The notes below the pieces were generated by a model. That model was not told where the DNA came from. It made no database searches and worked only from the letters and a program-made list of their open reading frames with translations. Below are positions 1-64,000 of a DNA stretch of 64,000 bases, piece by piece. The number at the start of each line of letters is the position of its first letter. The first letter of the stretch is position 1. The position numbers and the translations under genes are program-made. Location of the stretch: assembly GCA_044892525.1 (NCBI GenBank), contig CM097885.1, positions 5,706,001 through 5,770,000 on the forward strand, given 5' to 3'. This DNA is from Schmidtea polychroa. Taxonomy: Eukaryota.

Positions 1-759
1 TGGTTGTGAGTACTTGGTATCTAGTTGTTAGTTTTTAGCTGGTTGTTGGTACTTAGTAGGTGGTTGTAGGTACTTAGTATCAGGTAACTGGTTGTTAGCT
101 GGTTGTAACTAGTTAATAGGTAGGTGGTTGTAAGTACTTGGTAGGTTGTAAGTAGTTGGTAGATTTTTTAGATTTTGATAAGAAGATATTGTATTTGATG
201 AAGAATATTTTGTATTTAATTGCAATTATTTTTATGTGTTGTTAGTTGATTGTTGGTACTTGGTATCTGGTTGATAGTTGGTTGTTAGTACTTGGTAGGT
301 GGTTGGTTGTTAGTACTTAGTAGTTGGTTAATAATGCTTAGTACCTAGTTGTTGTTGGTTGTTAGTACTTAGTATCTAGTTGTTAGTATCTAGTTGTAGG
401 TATCTGGTTGTAACTACATGTTCGTAAGTTACTGGTTGTTGGTACTAAGTTGTTAGTTTGTTGTTGAATTATTAATAAAATTTGTCTTTGAAAAATATTT
501 CATTAAAATTTTCATTAAAAATTATCTTAAAAATTTCCATCTAAAATTATCATTGAAAAATATTCCATAAAAATTTCCATTAAAAATTACCATTGAAAAT
601 TTTCATTAAAAAAATTTCAATTCTCAAACACCTTCTATTATTTCAACTTTTTGTTAATAAATTTAAAAATCTTACTTTAATTTACATATTACATTACTTA
701 TTTAAATATTATTACTTTAATTTAATTTTTTTACCATTGATTACTTAATTTTTAAATTT

Positions 760-1385
760 GGACCATAATTTACTTTAATTTAATTTTTTAGAACCATAAT
801 TTACTGTAATTTAATTTTTTTAGAACCATAATTTACTGTAATTTAATATTTTAGAACCTTAATTTACTGTAATTTGAAAAATTTGAGCCATTATTTACTT
901 TAATTGAAAAATCTGAGCATATTAATTACTTTAATTCGAAAATATGAACCTTAATTTAATTTTTTAGGACCATAATTAACTTTAATTTAATTTTTTAGGA
1001 CCATTATTTACTTTAATTTAAAATTTTGAACCTTAATTTAGTTATTTGAGCCCATTCATTACTTTAATTGAAAAATCTAAGCCCATAATTTACTTTAATT
1101 CAAAAATTTGGACCATAATTTACTGTAATTTTAAAATTTGGACCATAATTAACTGTAATTCAATTTTTTTTTAGACCATAATTTACTGTAATATAATTTT
1201 TTAGAACCATAATTTACTGTAATTTAATTTTTTAGGACCATAATTACCTTATTTGAAAAATTTGAACCATAATTTACTTTAATTGAAAAATTTGGACCAT
1301 AATTTACTGTAATTTAAAAATCTTAGTCCATAATTTACTGTAATTCAATTTTTAGAACCATAATTTACTTTAATTTTAAAAAATT
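760..1385. repeat. Degenerate ~30-bp AT-rich tandem repeat (core ACCATAATTTACTGTAATT)
   Basis: The motif recurs many times with variable spacers. Confidence 0.8.
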
Positions 1386-2410
1386 TACCACGTTTTTTAG
1401 TGTAGACCACATATTTCTCAGGACCAAGGAGACCCACCTTAATTTAATTCGAAAAATCCATGCTTTTTTATTGATAGTCGGATTTTTGTATTGAAAATAT
1501 CCTGAGACCTTAAATTACCATGCTTTTTTAGTGAGACCGCCTTTTTGTATTGAAAATATCATGAGACCTTAAATTACCATGCTTTTTTATTGATAGTCGG
1601 ATTTTTGTATTGAAAATATCATGAGACCTTAAATTACCATGCTTTTTTATTGAAGATCAGCTTTTGTATTGAAAATATCCTAAGACCTTAAATTACCATG
1701 CTTTTTTAGTGAAGACCAGTTTTTGTATTGAAAATATCCTGAGACCTTAAATTACCATGCCTTTTTATTGATAGTCGGATTTTTGTATTGAAAATATCAT
1801 GAGACCTTAAATTACCATGCTTTTTTAGTGTAGACCAGCTTTTTGTATTGAAAATATCCTGAGACCTTAAATTACCACGTTTTTTTAGTGTAGACCACCT
1901 ATTTCTCAGGACCAAGGAGACTCACCTCACTATAGTCTGAAAAATCCTTGGCTTTTTTAGTGTAGACCACCTATTTGTATTGAAAATATCCTGAGACCTT
2001 AAATTACCATGCTTTTTAGTGTAGACCAGCTTTTTGTATTGAAAATATCCCGAGACCTTAAATTACCACGTTTTTTAGTGTAGAACACCTATTTCTCAGG
2101 ACCAAGGAGACTCACCTCACTATAGTCTGAAAAATCCTTGGCTTTTTTAGTGGTAGTCGGATTTTTGTATAGAAAATCCCAGGACCATCGAGACCCCCTC
2201 ACTATAGTCTGAAAATTCCTTGGCTTTTTTAGTGTAGACCGGCTTTTTGTATTGAAAAAAATTTTTTGTATTGAAAATCCCAGGACCATCGAGACCCCCT
2301 CACTATAGTCTGAAAAATCCTTGGCTTTTTTAGTGGTAGTCGGATTTTTGTATAGAAAAATTTAATTTGTATTGAAAATCCCAGGACCATCGAGACCCCC
2401 TCACTATAGT
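1386..2410. repeat. ~59-60-bp tandem repeat (GTATTGAAAATATCCTGAGACCTTAAATTACCATGC) with interspersed CTCACTATAGTCTGAAAAATCC units
   Basis: Periodicity is directly visible and explains spurious ORFs 1706-2450. Confidence 0.9.
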
Positions 2411-3349
2411 GTGATAAAAAAAAATTTGGACCAAAAATCCCTGAAAGCAAAAAAATGAGTTGGGAACAATTGCGTAATAAAAATTTGGGAACAACCCCCC
2501 CCCCCGGGGGGGGGGGGGTAATTGTTCCCGTAGGCCACTATCTACCTACTACTCAAGTTAATTTTAATAATTTAGAGGAAGAGTATAAGGAGTCAGAGTT
2601 ATATGAGACCTGGTGATTATACAGTGCGAAGAACAATATATTACTTTTTAAAATAATAAATTCTTCTTATTACTCCAAAGTTTTGAATTACATTCTTCTT
2701 GAAGACATCTTGGACTCTATAATCGTTTCTTAATTTCCAGAATTGTTCCCCTCAATATTGCATATGAAACGTTATTTATACCAATTATATTATTGTTCTT
2801 TATTTTTATATCAGGAAAATACCTTGCCAGTCCTCTATCATATTTTCTGCAAAACATCGACTAAATATGCTGACCTATTTCCAAAGGTTTCGCTTTGTGA
2901 AAATTAGAAAACCCCCCAAAATCTTTTTCTCAGGCAATCTCTTCACTATTGTGACATGCAAATGTCTTCCAATCGGGTATGAAAACTCAACATAAACCCT
3001 TTGAGGGTTGATAGGGTACATTTTTGTATTTTGTCGTTTGGTGCTAGTGCTTGAAACTGGCAGAAGGCATATTATTTTTATTCATTGAGTTGCAAAAAAC
3101 AGACTAAGAGACGAAGGTAGTAAGAATTTTATTTATATAAATATTTTTCGTTATCCGTAAAACATTATCTTAATGATCCAAATCAATGATATTTGACGGA
3201 GTGTCCACGAAGAAATCTAAAGGATTCAAGGTTATTTAGAGAGTATGACGTTCTGTTCCCCGGATCACTTTCTACAATACTAGCCTCGTAAAGGATGGAT
3301 TGTTTCTAATAAGCATATCTTCCGGAGACTTCATAGGGCTTTTAATATA

Positions 3350-3842
3350 CCGTGTTTCCTCAAAAATATGACAATGACAATGTCATATTAATTTTATTGA
3401 AATAACAACGTCGGGTCTTATTTTCGAAGGAGTTTTGAAGTTTAATAAAAAAATTGATAAAACCTTATTAAGAAATAATACGCGCCTCTTTAAATAATGA
3501 GAACATTGATAAGTATATCTATCTTAACACATGGGCCATCAGTATATTATTATTGCTACTACATTTTCATTGGCCAGATGTTGCTACTATAATAGGCTAT
3601 TACATATACGCCAATAAAATGATTACAAACAAGCCAGGGTTTATATTATAACAATGAGCTGAGGTACGAGTTATCTCGTACCTGGCGGTGAATGTATTAA
3701 AAGAATGCAGATTTTAATACTTATTAAATTGAATCCTTCGTTTATTTCATAATAAAATGATAATAACATATTTGTCCAATATTTGCGATTAACTTCTTTA
3801 GGTCTTTTTTTCGAGGGGTGTCTTACTTTTGAGGAAACACGG
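3350..3842. mobile_element. Tc1/mariner(pogo)-type MITE
   Basis: TIRs CCGTGTTTCCTCAAAA / TTTTGAGGAAACACGG, flanked by TA on both sides. Confidence 0.8.
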
Positions 3843-3896
3843 TATAATTAAAATTTGTTTATATATTTACAAAATAACTTTAAAATATCATTTTTA

Positions 3897-5420
3897 ATGA
3901 AAACTTTGAATGTCCATCAAATGACTGGAGGGGCTCTTTTGTCAACGGCCAAATTGAAAAAACTTCAACAAGGAATTTCCGATAAATCTTCCGAATCGAA
4001 TCAAAGAATTTCCTGGGAATTACTAAAAAAAACAATTGGAAATTTAATAAATCGGATCTGTGATAAGAACTTTGAATCGACAGTCAAAGAACTGCTCTCT
4101 ATCAACATCATCCGAGGATGTGGAATCCTGACACGGACGATAATCTCCGCTCAAGTTAACTCCCCAATTTTTACCGGACTTCACTCATCAATTGTCGCTT
4201 GTGTGAATTTCTTTTTCCCGGAAATTGGGCAAATGGTTTCCGCAAAATTGAGGAAAAATTTCCAAACCTCATACAATGCAAAAGATTGGAACAAATGTCT
4301 ATCGACGTGTATATTCCTCTGTCATCTCGCTTATAAAACAGTAATATACTCACAACTGATTGACGAGATACTCGATATTTTTCTCTGTGATATCTCGAGA
4401 GAAAAAGTGAAAATAGCCATTTTAATAATGAAAGAAATTTGTTCTTTTCCCGATAAAGGATTTGCGGAAAGGTTCTCCATGAATTTCATTCAAATAGAGA
4501 AAATTATTAAGGAAACAAATACAGATCATTACTTGGATGATTTAATAAAAAGCGAAAAGTTTGGTTCTCGCTTTCACAAAGTTCCAGATTTGAAATTTCA
4601 GAACCAATTCACTCACGACATCAAGCTCAATGGTAGCATGGCTTGGAAGGAGGAATTATGTGTCTTCCGTTTCAATGAGAACTTTTTAGAGAACGAGACT
4701 CAATATGAGCGAATTAAAGCTCAAATTCTTACCGGACTGAATAGTAGTAAAACAGAGTTTGATTTATATTACAGAAGGGTAGAACCAGACATTCAAGAAA
4801 ACGTCTCTCGTGTAAAAGACATGAATGCGGCAGAGAACCTCCGTAACATTGGACTATTAGTCTTGGAATCAAGTTCTATAGAATTAGCTCAAAAGTATTA
4901 TAAACTCGATAAAAATATATCTCTAGAATTGGAGAACTTATTCCGAAATTACTATGCAAATATTAACCAATCAGAAAAATCGAAAATAAATAATATTGCA
5001 AAGTTCTTTTCTAAGCTCCTTTTAGCCAATATAATTTCTTGGGACGTCTTTTGTATCATAAAATTGAATCCAAGAGAATCTTCGTTGTTTTCGAGACATT
5101 TTTTAAGAGTTCTACTGCTAGAAATTGGAGAAACGAATTTTAAACAACATTACGCCAATGTTGACACGAGAAACCATTTTAAATATATCTTACCAATTGA
5201 TAAACCAAAGGATTTCGAATTTGTCATTCAATTTTTCTTCGGAATAGGATTAGGAAGATTTCTTTTTGACACATACATGTTTCAGCACGAGTCTTTTCAA
5301 AACTGCTCTTTAATTAAACGGATCGTTAGGAAAAGAAAATATTCAGAATATGATTCAAATTTCTTCTTCGAGGAATCTAGCGAAGAAGCTGTGAAACGAA
5401 AACGAATCCGATTCGATTAA
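3897..5420 (+). CDS. CWC22-like pre-mRNA splicing factor paralog (MIF4G + MA3 domains), intronless
   Basis: TGGALLSTAKLKKLQQGISDKSSESNQRISWELLKKTIGNLINRI matches the CWC22 MIF4G N-terminus. KINNIAKFFSKLL...ISWDVFCIIKL...SRHFLRVLLLE matches the MA3 region. First ATG is at 3897. Confidence 0.85.
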   Translation: MKTLNVHQMTGGALLSTAKLKKLQQGISDKSSESNQRISWELLKKTIGNLINRICDKNFESTVKELLSINIIRGCGILTRTIISAQVNSPIFTGLHSSIVACVNFFFPEIGQMVSAKLRKNFQTSYNAKDWNKCLSTCIFLCHLAYKTVIYSQLIDEILDIFLCDISREKVKIAILIMKEICSFPDKGFAERFSMNFIQIEKIIKETNTDHYLDDLIKSEKFGSRFHKVPDLKFQNQFTHDIKLNGSMAWKEELCVFRFNENFLENETQYERIKAQILTGLNSSKTEFDLYYRRVEPDIQENVSRVKDMNAAENLRNIGLLVLESSSIELAQKYYKLDKNISLELENLFRNYYANINQSEKSKINNIAKFFSKLLLANIISWDVFCIIKLNPRESSLFSRHFLRVLLLEIGETNFKQHYANVDTRNHFKYILPIDKPKDFEFVIQFFFGIGLGRFLFDTYMFQHESFQNCSLIKRIVRKRKYSEYDSNFFFEESSEEAVKRKRIRFD

Positions 5421-5929
5421 TATGAATTCATTCAGTGTCAGACCTCCATGAAACTAAAATTGTTGTCAAACAATCATTGAAACTATAAGTACCAAGTCTT
5501 TATATATTATTGGTATTCAAAACCACAAATCCAAACATCCCTAAAGTCATAAAGACATATTTAAATGTGACTAATGTTCAAACACCATTTCAAAATTCAA
5601 TTGCTATAAGCAGAAACATGTGTGTATTGCCCGATGCATGCACATATACTTATTAGTGGCATACAGTCAAAATCATATGACAACATTTGATTTGCAATTT
5701 CAGGATTGTTCGGTTATTAAATTATACTAAATAAATAAAAGTTTGATTCAATTTGGTTTCTTTTGTTAATTCTTTCTTTCGAAAATTTAAATTTTGATAA
5801 ATTGCTTTGAAATCAATTTGATGATGTGACGCAAAATCTTTTTTGAAAATATTTGGACTTTGAACTTGAAATGTCCACTTTAAATGAAAAGTTTGGGTTA
5901 TTATAACTAAATTAAATAAGTGGTATAAG

Positions 5930-8369
5930 TAGAGTGTCTGTCTCGAGATTTCTCGCGAGAAATTTCTCGCTAGAATGGTATTTTTTTTAACTTCTCGTCT
6001 CGCCGAGACATTATGGTACTTCTCGTCGAGACAAGAATAAAAAATTTATAATTTTTTTAAAATTTAGTTGCTAGGTATTCTTTTTTTTGTGAGAGATAAT
6101 TTGCTATGAGAAAAATTAAAAAAAAAGGTTTTTTTTGAATCTAGTTGCATTGCTTTTTTTTTGTGATTATTGTGCTTCCATGGTTTTCTTTAACATGCAA
6201 AATGAATGTTTTGTTATGTTAGTTTGATTTCGTAAAGACACTGATTATTATATTTCAAAAATATTTCGAAAATAAAAGAAGGTATATTTTTCAAATAACA
6301 CTGAATTAATAAATTATTACAATTTCTTAACGAAATTTTTTACTTGTAGATTCAAAATTTAAAATTAGACTTCCCAAAAATGGAATCAGAATCATGGAAA
6401 CATTACAAAAAAAATGAAAAAGGCAAATATGCAGTATGCAATTACTGCACAAACAAAATATCCATTAAAGGATCATCAACAACTGGTTTAATACGTCATT
6501 TAAAGACGAAACATAGTATATCAATTAAGACCAAAAATACCTTACACCAAGAGAATGAAACCGAAGAAAATGTTCCTGCCAAAAAGCCAAAATTTCAATC
6601 ATCTATATTTAAATTTGTAAAACGAGCATCTTTAGCTCAAATTATTTCGCGATTAGTGGCAAAGGATGGAATATCTTTTCGTGCCATCAGTAATAGTAGC
6701 TTCATCCGACAATCAATTACTGAGCGGGGCTATACGCTACCAAAACATCAATCCGATATTCAAAAACTTGTCAGAGATTATTATTATGAAATAAAAAGTC
6801 ATATATGCGATGAAATCAATGTATTAAAAACCAGCAACACCAAATTCAGCATCACAACAGACGAATGGACTAGTCAAGAAACCGGCGGTATATGAACATT
6901 AATCTACACTACAGTGATGGTAAATTTTGTAATTTAGGACTTGCAAGAATAGATGGCGCTTGTCCAAGTGAAAAGGCTGTAGAAATGGTTAAAAATAGAT
7001 TGCGTGATTTGGACTAAGCTTTTCAGACATAGTTAGTTGCACAAGTGATGGTGCAGTTGTTATGGTAAAGTTTGGTAAATTGATTCCGTCATACCATCAA
7101 CTTTGCTACAACCATGGTGTTCACTTGGCTATTTTAGACGTTCTGTATAAGAAACCTGTCGAATATTTACCACAAATTAACTCTTATTTATCTTCCTCGG
7201 ACTCTGAACTTTCTGATGAAAGCACATATTTTGAAGATTACAACATACAAGTACCAAATATTAATAGTGACATTAATATTATTTTAAATCGTTTGAGGAA
7301 AATCGTGAAATATTTTAAACTATCACCAACAAAAAATTCTATTCTGCAAAATAAAGTAAAAGAAAAGCATGGGAAAGAACTTTCATTATTGTTGGATTGC
7401 CGAACTAGATGGAACACTATTGTAGTGATGATTGAGAGATATTTGAAAATTAAAGAAAGTGTTAATGATACGTTAAAATTTTTAAATATTGAAAATTATA
7501 TTATTGAAGAAAATGATATCACTATTTTGGAAAATTTAATGAATATTTTAAAGCCAGTTAAATTAGCTGTTGAAGCACTCGGTAAAGAAGATTCAAATTT
7601 ATTAACTAGCGAAGGTATTTTCCAGTTCCTATTCGAAACCATAAATGAAAATAGAAGTAGTCTGGCTAAAGAACTTCTTTCTGCATTAAAAAACAGATTT
7701 AACGCAAGAAGAAATAAGCAAATAGTATCAGTTATACAATTCTTACAGAATCCACAAATATTAAAATCAAATATTTCCTTTGAAGAGCTAAACTTGTGTT
7801 CTAAAACCGAAATTTTAAAAACAATAAAAGATATTATGAACAAGCACTTTCAAAAGGATGTTAACTCTGAAGAAGAACAAAATTGCAGCGAAATAACAAC
7901 AGTAGCAACAGGAATAAGTACAACACTTTTGGATAAATTACAACAAAACGTAGCATCTCGGTTCAAGACAATGCCGATAAATGAGGATATAAACAAATCC
8001 CTGACTAAAGAATTTAATTTATATGAGTTAAATGGGATTATTTCGGGCAATTTGAAGAATATTTTGGAAGCGTTAAAAACAATTAAGCCAACATCGACCG
8101 AGAGTGAGAGAGTTTCTTCAACTGCCGGAAATTTTGTTACAAAAAAACGTTCTGCATTGGGAGATGATTCCATAAATATGTTATGTTTTTTAAAATCATA
8201 TTTTAATAAAAATGAATAAATTTTATATTACTCTCTTTATAGGATTTGTTGTTATTTCTTTACATTTTCTTATGTATTAATATCTCGAGATTTCTCGAGA
8301 TCTCGTACAAATTTTGTCGAGAACTCTCGTCTCGACGAGAAATGAAACCGGCGAGAAACAGATGCTCTA
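5930..8369 (+). mobile_element. hAT DNA transposon, full length
   Basis: Imperfect TIR TAGAGTGTCTGT / ACAGATGCTCTA; exact 8-bp TSD GGTATAAG (5922-5929, 8370-8377); TCTCG-rich subterminal repeats. Confidence 0.95.
6380..8219 (+). pseudogene. hAT transposase with BED zinc finger, frameshifted
   Basis: Motifs W..Y...AVCNYC...STTGLIRHLKTKH (BED), TTDEWTS, CYNHGVHL, DCRTRWNT and PTSTESERVSS (hATC). The frame is broken at ~6880 and ~7010. Confidence 0.9.
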
Positions 8370-9210
8370 GGTATAAGTAATGAAGATTTGCCTCTAAATT
8401 GTCAAATACAGTTTTGTCATTTTATGGTTTGGGAGATGGTGGCAGCCAGGAAGTTTAGGAACTAGTGACTAAGAAACTACAAAAGGTTTTTTCTACAGTT
8501 TTTTATAAAGTGAATGTGTTGGTCGAAGTATGCTCAGGACCTTGCACCAAAGAGTTAATGAACATCTAGATCCTGATGGAAAATCCTAGTTATACAAACA
8601 TCTCCAACAATGTCAACCAAGTAAAGAAAGAAAAAATACTTCAAAATCTTAGCCAATCCAAAAGAAATATCAGATTTAAGGAAGCAATTCTCATAATAAA
8701 CAGTTGGCCAACAATCAACACTAAAGAAGAGATCAATGAAATCATCAATTTGATTTGTTGTTTTTGACCTTGAGAATAAAAAATTATAAAAAATTAAATT
8801 AAAAATTAAAAATAATAATTAAAAATAATATAAAATAATAGATAAAATATAATTTTAGAAGATCATATGGATTTAAAAATCAAAGAATAAACATTTTTTA
8901 AAATAATTAAATTGCGTATATAAATAGTTATTGGAAACTATATTTTATAAATATTTTAAGATAGTATTTATTAAAATAAGTTTCTATGAGCTAATTATAA
9001 AAGCTTTAAAAATTTAAAAATTTTTCATAATGAGTCGTTTTGAATTTTAAAGGATATACAATTATAAAAATTTTTTTAGAATTTTAAATTCTTGAGAAAA
9101 AAGGCTTTTTCATTTGTATTAAATATATTATTCGCAGCGAAAGGCTTAAATTATCATTTAATTTTTTTATATTTAATCAATGTCGCTACCAAGTAATCAT
9201 CAGTTTATAC

Positions 9211-9391
<181 letters not shown>

Positions 9392-9826
9392 ACATATAAC
9401 TATGAAATGTAAGTTACCATAACACGTGTCATATGGGAGATGTTAGAGATCAGTGAAGTGAAACATTTGCACATAAACCCATGTGCTGCTATTGATTGTA
9501 AGTAACGGCTTGGGAAACTCATCTGACAAATACAAAAGCCTACAGGAAATATTTGACAATTATTTATTAAGTTCCCTAACTTAGAAAATTTGGAATGAAT
9601 TGGCACTGTCTAAACGTTTTTCTCAGTGAGTTTGTCAACCACAATTTATGAAAATTTTATAATTTATTTTATTGTTAGTCATAATTTTCACGGTTCAATT
9701 TTCCCGAGTCGAGTCACGTAAAGATTGGTTGAAATGGTTCAAGTCGTTCAAGCTGGTTAAAGTAGAGATGTTGAGTGGACGAACCTTAGGAATACATAAA
9801 AATGTTCCTACCGGTAATTGCTATAA

Positions 9827-10033
<207 letters not shown>

Positions 10034-10050
10034 TAGCATTTGATATTGTA

Positions 10051-11024
10051 ATGGATGGGTTAAAGTATGGAATAGATCCATCTTTATTGGTTGATCCTGT
10101 AAACCATGGTCCGAATCAAGCAGATCTTATTTATGGAAAAGGTTTGACATTGAAGGGAAATTATCTCAATCCGATAACTTTAACTGTAAATATATATTTT
10201 TCTGATTTCTTAATTTTTTCCCATAGGTTAGCCTTCCTGTGCTTAAGAAACAGCAAAATGTTTGTGGTCTTGTAATAACTTCACTAAATGACGCTGGGAA
10301 TGAATTCATTTTCAACATGAGATTAATGTGGCAAGCAGATTCTAGAATACCCTGGGATCTGATTGCAAACCCCACAAACGGAGATTATGTAATGCAATTA
10401 CGAATTACGCAACTGAATCGTTAATTAATTCAGGAATATTATCTTCGGATGAGACCGAACTTGAATACAAGGGTGGTGATTTTTGATTCCATTCCGGCCC
10501 TACAATTGATGCTAATGTTGACCACGATTCCAGGAAAGAATGTCAATTTTAAGTTGGCGTTCCTAAGAAATTGTCGCTATAAAGGTTTGTGATAAATGGT
10601 TAAAGTTTTCAGAATAAGTCTCTGTCTATAGACACGATTAATATCGTAGATTGCTCTGAAAAAATTGACGCAAATCCTCGCTTCCAGAATTTGCCATTTG
10701 AAGTTCCAATAAGGTTTATTAATTATAATTTTAATTATATTGAGATTTATAAACAAACATTTATATGAGTTTGACACATTCTTAATTTTACACTACCCAT
10801 ATCTTTCGTAATAATATACTTTTAATATTTTTACCTCTTCGAATAAGCCGACATTTATATTTGATATAGTTATTTTATCCGTTGACCTTCAGACCTCAGT
10901 GTAAGAGAACCTCCATACACCAATTAATCTGTGTCCTGGTCTCGTTTCTCAAGCCAAAAACATTGGAAAGATTATGTTCTACTCCTATTCTCAAGTCCAA
11001 GAGCATTGCCAACCTAGTGGAATA
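10051..11024 (+). CDS. Putative multi-exon gene of unknown function (exons ~10051-10185, 10227-10388, 10434-10584, ~10613-10712, ~10893-11024)
   Basis: Open frames are joined by ~40-45-nt GT..AG introns (…NPITLT|VSLPVLKKQQNVCGLVITS…NGDY|EYYLRMR…). The exon 3/4 phase does not resolve cleanly. Confidence 0.45.
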
Positions 11025-12052
11025 AATAAAGTTTGTGAGCATAATAGAGTTTTGAAAAAAAATTAAGTCTTGTCGAAATAAAAATTTTAACAAAAATCTC
11101 TAGAGTATATTGAAAAGAATCATTTGTGAAACATTGGTGATTATAAAATAAATATTCAAAACACTCTCAGTGGATATTTTAATCATTTTTAATTAATTAT
11201 TTATATATAATTTTTATTATTATAAAAACTATTTTCAAATTTCACCACTGATTTCTTCTCAATTGACATTGTATTCATTGCATTCTAGCTTGACAATGAA
11301 TCAGTAAATATATCGATGTTTTTTTTATATTTACTGATTCATAGTCAAGCTTTTTAATAAATACAATGATAGTTTTTATTTGTGCTCTTTTATTTTTTTA
11401 TTCATAAATTATTATAATTTATTGATTAAATACATTTTTTATTTACACTCACAGTTATCTAAAGATGACATTTAAATATTTTTAACTTTTTTTCTTTAAT
11501 AAAATTTAATAATTTTATTATTAATTAGTATAATTAATTAATTAATTATAAGAAATTTTTTCAATTTTCACAATAATGGATGAATTTTGTGTAATATTAT
11601 TTTTCCTATGCCGATCGCATTAAAATGTGGCGTAAAACTTTATAGTGCATGGTTATGTGCATGGGAACCTTTTTGAAAAACCAATTGATAATTAAAGGAA
11701 ACTTTATTGTAGAAGTGCTAGTCCTTTTTTGATAGACAACAATTTTAGGAAAGACAAATGACAAAAAAGGTCATTACTTGAATATCAAGTAAATTTTTTT
11801 AGGATTCGCTTTTCCAAAATTATTTATTTACCGGTATGTCACCATATTTTACTTTACTAACAGGTACCCATTTTAAAAGAGATTTGGACCTCGAATTTTA
11901 AGCATGATTCGATTGATTTTCATTATAATGTAATAAATGCATATTTTCTCAAAATCTTTTGTAATCTTTAATTGTTCATTAATTAATTAATTTATTTAAT
12001 AAATTAAATTAAATATTATTTTATGAAGAAATTTTTCACTATTTTCTTTCAG

Positions 12053-13454
12053 CATAAAATGCCCTGTGAACTGCATTAGAAGTTGGCCGTGTTGGGGATT
12101 TAAGGTCTACTCAACAGTAATTAGTAACTTTGTTGCAAAGTATTTTAAATAGGTTTTAGGATTCACCTATTTGTTGGGCAGCTACTCAAAACTTTGGAAG
12201 ATGGGGTGACGGATATTATACAGTTTATAAAATTCCGGCATCAGCGAAATTCGATTCAGAACTAAATCCAGTGCTTAATCACGGAGTGTTTTGTAGAAAG
12301 TAAGGGTTTAAAAATTTAAGTGAGAACTAACATATTTTCTTACCAAGACATTTAAATTCATATTTTATATAAAATAAGTATTACAAAAAAAGTATTTTCG
12401 TTGTTTTATTTGTTTATTGTGGTATACATTTATATCCTATTATATCCTATACATTTATATATTAAGTCGAAATCAACAATCGCGCTGGGCATCCTATTTT
12501 AGAGTGCCCCTTAATATTAAATACATTAGAAAAACGAATTGAAAGAAAAAAACAAAGATGAAAATCCAAAATTCGTTTTACTGTCAAACAAATCTAGTTG
12601 GCTACGATTTAATTTGAAACAAATTTACCTAATAATTCAGTGGTTTTTAAAATAAATAGAAATGCCAACGTTGGCAATTGACAATATTGTCAAATATTAG
12701 ACAGGTTTCAAAATGAGGCAGAACATTTTAGACATTGATGGCGGGTATCTATAAATATAGTATGCCATTTATGAACCTTTTTTCATTTGCTTTCACAATA
12801 AAATAAATTTTACATCTATAGAAATAATTGAAACATTTTATTGTGGTAGAAAAATTAGAGGGTTTCCATGCATGCATTACATCAGCCATGGCCAACCGGT
12901 GGCCCGCGGAGCGTTTTGATGTGGTCCGGACACAATTTTAAACATCAAATCAATAATTGTCTTTTTTAGAATTCATATTCGAATTAAGCATGTTTTTAAT
13001 TTAAAAACTTGATTCTAAGTTTACTTGAATCGTAAAAACGAGTTATATTTATTTAAATGAATTTATTGTGGCCCGTGATAGTATTTTCCCGAAAATTTGG
13101 CCCTTCGATTGATTTGGGTTGGCCACCACTGCATTACATGAATCTATGTAATAAATGCAAAGCACTTTATGGTTTTTCATATTCGTAATGACTAAAGAAT
13201 ATAAATACATAAGGGGAGATTTAATCAAGATTGTATTTTTTAGGGAAATTCAGTAATTGAAATATTATTATTATGTAATAATATATTAAATTAATTCAAA
13301 TCAAAGTTTTATTATTTTATAGATCAATTTTGGAGTATCAAGCATTTACATTTGACAGGAAATATTTTGGTAATTTTTTCCTTTACCAAATATATTACAT
13401 TAAATTTTCATAGATATAACAAAACTAGATTATCGAGATACAATGGGTGCATGA
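12053..13454 (+). CDS. LCCL-domain protein, 3' exons (12053-12116, 12160-12299, ~13323-13369, ~13414-13454); 5' end not resolved
   Basis: Spliced translation IKCPVNCIRSWPCWGFKVYST|DSPICWAATQNFGRWGDGYYTVYKIP…NHGVFCRK|SILEYQAFTF fits the LCCL pattern CP..C…G..VY..DS.IC.AA…NGV…FT. Confidence 0.65.
12883..13131. mobile_element. hAT (Charlie-like) MITE in intron
   Basis: TIR CAGCCATGGCCAACC / GGTTGGCCACCACTG; 8-bp TSD CATTACAT. Confidence 0.9.
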
Positions 13455-13607
13455 AAGCGTTAAAAATTTAACGTTTCAAATATTTAACTGGTTGTGGATT
13501 ATTAAAACATGATTTCATTAATAAATTTATTTATATATGTAATTGAAAATTAAATGCATTTTGTTTTAAATCATATTTTTGTGTGGTTTTTTTAAAATAA
13601 ATATAAG

Positions 13608-14186
13608 ATGTTTTTGAGTTTTTTACTATTAACAAGAAGAGTTATAATGAGACCTAAACCAGATCGCATAGTTGCCAGAGAAAAATTTATGAGATTTGCA
13701 TTTGTAAATGTTTTATTGTTTTCCGACATTTTATATTTTTATTAGAATTTAAGTCATAGAAGCAATAGATGCTACAAGTTAGGTATCAGAGGAGTCATCT
13801 CCTCATTTCAATATACGAATGAAGCTCGTAAATTGCGAAGGAAGTTTTATAAAAATTATTTTGCTGAACGAATAGAACGTGGATGTTTAGAACATGATTT
13901 AGGGTGTCCTGAAATTTTTCTTGAATCGTTGAGAAACATGAACATTGAAATCAATAAAAATATGCTGCAAATTTTATGCATTTATGAACCAAGAAGTTTC
14001 AAGGTGCGTATTTTGTAACAAGTGCATAGTTAACCAACTTACTTTCAGAGCTTAGTAGATATTGTGAAACAATATTTAATTGATAATGATTATAAATTCC
14101 CCAACATTGGACCTGGAAATAAAGTCATTACTCGGGGATTATTAAATAGCCCAATTGTTCCAGGAAATAGAAAATATTATTTTTAA
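13608..14186 (+). CDS. MRPL20: Mitochondrial ribosomal protein L20 (exons 13608-13703, 13746-14003, 14049-14186)
   Basis: MFLSFLLLTRR…DRIVAREKFMRFAF|NLSHRSNRCYKLGIRGV…CLEHDL…IEINKNMLQILCIYEPRSFK|SLV matches bL20m (NRCYRLA…EHGL…LAIYEPKTFKSL). Introns are canonical, 42 and 45 nt. Confidence 0.92.
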
Positions 14187-14440
14187 AAAAAAATTAATTT
14201 GGTGGATTGAGCTGTTAATAATTAGCAGAATTTGACTTTTGCTGTCTTTTATAAATTTCTACTGAGAAATTGCATTGAATTTGTGTAATATTTGTGTAGG
14301 TGATTTCGTGTTTTCTTTTGGGATAGTTAAATTTTATTTTTTATTTATTGGAGTGATTTGATTGGTTGATATTTGTTACTATTTTTATCTGCTACTTTTT
14401 GATTCGATAGTATTTAGTAGAAATTGCGGCAATATCCAGA

Positions 14441-15045
14441 ACATGGGCACCGGCAGGGAGGTGCAAATACGCAACCTTTCATTTTCTAAATTATACAATA
14501 CAAAATTTTTGTTATTTTAATTGACACATTAAAACAAACATTCGTTCTAAAAAATTCATTTATATAATATGAATACCAAAGAAATTTGTCAAATTAAATA
14601 AGATTTTAAAATTAAGCCTGTCATTTTCTAAAAATTGTGATCTCGGGTTCTCTGCAAACTTTGATATGGAAGCGTTTACAAATTCTTCGTTGCCATCATT
14701 TCTCTTTCTATGTAAGCTCATCGCTTATAAACCTGGCAATCGTTTTTCTGACATGGTTGGCTTTGTCCATGTCTTTTACTAATAAAGTTATCTATAAAAC
14801 TGTTAAAAATTTGTTGCAATCTTAAAAAATCAGTTTTTGTCAACAATTTCATTTCCTGTGGGTGCAAAAGGTGTACTATGGCTCTCAGAAAAACGCTCAT
14901 TCAAGGCACAAATAATCGAATCTGAATAAGGAATAAATATCGATCTTCTAAAGTACTCTTCAATAGAATCTGCTGGTTGATTGGATTTGTGTGTCATTAT
15001 TTTCTCAATACGGCACCACCTTGATCCAGAATGTGTTCCAAGCAA
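14441..15045 (-). mobile_element. hAT (Tip100/ZMYM1-like) transposase relic
   Basis: SIEEYFRRSIFIPYSDSIICALNERFS motif; candidate terminus CATGGGCACCGGCAGG at 14441. Confidence 0.6.
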
Positions 15046-15974
15046 TTGCAGCAGGATTTATTTTGGACCCGCTATATTTGTGGTATGTCGAGAAGGAACG
15101 TAGCTTATATAGAATGGTTTCAAATTTTGTTTTATTAATGTGGATTGAAATGGGATAAGGGGTTTAAATGTTCTTAATTGATTGTCCGTTATTGTAACAC
15201 GTGTATCATAAATGGTTAGTATAGAATAGAAGTGTACAAAATGTTGACTTCACAGTCCAGTTGTTAGTGAAGAAATATATCTACAGTCTCCCTGCCCCCG
15301 AGGAGTCTTAAAATTAGCTATTTTTTAATAGCTTGTAAATTCTCACATACGTTTCTCCGTTCAGGCCCTTTGTTAGGAAATCCCCTTGCTAGGAAAAAAA
15401 AATTATTCTATTTTAATTAAATTTTAAATGATTAGTATTTTCAATAAAATGATCAGTATTTTAATTAATTTTTTTAAAATTATTAGTATTTTAATTAAAT
15501 AATTATTTTATTTAAATTACAAGTAAATGATTTTTGTTATAATTATAAGATAACGCCAATCAAACATTCTTTTCACGATTAATTTCGACAGTTTTCCTGT
15601 CATCATCAGGTGGGATATAATAACTCATTAAATTTAGGATTTTAAACAAATTTAATTATAAATAAAAAAATTTTTTCATTTTATAAAAAAATATATTATT
15701 TTTTAAAAATTTTAACATTTAAAATTTAATTTAATAATTTAAAAATTTTTTTTATCAATTATTTAATTTAACACAACAATCAATACATACAATACACAAA
15801 AGCTTATTTAAAAACACTCAACACACAAGTATTTACTGCATTCTGCACATTAATTTTCGGATTCAATGATTTTATCAACAACACCTCACAAATCACACGT
15901 TCCCAATAATTATCGAAATTTTTTAATAAAATTTTAAAATCAGACATACCTATTTTAATCTTACATCCCTTATT

Positions 15975-17695
15975 GTGCTCAACAAATATAGGTCAAAGCC
16001 TTCGGTCTACAATGTTCTCGAGCTCGAATACAGAGATGACGGGAAGTCTCTCAATGTATGTGGCATTACACCCATTACATGTAAACTGATAAACGAGATC
16101 GGAACACAATTGGTGGGTTACTGATGATCAAATATTTTGCTCCTTAGTGCTGTTTCCAGCGTAACCTAGAATACAATTTATAGCTGACCACTTGATACCC
16201 GTTGAGCAATCAACGTTGGTACTGTATCAAGGGTACCCCCTTCACCATATTTCTTTTATACTTGAATTCACAAAAACTTTCGGAAGAAGTATAGAGACCA
16301 GTATCAGTTGGTTTTCTATAAATCTCTGTCTCATAGTGTTTCTCTTTGTGGTGAATTATTAGCTCAATGCGCGTCTGTGTGCGCGTTGTATTGTGTGATG
16401 AATTTGTGTGCGCACACAGACGCGAGCAATGTAATTTTTTGGGTTGGGTTGTTGGTGTGTCGCGTCTGTGTGCGCTTTTCTTTTCTTTGTTTTTGGCTGT
16501 GTGCGCACACAGACGCGAGCAAGAGGTATTTTTAGTTTATTAGTTAGTTTTGATTTGTAATATTTTTAGATTTTAGATTTTTTATCGATTTTGTTGAGTG
16601 TTGTAAAGAGTTGGAATTTTATCGACGTTTTGAAGGAATGATGATTAATTTGAATACATGTGACTATTGCAATAAAGAGAGTTGGTAATGAAGAAATTTA
16701 ATGAAGAAATTTATGAATATGATGATGTTAATGGTGTTAATGGTATCGAATTTCGGTTTATGAATTTTGGTAAAGAGTTAGAAAAGATGGCGGCAATTAA
16801 TTATGAAAAGAATAAAATGATATCAAATTTATGTGGTGGATTGCTTTCCGTGGACATTCGATGCAATTATTGTGATGTAGTAGCTACACAAAGACAGGTT
16901 CCAGATAAAATGATTGAGAAGAGTTCAGCTACAAGATTGTTTAATATTACTGAAAGTACTGGAGGTGTTATGACTGGTATGATCCCTGATTATCGATCTC
17001 AAGTATGTCGTGCACAAATGGAAGCAGCTCGATTTAGATATAAACATGGATATGAAATGCCTTGCGACATAATCTGTCGTTCTATTGCGGATGTTAAGCA
17101 GCTTTCTACCCAATCAACTGAGATGCGACCATTAGGTTGTTCAATGATGGCTTTATCCTATAGTATTGAAATGGACAAATGGTTATTATTCAGAAATAAA
17201 ATGATTATGCTTTATTTTGAATTTAAAAATGAACACTTTGCGTTGTATTAACAGATTCAAGAAAGCAAGCGATGATTTTTTCTTCGTTTCACATGTGAAT
17301 ACAATGTTTTTATGTAGACTATTCATATAATGCAAAAACGGGTCAACATGCCTCTGATTTTCAAATATAAGAAAAATATCATCCACATACCGTTTATAAA
17401 CAGTGGGTTTCATACCTTGGAAAGATGCAATTTTCTTTTCTAAGCTTGTTAAAAAAATTGAAGCCATCGTTGGTGCTAAAGGAGAACCCATAGCAACTCC
17501 ATCTATTTGTTGATACCATTCATTATTGAAAAGAAAATTGATTTTTGAAGTTGCAAATACAAGAAGTTCACGAAATGCTGTTCTATCCAAAATATAATGT
17601 TCAGAAATATTTTCATTCCATAACAAGCAACATAATTCAATTGTTTCAGCCAATGGTACATTAGTAAACAGACTACAAACATCAAACGAAACCAT
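15975..17695 (-). mobile_element. Penelope-like retroelement fragment (RT + GIY-YIG), interrupted by an insert at 16359-17246
   Basis: RT motifs SFDVCSLFTNVP, GVAMGSPLAP and RYVDDIF; thumb YRKPTDTGLY (~16290-16325); GIY-YIG LVYQFTCNGCNATYI/ETSRHLCIRAREH (~16010-16100). Confidence 0.9.
16835..17165 (+). pseudogene. PSMA6: Proteasome subunit alpha type-6 (alpha1) internal fragment
   Basis: GLLSV…TQRQVPDKMI…LFNITE…VMTGMIPDYRSQV.RA.MEAA.FRYKHGYEMP.D…IADVKQ…EMRPLGCSM. The N- and C-termini are absent. Confidence 0.85.
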
Positions 17696-17789
17696 TTTGT
17701 TATAATGATCTTATAATTAAATAAATAATTGTATACAATTTTTCAACAATATTTAAAAAGACTTCAAATATTCTAAATTACTTTTCGAT

Positions 17790-19250
17790 TCAGAGAATGA
17801 CGTTACAAATCAACCTAGCAATAGAAGTACGAAAAGAAATCGCAATTGGATAAATGAAAGAACTTTTGAAAGCAAACAATATGCAATGAATTTTATTAAC
17901 AGTGAAGATGCGTGGAGTTTTCATTTTTTAAATAACACTGACGATGGTAATAAAACATATTTTAGATGCAACAAAGTTAAATTAAGAGGTGAGCAGTGTC
18001 CAGCTGATATTAACTTGCTTTACGATTGTCGCCTTGAAGATATTGTTCTTTTTAGAACTGAAGATGAACATAAACATGACAATTGTACTCGAGGTCATAG
18101 ATTACCTAATAATGTAAAAGAAGAAATAAAAAGACTTTTTGATCTCAAGATAAAATCCAAAGCAATTTCAGCTGAACTCCGAAAAAATGATAATCTAAAA
18201 GTTCATATGAAAAACAGCGCAAATATCAAATTGTATAAGTCGACTGAAACAATTGCAATACGAATCTAGAAAAATAAGTCTTGATCAGTTAGAACAATGG
18301 TGCAATGATCATTCTACAGTTCCAGATGATGAAGATACTGGTTATGTTGGTGCTTTCTATATCCATTGTGGTGATGGCGATGACGAAGTAGAAGAAGACG
18401 GTGACGATTAAAAGAAATTTCACATTTTTATTACAACAAAAAAACTTTTGAAAAACGCATTAAAAACAAATAAAATGATGGCCGATGCGCGTTCCAGTCT
18501 AATGAATGGTGAAACTGATATGGATCGTCACTTTCATGCATATGGTATAAGATTATGTCATTAGTTGAGTCATTACAAAAATTGGGTGATACTTTGATTT
18601 CAGATTCTTCAAATGCAATTCGCAATGGCTTTCAAAATGTGTTTGGTGAAGAAAGGCTCTTAGTTATGTGCTGGGCTCATATGCGTCGGAATGTGGTTAA
18701 AATGCAATCCAATGTTTCATAAAAAATGGGTTTCTAAGAAGCAAAACAAATTTATCGATTACCTGAAAGAACTGTGGTTTTCATCGCATCGAAATTGGTT
18801 TGAAGGAGTTGCTACAAACAAACCATCAGAGACAAATACACTAGAATCGAACAATCTAGTCATCAAGAAAGGAGAAACGTTTAGAGAAAGAATGCCATTA
18901 TCACGATTTTTACAACAATGCTTAGATTCTGTTGAAAAATGGTCAAAGCAATATGCAAACAACGACAAACAAATTAATGATTAAGTAACAATTAATCTAA
19001 AACAATGGACAGAGGGTTATCAATGGGCAATGAGTAATAAACAAGTCACTTCAATAGAACGCGAAAATTCTGTAGAGTATTATTGCCCAGCAGGAAATAA
19101 AGAAGAAGTTACAGAAGAGCAAATTCAAAACGTAATTGAAATGAGATGGAACACGTTTGATCAGTTCAAGAAAAATGCTTTTCTGTTTGGTTTGTCAATT
19201 TACAAATGATGGTGACATGAGCGTCAAATGGAAAGAAGGAAAGTGTATAA
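17790..19250 (+). mobile_element. MULE/Mutator-like transposase relic
   Basis: TYFRCNKVKLRGEQCPA…EHKH; ISDSSNAIRNGF…MCWAHMRRNV; WFEG…TNTLESNNLVIK. Multiple stops and frameshifts. Confidence 0.8.
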
Positions 19251-19754
19251 ATTATATTTCTGATTGATTCTTTGCGAATTCCTAATAATCGCCCGGAATT
19301 ATTAAAATCTATATAAACATCAAGTTTTAAATTTAGGTTAATCAAATTTACGATTTTCTAGTTTTTTCCCAACATCAGACGGCAAAGTTGAGATTTCAGG
19401 GCAATGTGAAATACCAAAAAACTATTAAATTTATTAAAAATTTAAGATAAATCTTACGAAATAATGTCTTCATTATCTATAGAACTCAAAGTTGAGTTTT
19501 CGGATTTTTCGTTAAAAATTTTTTTATTCATTTTTTTTCGAAAAATTTCTGTAAATGATTTATTATAGTGCGTTTATTCTTTGCAAAGATTCTACATATC
19601 GAAAACTTGCATGCATTTTTTACTGTGTTGTGTTTTTGTGTGTCAGTTTATTTTTTCTACCACTTTCTCACTTTCTATATTAAATGCGTTTATTCATTGC
19701 AACGCTAAAAATCAACACACACATATCAATTCCTGAATTAGTTCTCTTTGATAC

Positions 19755-20762
19755 TGTTGAGGATACCTAAATAACAATTTACAAATAAATAAATAAAATT
19801 ACCTGGGGGAAGATCGCCATGACAAACGGGACGATCTATAGAAACTCAGAAAAGAAAACGGAAGTGAAAAGAAATTAAAAATGAGAAAGAGAAAGGAAAT
19901 AAAAGTTATCAAACAGGAAAATAAGAATCAAGGTCAGTATTAATTATTTAGTACAAAAAGGAAAAAGAATTTTAAAATCGGGGAAAAAGAAAAACAACAA
20001 TATCCTTATCTCGACAGCTTGCCAGTGATAATAGAAATGATAAGAGAAGGCGGTCAAACAAAAAAGGGAAAAGGGAAAAACAACCTGACAGCTGTCAGAG
20101 ATAAAAATGGGACAGTTGGGGAAAGCAGGAGAAGGAAAGTGGAAAAACACTTGATTATCTGGAGTGCCACAAGAGAAGCGAACTATATAAGGGAAGACTG
20201 GGGAACATGAAATTAGAAAAAAGGGAGACGACAAAATTAGAAGGAGAATTAGAGACAAAGCGATTCGGAATTTGGAAACGATTTGAGATACGATTTGGGA
20301 GATAAAACTATTGGAGAAAATTAGACGTTGGACGAAACGTTGTTGGACAAACGAGTGTCAAAAATAATTGTGAAGGAAATAATTGTGGAAAATAATTATT
20401 GGAGAAGAGTTGAAGAAAGGAATTAGTTGAGTAATAAAACGAAAAGAAGTTATTGATTAATTGAATAAAGTTGTGAAGAAAGTCAAAGAAGACAACCAGC
20501 TCCAAATCCCAGTTTAGAAACCAATCAGTAATTTGTGATCATTTAATCCGGTGTTATACGCAAGTGCTATTCCTCACCGAGTGTTGTAATAAGCATTGTA
20601 TAGTCACCGAGCAGAGGTTGAATTTATTGTCAGTGTCAAGTGAAAGTTTATTTGTGATTATCAATAAAGATTTCTGTTGTCAAGTGTTAATTGTGAATTA
20701 TATAAAGACACGCTTGGAGTCAGAGTAACATTAAATTTTATCACCAACTCAATAACCCAACA
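19755..20762 (+). mobile_element. Solo LTR (Ty3/gypsy-type, ~1.0 kb)
   Basis: TGTTGAGG…CCCAACA; 4-bp TSD ATAC; internal TATATAAG and AATAAA. Confidence 0.85.
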
Positions 20763-21547
20763 ATACACTCAATCTTGTTTTATTTCCTTTTGCTACTTGA
20801 AATTCTTTCTGAACCTTTTGATCAAGTTGAAGAAACTTGTTTGCAAAAAGGAAATTTTAACTGAAAGTAAAATGAAGTTGTTTGCATTTTTCAGTCTTTT
20901 TGACATAAAAATTAATCTGATTGCTTTAAATGATGAATTACTCAAAGAAGAATGTATTTTATTCAATGAGTGTGATTTTTTAACTAAAACTAGAACAATA
21001 GTGAAATTTAAGGGTAATTTGGATACATGAAATGAATATCAATACAAATATTTACTCAGTACTATATTTTTAAATCTAGCTTCTTTTAATTGTGCTTACT
21101 CATGGTTGCTAAAAATGGATGAAGATAAAATAAATATTTTCGACAAAATTTCTTGAAATAAGTAGATTTTTTCATTTCAAATATTTATACGTATTGCTAA
21201 AATTTTAAAACTTGGTACACGTCCTCACACACAGCCTACACTCTAAAACTGAAGATTGTCTTATGGTCAACTTTTCCAGAAATCAACCTTCCAAGAGACC
21301 TTTTTTTATTGCCCCATAAATCATAATGCTCCAAATGCCTCACGCAGCCTATAGGTACTTGTAATTTGTGTTTGAAACAAAATATTCTAAATCTCGATGA
21401 CATTATTTCTTCATTGCTTCACACAAATTGCAGAAATATGATTTTGTCGTTTCAAAAGTAATAATTTCACAAATTGGACAAATTTAAAAGAAATATTCTT
21501 TTAACTACCAAATCCGTCAATTTTACGGGTGTCCGTAGACATAGGTA

Positions 21548-21765
21548 CCGTATATACTCGCGTATAAGTCGAGTAAATTTTAACAGGTTTTTAAGTCCTA
21601 AATTGGAAACCCGTGTATAAGTCGAAGTAACAAAAATAAAAAAAAGGTTTAATGATTTCATTAAAAATTAATTTGTACTTTTTTTGACCCGCGTATAAGT
21701 CGAAGTGGCTATTTTGACTTGAAAATTTGACTTAAATTTCTCGACTTATACGCGAGTATTTACGG
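21548..21765. mobile_element. Tc1/mariner(pogo)-type MITE
   Basis: TIR CCGTATATACTCGCGTATAAGTCGAG / CTCGACTTATACGCGAGTATTTACGG; TA TSD. Confidence 0.9.
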
Positions 21766-23343
21766 TATATAGCAACAAAATAAGAGGTTTCTTAATAAAA
21801 AAACAGTAAATATATTTGCACTGATTCATTATAAAAAATCATCAAAAAAAATCAGAAAAAATTTCTACCTGTTTAGTAAAATTTACAAAGCAAATGGGAA
21901 ATCCGTCAAATTGACGCGTGCCGTAAACCTAGTGTTAACAATAATCTTTACAAAATTTTAAAATGTTATGAATTAATATTTTGATAACGAACTGTATTTT
22001 AATGCGCATTCTAATCAAGAATTTAAATAGAAAATTTATTTTTCACAATTTCAACACATTTTTTTACAATAGATTGCGCGCGCATACTCCTAGGGAGTCA
22101 TGCACGAACACAAAAAATATGATTATGAAAAAGCGAATAATGACAATTGTAATGTTTTGTTATATTTTATTTTTTTTGTTTATAACAAGGTTTTGTAACG
22201 TTTGGTTATTTTGTTCAGCGCGTGTCGCGTTTTGAAAAGATGAAAAACTATATAGCGATAGTTTACTATGGTACATTATCGCTATACGAAAATCGATCAC
22301 AAATAAAAAATTACAAATCAAACAATTCAAAAACATTAAAGTCTTAATTAGGCTGTCTAAAAGAAATTTATTAAATATATCCTTGTTGGCAAAACTTAAG
22401 AAAGACGATCTGAAAATAATAACCTATCTAAAAAGAAATTAAAGTTCGGAAATTTATTAAATTTATCAAATTTTTCAGAATATCAAAAGAAAATTCGAAG
22501 GCCGAGAAAGTTAACACTATTCAATCCTATTCACTAAAGTACTATTTATTGTAGTTGAATACAAGTTTTGTTGATCATTGTTTATTATTAGTTATTTTGA
22601 TTAGAGATTTGTAAACCCACGAATAAAAATACTTTTCGATAACATACACGCACCCCGATTGTCTCGCCAGATTTTTATTTATCGGATACTCTATCAGGTC
22701 CTACAATTCTTCAATTATACAATTATTAAAAAAGAAGAAGGAATTTTCAAAAATAGAATACCGCGTTATTCTCGGGGTGTGTTTATAGCAACAAAGATAT
22801 CCTTTATGTTGGGCTGAAACCGAGAACTGAGAGTTTGTTTTAATCGATCGAAAATACCTAACACAAAAACCTCAAAGTTGAAAAATTTATGACCAAGGTT
22901 TAATTTAAAATAAATGAAATAAATTACATCACACATTAAGAACCAATAAACCCCGTATAATAGAATAAGAGATAAATAAATTTAACAAAAAATTCAACAC
23001 TTAAAAATTTAAATAGAAAAATAATAAAATATAAAATAGAATTAGTTGAAAATTATTTAAACAATATAAAAATTAAATCGTCAAAAATAATAAAATTAGT
23101 TAGCATTATATAAATTGTAAAGTTTATAGAATTAAATGGTTATTTAACTTATTAAATTTAAAGAATAAAAATGTTTAAATTAATAAAAATTAATATAACT
23201 CAAATTATTTAAATTATAAAATTTATAAAATTAAAATTAATAAAAATTAAATAAGAAATTAATTAAATTTATTGAATTAAAACAAATAAACAATTGCACA
23301 CACTCATGCAGGTATGCAAGACTAATTAAAAATTTCTCGCACT

Positions 23344-23410
23344 CTGATTGGATAGAGTGGCAGCAAATGCATGAAAAATCAGTATAAATACTGATCACAA
23401 ATTCATTTAA
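23344..23410 (+). promoter_or_regulatory. LTR promoter: reverse CCAAT (CTGATTGG) + TATAAATA
   Basis: The same arrangement (CTGATTGG…TATATAAG) occurs at 42826-42862 in the related solo LTR. Confidence 0.6.
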
Positions 23411-23684
23411 GACCACTTTTTTTTCTAACATCAAAATTTAGTTGTAGCCAGTGAAGCTCTCAGTTTTCGATTTTATGCCCACGTGGATTTGGTAATTTAT
23501 TTTTTATTGTTGTAGTAATTTTATGAGATGATTAAATTTAATATGCAATAAAATTTTTAGTTAAATTTTCTTTTGTTATTTTCTTTTAATTGTTTAATTT
23601 CATTTAGTTGCAGGTATTAAATAATAATTTTTATTGTGTTCAATTTTTATACTAACTGATTACGAACGTTAGTACCGCTGAATT

Positions 23685-23808
23685 GAGATTCAGCATATCA
23701 TGGTTTGAGGTACCTTCGGGATGCTCAGACTGGTGGGTATGCTGGTTTTTCAATCGCGCAGCTGGATTGGGCCGGAATGTGGGGGCTTCCTCACGGGTCC
23801 TATCGCTG
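23685..23808 (+). ncRNA. Conserved structured RNA module A (two hairpins, cUUCGg loop); copies at 37608-37731 and 43297-43414
   Basis: Compensatory changes between the two LTR families. Confidence 0.65.
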
Positions 23809-24199
23809 GAAGTACTGTGGTCAAATGTAGGTTAGGACTGAGAATACAGGCAGATCCCTGCTCAAATTTCTTGAAGTATAACTTAAATATTATGGGAAGC
23901 GTGGATTAACTTGAAAATAAGGGCCAATCCCTGCTCAAATTTTTCAAAGGATAAGTTAGATATTGTAGGAAGTGTAGAACAATAATTATTAGCTGGAAAA
24001 TAAGGGCCGATCCCTGCTCAAATTTTTTTGCGAGATAGGTTAAATATTCATAAATATCAAGGAAAATACCTAGCAACATTTATTAATAGAAGAATAAGGG
24101 CGCATCCCTGCAAAAAATTTTGAAAAGAAATAATAGAAACCATCTAGGAATGAGGACCATAACCGAATGAAATAGAAAAGTAGAAATAGAAAGTGATCA

Positions 24200-24345
24200 A
24201 TGACGTAAGACCTTCTATCGGCCGTCTAGAACCCGAAGAGAAAATACAATGGGGAGTAGTTTTAGTAATGGAGCTCACCTGCTCATTGTTTTTTCACCTT
24301 TGTGTACAGTACCAACATGGTCGTCGCCATGGGTACACAAATGGT
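24200..24345 (+). ncRNA. Conserved structured RNA module B (three hairpins) near the LTR 3' end; copies at 38123-38268 and 45881-46020
   Basis: Stems covary between the two LTR families while internal loops are conserved. Confidence 0.65.
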
Positions 24346-24457
24346 TTAAATTGCAATAGTCATGGAGGTGCTTAGGAAAGAGTCGAACGATTATGATTAC
24401 CCCTAACGTATTTTAAATTGTAAAAAGGACACACCCCTAAGTAACCAACATGATTTT

Positions 24458-24475
24458 TGGGGGCTCAGCCGGGAT
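24458..24475 (+). promoter_or_regulatory. Primer-binding site, tRNA-Pro-like
   Basis: TGGGGGCTCAGCCGGGAT, 16/18 identical to the canonical tRNA-Pro PBS TGGGGGCTCGTCCGGGAT, 7 nt downstream of the LTR. Confidence 0.85.
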
Positions 24476-27400
24476 TCTACTTGAAAATACAAAACGTACA
24501 CAATGAATAGGAGAATGAACACGAATTTGAAGCAAAATGTAATGCAATGACAATATTGATTTGAAATTAATAAGATTCCAACAAATGAAAGTAAAATATA
24601 ATAATAATCATTTTCTAAAAAATTAATAGTAAATTTTACCAGTTTTAAGAAAAATTTGTTATGATTTACAAATTGGCGCTATCTTTATTATTTCTTTATA
24701 TTTATTTGATTTAAACTTATTATAATCAACATTCATATAATAATGATAATAATAATAATAATCACTACTCGGTCTGCAATAGTTATTTAAAAATATTTAT
24801 TCATCCAACATCTGTGCGAACAAATAAATACAAATTGAATAATCTGGCCATAGTGTTCATTTAACGTTATCAATACTATTGCACATAAAATGAATTAATC
24901 ATTAACTGCACAATTATAGAGCCAGATTACAATAATACTATTCATCGGATAAAATTTTTCTCCCAAAACGATAATGGAATATACAATTTGTACTACTTTT
25001 CAACTATTCAGTTTTTCCGAAAACTTTTTGATCTATTTACCGATCTATTATTCAAAGCATTCTATCTGACAAGTCTACACATGCTTCATGGTATTATAAC
25101 CAACTTTGGAGACACCGACATGTTCAGACAAGATTTTACCCATTTTCATAGTTTTAACTTTTTCTGAACTGGTTTCAACGAGGAAACGCAGTGATGCGCA
25201 ACGCGCAATTCAACTCAAGGGCGTGTTCAGACGCGCATTTGAGCAATATTGTATGGAAATTGTGTATCGGTGGTGAGGGTGAGTGGAGAATGATTGACGT
25301 AGGTACGGTACTTAAACGTTTTATGGTTGAGTGGAGATGGCGTTGTGAACGCTAATGATTTGAGAGTGTCAGTTGTGATGTGTGCTCGAAAGTTGGTGCG
25401 AGATTTGGATGCAATGTACAGGTATGGATGATTTACGTTTATGAAAGTCAGCCAATCAGAAACGCGATGTGTAACAATTATTTATTTCTTGATTTTAGGT
25501 TTCATTTCTTGTGGATTTGGATTTTTGCTGTAGTGTTCAGATGAAATTGAAATTTTATGAGATTTACAAAACGAAAATGGAATTTGTTTTTATTGATGTT
25601 AATATGTCTATCAATTGGAATAATGATTCGAATATTTACTTTTGAAAATGATGCTGGAAATTTGATTAGTTCTTCGATTCATGGTGATTTTCTCTCGGTT
25701 CGTTTCGTTGTTTTTGTCGATGTCGAATAAAACTTTGAGCGATTTTTCAGTACAGTATAGGTGGAATGGTTATATATATTTTTATTGATTTTATGGACTT
25801 TACTAATTAAATCAAGTATGTTTTATAAGTATTTTAAAATTCAGTTTTTAATAAAATTATGTATGGCTTTCTATTTTTGATTTAATTGATTAAAATAAAA
25901 CAGAAAATTGTCAAATTTGCAGGTATGGAAATGATTATTAATTATGTTACTATAGCATTTTGTACTTGTATATAAATTTATATGCACTTAAATAATTATT
26001 GTTAGTCGGTAATGGGATAATCAATGTATTAATAAATCATGTCCACTGGTCAGAACCATCAATTTTATTTGGTGTTATTAATCTCAGGATAGTGGTAATT
26101 TCAAAATTTTTTTTTATATATGCGTGAAATATTCCATTATAAATTCGTGTGTTGTATAAGTAGTGTTGATTTATGCGTCTTAGTGTTATTGACTTGACTC
26201 TATATGTTGGTCTGCCTTGTCTGTAATAAAATATCACAAGCGTCCTAAACAACTGTAGTGGAATTTCTATTCTAAAAATGTTAGTAAATTTTATTTATGG
26301 TGCCGATTATTGTATTCCGTTGGATTCTGAGAATGTGGCCTGATTCGTGATAATTATGGCCATCCGCCATGGATTTGATGATTCTTTCGTTGTCAGCAAT
26401 GGCCATTCCATATAGATTTTATAAAATGTCTCAAGTTTAAATGAAAAGCTTACACATTTGGCTACGAAATTCTCGAAACGAAATAGTCGATTCTGATGAG
26501 GTTACAAACATCCTCGTACAATTTTTGTTGTTAATTTTAAATTGGAAAATTTCAGCTGATTAAATACCCTTGTTGGATCAATATCCTGTTGCATGTGTCT
26601 TGCGAGCCGTGTTTGTGTGTGCTTGTTTATAATATATATATTATTAACATCGATTTTGTTTCCTATTGTTGTATAATATAATTGCCAATTTAATCTCACA
26701 TTGCTAATTCATACGCACATTTATTATAGGTAAACTAAGGTCTATATTATAAAAACCCAAATCAGTACCCATTCGATTGTGATCGGTTACCGGTCGGTGT
26801 GATTATTTACAAATTATGATGATAGTAAAGACGAAGGGCGGGTGAAATCGTACACCCGAAGAGCATGTAGATACACTGGTAAGACAAGACACTTGCAACT
26901 ATAAGTTTTTCCAAATATATTTCGGTTGGTGCGCATCTTGACAATGATTTTAATTGACATGCTTCTATACATCGAGTGCTCGTGATTGGAGCTTGATCGA
27001 ATTGTGCATTATTGACTCCTATAAAATCATGATATTGTGTTACAGGCTGTGGTTTGCAAATAAATCTTAGGCGTAATCAAAAATCAATTATCGTGTGTAT
27101 GGAATTAATAATCTGTTTCGAGGAAATTGCTAGCAGTGCATATAGGAATTTATTAGGAAATTATAAATCATACGAAGTAGCAAATCGTAATTAATTGGTT
27201 TCGACAAAATTACTCTATTTCGAAGATAGAATGTTCTTTGCTAAAAATGGTTGGATACGCCCAGAACAAAAGAATAATGTATGAATATCGTTACATCCGG
27301 ATTTCAGTAAATTCAAGGTTTGACAATAGGATAAGTAAGATAAGCTAATTTTATGAAAATAAATAAGTCTTCTCCTTGATAATGTGTCCTTGTTTGGTTG

Positions 27401-28732
27401 AATGGTTGAATGATGGGCCAGCAATTGGTTGAGGATTGGTTATGCAGGCTCTTGATAATATTTATGTCAATGAATTATTAAATGTTAATTGTTATTACGT
27501 TGATTAGTGAATGGATAAACCGAGGGAATGATAGCGGCTTTAGAAGGGGAACTTTTTGAGAATATACTGATAAATGAATATGTAATGGTATGAATGATTA
27601 TATGCAAATGATATATAAGAATGTATGGATTAGGGGGTTTAGGAAAAAGCAAGCTATATATGATTCTGGTATTGAGTTGTCGATACATACAGTGTATGAT
27701 AAGGACTATTTAAACCAATTATACTCTACAGGTAATACCTTCTACGCATACCAACCCAAGGGTAGAGTACCCAAGGATGTTAAATGCATCGGTAAAATGG
27801 AAAGACCAAACCATAAAAACGATTGAATAAACATTCAAATGAAAAATACGATAAAACTCGACAGATAACAAAGTACCAAACGATAAATAAAGCAAATGAT
27901 AACCATGTCTTAGCTTCTGCAAATGTGAATCTGAGACGAACAACATTATAGATAAAGAGATGAGTTTACCAGACGAAACCGAGCGAGTCAACAGATTCTA
28001 CTGAAAGTAAAAGAAAGTAAAGACAAGAAAAGACATCGAAACATCACGAATAGAAATGAACAAAATGAACAAAAGCGTTAAGTAAAAGAACAAAAACAAG
28101 AACTAAGCTTGCTGGTAACTCGAAAAATAAATCTGAACCAAAGACAATCGAGAATAACTGCGAAAAAATAAAATCACGGTACAAAAATAGAGCAAAAACA
28201 AATCGAAATAAAATCTTCGTGACAAAGGCACGAGAACTAAGTTAAAAGGCAGTGAAAAACTTTGCAAAATAGGCGAACATCACAGACACCCAGGGTACGT
28301 AGAAAATGAATTCTAAAACTTATGTAAAACGACTCGGGAGATTGACAAAGTATAGAGAGAAATCAATGAAAGTAAATATACAAGATACGAGAATAACATG
28401 ATAGGTATCAACGAAAATGATCCAGCGAAAGAAACCAGGAAGCCTAAGGTTAGCCAAAGTAATATGAATATACAAGACAGTTATACGTACGATGCTCATA
28501 TTAATAACCGGAAAGAAGTATGAAAAATTATCCAACGTCAACGATAGAGAATTGGAAACAATTAGAACCAGACGGGTGAAATATACAGTAAATGAAAGAG
28601 TACAGAACACTAAACTAAGAACAGTGGGGAGAGATCTAGCAAGTATCACGAATTACGAACCCACATACATAGAAAGGGTGATGACTATATATAGTGTGAA
28701 CAATGAATATATAAAGGTATATGATTATATAA

Positions 28733-28855
28733 ATATATATATATGTATATATATATATATATGTGTATATGTGTGTGTGTGTGTATATATGTATATATAT
28801 GTGTATATATATGTGTATATATGTATATATATGTGTATATATATATATATATATC
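28733..28855. repeat. (TA)/(TG) microsatellite
   Basis: Direct reading. Confidence 0.9.
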
Positions 28856-31472
28856 AGCGCGGTATAATTAGTATATAACTTCGGGAAGTAAAATGAAAAA
28901 AAATTCAGATAAAAGATTATGAATCAATATAGGTGAATTAATAGAATGAAACGGATCACAATGGAAATCAATCCCAATACCACCACAGGAGAAATATGGA
29001 AGCAGAAAAGCGTCATATTATCGTAAATAGCATTAGCTATACAGAAGTAAGGAATCTCATGGAGGAACAATCTAATCGAAAATTTGAACAATGAATTTGT
29101 TCGTGAGAGAATAATCAAGGCCAGAGAGGAAAAATTGAACTAAAGTGAAGAGAAATAGAACAACTCTAATGATAAAGTTAAATGCAAGAAATGAACTAAT
29201 AAGAATAGCTGGGGAAATCAAGGAGAGAAAGATATGATAAAAATGCAACGGATAATATCAGACGTTAAAAGGAAACGGGAAAAGGAAAATGCAGGGAGCT
29301 GAAGATGAAATACAAATAGCTGTAACAATTACAGCATTATATTCATGGAAAATAGTCATAAAATGAAGCATTCAATATACCGAGATGGAGGTGGAATGAG
29401 TAGAAGAACACTTGTACCGGTGGTTTCTGTTGGTAAAGGAGAAAACCAACGAACTATTAGCATGGTCATAGCATTGAAAAGAGACAGTAATGGCAGAACT
29501 GAGTGCCATAAAGAGGACTAATTGTATATAAATAATTGCATATATCGGTGTATACACCCCAACCAAAATGATATATAATAAAAGTAGAGGACCGATCACC
29601 ATAAACAAAGATAAAATAATGCGAAAAATCAAAAATATTAAAATCTACGCCTATTTAAGAGTAAGGAAAATCAATCAGAAAAAATGGACGTTTGGCAAAT
29701 ATTGTAGAGAGGACACGAGAACAAAATACTGAGAACCGAGAGAACACAAGATAATAAATAAATTAAATAATGAATGTCGGGGACGACATTTGGCGAAGAC
29801 GCGGAGGAAAAATGAGATCAAACTAAGATAACAACAAACGGGAGATCAAGATGAAAGTCAAAATGGACATGAGCAGTAATAGGAACAATCGGAAAAAAGT
29901 ATACAAAAACATGATTGACAGAAAATGAAGAGCACACATATAACAAAATAGAATATGAACAAATAAACACAATAAAAATGACAAGGAAAACACAGAACGA
30001 AATGAACAAACATGAAACAACAAATAACAAATTCACAGAAGGAAAGCAAGGCCAAAGACATTTGAACGAAAAGGCAAAACAGCGAGAAACGACAAATATA
30101 AAATGAAACATGATACAGAGAAACAGAACAAAAAATTGAAAGCTTAACATCACGACACGGCCAATTAAAATAACAATAGATGCTAACAAAAATGAGATCA
30201 ATTAGAAATATCGAACAAAAGTTTTAATTAGGAAAAACGAACATACTGCCAACTTTTACTATGGAGCAAAAAGTTACAATAATGAAAAACGAACGGACTG
30301 TCTACTTTTATTACGAACTATAAAGTTACAATTGTGGGAATTTCAATGATAAATTTGAATAAATTCAGAAATGATGGAAGCAATAATATCAACCACTCCA
30401 GGAACAGCTAGGGAGAAATGCGTACAGATGTAGATATCCAGATATAGATGGATATAGGTATATGAATATACGGTTATGGATAAGGGTATATGTATAAGTA
30501 TATGAGTGTATATGTAGACATAGATAAACAATTAAATGAGATAATGAAAATAAATGACCAATCAAAGTTACGCGCCAAAAGTAAAATAACAAATAGACGC
30601 GGAAATAAGTTAAAAACATAAAATATAGGGAGTGGAACAAAGAGGCCCATAAACAGAAAAACAACAAACAAATTTTGAAAACGTAAAATATACGAAATGA
30701 GAAACATTATGACGGGGAAATCAGTGAGGTAACATAAAAAATCAAAGATAAGGAAAATACACTAATACGGAAGCGTGATAAATTACAAAATTGAGCAGGG
30801 ATGGTTAATAAATAAACCATTGACGAATAGAAGGGTAACGAATAAAATGGATAAACAAATATTAACGAGTGATGCGAGAGGGATCTGCCTGAGGAAATAG
30901 TGAGCATATTAACGAGAAACAAGTCAACTAAAGCGGTAAGAGTAAAAGCGATAGCAATAAGACGTTAACTAGACAAGAGACGTGGACATATTTAGAATAA
31001 TGAAGAAGGACCAAGAGTAATTGAGATAAGTAGATTAAGAGCACGACGTAAAAATGAGAATAAAGTCCTACGAAAATTGAGAGCAAATGAATAAGGAAAA
31101 AATTTTTCTGTTAGGATTTAGGAAATCCACAACCTATGAGCTACGCTCAGCGTAGTACGGATAAGGCCCAGGAAAGTACCAACTGTCCTGACGAAAGATG
31201 TGGAACAGGGCCCATCGCATATACTGGAACATCTCTGCGTGTGACTGATCACCACACGATCGGAGATCGACCAGTGCGAGTGTTTCGCATCCGGAGTCAG
31301 GAGAGTGGGGAAAACCTGGAAGAGTAGTAAAAAGAAGCATGTAGGAGAAATAAAAAGAAGACCAAGTAAATGGGAAAAGAGAGAGCGAAGTAAAGAGAAA
31401 CAATTAGAGCTTAAAGACTAAATTGATAGATAACCGGTAGGCAGAATGATAGGGACAAGGACAGTCAAAGGA

Positions 31473-32155
31473 ATGCGAATAATAGATGCGAATAATAGAT
31501 GCGAATAATAGATGCGAATAATAGATGCGAATAATAGATGCGAATAATAGATGCGAATAATAGATGCGAATAATAGATGCGAATAATAGATGCGAATAAT
31601 AGATGCGAATAATAGATGCGAATAATAGATGCGAATAATAGATGCGAATAATAGATGCGAATAATAGATGCGAATAATAGATGCGAATAATAGATGCGAA
31701 TAATAGATGCGAATAATAGATGCGAATAATAGATGCGAATAATAGATGCGAATACTAGATGCGAATAATAGATGCGAATAATAGATGCGAATAATAGATG
31801 CGAATAATAGATGCGAATAATAGATGCGAATAATAGATGCGAATAATAGATGCGAATAATAGATGCGAATAATAGATGCGAATAATAGATGCGAATAATA
31901 GATGCGAATAATAGATGCGAATAATAGATGCGAATAATAGATGCGAATAATAGATGCGAATAATAGATGCGAATAATAGATGCGAATAATAGATGCGAAT
32001 AATAGATGCGAATAATAGATGCGAATAATAGATGCGAATAATAGATGCGAATAATAGATGCGAATACTAGATGCGAATAATAGATGCGAATAATAGATGC
32101 GAATAATAGATGCGAATAATAGATGCAAATAATAGATGCGAATAAGAGATACGAA
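31473..32155. repeat. 13-bp tandem array (ATGCGAATAATAG), ~52 copies
   Basis: Direct reading; almost invariant. Confidence 0.97.
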
Positions 32156-33138
32156 TATAAATGAGAATAATGGCTACGAATAGGAACGGAAATAACAGAC
32201 GTAAATATAGACGAGAATGTAAAAGGAAAGATAAACGAGAATATAGATGAGTACCTGGAAAGAAACATAGACGCGAATATAAACGAGAATAATAACTACG
32301 AATAATAAACGGAAATAACAGACGTAAATATAGATGAAAAGGTAAAAGGAAAGATAAACGAGAATATAGATGAGTACCTAGAAAGAAACATAGACGGGAC
32401 TATAAATGAGAATACAGCCGAAGTCATTGACAGATATATAACTGAAAATAAATAAGATCGTGAAGGAAAAAGACGAAAAACGAATTGAAAATAGACAACC
32501 GTGTAGGAGAATAGATGAGAATATAGAATGAATAATGGAGAACCGAGTCAAGAATAATAAATAAGTCTAAAAATTGGTAACGATAATGGAAAAAGAGAGA
32601 TATAAAGGACGACCAATAAGGTAAACGGAGGAAATTATAAAAATCGGAAACAAACATGAACAGAATAAAGACTACATCAATGAAGAAAACTAAGATAGAA
32701 ACAAGAATACAAGTAATGTAAGTCAATAGATAGAGATAAGCCAAGGAAAAAAGACAGTTAAAGTAGAGAAAACTATAGAAACGAAGAAAAGGAGTGTGAA
32801 TTAAATAAGAAGGATCGAAAAAATTACGTAGGAATTTGAGAACCAATGTGTAAACAAAACTAACGACGAAATGAATATTAAGATATGCCGGCACCCAAAG
32901 AAACCAAAGTAAAAATATTGCAATTGCACTATATAATATATATATTACAATTTATAAATATAATAAACGATAGGGAGAAGTGATATTTTTCTATTCAGGT
33001 AAATCAATCAATCAAGCCAACAGCCAAGTAACAGCAACCAACTAGAAGTTAGTGTCAAACAATTAAGCCAAGTTCGGAAATATTGAACCAATAACAAAGC
33101 ATACCAGATCAAAACAGTTAATAATAGAACCAAGTTTA

Positions 33139-35700
33139 TTGAAAGAAGAAGAATTAAAAGTTGCAAAGAAAGGAAGACGAACTATTAAACCCACGCAAGC
33201 ACAAGAAATCGAAAAGCAAAATCAAAAAGACATTTCAAAGACCCAAGGTCGATCCATAAAAGGAAGCAGTGAAAAGGATTTCGAAAACAATAGGCCAAGA
33301 AGCGTAATACGCGTATCAGAACCTCAGGAAGGAAAAACTCTATCTGAAAACAGAAATAATAAAAGTGCCATAAACCTAATAAAAGAAAAGACAAACGGAA
33401 AAAGAATACAATTAGAGATGGTAGATACAACAGCCCAAATGGAAGCGATCAACAAGAGACTCAGTGAAATGGAGATACCCAATTTCCAGGGAAAATATAA
33501 TGGCGAAAAATACGACGGAAAACCGAACAAACTATCAAACTTTATCCAACATTTTGAATCTTATTGCGATGCTCTAAAATGGACAAACGAAATGATAGTG
33601 AGAAGACTCCCACTATATCTAGCAGATGACGCGTTTAATTGGTACGTCGGAATAAAAGAGTGTACAACCCCACTAAAAACCTGGAAAGAAATTAAGGAAG
33701 CTCTGATAAAAACATTTGGAGAAGCAAAAGATGCACAATACAAATTTCTAGAATTCTTCAATCGAGGACAAGCAGTGAATGAATCAAATATACTTTACGC
33801 CAGCGCACTAAGACGTCTAGCCAAACCGCTGTTCAGTGAAAAGGATATGGAAACACAACTAGTAACCCAATTTGTAAAAGGATTGCAACGAGATGACATT
33901 AAAGGTGTAGTCGGATGCAAAATCTGCAAGACGCTGGACGAAGCAGTAGAGGCAGCGAATGTAAGCGAAATGTACACCAAAGTAACACAACCACCAAGTA
34001 GGAGGCACATCGCAGATAATCAACCCCAACACCACAGACAGTGGAGTCATAACAACAATAATCAAAGAAACGATAATGACAATGAAAGCAAGAGGTTGAA
34101 TAATAGAAACATCGAAAAATTTTGTGATGACTGCAAGAGACAAGGACACTGGCTCGAGGAATGTCATGGACAAAGAAGATGTTGGAATTGCGGTAAGAAA
34201 GGACATACCGCAGTGAGATGTGGAGTATCCAAAAAATGTTTCTCGTGCGGACAAGGAGACCATCTAGCAGTTGCATGTACGAATAAAAGAAACCAACAAC
34301 GGGGTGACAATAGGGATACGTCAACAAAGCAACTATCTGAAATGCAAAATCAAATAACAATTCTCACAGGACTGTGCAGTAACATGATCGATTATCAGTT
34401 TCAAGCGGAAGGAAAACAACAATCAAGAATAAATGTATTACAATGTGTGGGAGGCACATTACAAATTCAAAATATCCAAACAAAACAACAACGAGAATGG
34501 AATACCTTACAGATCGCGGAAGCACGAGAAGCGGAAGAAAGATGGAGTAAACGAAAAGAACCTCAGGCAAGAAGAGAAGAAAAATATTGGAGAACGAGAA
34601 AGGAAGAACTTTTAAAAATGGATATAATGAGACTAACCACCAACGACAACCAGAAGGAAAAGATAGAAAGAATGTGGGAAAGAGAACAAAAAAGAGTAAT
34701 ACAAATCAATATGATGAGAATGATAACGAGCAACGAAATAGATTTACAAAAAATTCCGGACTCAAGGATCGAAAGCGAAATAATTGAAAAACTGGAACAG
34801 GTAATATTAGACCATCAAAACATCAAACCATTTGAGGACAATCAGAGAGATTATACCGGCATCGATAGTCAGGTTGGAATTGCAGTAATCCCGGAAAAGC
34901 GCGAATCGGAGAATGGCGAAAATCACGAAAAACGAAATAATGAAAAAACGCAAGAAAAGTACCATGACATAAACACGTTAAAAACTGAAAGCGAGTGCGA
35001 ACCAGATATCGAATGGGACGCAAGTACAAACAATTACGGGAACGAATACCAACCACAAGGACATAATGAGCGCTATCGGTTCTTCGATAAGACGCATGGG
35101 AATTGTGAGAAAAATGAGCACGGAAAAAATAAATGTCGCCGCATAAAAAGGTGTTACGAATGTAAAAGAACTGGACATTTGGTCAATAACTGTCCGAATG
35201 GGACCAATCCAGTGAGAGATCAGTCACGAGAATACGCCACAGAACAAAACAATAAAGACTATGTCGAAAACAGAATTTGTCAGCCAGGGATACGAAAACA
35301 TCAATCTCCAATGTTAATAAAACAACAGTCGACAAATGTACAGAGACGGACAAATGACGTGAAGGAACAGGTGAAACCCAACGCATACGAGGAACTGAGG
35401 AGACAATGTGTGGAACAGTGCAGGTTAATAATGGAACTGGTTGTAAAAGAAACGAGACAGGATGAATTGATAATGATATGGAGAAAAGTCGCAGAAAACA
35501 AAACAAGAGAAAATGAGGTACTTAAGACAACGATACTCCGACTAAAAGAAGAAGCAAGGTCAGCCGAATTAAGAATCAATGAAATAACGGGTAATCGAAA
35601 AAAATGCAAAGATGGGGCAGAAGAGACACAAATGGTGACGGCCAAGGAAAAGAAGAAGGGTAGTCCAAAGGATGTGGCGGAAATTAAAGAGGAAGCGTAG
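33139..35700 (+). CDS. gag: Retrotransposon Gag with multiple CCHC zinc knuckles and C-terminal coiled-coil extension (first ATG 33418)
   Basis: Capsid-like region KYDG…FIQHFESYC…W…LPLYLADDAFNWY…TWKEIKEALIKTF…Q…ES…QFVKGL. Knuckles CDDCKRQGHWLEEC, CWNCGKKGHTAVRC, CFSCGQGDHLAVAC and CYECKRTGHLVNNC. Confidence 0.92.
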   Translation: MKEEELKVAKKGRRTIKPTQAQEIEKQNQKDISKTQGRSIKGSSEKDFENNRPRSVIRVSEPQEGKTLSENRNNKSAINLIKEKTNGKRIQLEMVDTTAQMEAINKRLSEMEIPNFQGKYNGEKYDGKPNKLSNFIQHFESYCDALKWTNEMIVRRLPLYLADDAFNWYVGIKECTTPLKTWKEIKEALIKTFGEAKDAQYKFLEFFNRGQAVNESNILYASALRRLAKPLFSEKDMETQLVTQFVKGLQRDDIKGVVGCKICKTLDEAVEAANVSEMYTKVTQPPSRRHIADNQPQHHRQWSHNNNNQRNDNDNESKRLNNRNIEKFCDDCKRQGHWLEECHGQRRCWNCGKKGHTAVRCGVSKKCFSCGQGDHLAVACTNKRNQQRGDNRDTSTKQLSEMQNQITILTGLCSNMIDYQFQAEGKQQSRINVLQCVGGTLQIQNIQTKQQREWNTLQIAEAREAEERWSKRKEPQARREEKYWRTRKEELLKMDIMRLTTNDNQKEKIERMWEREQKRVIQINMMRMITSNEIDLQKIPDSRIESEIIEKLEQVILDHQNIKPFEDNQRDYTGIDSQVGIAVIPEKRESENGENHEKRNNEKTQEKYHDINTLKTESECEPDIEWDASTNNYGNEYQPQGHNERYRFFDKTHGNCEKNEHGKNKCRRIKRCYECKRTGHLVNNCPNGTNPVRDQSREYATEQNNKDYVENRICQPGIRKHQSPMLIKQQSTNVQRRTNDVKEQVKPNAYEELRRQCVEQCRLIMELVVKETRQDELIMIWRKVAENKTRENEVLKTTILRLKEEARSAELRINEITGNRKKCKDGAEETQMVTAKEKKKGSPKDVAEIKEEA

Positions 35701-36729
35701 ATGAAAATAGTAAAAAGGAAGTGAACATATGTAAAAATTGATGTATAAATAGCAAATTAAATGTACTAGATGTATAGGTATAAATTGATGTATAATGTGG
35801 CAAAAGATCGATGTATAAATAGAAATGGATCAAGTAATCAGTTGAAAAAATACTAAATTTGAACCCTTACAATGGTAAAGGAGAACAGAGGCTCAAATGA
35901 GAAGAAAGAATATAAATCCAGAAGAAAGATAAAGATGCAAACCTAGAAAGAATGAGTTAAACGAATATTTAAAAATAATACCTAATTTGGAACCCCTAAA
36001 CAAAGAACGGTAAAAGATCCTGATAAATGAGACGAAAGTCACAGACCCAGTGACATTAGAAACTTAATCAAATCAAGCGAACTTAGACCAAAATCGAAAA
36101 TAATTTGAGTTACCCACTAGAGGAAGAAAATCCCTTAATAAGAACAATACCGTAAACAAAAACCACCGGGAAAAACCAAAAGAAAAATCTATGTGTCAAA
36201 TCACCCTTTTAAACAAAAATCCCGAAAACCCTGGAGCAAGGTCTGTCAACTACCATCAAATGATCCAGAAAACCGGAATCCCAGCCTAAAAATTCAAAGA
36301 GAATCAGGGAAAAACAGTCAAATCCTGATAGAGAGAATCCTATGATCTTCAGTAAATATTACGACCTAACTATGAAAATCAACAGCAGGAACCAAACAGG
36401 CCTACACAACCCAGACGAAAGATGGAAAACCGAGCCCAGAAACGAGAGAAACAACCAACTGATGAATTTATCCAGAAATAAAACTTTTGCATATGACTCG
36501 TACTTGAGTTTGGACACTGTATCAGTATGTATGTGTATTATGACCAGTCACTGTATGTGGCAACTGCTTGAATTTGAGCTTAGACCTTTTTCTGCTAATT
36601 GAATTCTAACATGTCTTAAACTATTATAGTATGTTTATAGGTTAATGGGAATGTAATAGACTATGACCTGGGAAATTCATATGTCTAACAGAATTGCGGG
36701 ACGCAATTTTAACGGGTCCCGGAGTGATT

Positions 36730-38373
36730 TGTTGGGCTGAAACCGAGAACTGAGAGTTTGTTTTAATCGATCGAAAATACCTAACACAAAAACCGCAAAG
36801 TTGAAAAATTTATGACCAAGGTTTAATTTAAAATAAATGAAATAAATTACATCACACATTAAGAACCAATAAACCCCGTATAATAGAATAAGAGATAAAT
36901 AAATTTAACAAAAAATTCAACACTTAAAAATTTAAATAGAAAAATAATAAAATATAAAATAGAATTAGTTGAAAATTATTTAAACAATATAAAAATTAAA
37001 TCGTCAAAAATAATAAAATTAGTTAGCATTATATAAATTGTAAAGTTTATAGAATTAAATGGTTATTTAACTTATTAAATTTAAAGAATAAAAATGTTTA
37101 AATTAATAAAAATTAATATAACTCAAATTATTTAAATTATAAAATTTATAAAATTAAAATTAATAAAAATTAAATAAGAAATTAATTAAATTTATTGAAT
37201 TAAAACAAATAAACAATTGCACACACTCATGCAGGTATGCAAGACTAATTAAAAATTTCTCGCACTCTGATTGGATAGAGTGGCAGCAAATGCATGAAAA
37301 ATCAGTATAAATACTGATCACAAATTCATTTAAGACCACTTTTTTTTCTAACATCAAAATTTAGTTGTAGCCAGTGAAGCTCTCAGTTTTCGATTTTATG
37401 CCCACGTGGATTTGGTAATTTATTTTTTATTGTTGTAGTAATTTTATGAGATGATTAAATTTAATATGCAATAAAATTTTTAGTTAAATTTTCTTTTGTT
37501 ATTTTCTTTTAATTGTTTAATTTCATTTAGTTGCAGGTATTAAATAATAATTTTTATTGTGTTCAATTTTTATACTAACTGATTACGAACGTTAGTACCG
37601 CTGAATTGAGATTCAGCATATCATGGTTTGAGGTACCTTCGGGATGCTCAGACTGGTGGGTATGCTGGTTTTTCAATCGCGCAGCTGGATTGGGCCGGAA
37701 TGTGGGGGCTTCCTCACGGGTCCTATCGCTGGAAGTACTGTGGTCAAATGTAGGTTAGGACTGAGAATACAGGCAGATCCCTGCTCAAATTTCTTGAAGT
37801 ATAACTTAAATATTATGGGAAGCGTGGATTAACTTGAAAATAAGGGCCAATCCCTGCTCAAATTTTTCAAAGGATAAGTTAGATATTGTAGGAAGTGTAG
37901 AACAATAATTATTAGCTGGAAAATAAGGGCCGATCCCTGCTCAAATTTTTTTGCGAGATAGGTTAAATATTCATAAATATCAAGGAAAATACCTAGCAAC
38001 ATTTATTAATAGAAGAATAAGGGCGCATCCCTGCAAAAAATTTTGAAAAGAAATAATAGAAACCATCTAGGAATGAGGACCATAACCGAATGAAATAGAA
38101 AAGTAGAAATAGAAAGTGATCAATGACGTAAGACCTTCTATCGGCCGTCTAGAACCCGAAGAGAAAATACAATGGGGAGTAGTTTTAGTAATGGAGCTCA
38201 CCTGCTCATTGTTTTTTCACCTTTGTGTACAGTACCAACATGGTCGTCGCCATGGGTACACAAATGGTTTAAATTGCAATAGTCATGGAGGTGCTTAGGA
38301 AAGAGTCGAACGATTATGATTACCCCTAACGTATTTTAAATTGTAAAAAGGACACACCCCTAAGTAACCAACA
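36730..38373 (+). repeat. 3' LTR
   Basis: Direct repeat of 22807-24450, followed by TSD TTTA. Confidence 0.95.
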
Positions 38374-40152
38374 TTTATAACTAATTTATAAATTTATAAT
38401 ATTTGTCGATGAATTTAGATATCAACAACTACTGATCTGGCACATGGCCTATTTTAATACAACAATAACGAATTATCAAATACAAATTCTTGTTACAGTT
38501 TTCTCCAGTCCCGGCCCTAGAGATTATGGAATTGTGATGCAAAGATTTTTTCGGCGACCTTAATGAACATTTTAATATTACAATAATAACTTGAGCGCAT
38601 ATTGCAACCCTCCTGGAGGAATAGCACATTGGAATACCACTTGGAATTTACAACTACTTGACTGCTGTTTCTGGTTTCAATGATCGGTGGATTTCATCTA
38701 GTTGCTTTCTTAGATTTGTCTGGGGTTTATTCGATAGCTTTAATTGGTTTTAAATCGGATTCTTTGATAACTTCGTAACTCACCTTGAATTTCGTTTTAA
38801 TTCTATTTCTTATTTTCTTTACAATTTCTGTTTCCTTTTCACTATACGAATTCTATCTCTTTTCCACTTTTCAAATTGTGTCCCTTAGAAGTTCTCTTCT
38901 CTAAAAAATCCTGTTTTCATTCAAGTTGCATTTCTTTTTATAGTCAATAATCTAATGGTCCTTAATGATATTGACTTTTGTTTAGTTTTACCCTTCCCGT
39001 ACATCCCTTTTGGCTATCTACAGTTCTTTTATTACCTCACAGCTTTCGAGATATGTAATATTTAGAGGACACAATCTCTAATAAAAATGACCTTGTAGTA
39101 TTTCATTATTTGATTGTTTGATTTTTTTCCAATTCTTTGCCATTTCTCTTTTGTTTTCTCAATGCTTCAACTCGCTTCTACTTTCCAGGGTTATGGAGTA
39201 ACACACCTTTTATTTTATACATTTTCCCCAATAATTTTATTCATTTTGACAATTAATTGTTTATTTTTTTTATTATTTTTATCCTCAACCAATTTTACCA
39301 ATAGTTACTTGCAAAACCGAATTTGAACAAGGCAATACACGCCTCACCTGAGTGAAAATGAATGTAAATAAAATTTACAACCGATATTGGCCCTATTGCT
39401 AATTTTTCTGTCCATACACTATGACCTTAATACTTGTTTTTTTGAACTTTAGGTTTTCAGGATCAAATATATTTTTAACTCTATTATTCATTTTCCTTCA
39501 ATAGTCTATCAATTTTTAAGGACTAACTCAACTTTTCAACAAAATCAATTAAAAATATTTATGAGCAATTTAACAATAAAATTAAAATTTTATCGGTTGT
39601 TTTAATATTGCTTGAAACAATAATTTATTTAAATTTGAATTTGTATGCTAATTTGCCATTTGAGTTTTAACCGTTTTTTCTATATACTATTCAAATCTTT
39701 CATAATTTTTAACACATTTTAATAAAGATTTCACACACAAATACATTTTGAATGTATTAATTAAAACTAATAAAAATTTATAAGATATTTTTGCAAACGA
39801 TGTCAAAGTTTGCACGATCACATGTGAGGCACGATGGCACTTGCCACGCTTTTGATTCAAACAACAAAGAGCACCATCGCGCTCTTCACTATAATGGTTA
39901 ATAAAAAAATTTCAAATTGGTTAGAGTTCAACTTAAATGTTCCATTTAACTTATAAACGAGGAGTACTGTAATTTTTAGGATATGTGACATGGGGGGTCC
40001 AGAATACAAAAAAGGTTGAAGCTGGTTTTCTGCTTTATCAAAATATTTAGATAATTTTTCCCACTTTTCAAAGTTTTAATAATAAAAAATTATAATAGTT
40101 TCATTTAATCAGCGACATTTTATTAAAATTATTTAAATAACGTGACTGCCAT

Positions 40153-41314
40153 TCAAAGGTTAGGGTAACTAGCCATGGTAGCTATTCCACATTGATTATC
40201 CTTATCTTTTGACATCTTTATATATCCTCTAAGTCCCCAGGAATCTCCCCAACTATTTTTCACTAGCCAATAATTTTCTCCTGAATCTTCATCGACCCCA
40301 TAACCAACTGCTAAGACGCCATGATCAAGCTGAGTTGATGAACAGGTTTCTTCATCATAAACTCCTCCCTATAAAAAAACAGAGGCGAAAAAAATAAATT
40401 GTTTAACTAACATTGTAAAACTGGAAACTAGGATTACTGGCATCAATTGCAACCGATATTGGCCCTACGGTTGCTAATTTTTCTGCCAAATCTTCTTCAC
40501 TTCCATGATCAATATCGGTAAAGTTTTTGCACCGTGTTATTACTTTGCGTTTGGAATATTGGCAGCTTCCATCCTGTAAATATATACAGGCGATATAGGC
40601 ATTGTATGGGATAACAAGTGATAATACCAACCATGGCTGTGTAAGGATAAACGCTTTCCTTTTCGATTCCATATTTCATAATATATTGAAAGGCTTGATC
40701 CATCAAACCACCATTGCAGCCTTCATTACCAAAACTTTGACTACAATCAACGAGTTGCTGTTCAGAAAAGCTGACTAATCTTTTTGTTTTCTTAAAATAT
40801 TGTCCTTCCATTGAGCCTGTCGTGGAAAATGCCCAACAAGATCCACATTGTTGCTTTAATTATAATTTGTTATTACTCACCTACTTTTAACCTTTTTTAC
40901 TTGATTTTTGACATTTGTGACGTAACCTTTTTTCACCCAGTTTACACTGTTGGGCAAATCCAATGACTTTCGTTTCTTGTCAGCAGATTTCCAGTCAACG
41001 GATTTCACGATTGGCCGATATTTTGTATAGATATCTAAAAATTCCTGATGAGTTAGGTCGGTAAACTGATTGACTCCCAATGTGTATTTATGTCTCCCAA
41101 GGTTGTATTCAATATTGTGTCTTTGAATGAATTGCAGATTTTCCTCCCAAATTTGCCTTCGAGCAAACTCATCCTCATCATTATAGGATTTGGCAAACTT
41201 AGTTTTGTATTCACTCCACAGCTCATCGAATCTTTGAAGGAAAAGCCCTGACCATGGTATGGATTCAACAAAACACGGGGTGATTATTAATATTATTCTC
41301 ACAAAGTCCATCAT
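40153..41314 (-). CDS. CTSL: Cathepsin L-like cysteine protease (exons 41314-40901, 40853-40632, 40573-40412, 40368-40153)
   Basis: Signal peptide; ERFNIN-type ([19 protein letters not shown]) and GVNQFTD propeptide motifs; [20 protein letters not shown] and YWLVKNSWG. Short canonical introns. Confidence 0.95.
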
Positions 41315-42501
41315 CGCTAATATTGTCAGAGACAACGCCTTTTATATTCATCGTTGTTCACACGAAAGTCATGTGCCTCGAATCCGTGAATTTATTCAAC
41401 GAGTCTAAGACTTTTCATAGAATAAATAATTAGTCAATTCCTAGAATTAATTTTGAAATGACGGATTATTATAATTAGGTTTAATTACATTTTTAAATGC
41501 GCAACCATTTATCGACTAAGACCCCTTTCACCCTTAAATATGAAAAGAATAAAATAAAAATAAAAATTTTAATAAATTACTACAATGGCCTAGGAGTCAG
41601 AATTTGTAATAGTCCTACCAGATTTTGTTATTGACAAAACAATATTGGGACAATGATAATACACTTTCGGCAAGAATTAGCTCTAAATCTGACTTCTCGT
41701 GTTCCGTAGAAAAATCAAAGAAGCCCAACAGAATAGAATTTATTAATTAGTTATCAAGAACATAAGGATTTCGCTCCATCAGTGACCATTTTGCAATTCT
41801 GACTTTCGACTATCGGTTTGAGTTTTTTCTCTTTGTCTTCCACTAAAAGTGACAAATTTTCTATATTTTTGTCTATTTGTATGGACATATTCGTCCTCCG
41901 GGACCAATAAGCAGTTATTGAAACCATCCTCCCTAAATGATTTATGAAATTAATCAACGTGTCAACTCTGAGATTTTCACAATGATTGATTGGTTTTTTA
42001 TTAAAAAATTAGTTTTTTTTGTTCTACCCTCCATAGGGACTTCTTGTACTTTTAAATTTGTCTTAAATATTTTATTTGCCATCAGTTATCACGTTTTCTG
42101 TCAGAAAAATATTAATATGCAGTTTCTTGAATATTTCCCTAAATTTTTATTAGTTTTGTCTCTTCAATTTTCCATTTATTTTGTGCATTTTTGTGTAACC
42201 CCAATAGTGTTACAAGTTTTAAAAACAATTTTTATTCATCTAGATTTTAAAACCAATACAGTGTAACTTCTATATAGGGGGCACGAATTTTCATACATGC
42301 CCTAATTATAGAGTGTGCCCCACTCATGGAATTCTTTTTAAAAACATATCTAATGATATCAAAAATTAAATGTGCCAATAATTAATACAAGACAATATTT
42401 AAACTAAGATTTTTATTAATATTATTTTAATGCAGATAAACAAATGATTAACTGAATTAAAATAAATAATTATTATTAATTTTAGAGAAAATTGAATAAA
42501 T

Positions 42502-45500
42502 TGTTGGGCTGAGTCGAAAACATAATCGTCGAAAATTAAGACAGATAGGGCGTGAACAAAATAAAATAAGACAACAAATTTTAAAACAAATAAGTCAAGA
42601 CATAAAAGAAACAATAAAATAAGATATAAGGATTAAAACAAAAAATAAAAATGAGAAAATTAAAAATAAGGTAATAAGATAACGAATAAGATAACGAAAA
42701 ATGCAACAAATAATATGGAATTTAAGAAATAAATAAAAGATATAATAAAAATAGGAAAAATAAGTAAAATATCCAAAGAAATAGGAAAAAACAAATTAAT
42801 TTAAAAAATTAAGCGGTACTAAATTCTGATTGGTCCACATAAACGAAAAATTCATATATAAGGAAACAGTAAACTCATTATAGTTACTGTTAAAAACCAA
42901 ACATTTACAGTTACAGGTACTCAACAATCCAGACAATCAAACCAAATTAGACTACTAGAAAGCAGACGACTATTAGGGACAGTTCTATATTCGATTCAGA
43001 ACCAGCACGATTAAATTAGTTTTCGACTCAGCTTTGGAAACACTGATTAAGACCGTTCGGTAAGGATGTGTTTTATATATTTTAGATTGCATAAACGATT
43101 TATAATGTTAAACATTTATTATATTAATTGAAAAGGTCGTAATAAATTTCTTCATTTGATCTCGTTTTTCCATAATAATGTATTTTAATGATTAAATCTA
43201 AACGTGAACGGTAAAGAAACATTTATATTATGCATTTGTATTTGGAGTTCTTATATTTTTATCATGATAATTTGACAATGAGTAACGTGGAGTTGAGAAG
43301 ATTCATATCATGGTGTGAGGAGCCTTCGGGAGCTCAGCCGATGGGTATGAATCTTTTCAATCATGCAGCTGACGTGGGCCGTAATGTGGGGGCTTCCTCA
43401 CGGGTCCGTCGCTGAAGGTTATAAAATGCTGCAAGGAATAGTTAGAGGTAAAGTAGAAAATGATGTAACTCGGGGATTAACAGTGATTGAGGTGGCTACA
43501 AACTTTCATCTGCAAGAGTTTCATAAATCCCAACTACCACCTTTGAAGATCTTCGTTTTGTCCTTACTAACCAGCCTAAATCGTTTATTCCCATCGACAG
43601 ACCTACTATCATCTACATGCAAATCATTTCTTCCGTCAAAAGCTATATCACATTTCATCTTAGAGGATAAATTAAGTGTTAGTGCGCTCACTCTGACATC
43701 GTACAACAACGTAGAAAACATACCAGAAGAATTTTAAACGTATTTAATTGAAAAAATAACATTTCGAAGAATCCTTTATTTCCAGTAAAAACAATTTTTG
43801 AATTACCCATAGCTGGAGCCTGGAGATTGCTCCCTGGAATGCACCCTTGATAGAGGTCGCCATGACGAGGATCGTATAAATACCCACCGAACGAGATATT
43901 TCAAGATATGGACGAGAGAGGCTGTACGACCTAAAATCCAATTTTTTTCGGTTGATGAGAAATAAACAGTAGATCATATAGGAACCAAATGATTAATTTC
44001 CAAATATTGAGATAACCGGAGTTCTGCGGTTAAGATAAAGTATGAATATGCACGGTGAAAATGTGTAGCCTGACCATGTGCAGATAGTAAATTCCGATTG
44101 AGTAATCACCTTCGGTTAGAGTCGCATGCACACAAGTGAAAATTTACCTCCGGTTTAATCGATGTTACACTCGCTCAGTCAGCACGGCAGCCGTGGATTC
44201 ACTAACTAGTATCAGTAGTGAAAAAATAAATCCAGTTACACGCACATAGTAAATCTGAATTTTCTGGAAAATCCTACTGGCAATTGAATTGACTAGGAGA
44301 CCTGTAGCAGAGGGTTTATACTATGCGTAACGCGCATCAAGTCTGAAGATTAGATTTGCCTAAATTATTACTAACGCAATTAATCAAATTGAGTAAAGTC
44401 AGTTAGGCTTTACATTTTTGTGATCGATAACATTTAGTATTAAATTAGAATATTATCTCTTTAAGCGGATTTAAAATTACTTAATTAATTCATCATTTCT
44501 GTATGTTTTACATGCATTAACTAATCACTGAATTAAAGTTGAACGTGGTTGCGACCCCACATTTATAAGTTTTCTTGGTCAGCAATAAATTACTATATTA
44601 GACTAAAAAGGGGGGGGGGAATTCACTCGCCAACCCCTACATACATAAACCATCCACCGATTTAATATCAATCAACAGAGGATGCTTCCGGCCCGCCATT
44701 CTGTTTTCTTCTCGTCAATCCTTTGAACATCATGAACGTAATGTATGGAATTCATAAAATAAATAAATAATTACGCCACACTGAGGGTTTAGTAGAGTTA
44801 ACCAATTTTCGTTTTACCTTATTTATTCTTTCCCCATTACAACTATCGAAATGTTGCCAAGCACGAAGTCTTCTATCAAACCCTGCTTCTCCTGCGCAGA
44901 CAAAAACACTATAATCCGAGATTTACAGGCCCAGATCGGTCGATATAAAAAGAAAATCGACGATCTGGAAGGTACATGGTTTAGCCCAGTACAAATGAAA
45001 GAGGTACGGAAGAAGCTGTACCGTAGTGAGCATTGTCGTGATGCCCTAATAAATGAGAGCAGATCTCAGCGCAGTTTGATCAAAGAGCAGTCAGAAGCTC
45101 TGCATAAAGTTTATATACAAGCAGCCACTACCCGGAAAATTGTAAGTATTCCCATTAACGAAGCCGACAATATCTTCCCCGTCCACCACGATCCTTCGTT
45201 CAATTTACCACCTTCTTCCAAGAAGTCATGTCGTGGATGCGTAGAGGCCAACCTCTCTCCCAGGCCGACCGAAGTAGTTACCACTGGAGTCAGTAAAGGG
45301 TTTTCAACATCCGCGTCTACATCTATAGTGCCATCGAATGTACCAAGCATTCCGAAAACCAAGCGTTGACAATTGTCTAGAGCAGAACGTAAAAAGCGGC
45401 AACGTGATCGAGCGGTCGCCAAACATCTTCGGACAACCCGACTAATCCCGACCGCCTTCCTGTTACGATCGATCTAACGGTAGGGAATCCAGGGCGATTC

Positions 45501-46149
45501 ATCTCCGCCGCTGGTGTGACTTGGGAGGAAAACGCCTCCGAGTTTTTCGACTTGGATGAATTGTTAGCAGACACCGGATGGGAGAAATGAAAACCTCCTC
45601 GTAGAGCAATCGAGCGGTATAGTAATGGTCAAACTGAACTATCATGGTCTAACTCTTTCCTTACACCGTTTGTCTATGAAATTGTATATGTTATATGTCA
45701 CTCATCCGTATATTGTATTTCGATGACAAAATAAAACAGTTTTTGGTTATCAAGCTCTTCGTTTTTGTAGTAGTTCGGAGTAGCTTTTATAGATCAAGTA
45801 GAGATTTTGCAGTTCGAAGAGTAATAGTCAATTTGCATCTAATTCGGGGTCGAAGGAAAGTGAGGTTTGATGATGCGATTATGACGTAAGTCCTTCTATC
45901 GGCAGTCAGGGAAAGGAAGTCGAGGCCTCAGTAAGGAGTAGTCCTAAGGCAGGGGCGCACCTGCTTACTGGAGTCTCGCCGCATAGCACATTTCCAACGT
46001 GAAGCAATTCACGGGTGCTACGTTGGAGTGTAGGTTGTGCAGGGTTCTGCTCAGGGTTGACATGGGTATAATTAATGTAAGTGAAATGGACACCCATCTC
46101 CTTTACAAGCGCGTGAGTGGGTTGAAGTCAACCGAGCACTACCCCAGCA
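42502..46149 (+). mobile_element. Large (3.65-kb) solo LTR related to the 22807-38373 element
   Basis: Starts TGTTGGGCTGA (same as the 1644-bp LTR) and ends TACCCCAGCA; TSD AAAT; shares promoter layout and RNA modules A and B. Confidence 0.85.
44851..45590 (+). pseudogene. LTR-embedded accessory ORF (CxxC + coiled coil, basic patch, acidic tail), with a stop at 45367 and a frameshift at ~45422
   Basis: A 172-aa ORF continues after TGA as QLSRAERKKRQRDR and, in a shifted frame, as …EFFDLDELLADTGWEK*. Confidence 0.5.
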
Positions 46150-47985
46150 AAATAGACATTTTTTGTTCACAAAATATGACTTATTTTTGTTAGTTTGTAA
46201 GGCAGGTAGCTATTTTTTATTAGATATTTTAAAATACTAACAAAAAAAGATTAAACCAAATAATAACTAACCAAAAAATAAATATCATAATTTGGTTTTA
46301 ATTGATACAACTTGGCACAATTTAAGAATCGTAGACAGTCTACGGTAGACTGCCAAAATTTTCAAGGAAAATAGTTGATGCCCAATCAGTATTTAACAGA
46401 AAAATGCATTCTCCTATCACACATTGGTATCATATGCAATATAGATTAGATTTATTTTTTAATGTATAAATATTTGACTTTCTTAGGAGCTTTCGAGAAA
46501 GTAATTAAGGCCATGAGCCGTATGCTGTCCAAGTCTGTACTAGAGAATAAAAATAAAATACTCTCAATAAATGACTGTCAAACATCATTACTTCTCTAGA
46601 ATGAAATATAGATATTTTGATAAATTCTTAAAAAAATATTACATTTTTAACATGTTTATACCTACAATATGATATACAATATCTTTATGCCCATTGGAAT
46701 TGAAATAAAATATCTATATTTTTTAACCGAAAAATAAAATAAAAATAGTTGTATGACAAACTATTCATTTAACACTTTTTCGCCAGCGCGGATTTTCATG
46801 CTGCGCATCATCTGGTGGCGCAGTTTATGGTATTGAACAAAAGTTATGTTAAAGTTATAATTTCTCAAATCATAATAACAAATAACAATTAACAAGTAAA
46901 GTATATTTAAATATTTAAAGTCTAACGTGTCCTTTCTATTATTAAAACAACTATAATTAATAAACATTAGTTATTGAACATTACTGTTGATAATACGTTA
47001 TTCATTATAATTGTAATTAAAAATAAATGTTTTTGATGAATACACGTTAAATTTTCTAATAATACGACTTATATACGTCTAATAACACAATCAAATAAGT
47101 TCCACTGGTGGTACTCGCCACCCGATGGGACCGGTTAGTCTCACCTAATTTATAGTAATTGATCAATTCTAAAATTTGATTTTATGTTTTTTTCATTAAA
47201 TTTAAATGCATCAATTTTATCTTAATTTGGCTATTTATTATTTATTACATGAATTTGAGAGAAAAGTAAAGAAAACTCTCATTTAAAAATGACGAATTAT
47301 ATGAATGTGACATTACTCACACTAAAAGTGAAATTGCAAATATTTGTGAATCAATCAAATGAACATCTGATTTATGCCAAGGATTTAATGCAAGCATTGT
47401 TGCATTTAAAATATTTGGAAATGAAAAGTCTCGTTCATTGTTTGGAGCTAATTTCGAGAGAATAATTCATTACAATGTTAATTATATTTATGATGAGGTG
47501 AAAAAATAAATACCAATGAATGAAAAGATTGTAAATTGTTTACCGATTGTACAGGTTGTACAGGTTGTGCAATGCACAAGGACCCAGGTATAAAAGAATC
47601 CAATGGAGACTAAAGAAGTACATTAATTACTTGCTAATAATCGTTATTTTAATAAGACAATTCCACTGTTTGACATGGATAGTTTTTACAATATATTGTT
47701 TCAAAAATTTAAGTTTTTCTGATTTTGCACACGTTCTTGATATATTTTATTAAAGCCAGATGAAGTCAATTAAAACTTCAAGGGGCCAAACACTGAAGCT
47801 GTATTTTGCAATAATTGAAAAAGAAAATGATCGAATTAAAGAACAGGAATGCTTATACAACAAATTTAAAATTTGCGATGCGTTAAGCCATTGATGAAAC
47901 GGTTTTAATGGACTATTACTTTGACACAGGGATTCGTATATACAAAGGTTTAATATTTAAATTTAATGATTTACAATTACAAATT

Positions 47986-49010
47986 TGTTGAGGTCCGTAA
48001 ATTAAAATTGAAAATTTAAATAAAATTTAGAATAATAATTCAAATGGAAAGTAAGCGAGGAAAAAAGGCAAATAAAAGCGGGATCGTGCACAGAATCAAT
48101 AGTAAAGGAAAGTGTGATGGAAACAGTATTAGAAAATGCCAAAAGCAATTACGAAAGGCGAGAATCCGGAAATCCGAGAAAAATCAATAAAGGGAAAAAT
48201 CATCGAAATCGAATGGGAAAAACGGGACAGGTATAGATTAGCTAATGGTCAACAAGATGATGATTAGGGATTTATCAGAAAAGGGTTAGGAAGAGTCGAA
48301 AAACATTCAAACGTATGGAAACAGAAAACGTTAATTAATTAATTAATTGGCTAATGGAAAACCCGAGAGATAAAGGAAACCCGAGCTGGGTAAACAAGAA
48401 GAAAGGCAAACAAAAGGAAGATTTGGGCCCATTAGCTTGACACAAAGATTAATGGGAAAAGAGTAAGGAGAAGATAGCGCGCGTAGGAAGACCGGTAGGG
48501 CCATTAATTATCTGGATTCGTTGGACCATTATGGGTGACAGCCGAAGCAAACACGTAGGAGAAAATGTCAAACGAAAGATTGGCTCGGCAATAACCATTT
48601 GTCATCCTGATTTCGAGGAGTATATAAGCAAAGGGAAAATCAGAGAAAATCGGCATTTTGCCTCAGGTAGGGTAAGAAGAATCGAGAATAGTCGAGAGGT
48701 AAAAACGAATTTAGGGAAGTAGGGAAAAGAAGAAATAGAATTAAGAATACGAAAAGGTGAAAAGGAATCAAACCAAACAGAAACCGAGGAAAACGAGAGT
48801 CAAGAGAATCGAAAGGATCGAAAGCTGAATATTATTTATTTGCAAAGCATCAACGCCGAGCGGAGAATCGTATAAAACTTTGATCAGTAATTGTAGCGTG
48901 ATAATAAATTGTGAACCTGTTGTTTCAATATACGTTGGGTCGTTCATTGTTTTGATTTAAAGAACACAGGAGTCAGAGAGAACCGACTTGAAATAATCCA
49001 AAACCCAACA
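47986..49010 (+). mobile_element. Solo LTR (~1.0 kb), same class as 19755-20762
   Basis: TGTTGAGG…CCCAACA; TSD AATT; TATATAAG, AATAAA and GGAGTCAGAG near the 3' end. Confidence 0.85.
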
Positions 49011-49154
49011 AATTTATGGACACTGAATATATTTTATTAGTCAAATGATCATTGAACTTTTTTTCTTATTGTAGCTGTGCAAATTTGGAAATTTTGTAGC
49101 TCAGTATTAATTAATATAGATATTTGGAAGAGGAGGCTGTAATTTGGTATCACC

Positions 49155-52152
49155 CAGTGGTGATATTCGAATTTTTTAACAACCGGTACGCATGGAAAAA
49201 AATCTATTGTAGGTTATATTTACTTCATAATAGTTATTTATTTACATATTTACATAAGAAATACATATATTATATATAATAGTATAAAAAATAGTATATA
49301 AAATTAATTAAATAATTTCCAAATTAAATTTTGGTTTTGGGACGGCAAATTAGGTGCGGCTGCTTTGACACGTTTGTCACTTGCCATATGATGCCCTTCT
49401 CGCAACCATAATTTAACATATGGTGTTGCATCAAAATCCTCAATCGATTTTCCCATTAAATTTATTGTCATTAAATGACTTGTTGTTTCAATTAACAACG
49501 AATTTCTCTTATCATAAATGATATTGTTCATTGTGCTGAGTCCTCTTTCAGCTTCTGCGGAATTAACAGCAATTACATTTAAAATTCTTTTTGCTCTCAA
49601 AATAGTATTAATATTTTTAGATTCTCTATCTCGCACATCAACAAAATCTCGAAAATCATTTACTGGAATGATGTATTTGATTATTTTATTTAACTGCTCT
49701 AACCTATTTTCACCTTCAATCCATGGTGCTTCAAAAATATCACCCGGCCATGTTTCTGGATTTAATAAATTAAAGCAATTTAAGAGATTATTATAGTTTT
49801 CATTTTTATCGTCTAATAGCAAACGCGTTTTCATATGTTTTTCTAAACAATCAAAAAATGTATCTCTCGAAACAACAATTGATGTTTTTTTTTCTATTAA
49901 TTTCAAATGGAATATTGTATTTTTTCGTTTTAATAATATCATCTGCTTCTTTTTCATATGTTCCTTTATTTAATTTTAAATGTTGGAATAGATTTATCGT
50001 TCGCCTTATCAATCTATCAGCTCTAATTAATGAAATATCTCTTTCTTGTAAAGCTGTAGACAGTACAGAAATTTCTTCTAATATGTTGTTTATTAAACCT
50101 AAATCTTTTAAAAAGTTTTCATTTTTGAAATATGACATTATTCCAATTTCTTTATTTTGGCTAGTGAATATATAAGGCCTGATATGATTTCCAAACTGCT
50201 TTGGCGGTCCTAGCGCTACAGGCTGCCCATCAAGGACCAAATATTCTACCTATTTTGTGTACTTCAGTGCCAAGTTCTTTAGAAACATTATTTAATTCTC
50301 GTTGATGTTTATTTGAAGTATGATAATACGAATAAAGTTTATCGAGAAAATATCTAAAGTTATTTACTTCATTTACTTCTTTGATAACATCATCTAGAGT
50401 TAACTGAATACGATGAGCTAAACAGTGACAGATGCTAATACCTGGAAAATGTTCTAAAATTCTTGCAGAAACTCCAGCCTTTTTTCCTAACATTACACTG
50501 AGCAAAATCCAATAAGAATTTCATGTAAATATTTTTCATTAAAACCATGTTTTTCAAGAACTGATATTAAGGTTTTAAAAATTATTTCTGATGTTGTTCC
50601 TTCTAATTCGACAAGATCAATAAAAACTGTTACACTATCATCGGAATCTTGAATTTCAGATTTCAAATAAACTACTAAAACGCTTTTGTGTGAAACAGTT
50701 GAGGCTTCATCAATAATAATTGAAATTTTACAACCTGTATTTATCAGTTTTCCAAAAATAATTCTTCTTATTTCTGTAGATATAAGCTTTGCGACAAGTG
50801 GAACTATAAATCTGGAATGTAATGAAAATCCAAAATCTACATTATTTTTTTTCTGTAAATCAATTAATTTTTTAAAATCACTGAATGGGTAATTGTTTTT
50901 AATTATGAAAAAGATAGTATTAAAAATGTTTACTGTGCTGTTTAAATACTTTTCATTAGCCACATCGAAAGATTTGGAAATTATATTTGTTTCACCAATT
51001 TTTATTATTTCCCCAGCTTTTTTATGTGAAGCTGATTCATTGTGTTCCTTCAATTTTTTTCTCATTGATGATTGTAAATTTTCTTTCTTCGAGCCATGAG
51101 CTTTGACAGAACATGATTTCCACTCCACAGAAATGTGTAAATGTTTAGCAGTTTCTAAATTTAACGATTCTACTTTCGAACACCACTGACATCCCACATT
51201 TTCATCGCTAACAACAATAAGCCACTCGTATTTAGTTTTAAAATAATTTAGTTGTTTATCATTCCAAAAATGTAATAACGCAGCATCACGAGACGTTCCA
51301 GCTTTTTCCGATTGGTGTTGAACTTCAGAAGTATCATTTTTTCTTTTACCTGTTTTGTTTGATTAGAATTAGTAATATTCTCAGCTTGCTGTTCAGGGTT
51401 TTTGGTTATTTTTATAGATTTGCTAAAAAAGTCATCCAAATTACCTTGTCTTTTCATTCTTAGGTTGAAACAAAGAAAATATTTAATAATTAATTAATAA
51501 TTAATTAAAAATTTAAATCAATTTAAAATCTTCATACTTGCACGTTAAAACTGAATTTAATAGAGATAAAAAGTAAGGGATAACCATTCACCATAAAAAT
51601 ATTTATACTACTAAACTTTTTATTTAGAGTAAATATATCAAAATAAAAATGTATTCAAAAAGGGAAATTCCCTTTTTATTAAAAGAAAAATATTTTTTTT
51701 TACAGAATTTTCCGTTAACCCTTTCAAGCTTAGTGGTTAAGCGGTGAAACCACCTATTAAAATGCAACTTTACACATGCTCAGTAGGAATTTTTCAATTC
51801 CATAAATTTTGTTCTATAATTCAATGACATCTCTTGGATTGTAGTGGAAATTAAAAGTACTAAAATTCAAATTAGACAGTTTTAAGTAGATTTTTTTTTA
51901 CTAAAACCAAAAAAAATTTTAAATCCCAAATTTTTATTTTATTGTAATATTTTTTTGTATTTGATCGATAATGGCAGGTAAATATTTATATTTTTTTAGT
52001 AATTTAGAATGTTTTTATCAATACTTTTACTTTTACATACTTTTACTTAAAAACATACTTTTTTTTAATATACAACAACCGGTACGGAAAATTTTAAAAA
52101 TGTTAACAACCGGTACGAGCGTACCGCCCGTACCGGCTGAATATCACCACTG
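49155..52152 (-). mobile_element. hAT DNA transposon, full length (ZNF862/KIAA1586-like transposase)
   Basis: Perfect TIR CAGTGGTGATATTC; 8-bp TSD GTATCACC; AACCGGTACG subterminal repeats. Confidence 0.95.
49304..51457 (-). pseudogene. hAT transposase, several frameshifts
   Basis: Motifs IIIDEAST, HCLAHRIQL and NSAEAERGLSTMN are spread over 5 overlapping ORFs. Confidence 0.88.
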
Positions 52153-52774
52153 GTATCACCTACAAAGAAAGAGCTGCTACACCTTTTATTATCCATAATG
52201 AACTCACAAAGGTTCAAAATTTAACAATTTCTGAGTTTTACATTCATGGTTTGACAGGGTCAATTTTGTCCGTGGCGGATGCAAAGTGGTTAGCGTATGT
52301 TTCAGGAGATCATTGGGTTACCCAGAATGTTTCAGTAATTACATATTTCTTATAGTTAAGAGTTGCCAATTAAACTAAATTTAAGTAGAACCCAAAAATT
52401 CTTTTTAACTGCTATTTTGAAACTTATCTCAGAGTACATTCAAAATTTAAGTCTTCCAGATATTATGAATAGTTTCAAATAGAATTTGAATTTTTATTAT
52501 GAAAGAGTTTAATAAAAATCTAAATATCGAAATAAATAAATTAAAATTAATTTTTTGGAAGTTAATTATCAGAATGATTATTGTAAATTATAAAATAAAA
52601 AATATATTTTTAAGCCATTTAAATATTTTAATAATTGCTGTCTTTAAATAAACTAATTTCAGTTTATAATATAAACACATTTTTTATATCATCATTTTTC
52701 TCAAATTTACAAATTTTGGTATTATTCGAAAAATTATTTTTATTAAAATTATTATTGATATATTCAAGATTTAA

Positions 52775-63138
<10,364 letters not shown>

Positions 63139-63187
63139 TGAGATTTTTATATTCAAATACCATTCATTCCCATTATATTATTTTAAT

Positions 63188-63195
63188 TCATTATA

Positions 63196-63249
<54 letters not shown>

Positions 63250-63275
63250 ATTATTATTATTAATATTATTATTAT
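63188..63275. repeat. (ATT)n microsatellite
   Basis: Direct reading. Confidence 0.9.
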
Positions 63276-63797
63276 GTTAATGATTCATATATTTGTAAAC
63301 ATTTGGCAAGTAAAGTAAGTTCCAGTTTTATATATATATTTAATCTTTATGGCCGTTTATAATGTGAAATTTGTGTTACGCATGACATTTTGTGAGGAGG
63401 GGGTTAGACAAATTGATGTAATTGTTGGGTTTGTAGGTGATTGGGATACTGACAGTTACTGACCTGATTCTCAGGATGCCTTATCTCAATAATATATTAA
63501 GATTTATTGATAAGCACAATTACGCTGTGATCTCTGACCTATCAATTACAGCTACGCAATGATTGAACCATTGAAAAAATTCCACAGTTTATTTCAACAT
63601 TTCTAGACGAATAACTTATTGAAAATTATGATTTATATTACTTGATTAATTTTAGTTTGGTTTAAAGGTCCAGGTACAATTTGGACGACTGTTTTCTTCA
63701 CCTCTACGATTTCTTTTCTTTTAATTCACAAATAAAACTACACATCATTTTCAATCTATCATTTTGTCAATATAATTTATCAGACAAATTTATTCGG

Positions 63798-64000
63798 ACA
63801 CTTTCTCTGTCAATACTTTCTGCGTCAACACTTTCTCTGTCAACACTTTCTCTGTCAACACTTTCTCTGTCAATACTTTCTGCGTCAACACTTTCTCTGT
63901 CAACACTTTCTCTGTCAACACTTTCTCTGTCAATACTTTCTGCGTCAACACTTTCTCTGTCAACACTTTCTCTGTCAACACTTTCTCTGTCAATACTTTC
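63798..64000. repeat. 15-bp tandem repeat (CAACACTTTCTCTGT) with 60-bp higher-order period
   Basis: Direct reading; runs off the window. Confidence 0.95.

Follow-up and report, generated by a model that had tools for sequence, protein, structure and literature searches.

Two otherwise dissimilar kinds of giant LTR in the window (the whole 64,000-nucleotide stretch of Schmidtea polychroa DNA analysed here) share a module that is a real, selected RNA structure and represents a family outside Rfam 15. Judged by the coding content between its copies, its hosts are the LTRs of Burro-type giant Ty3/gypsy elements, and it is probably part of a retroviral-type regulation. The reading that we prefer, with slightly less than even confidence, is that the module is the response element for an LTR-encoded protein and switches expression from a short spliced mRNA to the full-length unspliced RNA. 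An initial annotation of this DNA had proposed a functional cis-acting RNA that it could not assign to a known family; covariation, identity across families and the absence of an Rfam match all support that proposal, to which we add an arginine-rich protein encoded in the LTR, splice-like signals on either side of the module, and the connection with Burro. The coordinates of all features are collected in Table 1.

Table 1. Features of the two LTR families in the window (positions counted from the first base of the window)
Feature	Position	Strand	Remarks
5' LTR, non-autonomous family A	22807-24450	+	1644 bp
TATA box, LTR A	23383-23388	+	reverse CCAAT box ~35 nt upstream
Splice-donor-like site, LTR A	23492-23497	+	candidate; upstream of module; also 37415-37420
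RNA module, 5' LTR family A	23676-23808	+	hairpin 1 23676-23758, hairpin 2 23759-23808
Upper hairpin 1, conserved	23699-23736	+	1x3 internal loop, purine-rich inner loop, cUUCGg cap; candidate protein site
Variant hexamer, LTR A	24049-24054	+	position equivalent to AATAAA of LTR B; weak candidate poly(A) signal
Module B, second conserved block	24200-24226	+	near LTR end; counterpart 45881-45907
Primer binding site	24458-24475	+	common to family A and autonomous families
Gag-like ORF, family A	33067-35700	+	CCHC knuckle
3' LTR, family A	36730-38373	+	1644 bp
RNA module, 3' LTR family A	37599-37731	+	identical to 5' LTR copy
Solo LTR B, long autonomous-type family	42502-46149	+	3648 bp
TATA box, LTR B	42855-42861	+	
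Splice-donor-like site, LTR B	43060-43065	+	candidate; upstream of module
RNA module, solo LTR B	43286-43414	+	hairpin 1 43286-43365, hairpin 2 43366-43414
LTR gene	44851-45590	+	helical domain, Cys pairs, arginine-rich motif, acidic tail; broken copy
Candidate poly(A) signal AATAAA, LTR B	45730-45735	+	position conserved in long LTRs

In 35 aligned copies, the module folds into two hairpins, about 80 and 50 nt long, that abut directly without a linker. The stems, the cUUCGg cap, the GCUU loop and the exchange of GAU/AUC for GAC/GUC that the initial annotation had read from the letters are all present in sequence and fold. The location it gave for the module also holds, but its 5' limit has to be moved, since the outer stem adds 9-11 nt to hairpin 1. 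A covariance-model search of the window found exactly three copies, all of them known. The z-score of the fold on the + strand was -3.5 in LTR A and -3.8 in LTR B, against -1.6 and -3.0 on the - strand; taken alone and compared with shuffles, hairpin 1 is strong (z -4.9 and -4.6) and hairpin 2 weak (z -1.3 and -1.8). The computed energy is -57 kcal/mol as RNA, while as DNA it is -20 to -26 on the + strand and -14 to -20 on the - strand. In the lower stem of hairpin 1 the sequence is free to vary and the pairing is kept. The positions that are both unpaired and conserved are the 1x3 loop (A opposite GUG), the purine-rich loop below the cUUCGg cap, the 5x1 loop and the GCUU loop. As a separate and unexplained observation, the hexamer at the hairpin-2 loop (23785-23790) is the exact reverse, not the complement, of the hexamer at the hairpin-1 loop (23714-23719).

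The aligned copies come from a single genome and were chosen for diversity among pattern and blast matches; because the patterns used to pick them fix part of the module, its apparent invariance is inflated. As a check on this bias, copies picked with the pattern for one hairpin, which placed no constraint on the other, still had that other hairpin; this was so for both patterns. Over 47 pairs, 97.0% of the paired cells pair and 16 pairs show two-sided changes, a result reached by none of 500 shuffles; control alignments slid out of register gave 36-51% paired. Because related copies share changes, we repeated the count on 15 disjoint nearest-neighbour pairs, which use 30 of the 35 rows (five were dropped for gap shifts). 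Among these independent pairs, 17 of 20 double changes were compensatory, against a null mean of 1.45 and a maximum of 9 (of 5000). Pairing was preserved by 24 of 52 single changes, as expected where dead copies are included. The covariation first noticed between two families thus holds in a deeper alignment, also when only independent pairs are counted. Cells with G-U number 243 and those with A-C only 18, which identifies the folded strand as the sense RNA.

The module is under selection beyond shared descent. Identity between families is about 0.4 around the module, 0.76-0.94 over it, and then drops again, and across families the module is 81-88% identical where the adjoining LTR gene is saturated at synonymous sites. 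For example, the module of LTR L063 has an identity of 0.88 to those of two other LTRs, and pS of their LTR gene is 0.83-0.84. Comparison with Rfam, which the initial annotation had suggested as a check on novelty, matched no known family: the window gave nothing at the gathering score, and seven short loci searched at E up to 10 gave only two chance matches with E of about 8. On inspection we also rejected an H/ACA snoRNA (no hinge and no ACA box) and a pre-miRNA (the mature strand would fall in the variable part).

A distant LTR family, whose protein is 39% identical, has a long hairpin at the place where the other long LTRs have theirs, 3.0 kb before the primer site. Its z-score is -5.7 on both strands. 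On our covariance model this family reaches just 5.6 bits (E 2.2), and no hairpin 2 can be recognised in it. The hairpin bears GGUG on both strands and a GNRA loop in place of UUCG. The pattern for this family gave 139 matches; among the 100 listed, read by eye, the loop is GNRA in 95, GAAAA in 4 and neither in 1, and three bridge the two types, with GGUG followed by the inner stem of the main families. Homology of this hairpin to hairpin 1 is only moderately supported, because the pattern itself fixed GGUG. UUCG and GNRA are both stable RNA tetraloops, and their exchange points to a structural cap, with recognition falling to the internal loop.

When LTR A was aligned to LTR B using blastn, the best block was the island itself (23671-23808 against 43281-43414, 79% over 138 nt, E 2.8e-25), confirming that it is common to two LTRs that are otherwise hard to align. 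Behind it came a block of 27 nt close to the end of the LTR (E 3e-6), followed by AT-rich matches with E of 1e-5 or weaker; the first 11 bases of the two LTRs are also identical. The family A element is young, with LTRs 99.9% identical to each other and a 4-bp target duplication; solo LTR B is likewise flanked by a 4-bp target duplication. Between the family A LTRs we found a gag-like ORF only and no pol. With its LTR start, primer site and both modules as in the autonomous families, family A is a non-autonomous derivative. The primer binding site, which we take to be tRNA-Pro-like, has a pattern with 697 matches in the genome.

Several further features of family A were noted. The region of module B (24200-24300 and 45881-45990; also loci L098-L115) is 66-74% identical across families compared with about 35% around it; it has a small stem-loop and a CRE-like TGACGTAA start, would lie in U5, and is retained in family A. 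Three to four repeats of about 70 nt (23839-24110) fill the family A LTR where the long LTRs have the gene. The internal region has a strong purine skew and contains an AT/GT microsatellite (28707-28854) and a 13-bp tandem array of 55 copies (31473-32182), upstream of which lies a GC-richer island with hairpin-like stretches (31100-31350).

In the 781-Mb genome, three module patterns gave 847, 1355 and 1479 matches and their reversed controls gave 0, so that the copy number is about 1,400-1,500 pattern matches. The first 40 scored matches to the family A module were 100% identical. A hairpin-2 pattern had no match in metagenome and viral contigs. Genomic matches are often paired, about 13 kb or 26 kb apart. 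Within one 26-kb pair (L096) there are ankyrin, RING and MATH/TRAF ORFs, and within another such pair of module-bearing LTRs (L097) there is one open frame of 2333 aa with a fusion glycoprotein (E 3e-70), PR, RT, RNase H and IN, together with a weak Bcl-2-like match (E 0.019, below the cut-off). This is the architecture given for the giant gypsy-like planarian elements Burro/GYPSM1 in the accessible portion of their description (PMC6431247): a giant gag-pol polyprotein in which Bcl-2-like and Env-like domains precede PR, RT, RNase H and IN, with ankyrin, MATH/TRAF and RING accessory domains. LTR pairs about 26 kb apart are a further point in common. Burro RNA is described as rising in animals depleted of PIWI (PMC8532177). 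The same portion of that description makes no mention of an RNA structure or a gene in the LTR (PMC6431247). The Gag of the window has no match in L097, a stretch that does not reach gag. As a possible source of pol we also considered three regions between widely spaced LTRs of the family A type and rejected them, one having no long ORF (L057) and two having Polinton genes (L059 and L061). The latter include Polinton PolB, double jelly roll capsid, A32 ATPase and integrase genes and are probably nested insertions.

The long LTRs contain an ORF of about 250 aa between the module and an AATAAA (for example L063:2785-3537 and L116-L124). The encoded protein is under purifying selection with a dN/dS of about 0.1 (0.09-0.13 in the 4 of 15 pairs that are unsaturated at synonymous sites). 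The ORF was free of stops in 136 of the 150 best-scoring of 7032 candidates, a set biased to intact copies; the copy in the window is broken by a stop near 45367 and a later frame break, and has a degenerate acceptor near 44842. All seven LTR proteins that we compared have 10 R+K within 17 residues; the protein also has Cys pairs and an acidic aromatic tail. A structure model of low overall confidence (pTM 0.33) has long, confident helices at residues 14-97. Using a regular expression for the consensus, we found no canonical leucine-rich export signal after the basic motif in six of the seven; the consensus is present in the seventh (L120) and in some distant homologues, several of which continue into unrelated exons. 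The acidic tail looks more like an activation domain than an export signal, and the basic motif may do no more than serve as a nuclear localisation signal. Ahead of the tail, an I/V-D-L-T motif resembles SUMO-interacting motifs.

No homology of the LTR protein to Rev, Rex, Rec or Tat was found by Pfam, sequence or fold, and Rfam was also negative. Pfam gave weak coiled-coil matches only, a word-seeded sequence search gave 0, an Atlas search gave at best 0.86 with low recognition, and a viral fold search, with E up to 0.001, gave 0. Searched with a profile, 1.84 billion representatives yielded 14 distant proteins, all through residues 22-122 (the N-domain); the 10 that were looked up are all unnamed. 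Unrelated host-type domains are also present in 11 of the 14, and we read these as gene models that spliced the LTR exon in. An arginine-rich stretch, often N-R-R-R-R-E-R-R, lies downstream and outside the match in 10 of the 14 (two of the 14 had no anchor in the basic-motif scan and were read by eye), and the basic stretch of one homologue has a weak Pfam REV match (E 0.0013, below the cut-off). In family A, tblastn found no trace of the LTR gene, though the module is kept.

Signals for transcription and processing surround the module. TATA and reverse CCAAT boxes lie 300-500 nt upstream of it, and the spacing from TATA box to island, as measured, is about 295 nt in LTR A and 430 nt in LTR B, essentially as first annotated. 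In 16 of 18 representatives, a donor-like site followed by an AU-rich stretch precedes the module's CAUG by 190-285 nt; in the other two the site lies farther up. On the acceptor side, a pyrimidine tract and YAG stand 0-9 nt before the ATG of the LTR gene in nine of ten copies, the tenth being the broken copy in the window. Among 22 LTR ends that are otherwise 30-40% identical, 13 have AATAAA 406-442 nt before the end. After removal of nine ends (near-duplicates and those of the family A type), it is found 380-470 nt before the end in 9 of 13, compared with no more than 1 of 13 in each of the other 45-nt bins, the bins having been set after seeing the data. Families without AATAAA at the conserved site mostly have a variant hexamer instead. 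Because of this conserved AATAAA near the LTR end, we place the module in a long R region. It would thus fall inside the transcript, in a putative intron, with the use of donor, acceptor and poly(A) signals predicted from their positions and conservation. Two other candidate signals were rejected: an AG just before the module as a 3' splice site (this AG usually follows a G and is absent in some families) and an AATAAA upstream of the module as a poly(A) signal (it occurs anywhere between -43 and -256, and one family lacks it).

We compared sequence contigs of runs X1, X6 and X7 (RNA by guess) and X2 over 32450-46200. There was no donor-acceptor joint among the 15 joints listed of 130. In X1, one contig reads unspliced through the LTR B donor into the module; a single contig that ends exactly at the family A donor (37414) was not counted as evidence. 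Module variants are present in X1 and X6, which may include DNA, and the module is uncovered in X7, where spliced host cathepsin mRNA is seen. Patterns for the family A junction and for an L063-type junction found no intron-less copies, a result of little weight. In some families only (L040, L041, L044, L050 and L063), a direct duplication of about 30 nt just after the inferred start, some 430-470 nt upstream of the module, flanks a tiny intron-like GTAAG...AG segment.

Under the reading that we prefer, early transcripts would start at the LTR promoter. Splicing would join the donor that precedes the module to the acceptor at the ATG of the LTR gene, and polyadenylation would take place about 410 nt short of the LTR end. 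The product would be a short mRNA for the arginine-rich protein of about 250 aa, with the module removed as an intron. Later, the protein would oligomerise through its helical N-domain, bind the conserved G-rich internal loop of hairpin 1 with its arginine-rich helix, and license the intron-retaining genomic RNA of 26-30 kb, either by nuclear export, as Rev and Rex do, or by promoting elongation and suppressing early splicing and 3' processing in the manner of Tat. Both the binding and the step controlled are predictions from sequence. The non-autonomous family A would keep the RNA and borrow the protein in trans, and hairpin 2 may serve a different partner, for example Gag. In favour of a response element we count the fold and the selection on it, the selected arginine-rich gene, the bracketing signals, and the module kept without the gene in family A. 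Against it are the missing splice joint in the contigs, the absence of an export signal in six of seven proteins, and the lack of homology to Rev, Rex or Tat. In addition, the same module and poly(A) signal are present in both LTRs, so the model leaves termination in the 3' LTR unexplained. A broader claim is that the Burro LTR holds a complete Rev/RRE-like or Tat/TAR-like switch, made up of a promoter, a response element within an intron, an exon for the regulator and a poly(A) site, and that this switch arose in a Ty3/gypsy lineage independently of vertebrate retroviruses; this we regard as possible but rather doubtful. On that view any intact solo LTR would work as a regulator gene complete in itself, and the non-autonomous families, having kept no more than the RNA target, would be parasites of the system.

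The layout resembles that of complex retroviruses in that the regulator would come from spliced RNA and its target would be present only in unspliced RNA. In Tat, Cys pairs, a basic motif and an acidic region occur together, and TAR starts at +1. The module shares with HIV-1 Tat/TAR a bulged hairpin in R (given its inferred placement there) and these features of the protein; in contrast to TAR, it has two hairpins and lies about 260-400 nt past the inferred start, downstream of the donor. HTLV-1 Rex/RxRE, HIV-1 Rev/RRE, HERV-K Rec and MMTV Rem likewise combine a structured RNA with an arginine-rich regulator, there made from spliced mRNA. Burro differs from these in being Ty3/gypsy rather than Retroviridae, in carrying gene and RNA inside the LTR and hence duplicated at both ends, in having no sequence homology and no canonical export signal in six of seven proteins, and in that binding between its protein and its RNA is a prediction. 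Rev-like proteins are described, in the parts of the sources available, as products of spliced mRNA with an arginine-rich motif and mostly a coiled coil (PMC5568270, PMC9523361), and their RNA targets in beta- and deltaretroviruses as lying in or near the LTR (PMC5568270, PMC10746203, PMC9523361). The nearest parallel by lineage is CERV of the gypsy-type element Cer1, a protein from a spliced mRNA with essential Cys and Arg that is required for export of the unspliced genomic RNA; the available part of its description presents it as large, with three predicted domains, and contains no defined RNA target that we could find (PMC10309623). We detected no homology between CERV, compared by description only, and the Burro LTR protein.

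The most substantial alternative, which we nonetheless consider unlikely, is a Psi-like packaging signal: zinc knuckles of Gag would bind the exposed guanosines of the internal loops, the position 3' of the donor would restrict packaging to unspliced RNA, and the LTR protein would be an unrelated transactivator. This explanation predicts the intron position and the retention in non-autonomous elements as well as a response element does, and it fits the module being kept in the gag-only family A, the G-rich asymmetric loops (1x3 in hairpin 1 and 5x1 in hairpin 2), the unpaired purines in a 5' leader and, weakly, the lack of intron-less copies for two junction patterns, as if unspliced RNA were selected. 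Retroviral packaging signals are described as structured 5' elements with unpaired purines, HIV-1 Gag preferring a G//AGG internal loop, in the text available from one source (PMC12789967). Like Psi of HIV-1 (SL1-SL3) and MLV (SL-C/SL-D), the module has adjacent hairpins with purine-rich internal loops downstream of a donor; unlike Psi, it is inside the LTR, upstream of the primer site, and has no palindromic loop. In the 35 copies no palindrome is conserved in either loop (the loops being UUCG and GCUU, with common palindromes only in stems), which argues against a kissing-loop dimer site; dimer folding, just 5-8 kcal/mol beyond two monomers, was uninformative. The initial annotation had listed TAR-like, packaging, export and ribozyme roles side by side; the ribozyme is now the least supported of these, and an export or TAR-like role and packaging are the more plausible ones.

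It is improbable that the module acts through a host factor independently of the LTR protein, by NXF1 CTE-like export, stability, or control of splicing or polyadenylation. CTEs work without a viral adaptor (PMC10746203, in its available part), the conserved internal loops sit on a long stem, and a donor upstream of a poly(A) signal in the LTR is the layout of foamy viruses, in which U1 snRNP and RNA structure are described as setting poly(A) choice (PMC3694450, also in part); but a host factor would leave the selected arginine-rich gene unexplained, and no Rfam family matches. A role in reverse transcription, by strand transfer through R, or as a DNA-level site is very improbable. The inferred placement in R and a CAGCTG palindrome in 24 of the 35 copies would suit it, while pairing kept where sequence is not is needless for duplex DNA, and the excess of G-U over A-C cells, an RNA fold far below the DNA energies, and a cap that is UUCG in one group and GNRA in another all speak against a DNA site. 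A new self-cleaving ribozyme has the slightest chance of all. The invariant internal-loop nucleotides include a C-A step, and two abutting helices could dock. Neither at the gathering score nor at E up to 10 did any Rfam ribozyme match, none of the ribozyme core motifs tried is present on either strand, and a cut 260-400 nt into the RNA would separate the cap from the genomic RNA. The C-A step lies on the shorter side of a loop set as 1x3 by flanking covarying pairs, whereas twister-sister-like (lantern) ribozymes, in the accessible part of their description, have a 5x6 internal loop with C-A in the longer strand (PMC11620745).

Little is known about how LTR retrotransposons license their intron-containing genomic RNA for export. 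With a defined covarying RNA of 130 nt and a candidate arginine-rich partner adjacent to it, the question becomes testable with a peptide and an RNA. If protein and RNA pair, complex-retrovirus regulation would have evolved convergently outside Retroviridae, and the numerous solo LTRs of planarian genomes would be potential regulator genes. If they do not pair, the module would still be an RNA family absent from Rfam 15 and a likely signal for packaging or export in LTR elements that are among the largest known. Our full-text literature searches gave no paper on a Rev-like retrotransposon system in planarians and, in the passages that they brought up, no RNA structure or gene in the Burro LTR, the original 2018 Burro paper and Repbase lying outside the reach of those searches.

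Other features of the window lie apart from the module. A host cathepsin gene (40148-41341, - strand) is located between the two elements and is spliced in run X7. A 28-bp satellite occupies 53873-58598 with about 169 copies. In addition to pieces of hAT transposase (zf-BED and dimerisation domain), four regions (6350-8219, 49304-51362, 16676-17710 and 3852-5420) hold another transposase-like pair, fragments of a proteasome subunit and of an RT, and an ORF of 522 aa that has no clear Pfam match and that we take to resemble CWC22.

Follow-up and report, generated by a model that had tools for sequence, protein, structure and literature searches.

An accessory gene under purifying selection inside the LTR of a Burro-type planarian element looks like a regulator of the element's own RNA

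The sag gene of MMTV and the nef gene of HIV both reside in U3; expression of the 3′ LTR copy relies on a promoter located elsewhere or on splicing of RNA from the 5′ LTR. In Rev logic, as outlined in the account of PMC10746203, the response element is present only in intron-retaining RNA, and the protein combines an arginine-rich domain for nuclear localization and RNA binding with oligomerization and a nuclear export signal (NES). Cer1 of C. elegans, a gypsy element with a tRNA-Pro primer-binding site (PBS), encodes CERV, a nuclear protein that is produced from a spliced mRNA and is needed to export the unspliced genomic RNA; the description in PMC10309623 also includes a leucine zipper, a nuclear localization signal (NLS), a Cys loop and a predicted multimeric state. 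In foamy virus, the R region of the LTR has a splice donor ahead of the poly(A) signal, where U1 binding suppresses 5′ LTR polyadenylation according to the summary in PMC3694450. For the giant gypsy-like Burro/GYPSM1 elements of planarians, PMC6431247 outlines the domains of the polyprotein together with an accessory ORF upstream, and BURRO1 is stated to be repressed by SMEDWI-2 (PMC8532177).

The window analyzed here comprises 64,000 nucleotides of Schmidtea polychroa DNA (assembly GCA_044892525.1, contig CM097885.1, positions 5,706,001 to 5,770,000), and all features described below are on its forward strand. A solo LTR in the window bears an accessory gene that shares with sag and nef the placement of protein-coding sequence within or overlapping an LTR, as the initial annotation had proposed, but the parallel is inexact: the planarian gene is positioned downstream of the inferred start of its own LTR instead of in U3, and appears to be its own spliced unit. 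Compared by description, the likeness to CERV resides in the gypsy-type element, the tRNA-Pro PBS, the predicted multimer and a putatively nuclear protein from a putatively spliced mRNA (PMC10309623), whereas the planarian gene specifies ~250 aa and is wholly inside the LTR. The HIV Rev/RRE, HTLV Rex/RxRE and HERV-K Rec/RcRE pairs, as characterized in PMC10746203, are paralleled by an Arg-rich patch, a predicted oligomerization domain and a candidate structured element that would be confined to intron-retaining RNA. However, no significant sequence or fold match to Rev, Rex or Rec emerged from Pfam, PDB-sequence and viral-fold searches and the NES is doubtful; the same searches provided no sequence or fold link to Tat. 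Rev oligomerizes via a helical hairpin, whereas the planarian protein is a predicted coiled-coil dimer whose gene and candidate element are duplicated in each LTR. The donor-then-poly(A) order of foamy virus recurs in all five planarian LTRs examined, in which poly(A) suppression is putative, and we know of no protein gene in foamy virus R/U5.

The accessory gene and its product

The solo LTR (42502..46149; 3,648 bp) begins with TGTTGGG, ends with CCCAGCA and is flanked on both sides by the 4-bp target duplication AAAT (42498-42501 and 46150-46153). Blastn matches at 29 of 30 related loci reach the same last base. The initial annotation had described an ORF in this LTR that could be extended through one stop and one frameshift to about 245 aa, and each element of this description was confirmed. 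The accessory gene (44851..45590) opens with an ATG at 44851; the 172 aa that precede a stop at 45367-45369 include PCFSC, a coiled coil, CRGC and a Ser/Thr linker. The basic patch follows in frame beyond this stop. The acidic FFDLDELLAD tail is in a different frame, and compared with the natural copy L003 the window copy has a 10-nt gap at 45418/45419. Natural open copies are 247-253 aa. The gene is open, at 247-249 aa, in 16 of 30 related loci, so that a family consensus devoid of the ORF is not borne out; the window copy and the remaining 14 loci fail the intactness test.

The dN/dS ratio for the gene was 0.128 over 105 distant pairs, far below the value near 1 that would have spoken against it. 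The constraint is frame-specific: pN/pS was 0.19 in the gene frame, and of the other frames four gave 0.97-2.48 and one, on the antisense strand, gave 0.29. When assessed by part, dN/dS was 0.076 for the helical domain, 0.042 for the basic patch, 0.064 for the tail and 0.33 for the linker. The accessory gene is real and is under purifying selection. It is not a nested insertion, a possibility allowed for by the initial annotation, because its place within the LTR does not vary among the subfamilies seen, the most distant of which is 37% identical, and it is present there in both LTRs of at least 30 paired full elements. A protein search returned at least 6,860 candidates in this genome, a figure that is not a copy number.

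The part of the protein common to remote homologues is the region of residues 12-97 (44884..45141), which consists of a CxxC motif and two long helices joined by GTWFSP. A parallel homodimer is predicted for this region: the model scored 0.57 versus 0.01 for the best control, with pLDDT values of at least 72 and at least 97% of contacts in agreement between runs. In microbes, 21 of the 30 solved pairs but none of the 23 monomers reached the homodimer mark; among eukaryotes, 17 of 29 pairs did so, but only one of the seven without a solved relative. The protein thus modeled is predicted to be a coiled-coil dimer. The fold and profile checks envisaged initially gave a predicted dimer, but no significant match to known folds. 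Pfam analysis of three versions of the protein produced no family above cut-off and only sub-cut-off coiled-coil and low-complexity matches, the best PDB sequence profile match had an E value of 0.23, and the viral fold search, conducted with a low-confidence model (mean pLDDT 56), yielded no match at E≤0.001. The best ESM Atlas match (0.86) is unnamed and serves as a lead only. A word-based homologue search retrieved 0 of 7,223 and 0 of 7,995 candidates, the second set spanning only 715-2,040 aa owing to how long the alignment was.

The Arg/Lys-rich patch (residues ~169-187; 45355..45411) contains 10-11 Arg and Lys residues per 17 positions in L003, L068 and L072, counts that denote presence of the motif only. 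It is kept at 37% identity, with runs of the NRRRRERRR type in five of nine remote homologues and 6-11 Arg residues in four remote homologues. One remote homologue matched the Pfam REV family with an E value of 0.0013 and 19.1 bits, which is below the cut-off of 22 and may be compositional. Further downstream (45468..45587) are an IDLT motif, which we take to be a SUMO-interaction-like pattern, and an acidic-aromatic tail. IDLT is invariant in 15 of 15 aligned copies and is represented by YIDLT or YIDLE in two of nine remote homologues; the L072 protein has no IDLT. The last 30 residues bear a net charge of -5 to -8, with conserved aromatic residues and leucines (FFDLDELL/VDIDEML). A strict NES was not found, and the tail has a loose reverse class-1a match in six of seven proteins, the exception being L072.

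Burro-type host elements and a gag-only sister family

Among 150 scored matches, 30 same-strand pairs or triples were 22-30 kb apart. The gene-bearing LTR in full elements is ~3.85 kb, and two LTRs were identical over the 647 nt compared. Matches to PF03732, PF00098 and PF24664 (E 1e-36) behind a gene-bearing LTR denote a CCHC Gag and a fusion glycoprotein in a copy that is truncated with breaks; this same Burro-type copy includes a weak ubiquitin-like domain (E 0.009). A RING ORF also is encoded by the gene-bearing element, and L070 displays a partial rve domain (E 0.001, below cut-off, in a piece cut at its start) followed by Ank_2 (E 4e-18). The best 150 of 12,744 candidates in a genome search with RVT_1 did not reach gene-bearing elements. 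On size and domain anatomy as read from sequence, the host elements are of Burro type and ~30 kb long. They resemble Burro/GYPSM1, as portrayed in PMC6431247, in length, CCHC Gag, ubiquitin-like domain, in-frame fusion glycoprotein, integrase followed by ankyrins, and upstream accessory ORF, and differ in that the account there makes no mention of a gene or RNA modules inside the LTR. The LTR gene is not described in the literature searched, which did not extend to Grohme 2018 and Repbase, whose figures or supplements may draw the ORF.

The window also contains an element of a young gag-only family, with 1,644-bp LTRs that are 99.9% identical to each other. The 5′ LTR (22807..24450) includes RNA module A at 23671-23812 and module B at 24202-24450 without the accessory gene, and the 3′ LTR (36730..38373) includes module A at 37594-37735. 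The PBS (24458..24476) is exactly complementary, over 19 nt, to the 3′ terminus (including CCA) of a host tRNA-Pro(TGG), and this PBS also is found behind the gene-bearing LTRs L027, L051 and L068. A Gag-like ORF with CCHC knuckles (33067..35700) aligns over 164 aa, at 43% identity, with the Gag encoded behind a gene-bearing LTR; integrase-ankyrin or fusion pieces had no match inside the element. The initial annotation correctly noted that the 1,644-bp LTR keeps modules A and B, and the accessory protein had no tblastn match in these LTRs, but the interpretation of this LTR as a deleted copy did not hold. Blastn sharing with the solo LTR is confined to 138 nt of module A at 79%, a 27-nt module B seed and a weak A-rich match in the U3 part, and by this comparison the 1,644-bp LTR is a separate sister family. 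Retention of the modules without the gene is as a trans supply of the protein would predict. Nevertheless, it does not single out the accessory protein because non-autonomous elements keep packaging and priming signals anyway.

Promoter, processing signals and structured RNA

A CCAAT box (CTGATTGG) and TATA box (42826..42862) in the solo LTR are also present in L068, L031, L072 and the 1,644-bp LTR. The putative transcription start and first exon (42885..42916) are single in the window LTR, whereas the exon is duplicated around a mini-intron of ~47-50 nt in L031, L068 and L072. The CCAAT-TATA pair and the duplicated first exon at TATA+28-31 are ~2 kb upstream of the accessory-gene ATG. The gene would therefore be downstream of the LTR's own promoter, and with this start site R+U5 would measure about 3.3 kb. 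R+U5 is usually far shorter. The concerted duplication of the mini-intron offers a sequence-only handle on both the start site and strand transfer.

The predicted donor GTAAGG (43060..43065) of an LTR intron of ~1.8 kb has counterparts at like positions in L068 and L031. It is followed, ahead of module A, by a proximal AATAAA (43141..43146), which was found downstream of the donor in each of the five LTRs examined. A polypyrimidine tract (44806..44850) precedes the ATG. In 34 of 36 gene copies, whose upstream DNA is unalignable, a YAG acceptor is found no more than 15 nt from the ATG; the window copy lacks it at 44806..44850. A distal AATAAA (45730..45735) with GU/U-rich sequence downstream corresponds to a signal that all 36 of the 36 open copies examined carry 104-140 nt past the stop. 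We infer from these motifs that the accessory gene is its own spliced unit. An intron-less LTR junction gave zero matches with the one subfamily probed, which fits packaging of unspliced RNA and shows nothing.

Module A (43281..43418) comprises a long covarying hairpin and a second hairpin inside the predicted intron, ~400-500 nt from the putative start. Its fold z-scores are -3.3 to -6.5 on the sense strand, and two-sided changes occur at 14 of 51 pairs versus 1-5 in controls, as counted with a custom script in which the controls were slid alignments only. Long-range loop-loop pairing in module A was rejected: where the second hairpin has changed, compensation is local and does not come from the first loop. 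A covariance model of module A found no match in L072 or L032, both of which have an open gene; L072 has a different long hairpin at this position. Module B (45883..46149) consists of a GACGTAAG anchor, two conserved hairpins (45920-46030) and the LTR end. Compensatory changes are evident in both modules which, as anticipated initially, are real structured RNAs. They could equally be packaging or reverse-transcription signals. Rfam covariance models gave no match over either module at E≤5 (window positions 22000-47000), and HDV-like, hairpin and twister-sister ribozymes were dismissed on topology.

Possible functions of the accessory protein

The best reading of the accessory protein, with a probability of roughly 45%, is a Rev/CERV-like RNA-processing switch. 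Early in expression, the LTR promoter would drive a short RNA in which splicing joins the donor at ~+560-620 with the acceptor immediately ahead of the ATG and which ends at the AATAAA past the stop; this RNA would be without module A and would encode the protein. The protein would dimerize through its coiled coil and enter the nucleus, where the Arg-rich patch would bind intron-retaining RNA, most likely at module A. The full-length RNA, keeping the intron and passing the LTR poly(A) sites, would then be finished and exported in an early-to-late switch akin to that of Rev/Rex/Rec or CERV. Gag-only relatives would retain the RNA modules but depend on protein from elsewhere, and solo LTRs with intact signals could be a source of it as well. 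More tentatively, each Burro LTR may be a self-contained circuit of promoter, cap-proximal mini-intron, large response-element intron, Rev-like gene and poly(A) signal, with thousands of solo LTRs as dispersed, expressible copies of a trans-regulator and the gag-only family as its parasite. If the switch reading is correct, Burro would rank among the 'complex' retrovirus-like elements, and its regulator and response element would have arisen independently of vertebrate retroviruses and CERV. The regulator gene would have a novel location, within the LTR past the promoter, and solo LTRs, which are commonly regarded as inert promoters, would encode protein. The matter bears on how a PIWI-controlled planarian element that is among the most abundant is switched on.

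A second, somewhat improbable explanation is a Tat- or foamy Tas-like transcriptional trans-activator in which a nuclear dimer would act at the LTR via RNA or DNA and the acidic tail would establish positive feedback. The charge, aromatic residues and leucines of the tail follow the pattern of acidic activation domains, RKKRQRER resembles the basic motif of Tat, and module B starts with the CRE-like GACGTAAG. However, this CRE-like word lies past the gene and differs in L072, module A is remote from the putative start, unlike TAR which is at the 5′ end, and no DNA-binding domain was detected by the Pfam, PDB-sequence and viral-fold searches.

It is unlikely that the protein is instead a host-directed nuclear SUMO-binding factor acting against piRNA/heterochromatin silencing or a different host pathway, with the modules serving packaging or priming independently. 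The invariance of IDLT in aligned copies and its recurrence in remote homologues are in keeping with such a factor, as are the RING ORF and ubiquitin-like domain of the element and the repression of BURRO1 by SMEDWI-2 as stated in PMC8532177, and the Arg-rich patch may be an NLS only. The L072 protein without IDLT argues against this explanation, which also leaves the wiring of the gene around module A unaccounted for. The chances are slim that a basic coiled-coil protein coats the long R/U5 RNA or strong-stop DNA in a structural or chaperone role during reverse transcription or packaging: the exceptional R+U5 length and a modeled dimer with a basic patch suited to nucleic-acid bridging are compatible with it, but the gag-only family, which has its own CCHC Gag, moves although its LTR is short, and the conserved acidic tail is unexplained. 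A non-functional open frame or independent nested insertion, to which the broken copies and lack of a Pfam family above cut-off might point, is refuted by the selection test (dN/dS 0.13, frame-specific), with the shared position in paired LTRs and in the 37%-identical family also opposed to an insertion. As regards the tail itself, an acidic activation domain fits it as well as the RNA-processing switch does.

Conservation and setting of the accessory gene

The ORF in the solo LTR (42502–46149; TG...CA ends, 4-bp target duplication) is a disrupted version of a conserved gene carried within the LTRs of giant gypsy elements of Burro type, and the gene is real and not confined to one locus. The window ORF starts at 44851, stops after 172 aa and shows a 10-nt gap at 45418/45419 compared to the natural copy L003 used as reference, which matches the one stop and one frameshift through which the frame initially had been extended; natural open frames span 247–249 aa. 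The acceptor dinucleotide of relatives is missing in the window copy which therefore probably is dead. A DNA search in which 40 of 999 candidates were scored returned 30 loci, including the window, and the 247–249 aa frame was open in 16. When a variant of 66% identity served as the protein query, 139 of the best 150 of 6,860 candidates gave a stop-free match, a ranking by score that is biased to intact copies, and 30 same-strand pairs or triples 22–30 kb apart were counted among these 150.

The accessory gene is under purifying selection. Among open copies only, dN/dS was 0.128 (105 pairs with dS >0.2), far below 1, with values of 0.076 for the N-terminal 130 codons, 0.042 for the basic patch, 0.064 for the tail and 0.33–0.43 for the linkers. 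Close pairs (n = 15) yielded 0.33. Over all 120 pairs of open copies, pN/pS was 0.19 in frame; four other frames gave 0.97–2.48, and one antisense frame gave 0.29. An independent nested insertion is not borne out by the copies: a 253-aa version with 37% identity occupies the same LTR position in a further family. A profile run against 1.84 billion proteins produced nine unnamed matches (E 2e-8 to 6e-4), seven of which also bear an unrelated host domain and seem to be gene models into which an LTR exon was drawn. The fusions among these remote homologues (P0001–P0009), which involve transporter, subtilase, actin and other host gene models, probably reflect mis-predicted inclusion of that exon.

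Downstream of a gene-bearing 5′ LTR are a PBS for tRNA-Pro, a RING ORF, Gag bearing CCHC knuckles, a ubiquitin-like domain that matched weakly, and a fusion glycoprotein of Monjiviricetes type (E 1e-36). One paired copy, inserted recently and with two LTRs identical over the 647 nt compared, contains a partial integrase core followed by ankyrin repeats. Judged by this Gag, glycoprotein and integrase-ankyrin anatomy, which is that of Burro/GYPSM1 in the excerpted text of PMC6431247, the carrier is Burro-like and its host probably a planarian. Three ORFs (211+, 258, and 222 aa) lie between the polyprotein and 3′ LTR at locus L069 (2–2210); two are coiled-coil-rich, one has apparent signal and membrane segments, and none matched a Pfam family over cut-off. 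At another locus, L032 (reverse strand, 4096–7695), an LTR of a different subfamily directly adjoins a truncated element at its fusion-glycoprotein frame. L032 possesses the open gene and module B, but lacks the promoter motifs and module A, and therefore probably is chimeric. A complete spliced gene downstream of a promoter in each LTR, around a structured intronic element, was not found in the literature searched; Grohme 2018, its supplements, Repbase, and PMC6431247 Fig. 2A lie outside that search and may show the ORF. The excerpted portions of PMC8532177 and PMC11410931 mention Burro without an LTR gene.

The gag-only sister element

The gag-only element (LTRs 22807–24450 and 36730–38373, 99.9% identical) has a Gag ORF and a PBS exactly complementary over 19 nt to host tRNA-Pro(TGG), the primer that PBS complementarity indicates for gene-bearing elements also. 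The accessory protein, fusion piece and integrase-ankyrin piece had no match in this element. Its 1,644-bp LTR retains modules A and B without the accessory gene, as initially described, and shares little else with the solo LTR, which therefore places it in a sister family. This Burro relative (22807–38373) is young with many identical copies, and its LTR pairs mostly are 12–15 kb apart. The short-LTR version of module A was identical in 40 of 40 scored copies, a sign of recent movement. Three to four degenerate repeats of ~75 nt (23839–24130) occupy the short LTR where the long LTR has the gene, and a 13-bp tandem repeat (31473–32182; 55 copies, 97% matches) is located upstream of gag. Both LTR families open with TGTTGGGCTGA (42502–42512 and 22807–22817), whose partial complementarity to the PBS (24458–24476) could permit pairing of the two genomic RNA ends. 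A tandem array of tRNA-Pro(TGG) genes with a period of 475 bp extends from 130.90 Mb on contig G000:C1 (L065–L067), and a 22-nt pattern of this tRNA had 2,164 genome matches.

Predicted expression signals and structured RNAs

The solo LTR and the LTR copies L031, L068 and L072 have CCAAT and TATA boxes ~2 kb before the ATG, and the short LTR has both boxes, too. A 26–29 nt unit that begins 28–31 nt past the TATA box is present as two exact copies, one on either side of a ~48-nt GT...AG mini-intron, in L068 (377–454), L031 (TATA+31/+78, reverse strand) and L072 (182–257) with a period of 47–50 nt; it is identical within a family and different between families. The window has a single copy (42885–42916), and the duplication was not found in the window's subfamily or the short LTR. 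The unit probably is exon 1: if the capped end is spliced and the strand then transfers in register to the 3′ copy, which is unspliced, the second exon-1 copy would be rewritten in every cycle, which would explain the concerted identity of the two copies and place the start site. A second predicted donor, GTAAGG, follows at 43060. A pyrimidine tract (0.75 versus 0.52 background) with YAG no more than 15 nt from the ATG was present in 34 of 36 open copies, and AATAAA 104–140 nt past the stop codon in all 36; L072 has only ATTAAA there. Judged by these boxes and by the donor, acceptor and poly(A) signals, the gene would seem to be the terminal exon of a transcription unit contained entirely in R/U5. 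Each of the five LTRs examined has a further AATAAA, placed between donor and module A (joint chance 0.002, with two of the five related). The same donor-before-poly(A) order, recognized here by motifs, serves U1-dependent suppression in foamy viruses (PMC3694450, excerpt).

Both RNA modules of the initial annotation behaved as structured RNAs. Module A folded with z = −4.7, −3.3 and −6.5 in three families (opposite strand weaker, −2.9). In an alignment of 17 copies, from which one truncated copy and seven near-duplicates were left out, 94% of cells paired and two-sided changes affected 14 of 51 pairs versus 37–51% and 1–5 pairs in slid-partner controls, a count that leans favorable, since a single member supplied the structure and the copies are relatives of one another. 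Its 15–16 nt core occurred 1,239 times versus zero for the reversed control. Three families fold module B into one common two-hairpin shape from differing stems (z −3.3 to −4.6); the window version has the first hairpin in common, but folds more weakly (z −2.7). The place of module B next to the PBS would suit packaging or priming. Neither module matched Rfam.

The predicted protein and its possible roles

AlphaFold2 predicted confident helices at 15–40 and 46–97, a further helix across the basic patch and otherwise disorder (mean pLDDT 56). Residues 8–116 were modelled as a parallel homodimer (0.57 versus 0.01 for the best control; pLDDT at least 72; contact agreement 97%), suggesting that the protein may dimerize. 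Among microbial proteins, the mark applied was reached by 21 of 30 solved pairs and none of 23 monomers. Of 29 eukaryotic pairs, 17 reached it, but only one of the seven that lack a solved relative. All families retain the basic patch; Arg dominates it in remote homologues, and one of these scores on Pfam REV below cut-off. All 15 close copies carry the motif IDLT unchanged, whereas L072 lacks it. Protein family, PDB and viral-fold searches gave no significant match.

The best-supported reading, at a probability of roughly 0.45, is a Rev-like RNA switch. Full-length RNA would have to retain a ~1.8-kb intron containing module A and read through one or two poly(A) sites of the 5′ LTR, whereas module A would be removed from the mRNA for the protein itself; the protein might bind the retained RNA, promote export and be supplied in trans. 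Rev and its response element follow such intron-retention logic (PMC10746203, excerpt), for which CERV of C. elegans Cer1 is a gypsy precedent (PMC10309623, excerpt). The protein-RNA regulatory pair envisaged in the initial annotation is partly supported: the sequences show selection on the gene, its position, the motifs and covariation in the modules, and the start site, splicing, dimer, binding, export and supply in trans are inferred. However, the module A covariance model had no match in L072, where a different long hairpin (z −3.7) takes its position, or in L032, whose subfamily siblings keep the module, which argues against strict pairing of module A with the protein. The tail, acidic and aromatic, is as compatible with an activation domain as with a loose NES. 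A Tat/Tas-like activator is a rather unlikely competitor to the RNA switch. A host-directed SUMO or anti-silencing role is more doubtful, a structural role is improbable, and lack of function scarcely is credible for a gene under purifying selection.

Elsewhere in the window, an intron-less 522-aa ORF (3852–5420) that we take to resemble CWC22/MIF4G proteins is a possible retrocopy or captured gene. Fragments at 6350–8219, 49304–51362, 17186–17710, 16676–17251 and 40877–41341 presumably resemble hAT transposases, non-LTR reverse transcriptase, a proteasome alpha subunit and a cathepsin L propeptide. A 28-bp satellite (169 copies, 92% matches) spans 53873–58598, and (TAT)n and (ATA)n tracts at 9208–10033 flank a 430-nt core as inverted arms of ~180 nt.

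Follow-up and report, generated by a model that had tools for sequence, protein, structure and literature searches.

A covarying RNA module at the 3′ end of LTRs in Burro-like Gypsy elements and its candidate contacts with a tRNA-Pro primer

Retroelements of the window and the place of the module

The window, by which we mean the whole 64,000-nucleotide stretch analyzed here, belongs to an AT-rich eukaryotic genome of 781 Mb and contains, on the + strand, long terminal repeats (LTRs) of two families. Family 2 is represented by a solo LTR (42502-46149; 3,648 nt) with TG...CA ends and a 4-nt target-site duplication, which passes directly into host DNA and has no primer-binding site (PBS) behind it; none of the 20 family-2 copies that were fetched has a PBS either. 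The segment under study (45881-46149) ends this solo LTR, and its placement “next to the PBS” in the initial annotation was mistaken. Family 1 is present as a young element of 15.6 kb with a 4-nt target duplication, whose 5′ LTR (22807-24450; 1,644 nt) and 3′ LTR (36730-38373) show a single difference; its 5′ LTR is followed by a 7-nt spacer (24451-24457) and an 18-nt PBS (24458-24475), the only PBS within the window, which is the exact complement of the 3′ end of the genome’s tRNA-Pro. Further downstream, an acceptor-like site (AG at 32997-32998) and a Gag-like frame together span 32980-35700, the frame itself (33067-35700) encoding a protein with CCHC knuckles, P0001, that is 32% alike over 442 aa to P0003; the latter matches PF03732 and P0001 itself does not. 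No pol-sized open reading frame (ORF) was present among the 10 ORFs listed for this element, four of which were scanned for domains.

Several smaller features accompany these elements. Family-1 elements carry ~8.5 kb of A-rich non-coding DNA ahead of gag (24476-33000 in the window, and likewise in L001-L030), which in the window includes a long 13-nt tandem repeat (31470-32140), and the sequence directly after the PBS differs among family-1 copies with near-identical LTRs. Just before the family-1 3′ LTR (36690-36729) there is a small GC-rich inverted repeat in place of a clear polypurine tract, and the starts of both LTRs (22807-22818 and 42502-42513) look like part of the tRNA-Pro acceptor stem, the reverse complement of a stretch of the PBS. 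Outside the elements, a 28-nt satellite of ~150 or more copies with a strong GC skew occupies 53730-58600, and the stretches 6350-8219, 16676-17251, 17186-17710, and 40148-41341 contain hAT transposase remnants, a proteasome-subunit-like frame that overlaps a reverse-transcriptase fragment on the opposite strand, and a cathepsin-like gene with exons that a contig of run X7 shows joined.

Within the solo LTR, a TATA-like box (42855), the first donor-like GT (43060-43061), and an AATAAA (43141; whole span 42855-43146) would mark the promoter and the R region, and the family-1 LTR has its counterparts of these three signals, in matching order, at 23383, 23492, and 23547. Because this order stands early in both window LTRs, we infer that the module at the LTR 3′ end lies in U5 and, together with the PBS, inside the intron of spliced mRNAs. 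Upstream of that module in the solo LTR lies module A (43281-43414), which is 79% identical to 23671-23808 and is a swappable cassette, with family-1 LTRs (L014, L032, L056) bearing at least three different structured sequences in its place, one type of which ends with a donor-like site. In family 1, the stretch separating modules A and B contains a repeated 73-nt unit (23839-24048), and the distance between the two modules varies from copy to copy by about one unit. By eye, modules A and B could pair over a long range; this pairing was rejected for want of support, because many family-1 LTRs carry other cassettes in place of module A.

The module at the LTR end, module B, recurs in the family-1 5′ LTR (24197-24353) and, as an identical third copy, in the family-1 3′ LTR (38120-38276), while a decayed fourth copy on the − strand (16178-16279; E 1.2e-5) has kept only stems P3/P4, with new stem letters; this last segment reads as a decayed LTR end that retains P3/P4 and a short terminal stem. 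Genome-wide, the 26-nt 5′ motif of the module, with ≤2 mismatches allowed, has 3,755 matches against none for its reversed control; a pattern that leaves out family 1 has 692, and a loop pattern has 3,467. The module is found at the 3′ end of LTRs, both in elements of autonomous size with LTR pairs ~26 kb apart and in the Gag-only family 1, at a similar position near the LTR end. No Rfam covariance model matched at gathering score (best E 3.6, outside the module), the viral contigs searched held no match to it, and the two pattern matches among metagenome contigs were both due to chance, so that these contigs contributed no copies from other species; the literature searched on burro and planarian retrotransposons, and on LTR U5 structure with covariation, held no description of the module.

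By their described features, rather than by sequence identity to published elements, the hosts of the module appear to be Burro-like, and this likeness points to a planarian as the probable host organism. Burro/GYPSM1 are giant Gypsy-like LTR elements of planarians with an internal region of up to ~25 kb, a total length of >30 kb, and, as hallmarks, a polyprotein with integrase and ankyrin parts, a retrotrans_gag Gag with 2-3 CCHC knuckles, and RING/BIR/MATH cargo (PMC6431247). Here, module-bearing LTR pairs lie 26.3 and 26.8 kb apart, and a 1.5-kb sample (L146) from inside one pair (C1:260940/287257) contains a 500-aa open frame with an integrase-like stretch (integrase core E 3e-4, below the curated cut-off) followed by ankyrin repeats (E 4e-14). 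The likeness extends to a RING accessory ORF, which follows the PBS in L078 and is flanked by an acceptor-like site immediately ahead of the ATG and by a terminal AATAAA, and to a Gag with three CCHC knuckles. In contrast to Burro/GYPSM1, the window holds only a solo LTR and the 15.6-kb Gag-only derivative, and the account of Burro/GYPSM1 in the part of that publication drawn on here is given without an LTR RNA structure or an LTR-borne ORF (PMC6431247).

A covarying RNA fold

Structurally, the proximal half of the module (45883-46023, + strand) consists of three domains, and its counterpart in family 1 is 24202-24340. What the initial annotation had described is in place, namely a common 5′ motif, both swapped stems, and loops that stay fixed. 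Domain 1 (45883-45907) corresponds to the shared 5′ motif, which is in addition itself a hairpin, P1/P1b, with a covarying pair at alignment columns 15-35 (E 0.02) and a donor-like GTAAGT at 45886-45891. In domain 2 (45924-45975), the long helix P2, which covaries, leads to a 1x1 mismatch; beyond this come two pairs that are fixed, a 1x3 loop (U/CAC), and the hairpin P2c, which caps the domain and has a variable loop. The mismatch is G.G in 33 of the 37 sequence clusters described below, G.A in two, and C.A in two, and is never Watson-Crick. In loop size (3x1, asymmetric) and in the CAC of its longer strand, this domain fits the C-loop RNA motif as given for the C-50 construct (PMC2441787); the closing pairs differ from those of C-50. 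Domain 3 (45981-46023) is formed by P3, a 5-nt bulge (45989-45993), a CC/GG step, an AA bulge (45996-45997), and P4, with P3 reaching about eight pairs by anchored counting over 33 rows, the four damaged rows being left out. The third stem of the earlier description is paired one register away from its plain reading, with the 5-nt and AA bulges flanking CC/GG.

For comparative analysis, 140 segments were extracted from 144 loci (those in which the loop failed to match the pattern used for extraction were dropped), clustered at 90% into 37 representatives, and aligned by sequence only, including four with damaged P3/P4. RNAalifold returned a covariation term of −5.3 kcal/mol and two-sided changes in 16 of 22 pairs. 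In a 37-pair structure scored over the 37 clusters, and partly derived from these same sequences, 92.6% of 1,343 cells pair, as compared with 77.2% in shuffles (none of 500 reaching the observed value) and 32-44% in slid controls, and 25 of the 37 pairs show two-sided changes. Under a tree-aware null, in which columns were simulated independently along the tree, P1, P2, P2c, P3, and P4 were each matched in 0 of 100 simulations, with pairs 65-98, 63-100, and 15-35 having E-values of up to 0.02. The claim that stems change in pairs across family copies is thus borne out, and strongly supports a real RNA structure. At pairs that are not mainly G-U, G-U outnumbers A-C by 88 to 29, favoring the + strand, and this asymmetry together with the covariation supports the earlier proposal of a structured U5/leader RNA domain.

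Folding of single sequences gave a weak signal (z −2.0 and −1.9; core z −1.1), and a pseudoknot joining the domain-1 loop to the purine run that lies behind showed no covariation. The fixed loops of the earlier description were seen, but their invariance is partly circular, because L111-L144 and the extracted segments were picked by patterns that required internal-loop letters; the variable stems were unconstrained by these selection patterns. The invariant loop was also considered as an antisense splice donor or U1 mimic and rejected, the donor-tolerated position never being A in 37 rows that are themselves partly pattern-selected. Structured 5′ leaders are expected in LTR elements, and what sets this one apart is how well it is resolved, with a covarying fold across dozens of divergent Gypsy families, a candidate primer-contact box, and a helix that would be specific to the 5′ LTR.

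The terminal hairpin and the tRNA-Pro primer

The distal half of the module (46033-46149), which was absent from the initial description, is where the earlier suggestion of a role in reverse-transcription initiation finds support from sequence. Domain 4 is a terminal U5 hairpin (46042-46146, + strand; arms 46042-46061 and 46127-46146) that reaches to within 3 nt of the LTR end, and it forms in 21 of 24 U5 rows as compared with 148 of 480 shuffles (two of 26 rows, lacking a clear LTR end, were left out). Ahead of its foot stands a 7-nt motif (46033-46039) that, in 5′ LTRs, is complementary to the end of the LTR together with the spacer that precedes the PBS, a partner that is absent in the solo LTR; in the family-1 5′ LTR the corresponding features are the spacer-pairing motif at 24358-24364, the terminal stem at 24367-24446, and the D-arm box, described below, at 24397-24411. 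All seven pairs of this spacer helix are available in all but one of the 25 rows that bear a PBS (24 distinct loci; 21 of the rows from family 1), and a two-sided change from C-G to U-A separates family 1 from family 2b, a comparison of two lineages only and with no shuffle control. Judged by these complementarities, the spacer helix would be confined to 5′ LTRs.

The loop of domain 4 contains a pyrimidine box (46094-46108) complementary to nt 8-23 of tRNA-Pro, that is, to its D arm; in the solo LTR the box is partly decayed, and its best helix, of 9 bp, lies off the D arm. On the primer side, the genome contains 2,178 tRNA-Pro-like matches whose 3′ end is exactly complementary to the PBS, and tRNA-Pro(UGG) genes repeated in tandem every 475 nt were noted at C1:130901010-130951920 (L145). 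In 21 long U5 rows, the interval 62-32 nt before the LTR end can form 12.0 bp with the tRNA as compared with 9.4 ± 0.6 bp for shuffled tRNA (0/100), this interval having been picked after the motif was seen and being the only one of seven to reach significance (the other six gave 18-68 of 100). At a fixed register, 277 of 360 positions pair over 24 related rows, as compared with 238 ± 13.5 in shuffles (0/300). The positions facing tRNA guanines are only C or U in 24/24 rows at four of five sites and in 23/24 at the fifth, although C/U changes are the commonest substitutions anyway. A loose duplex-energy test separated the real U5 from shuffled U5 (0/20) and did not separate real from shuffled tRNA (16/40).

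Primer-template contacts beyond the PBS are described for Ty1, Ty3, and HIV-1 (PMC5371799, PMC3592414, PMC11181671), with the Ty1 Box 2.1 contact formed in vitro and, in the portion of the source drawn on, given as unconfirmed in particles (PMC3592414). As in Ty1 (boxes 0, 1, and 2.1), Ty3 (a bipartite PBS with a D-arm contact), and HIV-1 (the PAS and A-rich loop), the module offers a short box outside the PBS that is complementary to another arm of the primer tRNA. The module differs from these systems in that the primer is tRNA-Pro, its PBS is a full 18 nt, the box for the D arm sits in a hairpin loop 40-55 nt upstream of the LTR end, and a 7-nt spacer would close a helix across the LTR border. 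In two family-2b loci (L078, L130), the bases directly after the PBS can also pair with nt 9-15 of tRNA-Pro, a pairing that is absent in the other three loci folded.

Candidate roles of the module

Functionally, we posit that the module serves, in cis, as an RNA platform at the 5′ end of genomic RNA that has not been spliced, both for reverse-transcription initiation and for protein docking, an explanation to which, taken whole, we give an even chance of being right; the part of it in which domain 4 positions the primer, taken alone, is probable. In this mechanism, tRNA-Pro would anneal to the PBS, its freed D arm would pair with the box in the loop of domain 4, and the base of this terminal U5 hairpin would pair with the 7-nt spacer to bring a helix up against the PBS, the D-arm contact and the spacer helix together positioning the primer for reverse-transcription initiation. 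Stems P1-P4 would be scaffold only, presenting fixed, non-canonical loops on which an element-encoded protein may dock, the simplest candidate being Gag/nucleocapsid; the protein binding proposed in the initial annotation is plausible for this proximal half. Docking could then mark the intron-retaining RNA for packaging and primer loading, and the platform would be kept as well by Gag-only parasites of Burro-like elements. If so, the module shows what thousands of non-autonomous copies must keep in order to be mobilized.

Four other readings have to be weighed against this platform. Conservation at the level of DNA, through CRE-like or integrase-related sites, or by neutral shared ancestry, could be suggested by the presence of TGACGTAA in both window families and by LTR ends being substrates of integrase; however, TGACGT is intact in only 11 of 37, leaving the CRE-like alternative raised with the initial annotation unsupported, and both the two-sided stem changes and the G-U excess need a single-stranded fold, such that this reading is already largely refuted and is the least probable of those considered. 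We regard a catalytic RNA or other autonomous RNA device as very improbable: ribozymes typically combine bulges and loops that do not vary with stems that swap freely, and the lack of an Rfam match leaves room for a new class, but that same lack, the want of a supported pseudoknot, and the failure to find by eye a hammerhead, HDV-like, or hairpin core kept across families all speak against it, as does the fact that cleavage between cap and PBS would destroy the template. Domain 1 might instead be a U1-binding splice donor whose exposure is regulated by the fold, and which either suppresses the poly(A) site that follows the LTR ORF or is spliced to acceptors farther downstream. GTRAG stands at the module start in 32 of the 37 clusters, and an AATAAA after the LTR ORF (45730-45735, + strand) precedes the donor-like site by 156 nt in the solo LTR, by 156-161 nt across families 2 and 2b, and by less than 200 nt in 13 of 20 ORF-bearing rows. 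In HIV-1 a donor follows the poly(A) signal by 195 nt and in foamy virus RNA structure regulates U1 access, systems that, in the account drawn on (PMC3694450), likewise have a donor-like site in a hairpin near the LTR poly(A) signal. The site here is donor-like by sequence, but the variant counts do not favor its use as a donor: genome-wide, variants number 108 at +1, 24 at +2, 22 at +3 (only 6 to G, and thus no excess of the tolerated GTGAG), 33 at +4, and 53 at +5. G+1 is the most variable position, a weak argument because it lies in a CpG, and four +1-variant pairs are found 14-21 kb apart on one strand, as if they were both LTRs of one element (putatively). Family 1, moreover, has no AATAAA nearby, 7 of the 20 ORF-bearing rows have none within 700 nt, and P2-P4 would be left unexplained; the joints listed in contigs of four RNA runs, none of which falls at the donor-like site, are uninformative. 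Because the variant counts are not donor-like, we rank U1 control third and consider it unlikely; the splicing control proposed in the initial annotation finds a donor-like GTAAG but gains no support from these counts.

The remaining alternative, and the main rival to the platform, assigns P2-P4 to a response element, of the kind of Rev/RRE or Rex/RxRE, for an Arg-rich protein encoded in the LTR: a spliced early protein would bind the loops and export or stabilize intron-containing RNA, with the distal half still serving primer binding. The candidate protein is encoded by an LTR-borne ORF that in the solo LTR (44851-45369, + strand) shows a CxxC motif, long helices, and the start of an Arg-rich stretch, and is interrupted by an in-frame stop (45367-45369) and further breaks. 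In several other families it is 247-252 aa long and precedes the module by ~300-450 nt, and an acceptor-like signal usually stands immediately ahead of its ATG; the ORF was found in 20 of the distinct loci compared, and a separate comparison covered 13 distinct translations. Family 1 keeps the module without the ORF, as expected for a system acting in trans. The predicted structure has long helices (14-93), which might supply the oligomerization part of a Rev-type protein, and an Arg-rich helix (174-194) but is a poor model (pLDDT 47). No Pfam family and no word-search match were found for the protein, and its Atlas scores were under 0.9; a profile search did find homologues in 13 other predicted proteins, of which 11 were aligned, keeping the helices and reaching 10-12 Arg in 17 residues in three. 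In addition, the conserved G.G mismatch recalls RRE stem IIB (PMC6649712), and a RING ORF behind the PBS that brings an acceptor and an AATAAA of its own gives the elements the look of complex retroelements with multiple splicing. Against this reading, a class-1a export-signal pattern after the basic stretch is absent from both of the ORFs tested from the window genome and, among the homologues with the stretch in their TE-derived part, occurs there only in P0005 and P0014, the Arg-rich stretch may be a mere nuclear-localization signal, and the acidic, aromatic tail would suit a transcription activator. Overall, we hold the Rev-like reading to be possible but doubtful.

As characterized in the sources drawn on (PMC10746203, PMC6649712), Rev/RRE, HTLV-1 Rex/RxRE, and HERV-K Rec/RcRE likewise combine a structured RNA bearing a purine mismatch and bulges with a small element protein that has an Arg-rich stretch and helices, in the present case apparently made from a spliced mRNA. 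The present case differs from them in showing no sequence or family similarity, in the export signal not found in the two window-genome ORFs, and in its host, a Gypsy-type retrotransposon. Tentatively, and on sequence grounds, Burro-like Gypsy elements may be complex retroelements with their own Rev/RRE-like switch and a D-arm primer clamp, of which Gag-only parasites would retain the RNA while borrowing the protein. If true, this would be an independently evolved Rev-like system outside retroviruses, and, were the LTR protein the ligand, Rev-like regulation would have arisen in a retrotransposon lineage, with a bearing on the evolution of complex retroviruses. The literature searched on Rev-like systems concerned, by title, retroviruses only, and the original Burro paper or Repbase report, which lay outside the search, may describe the LTR ORF. 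The homologues of the ORF product (P0004-P0016) are mostly gene models fused to unrelated host domains, and are probably annotation chimeras over solo LTRs.
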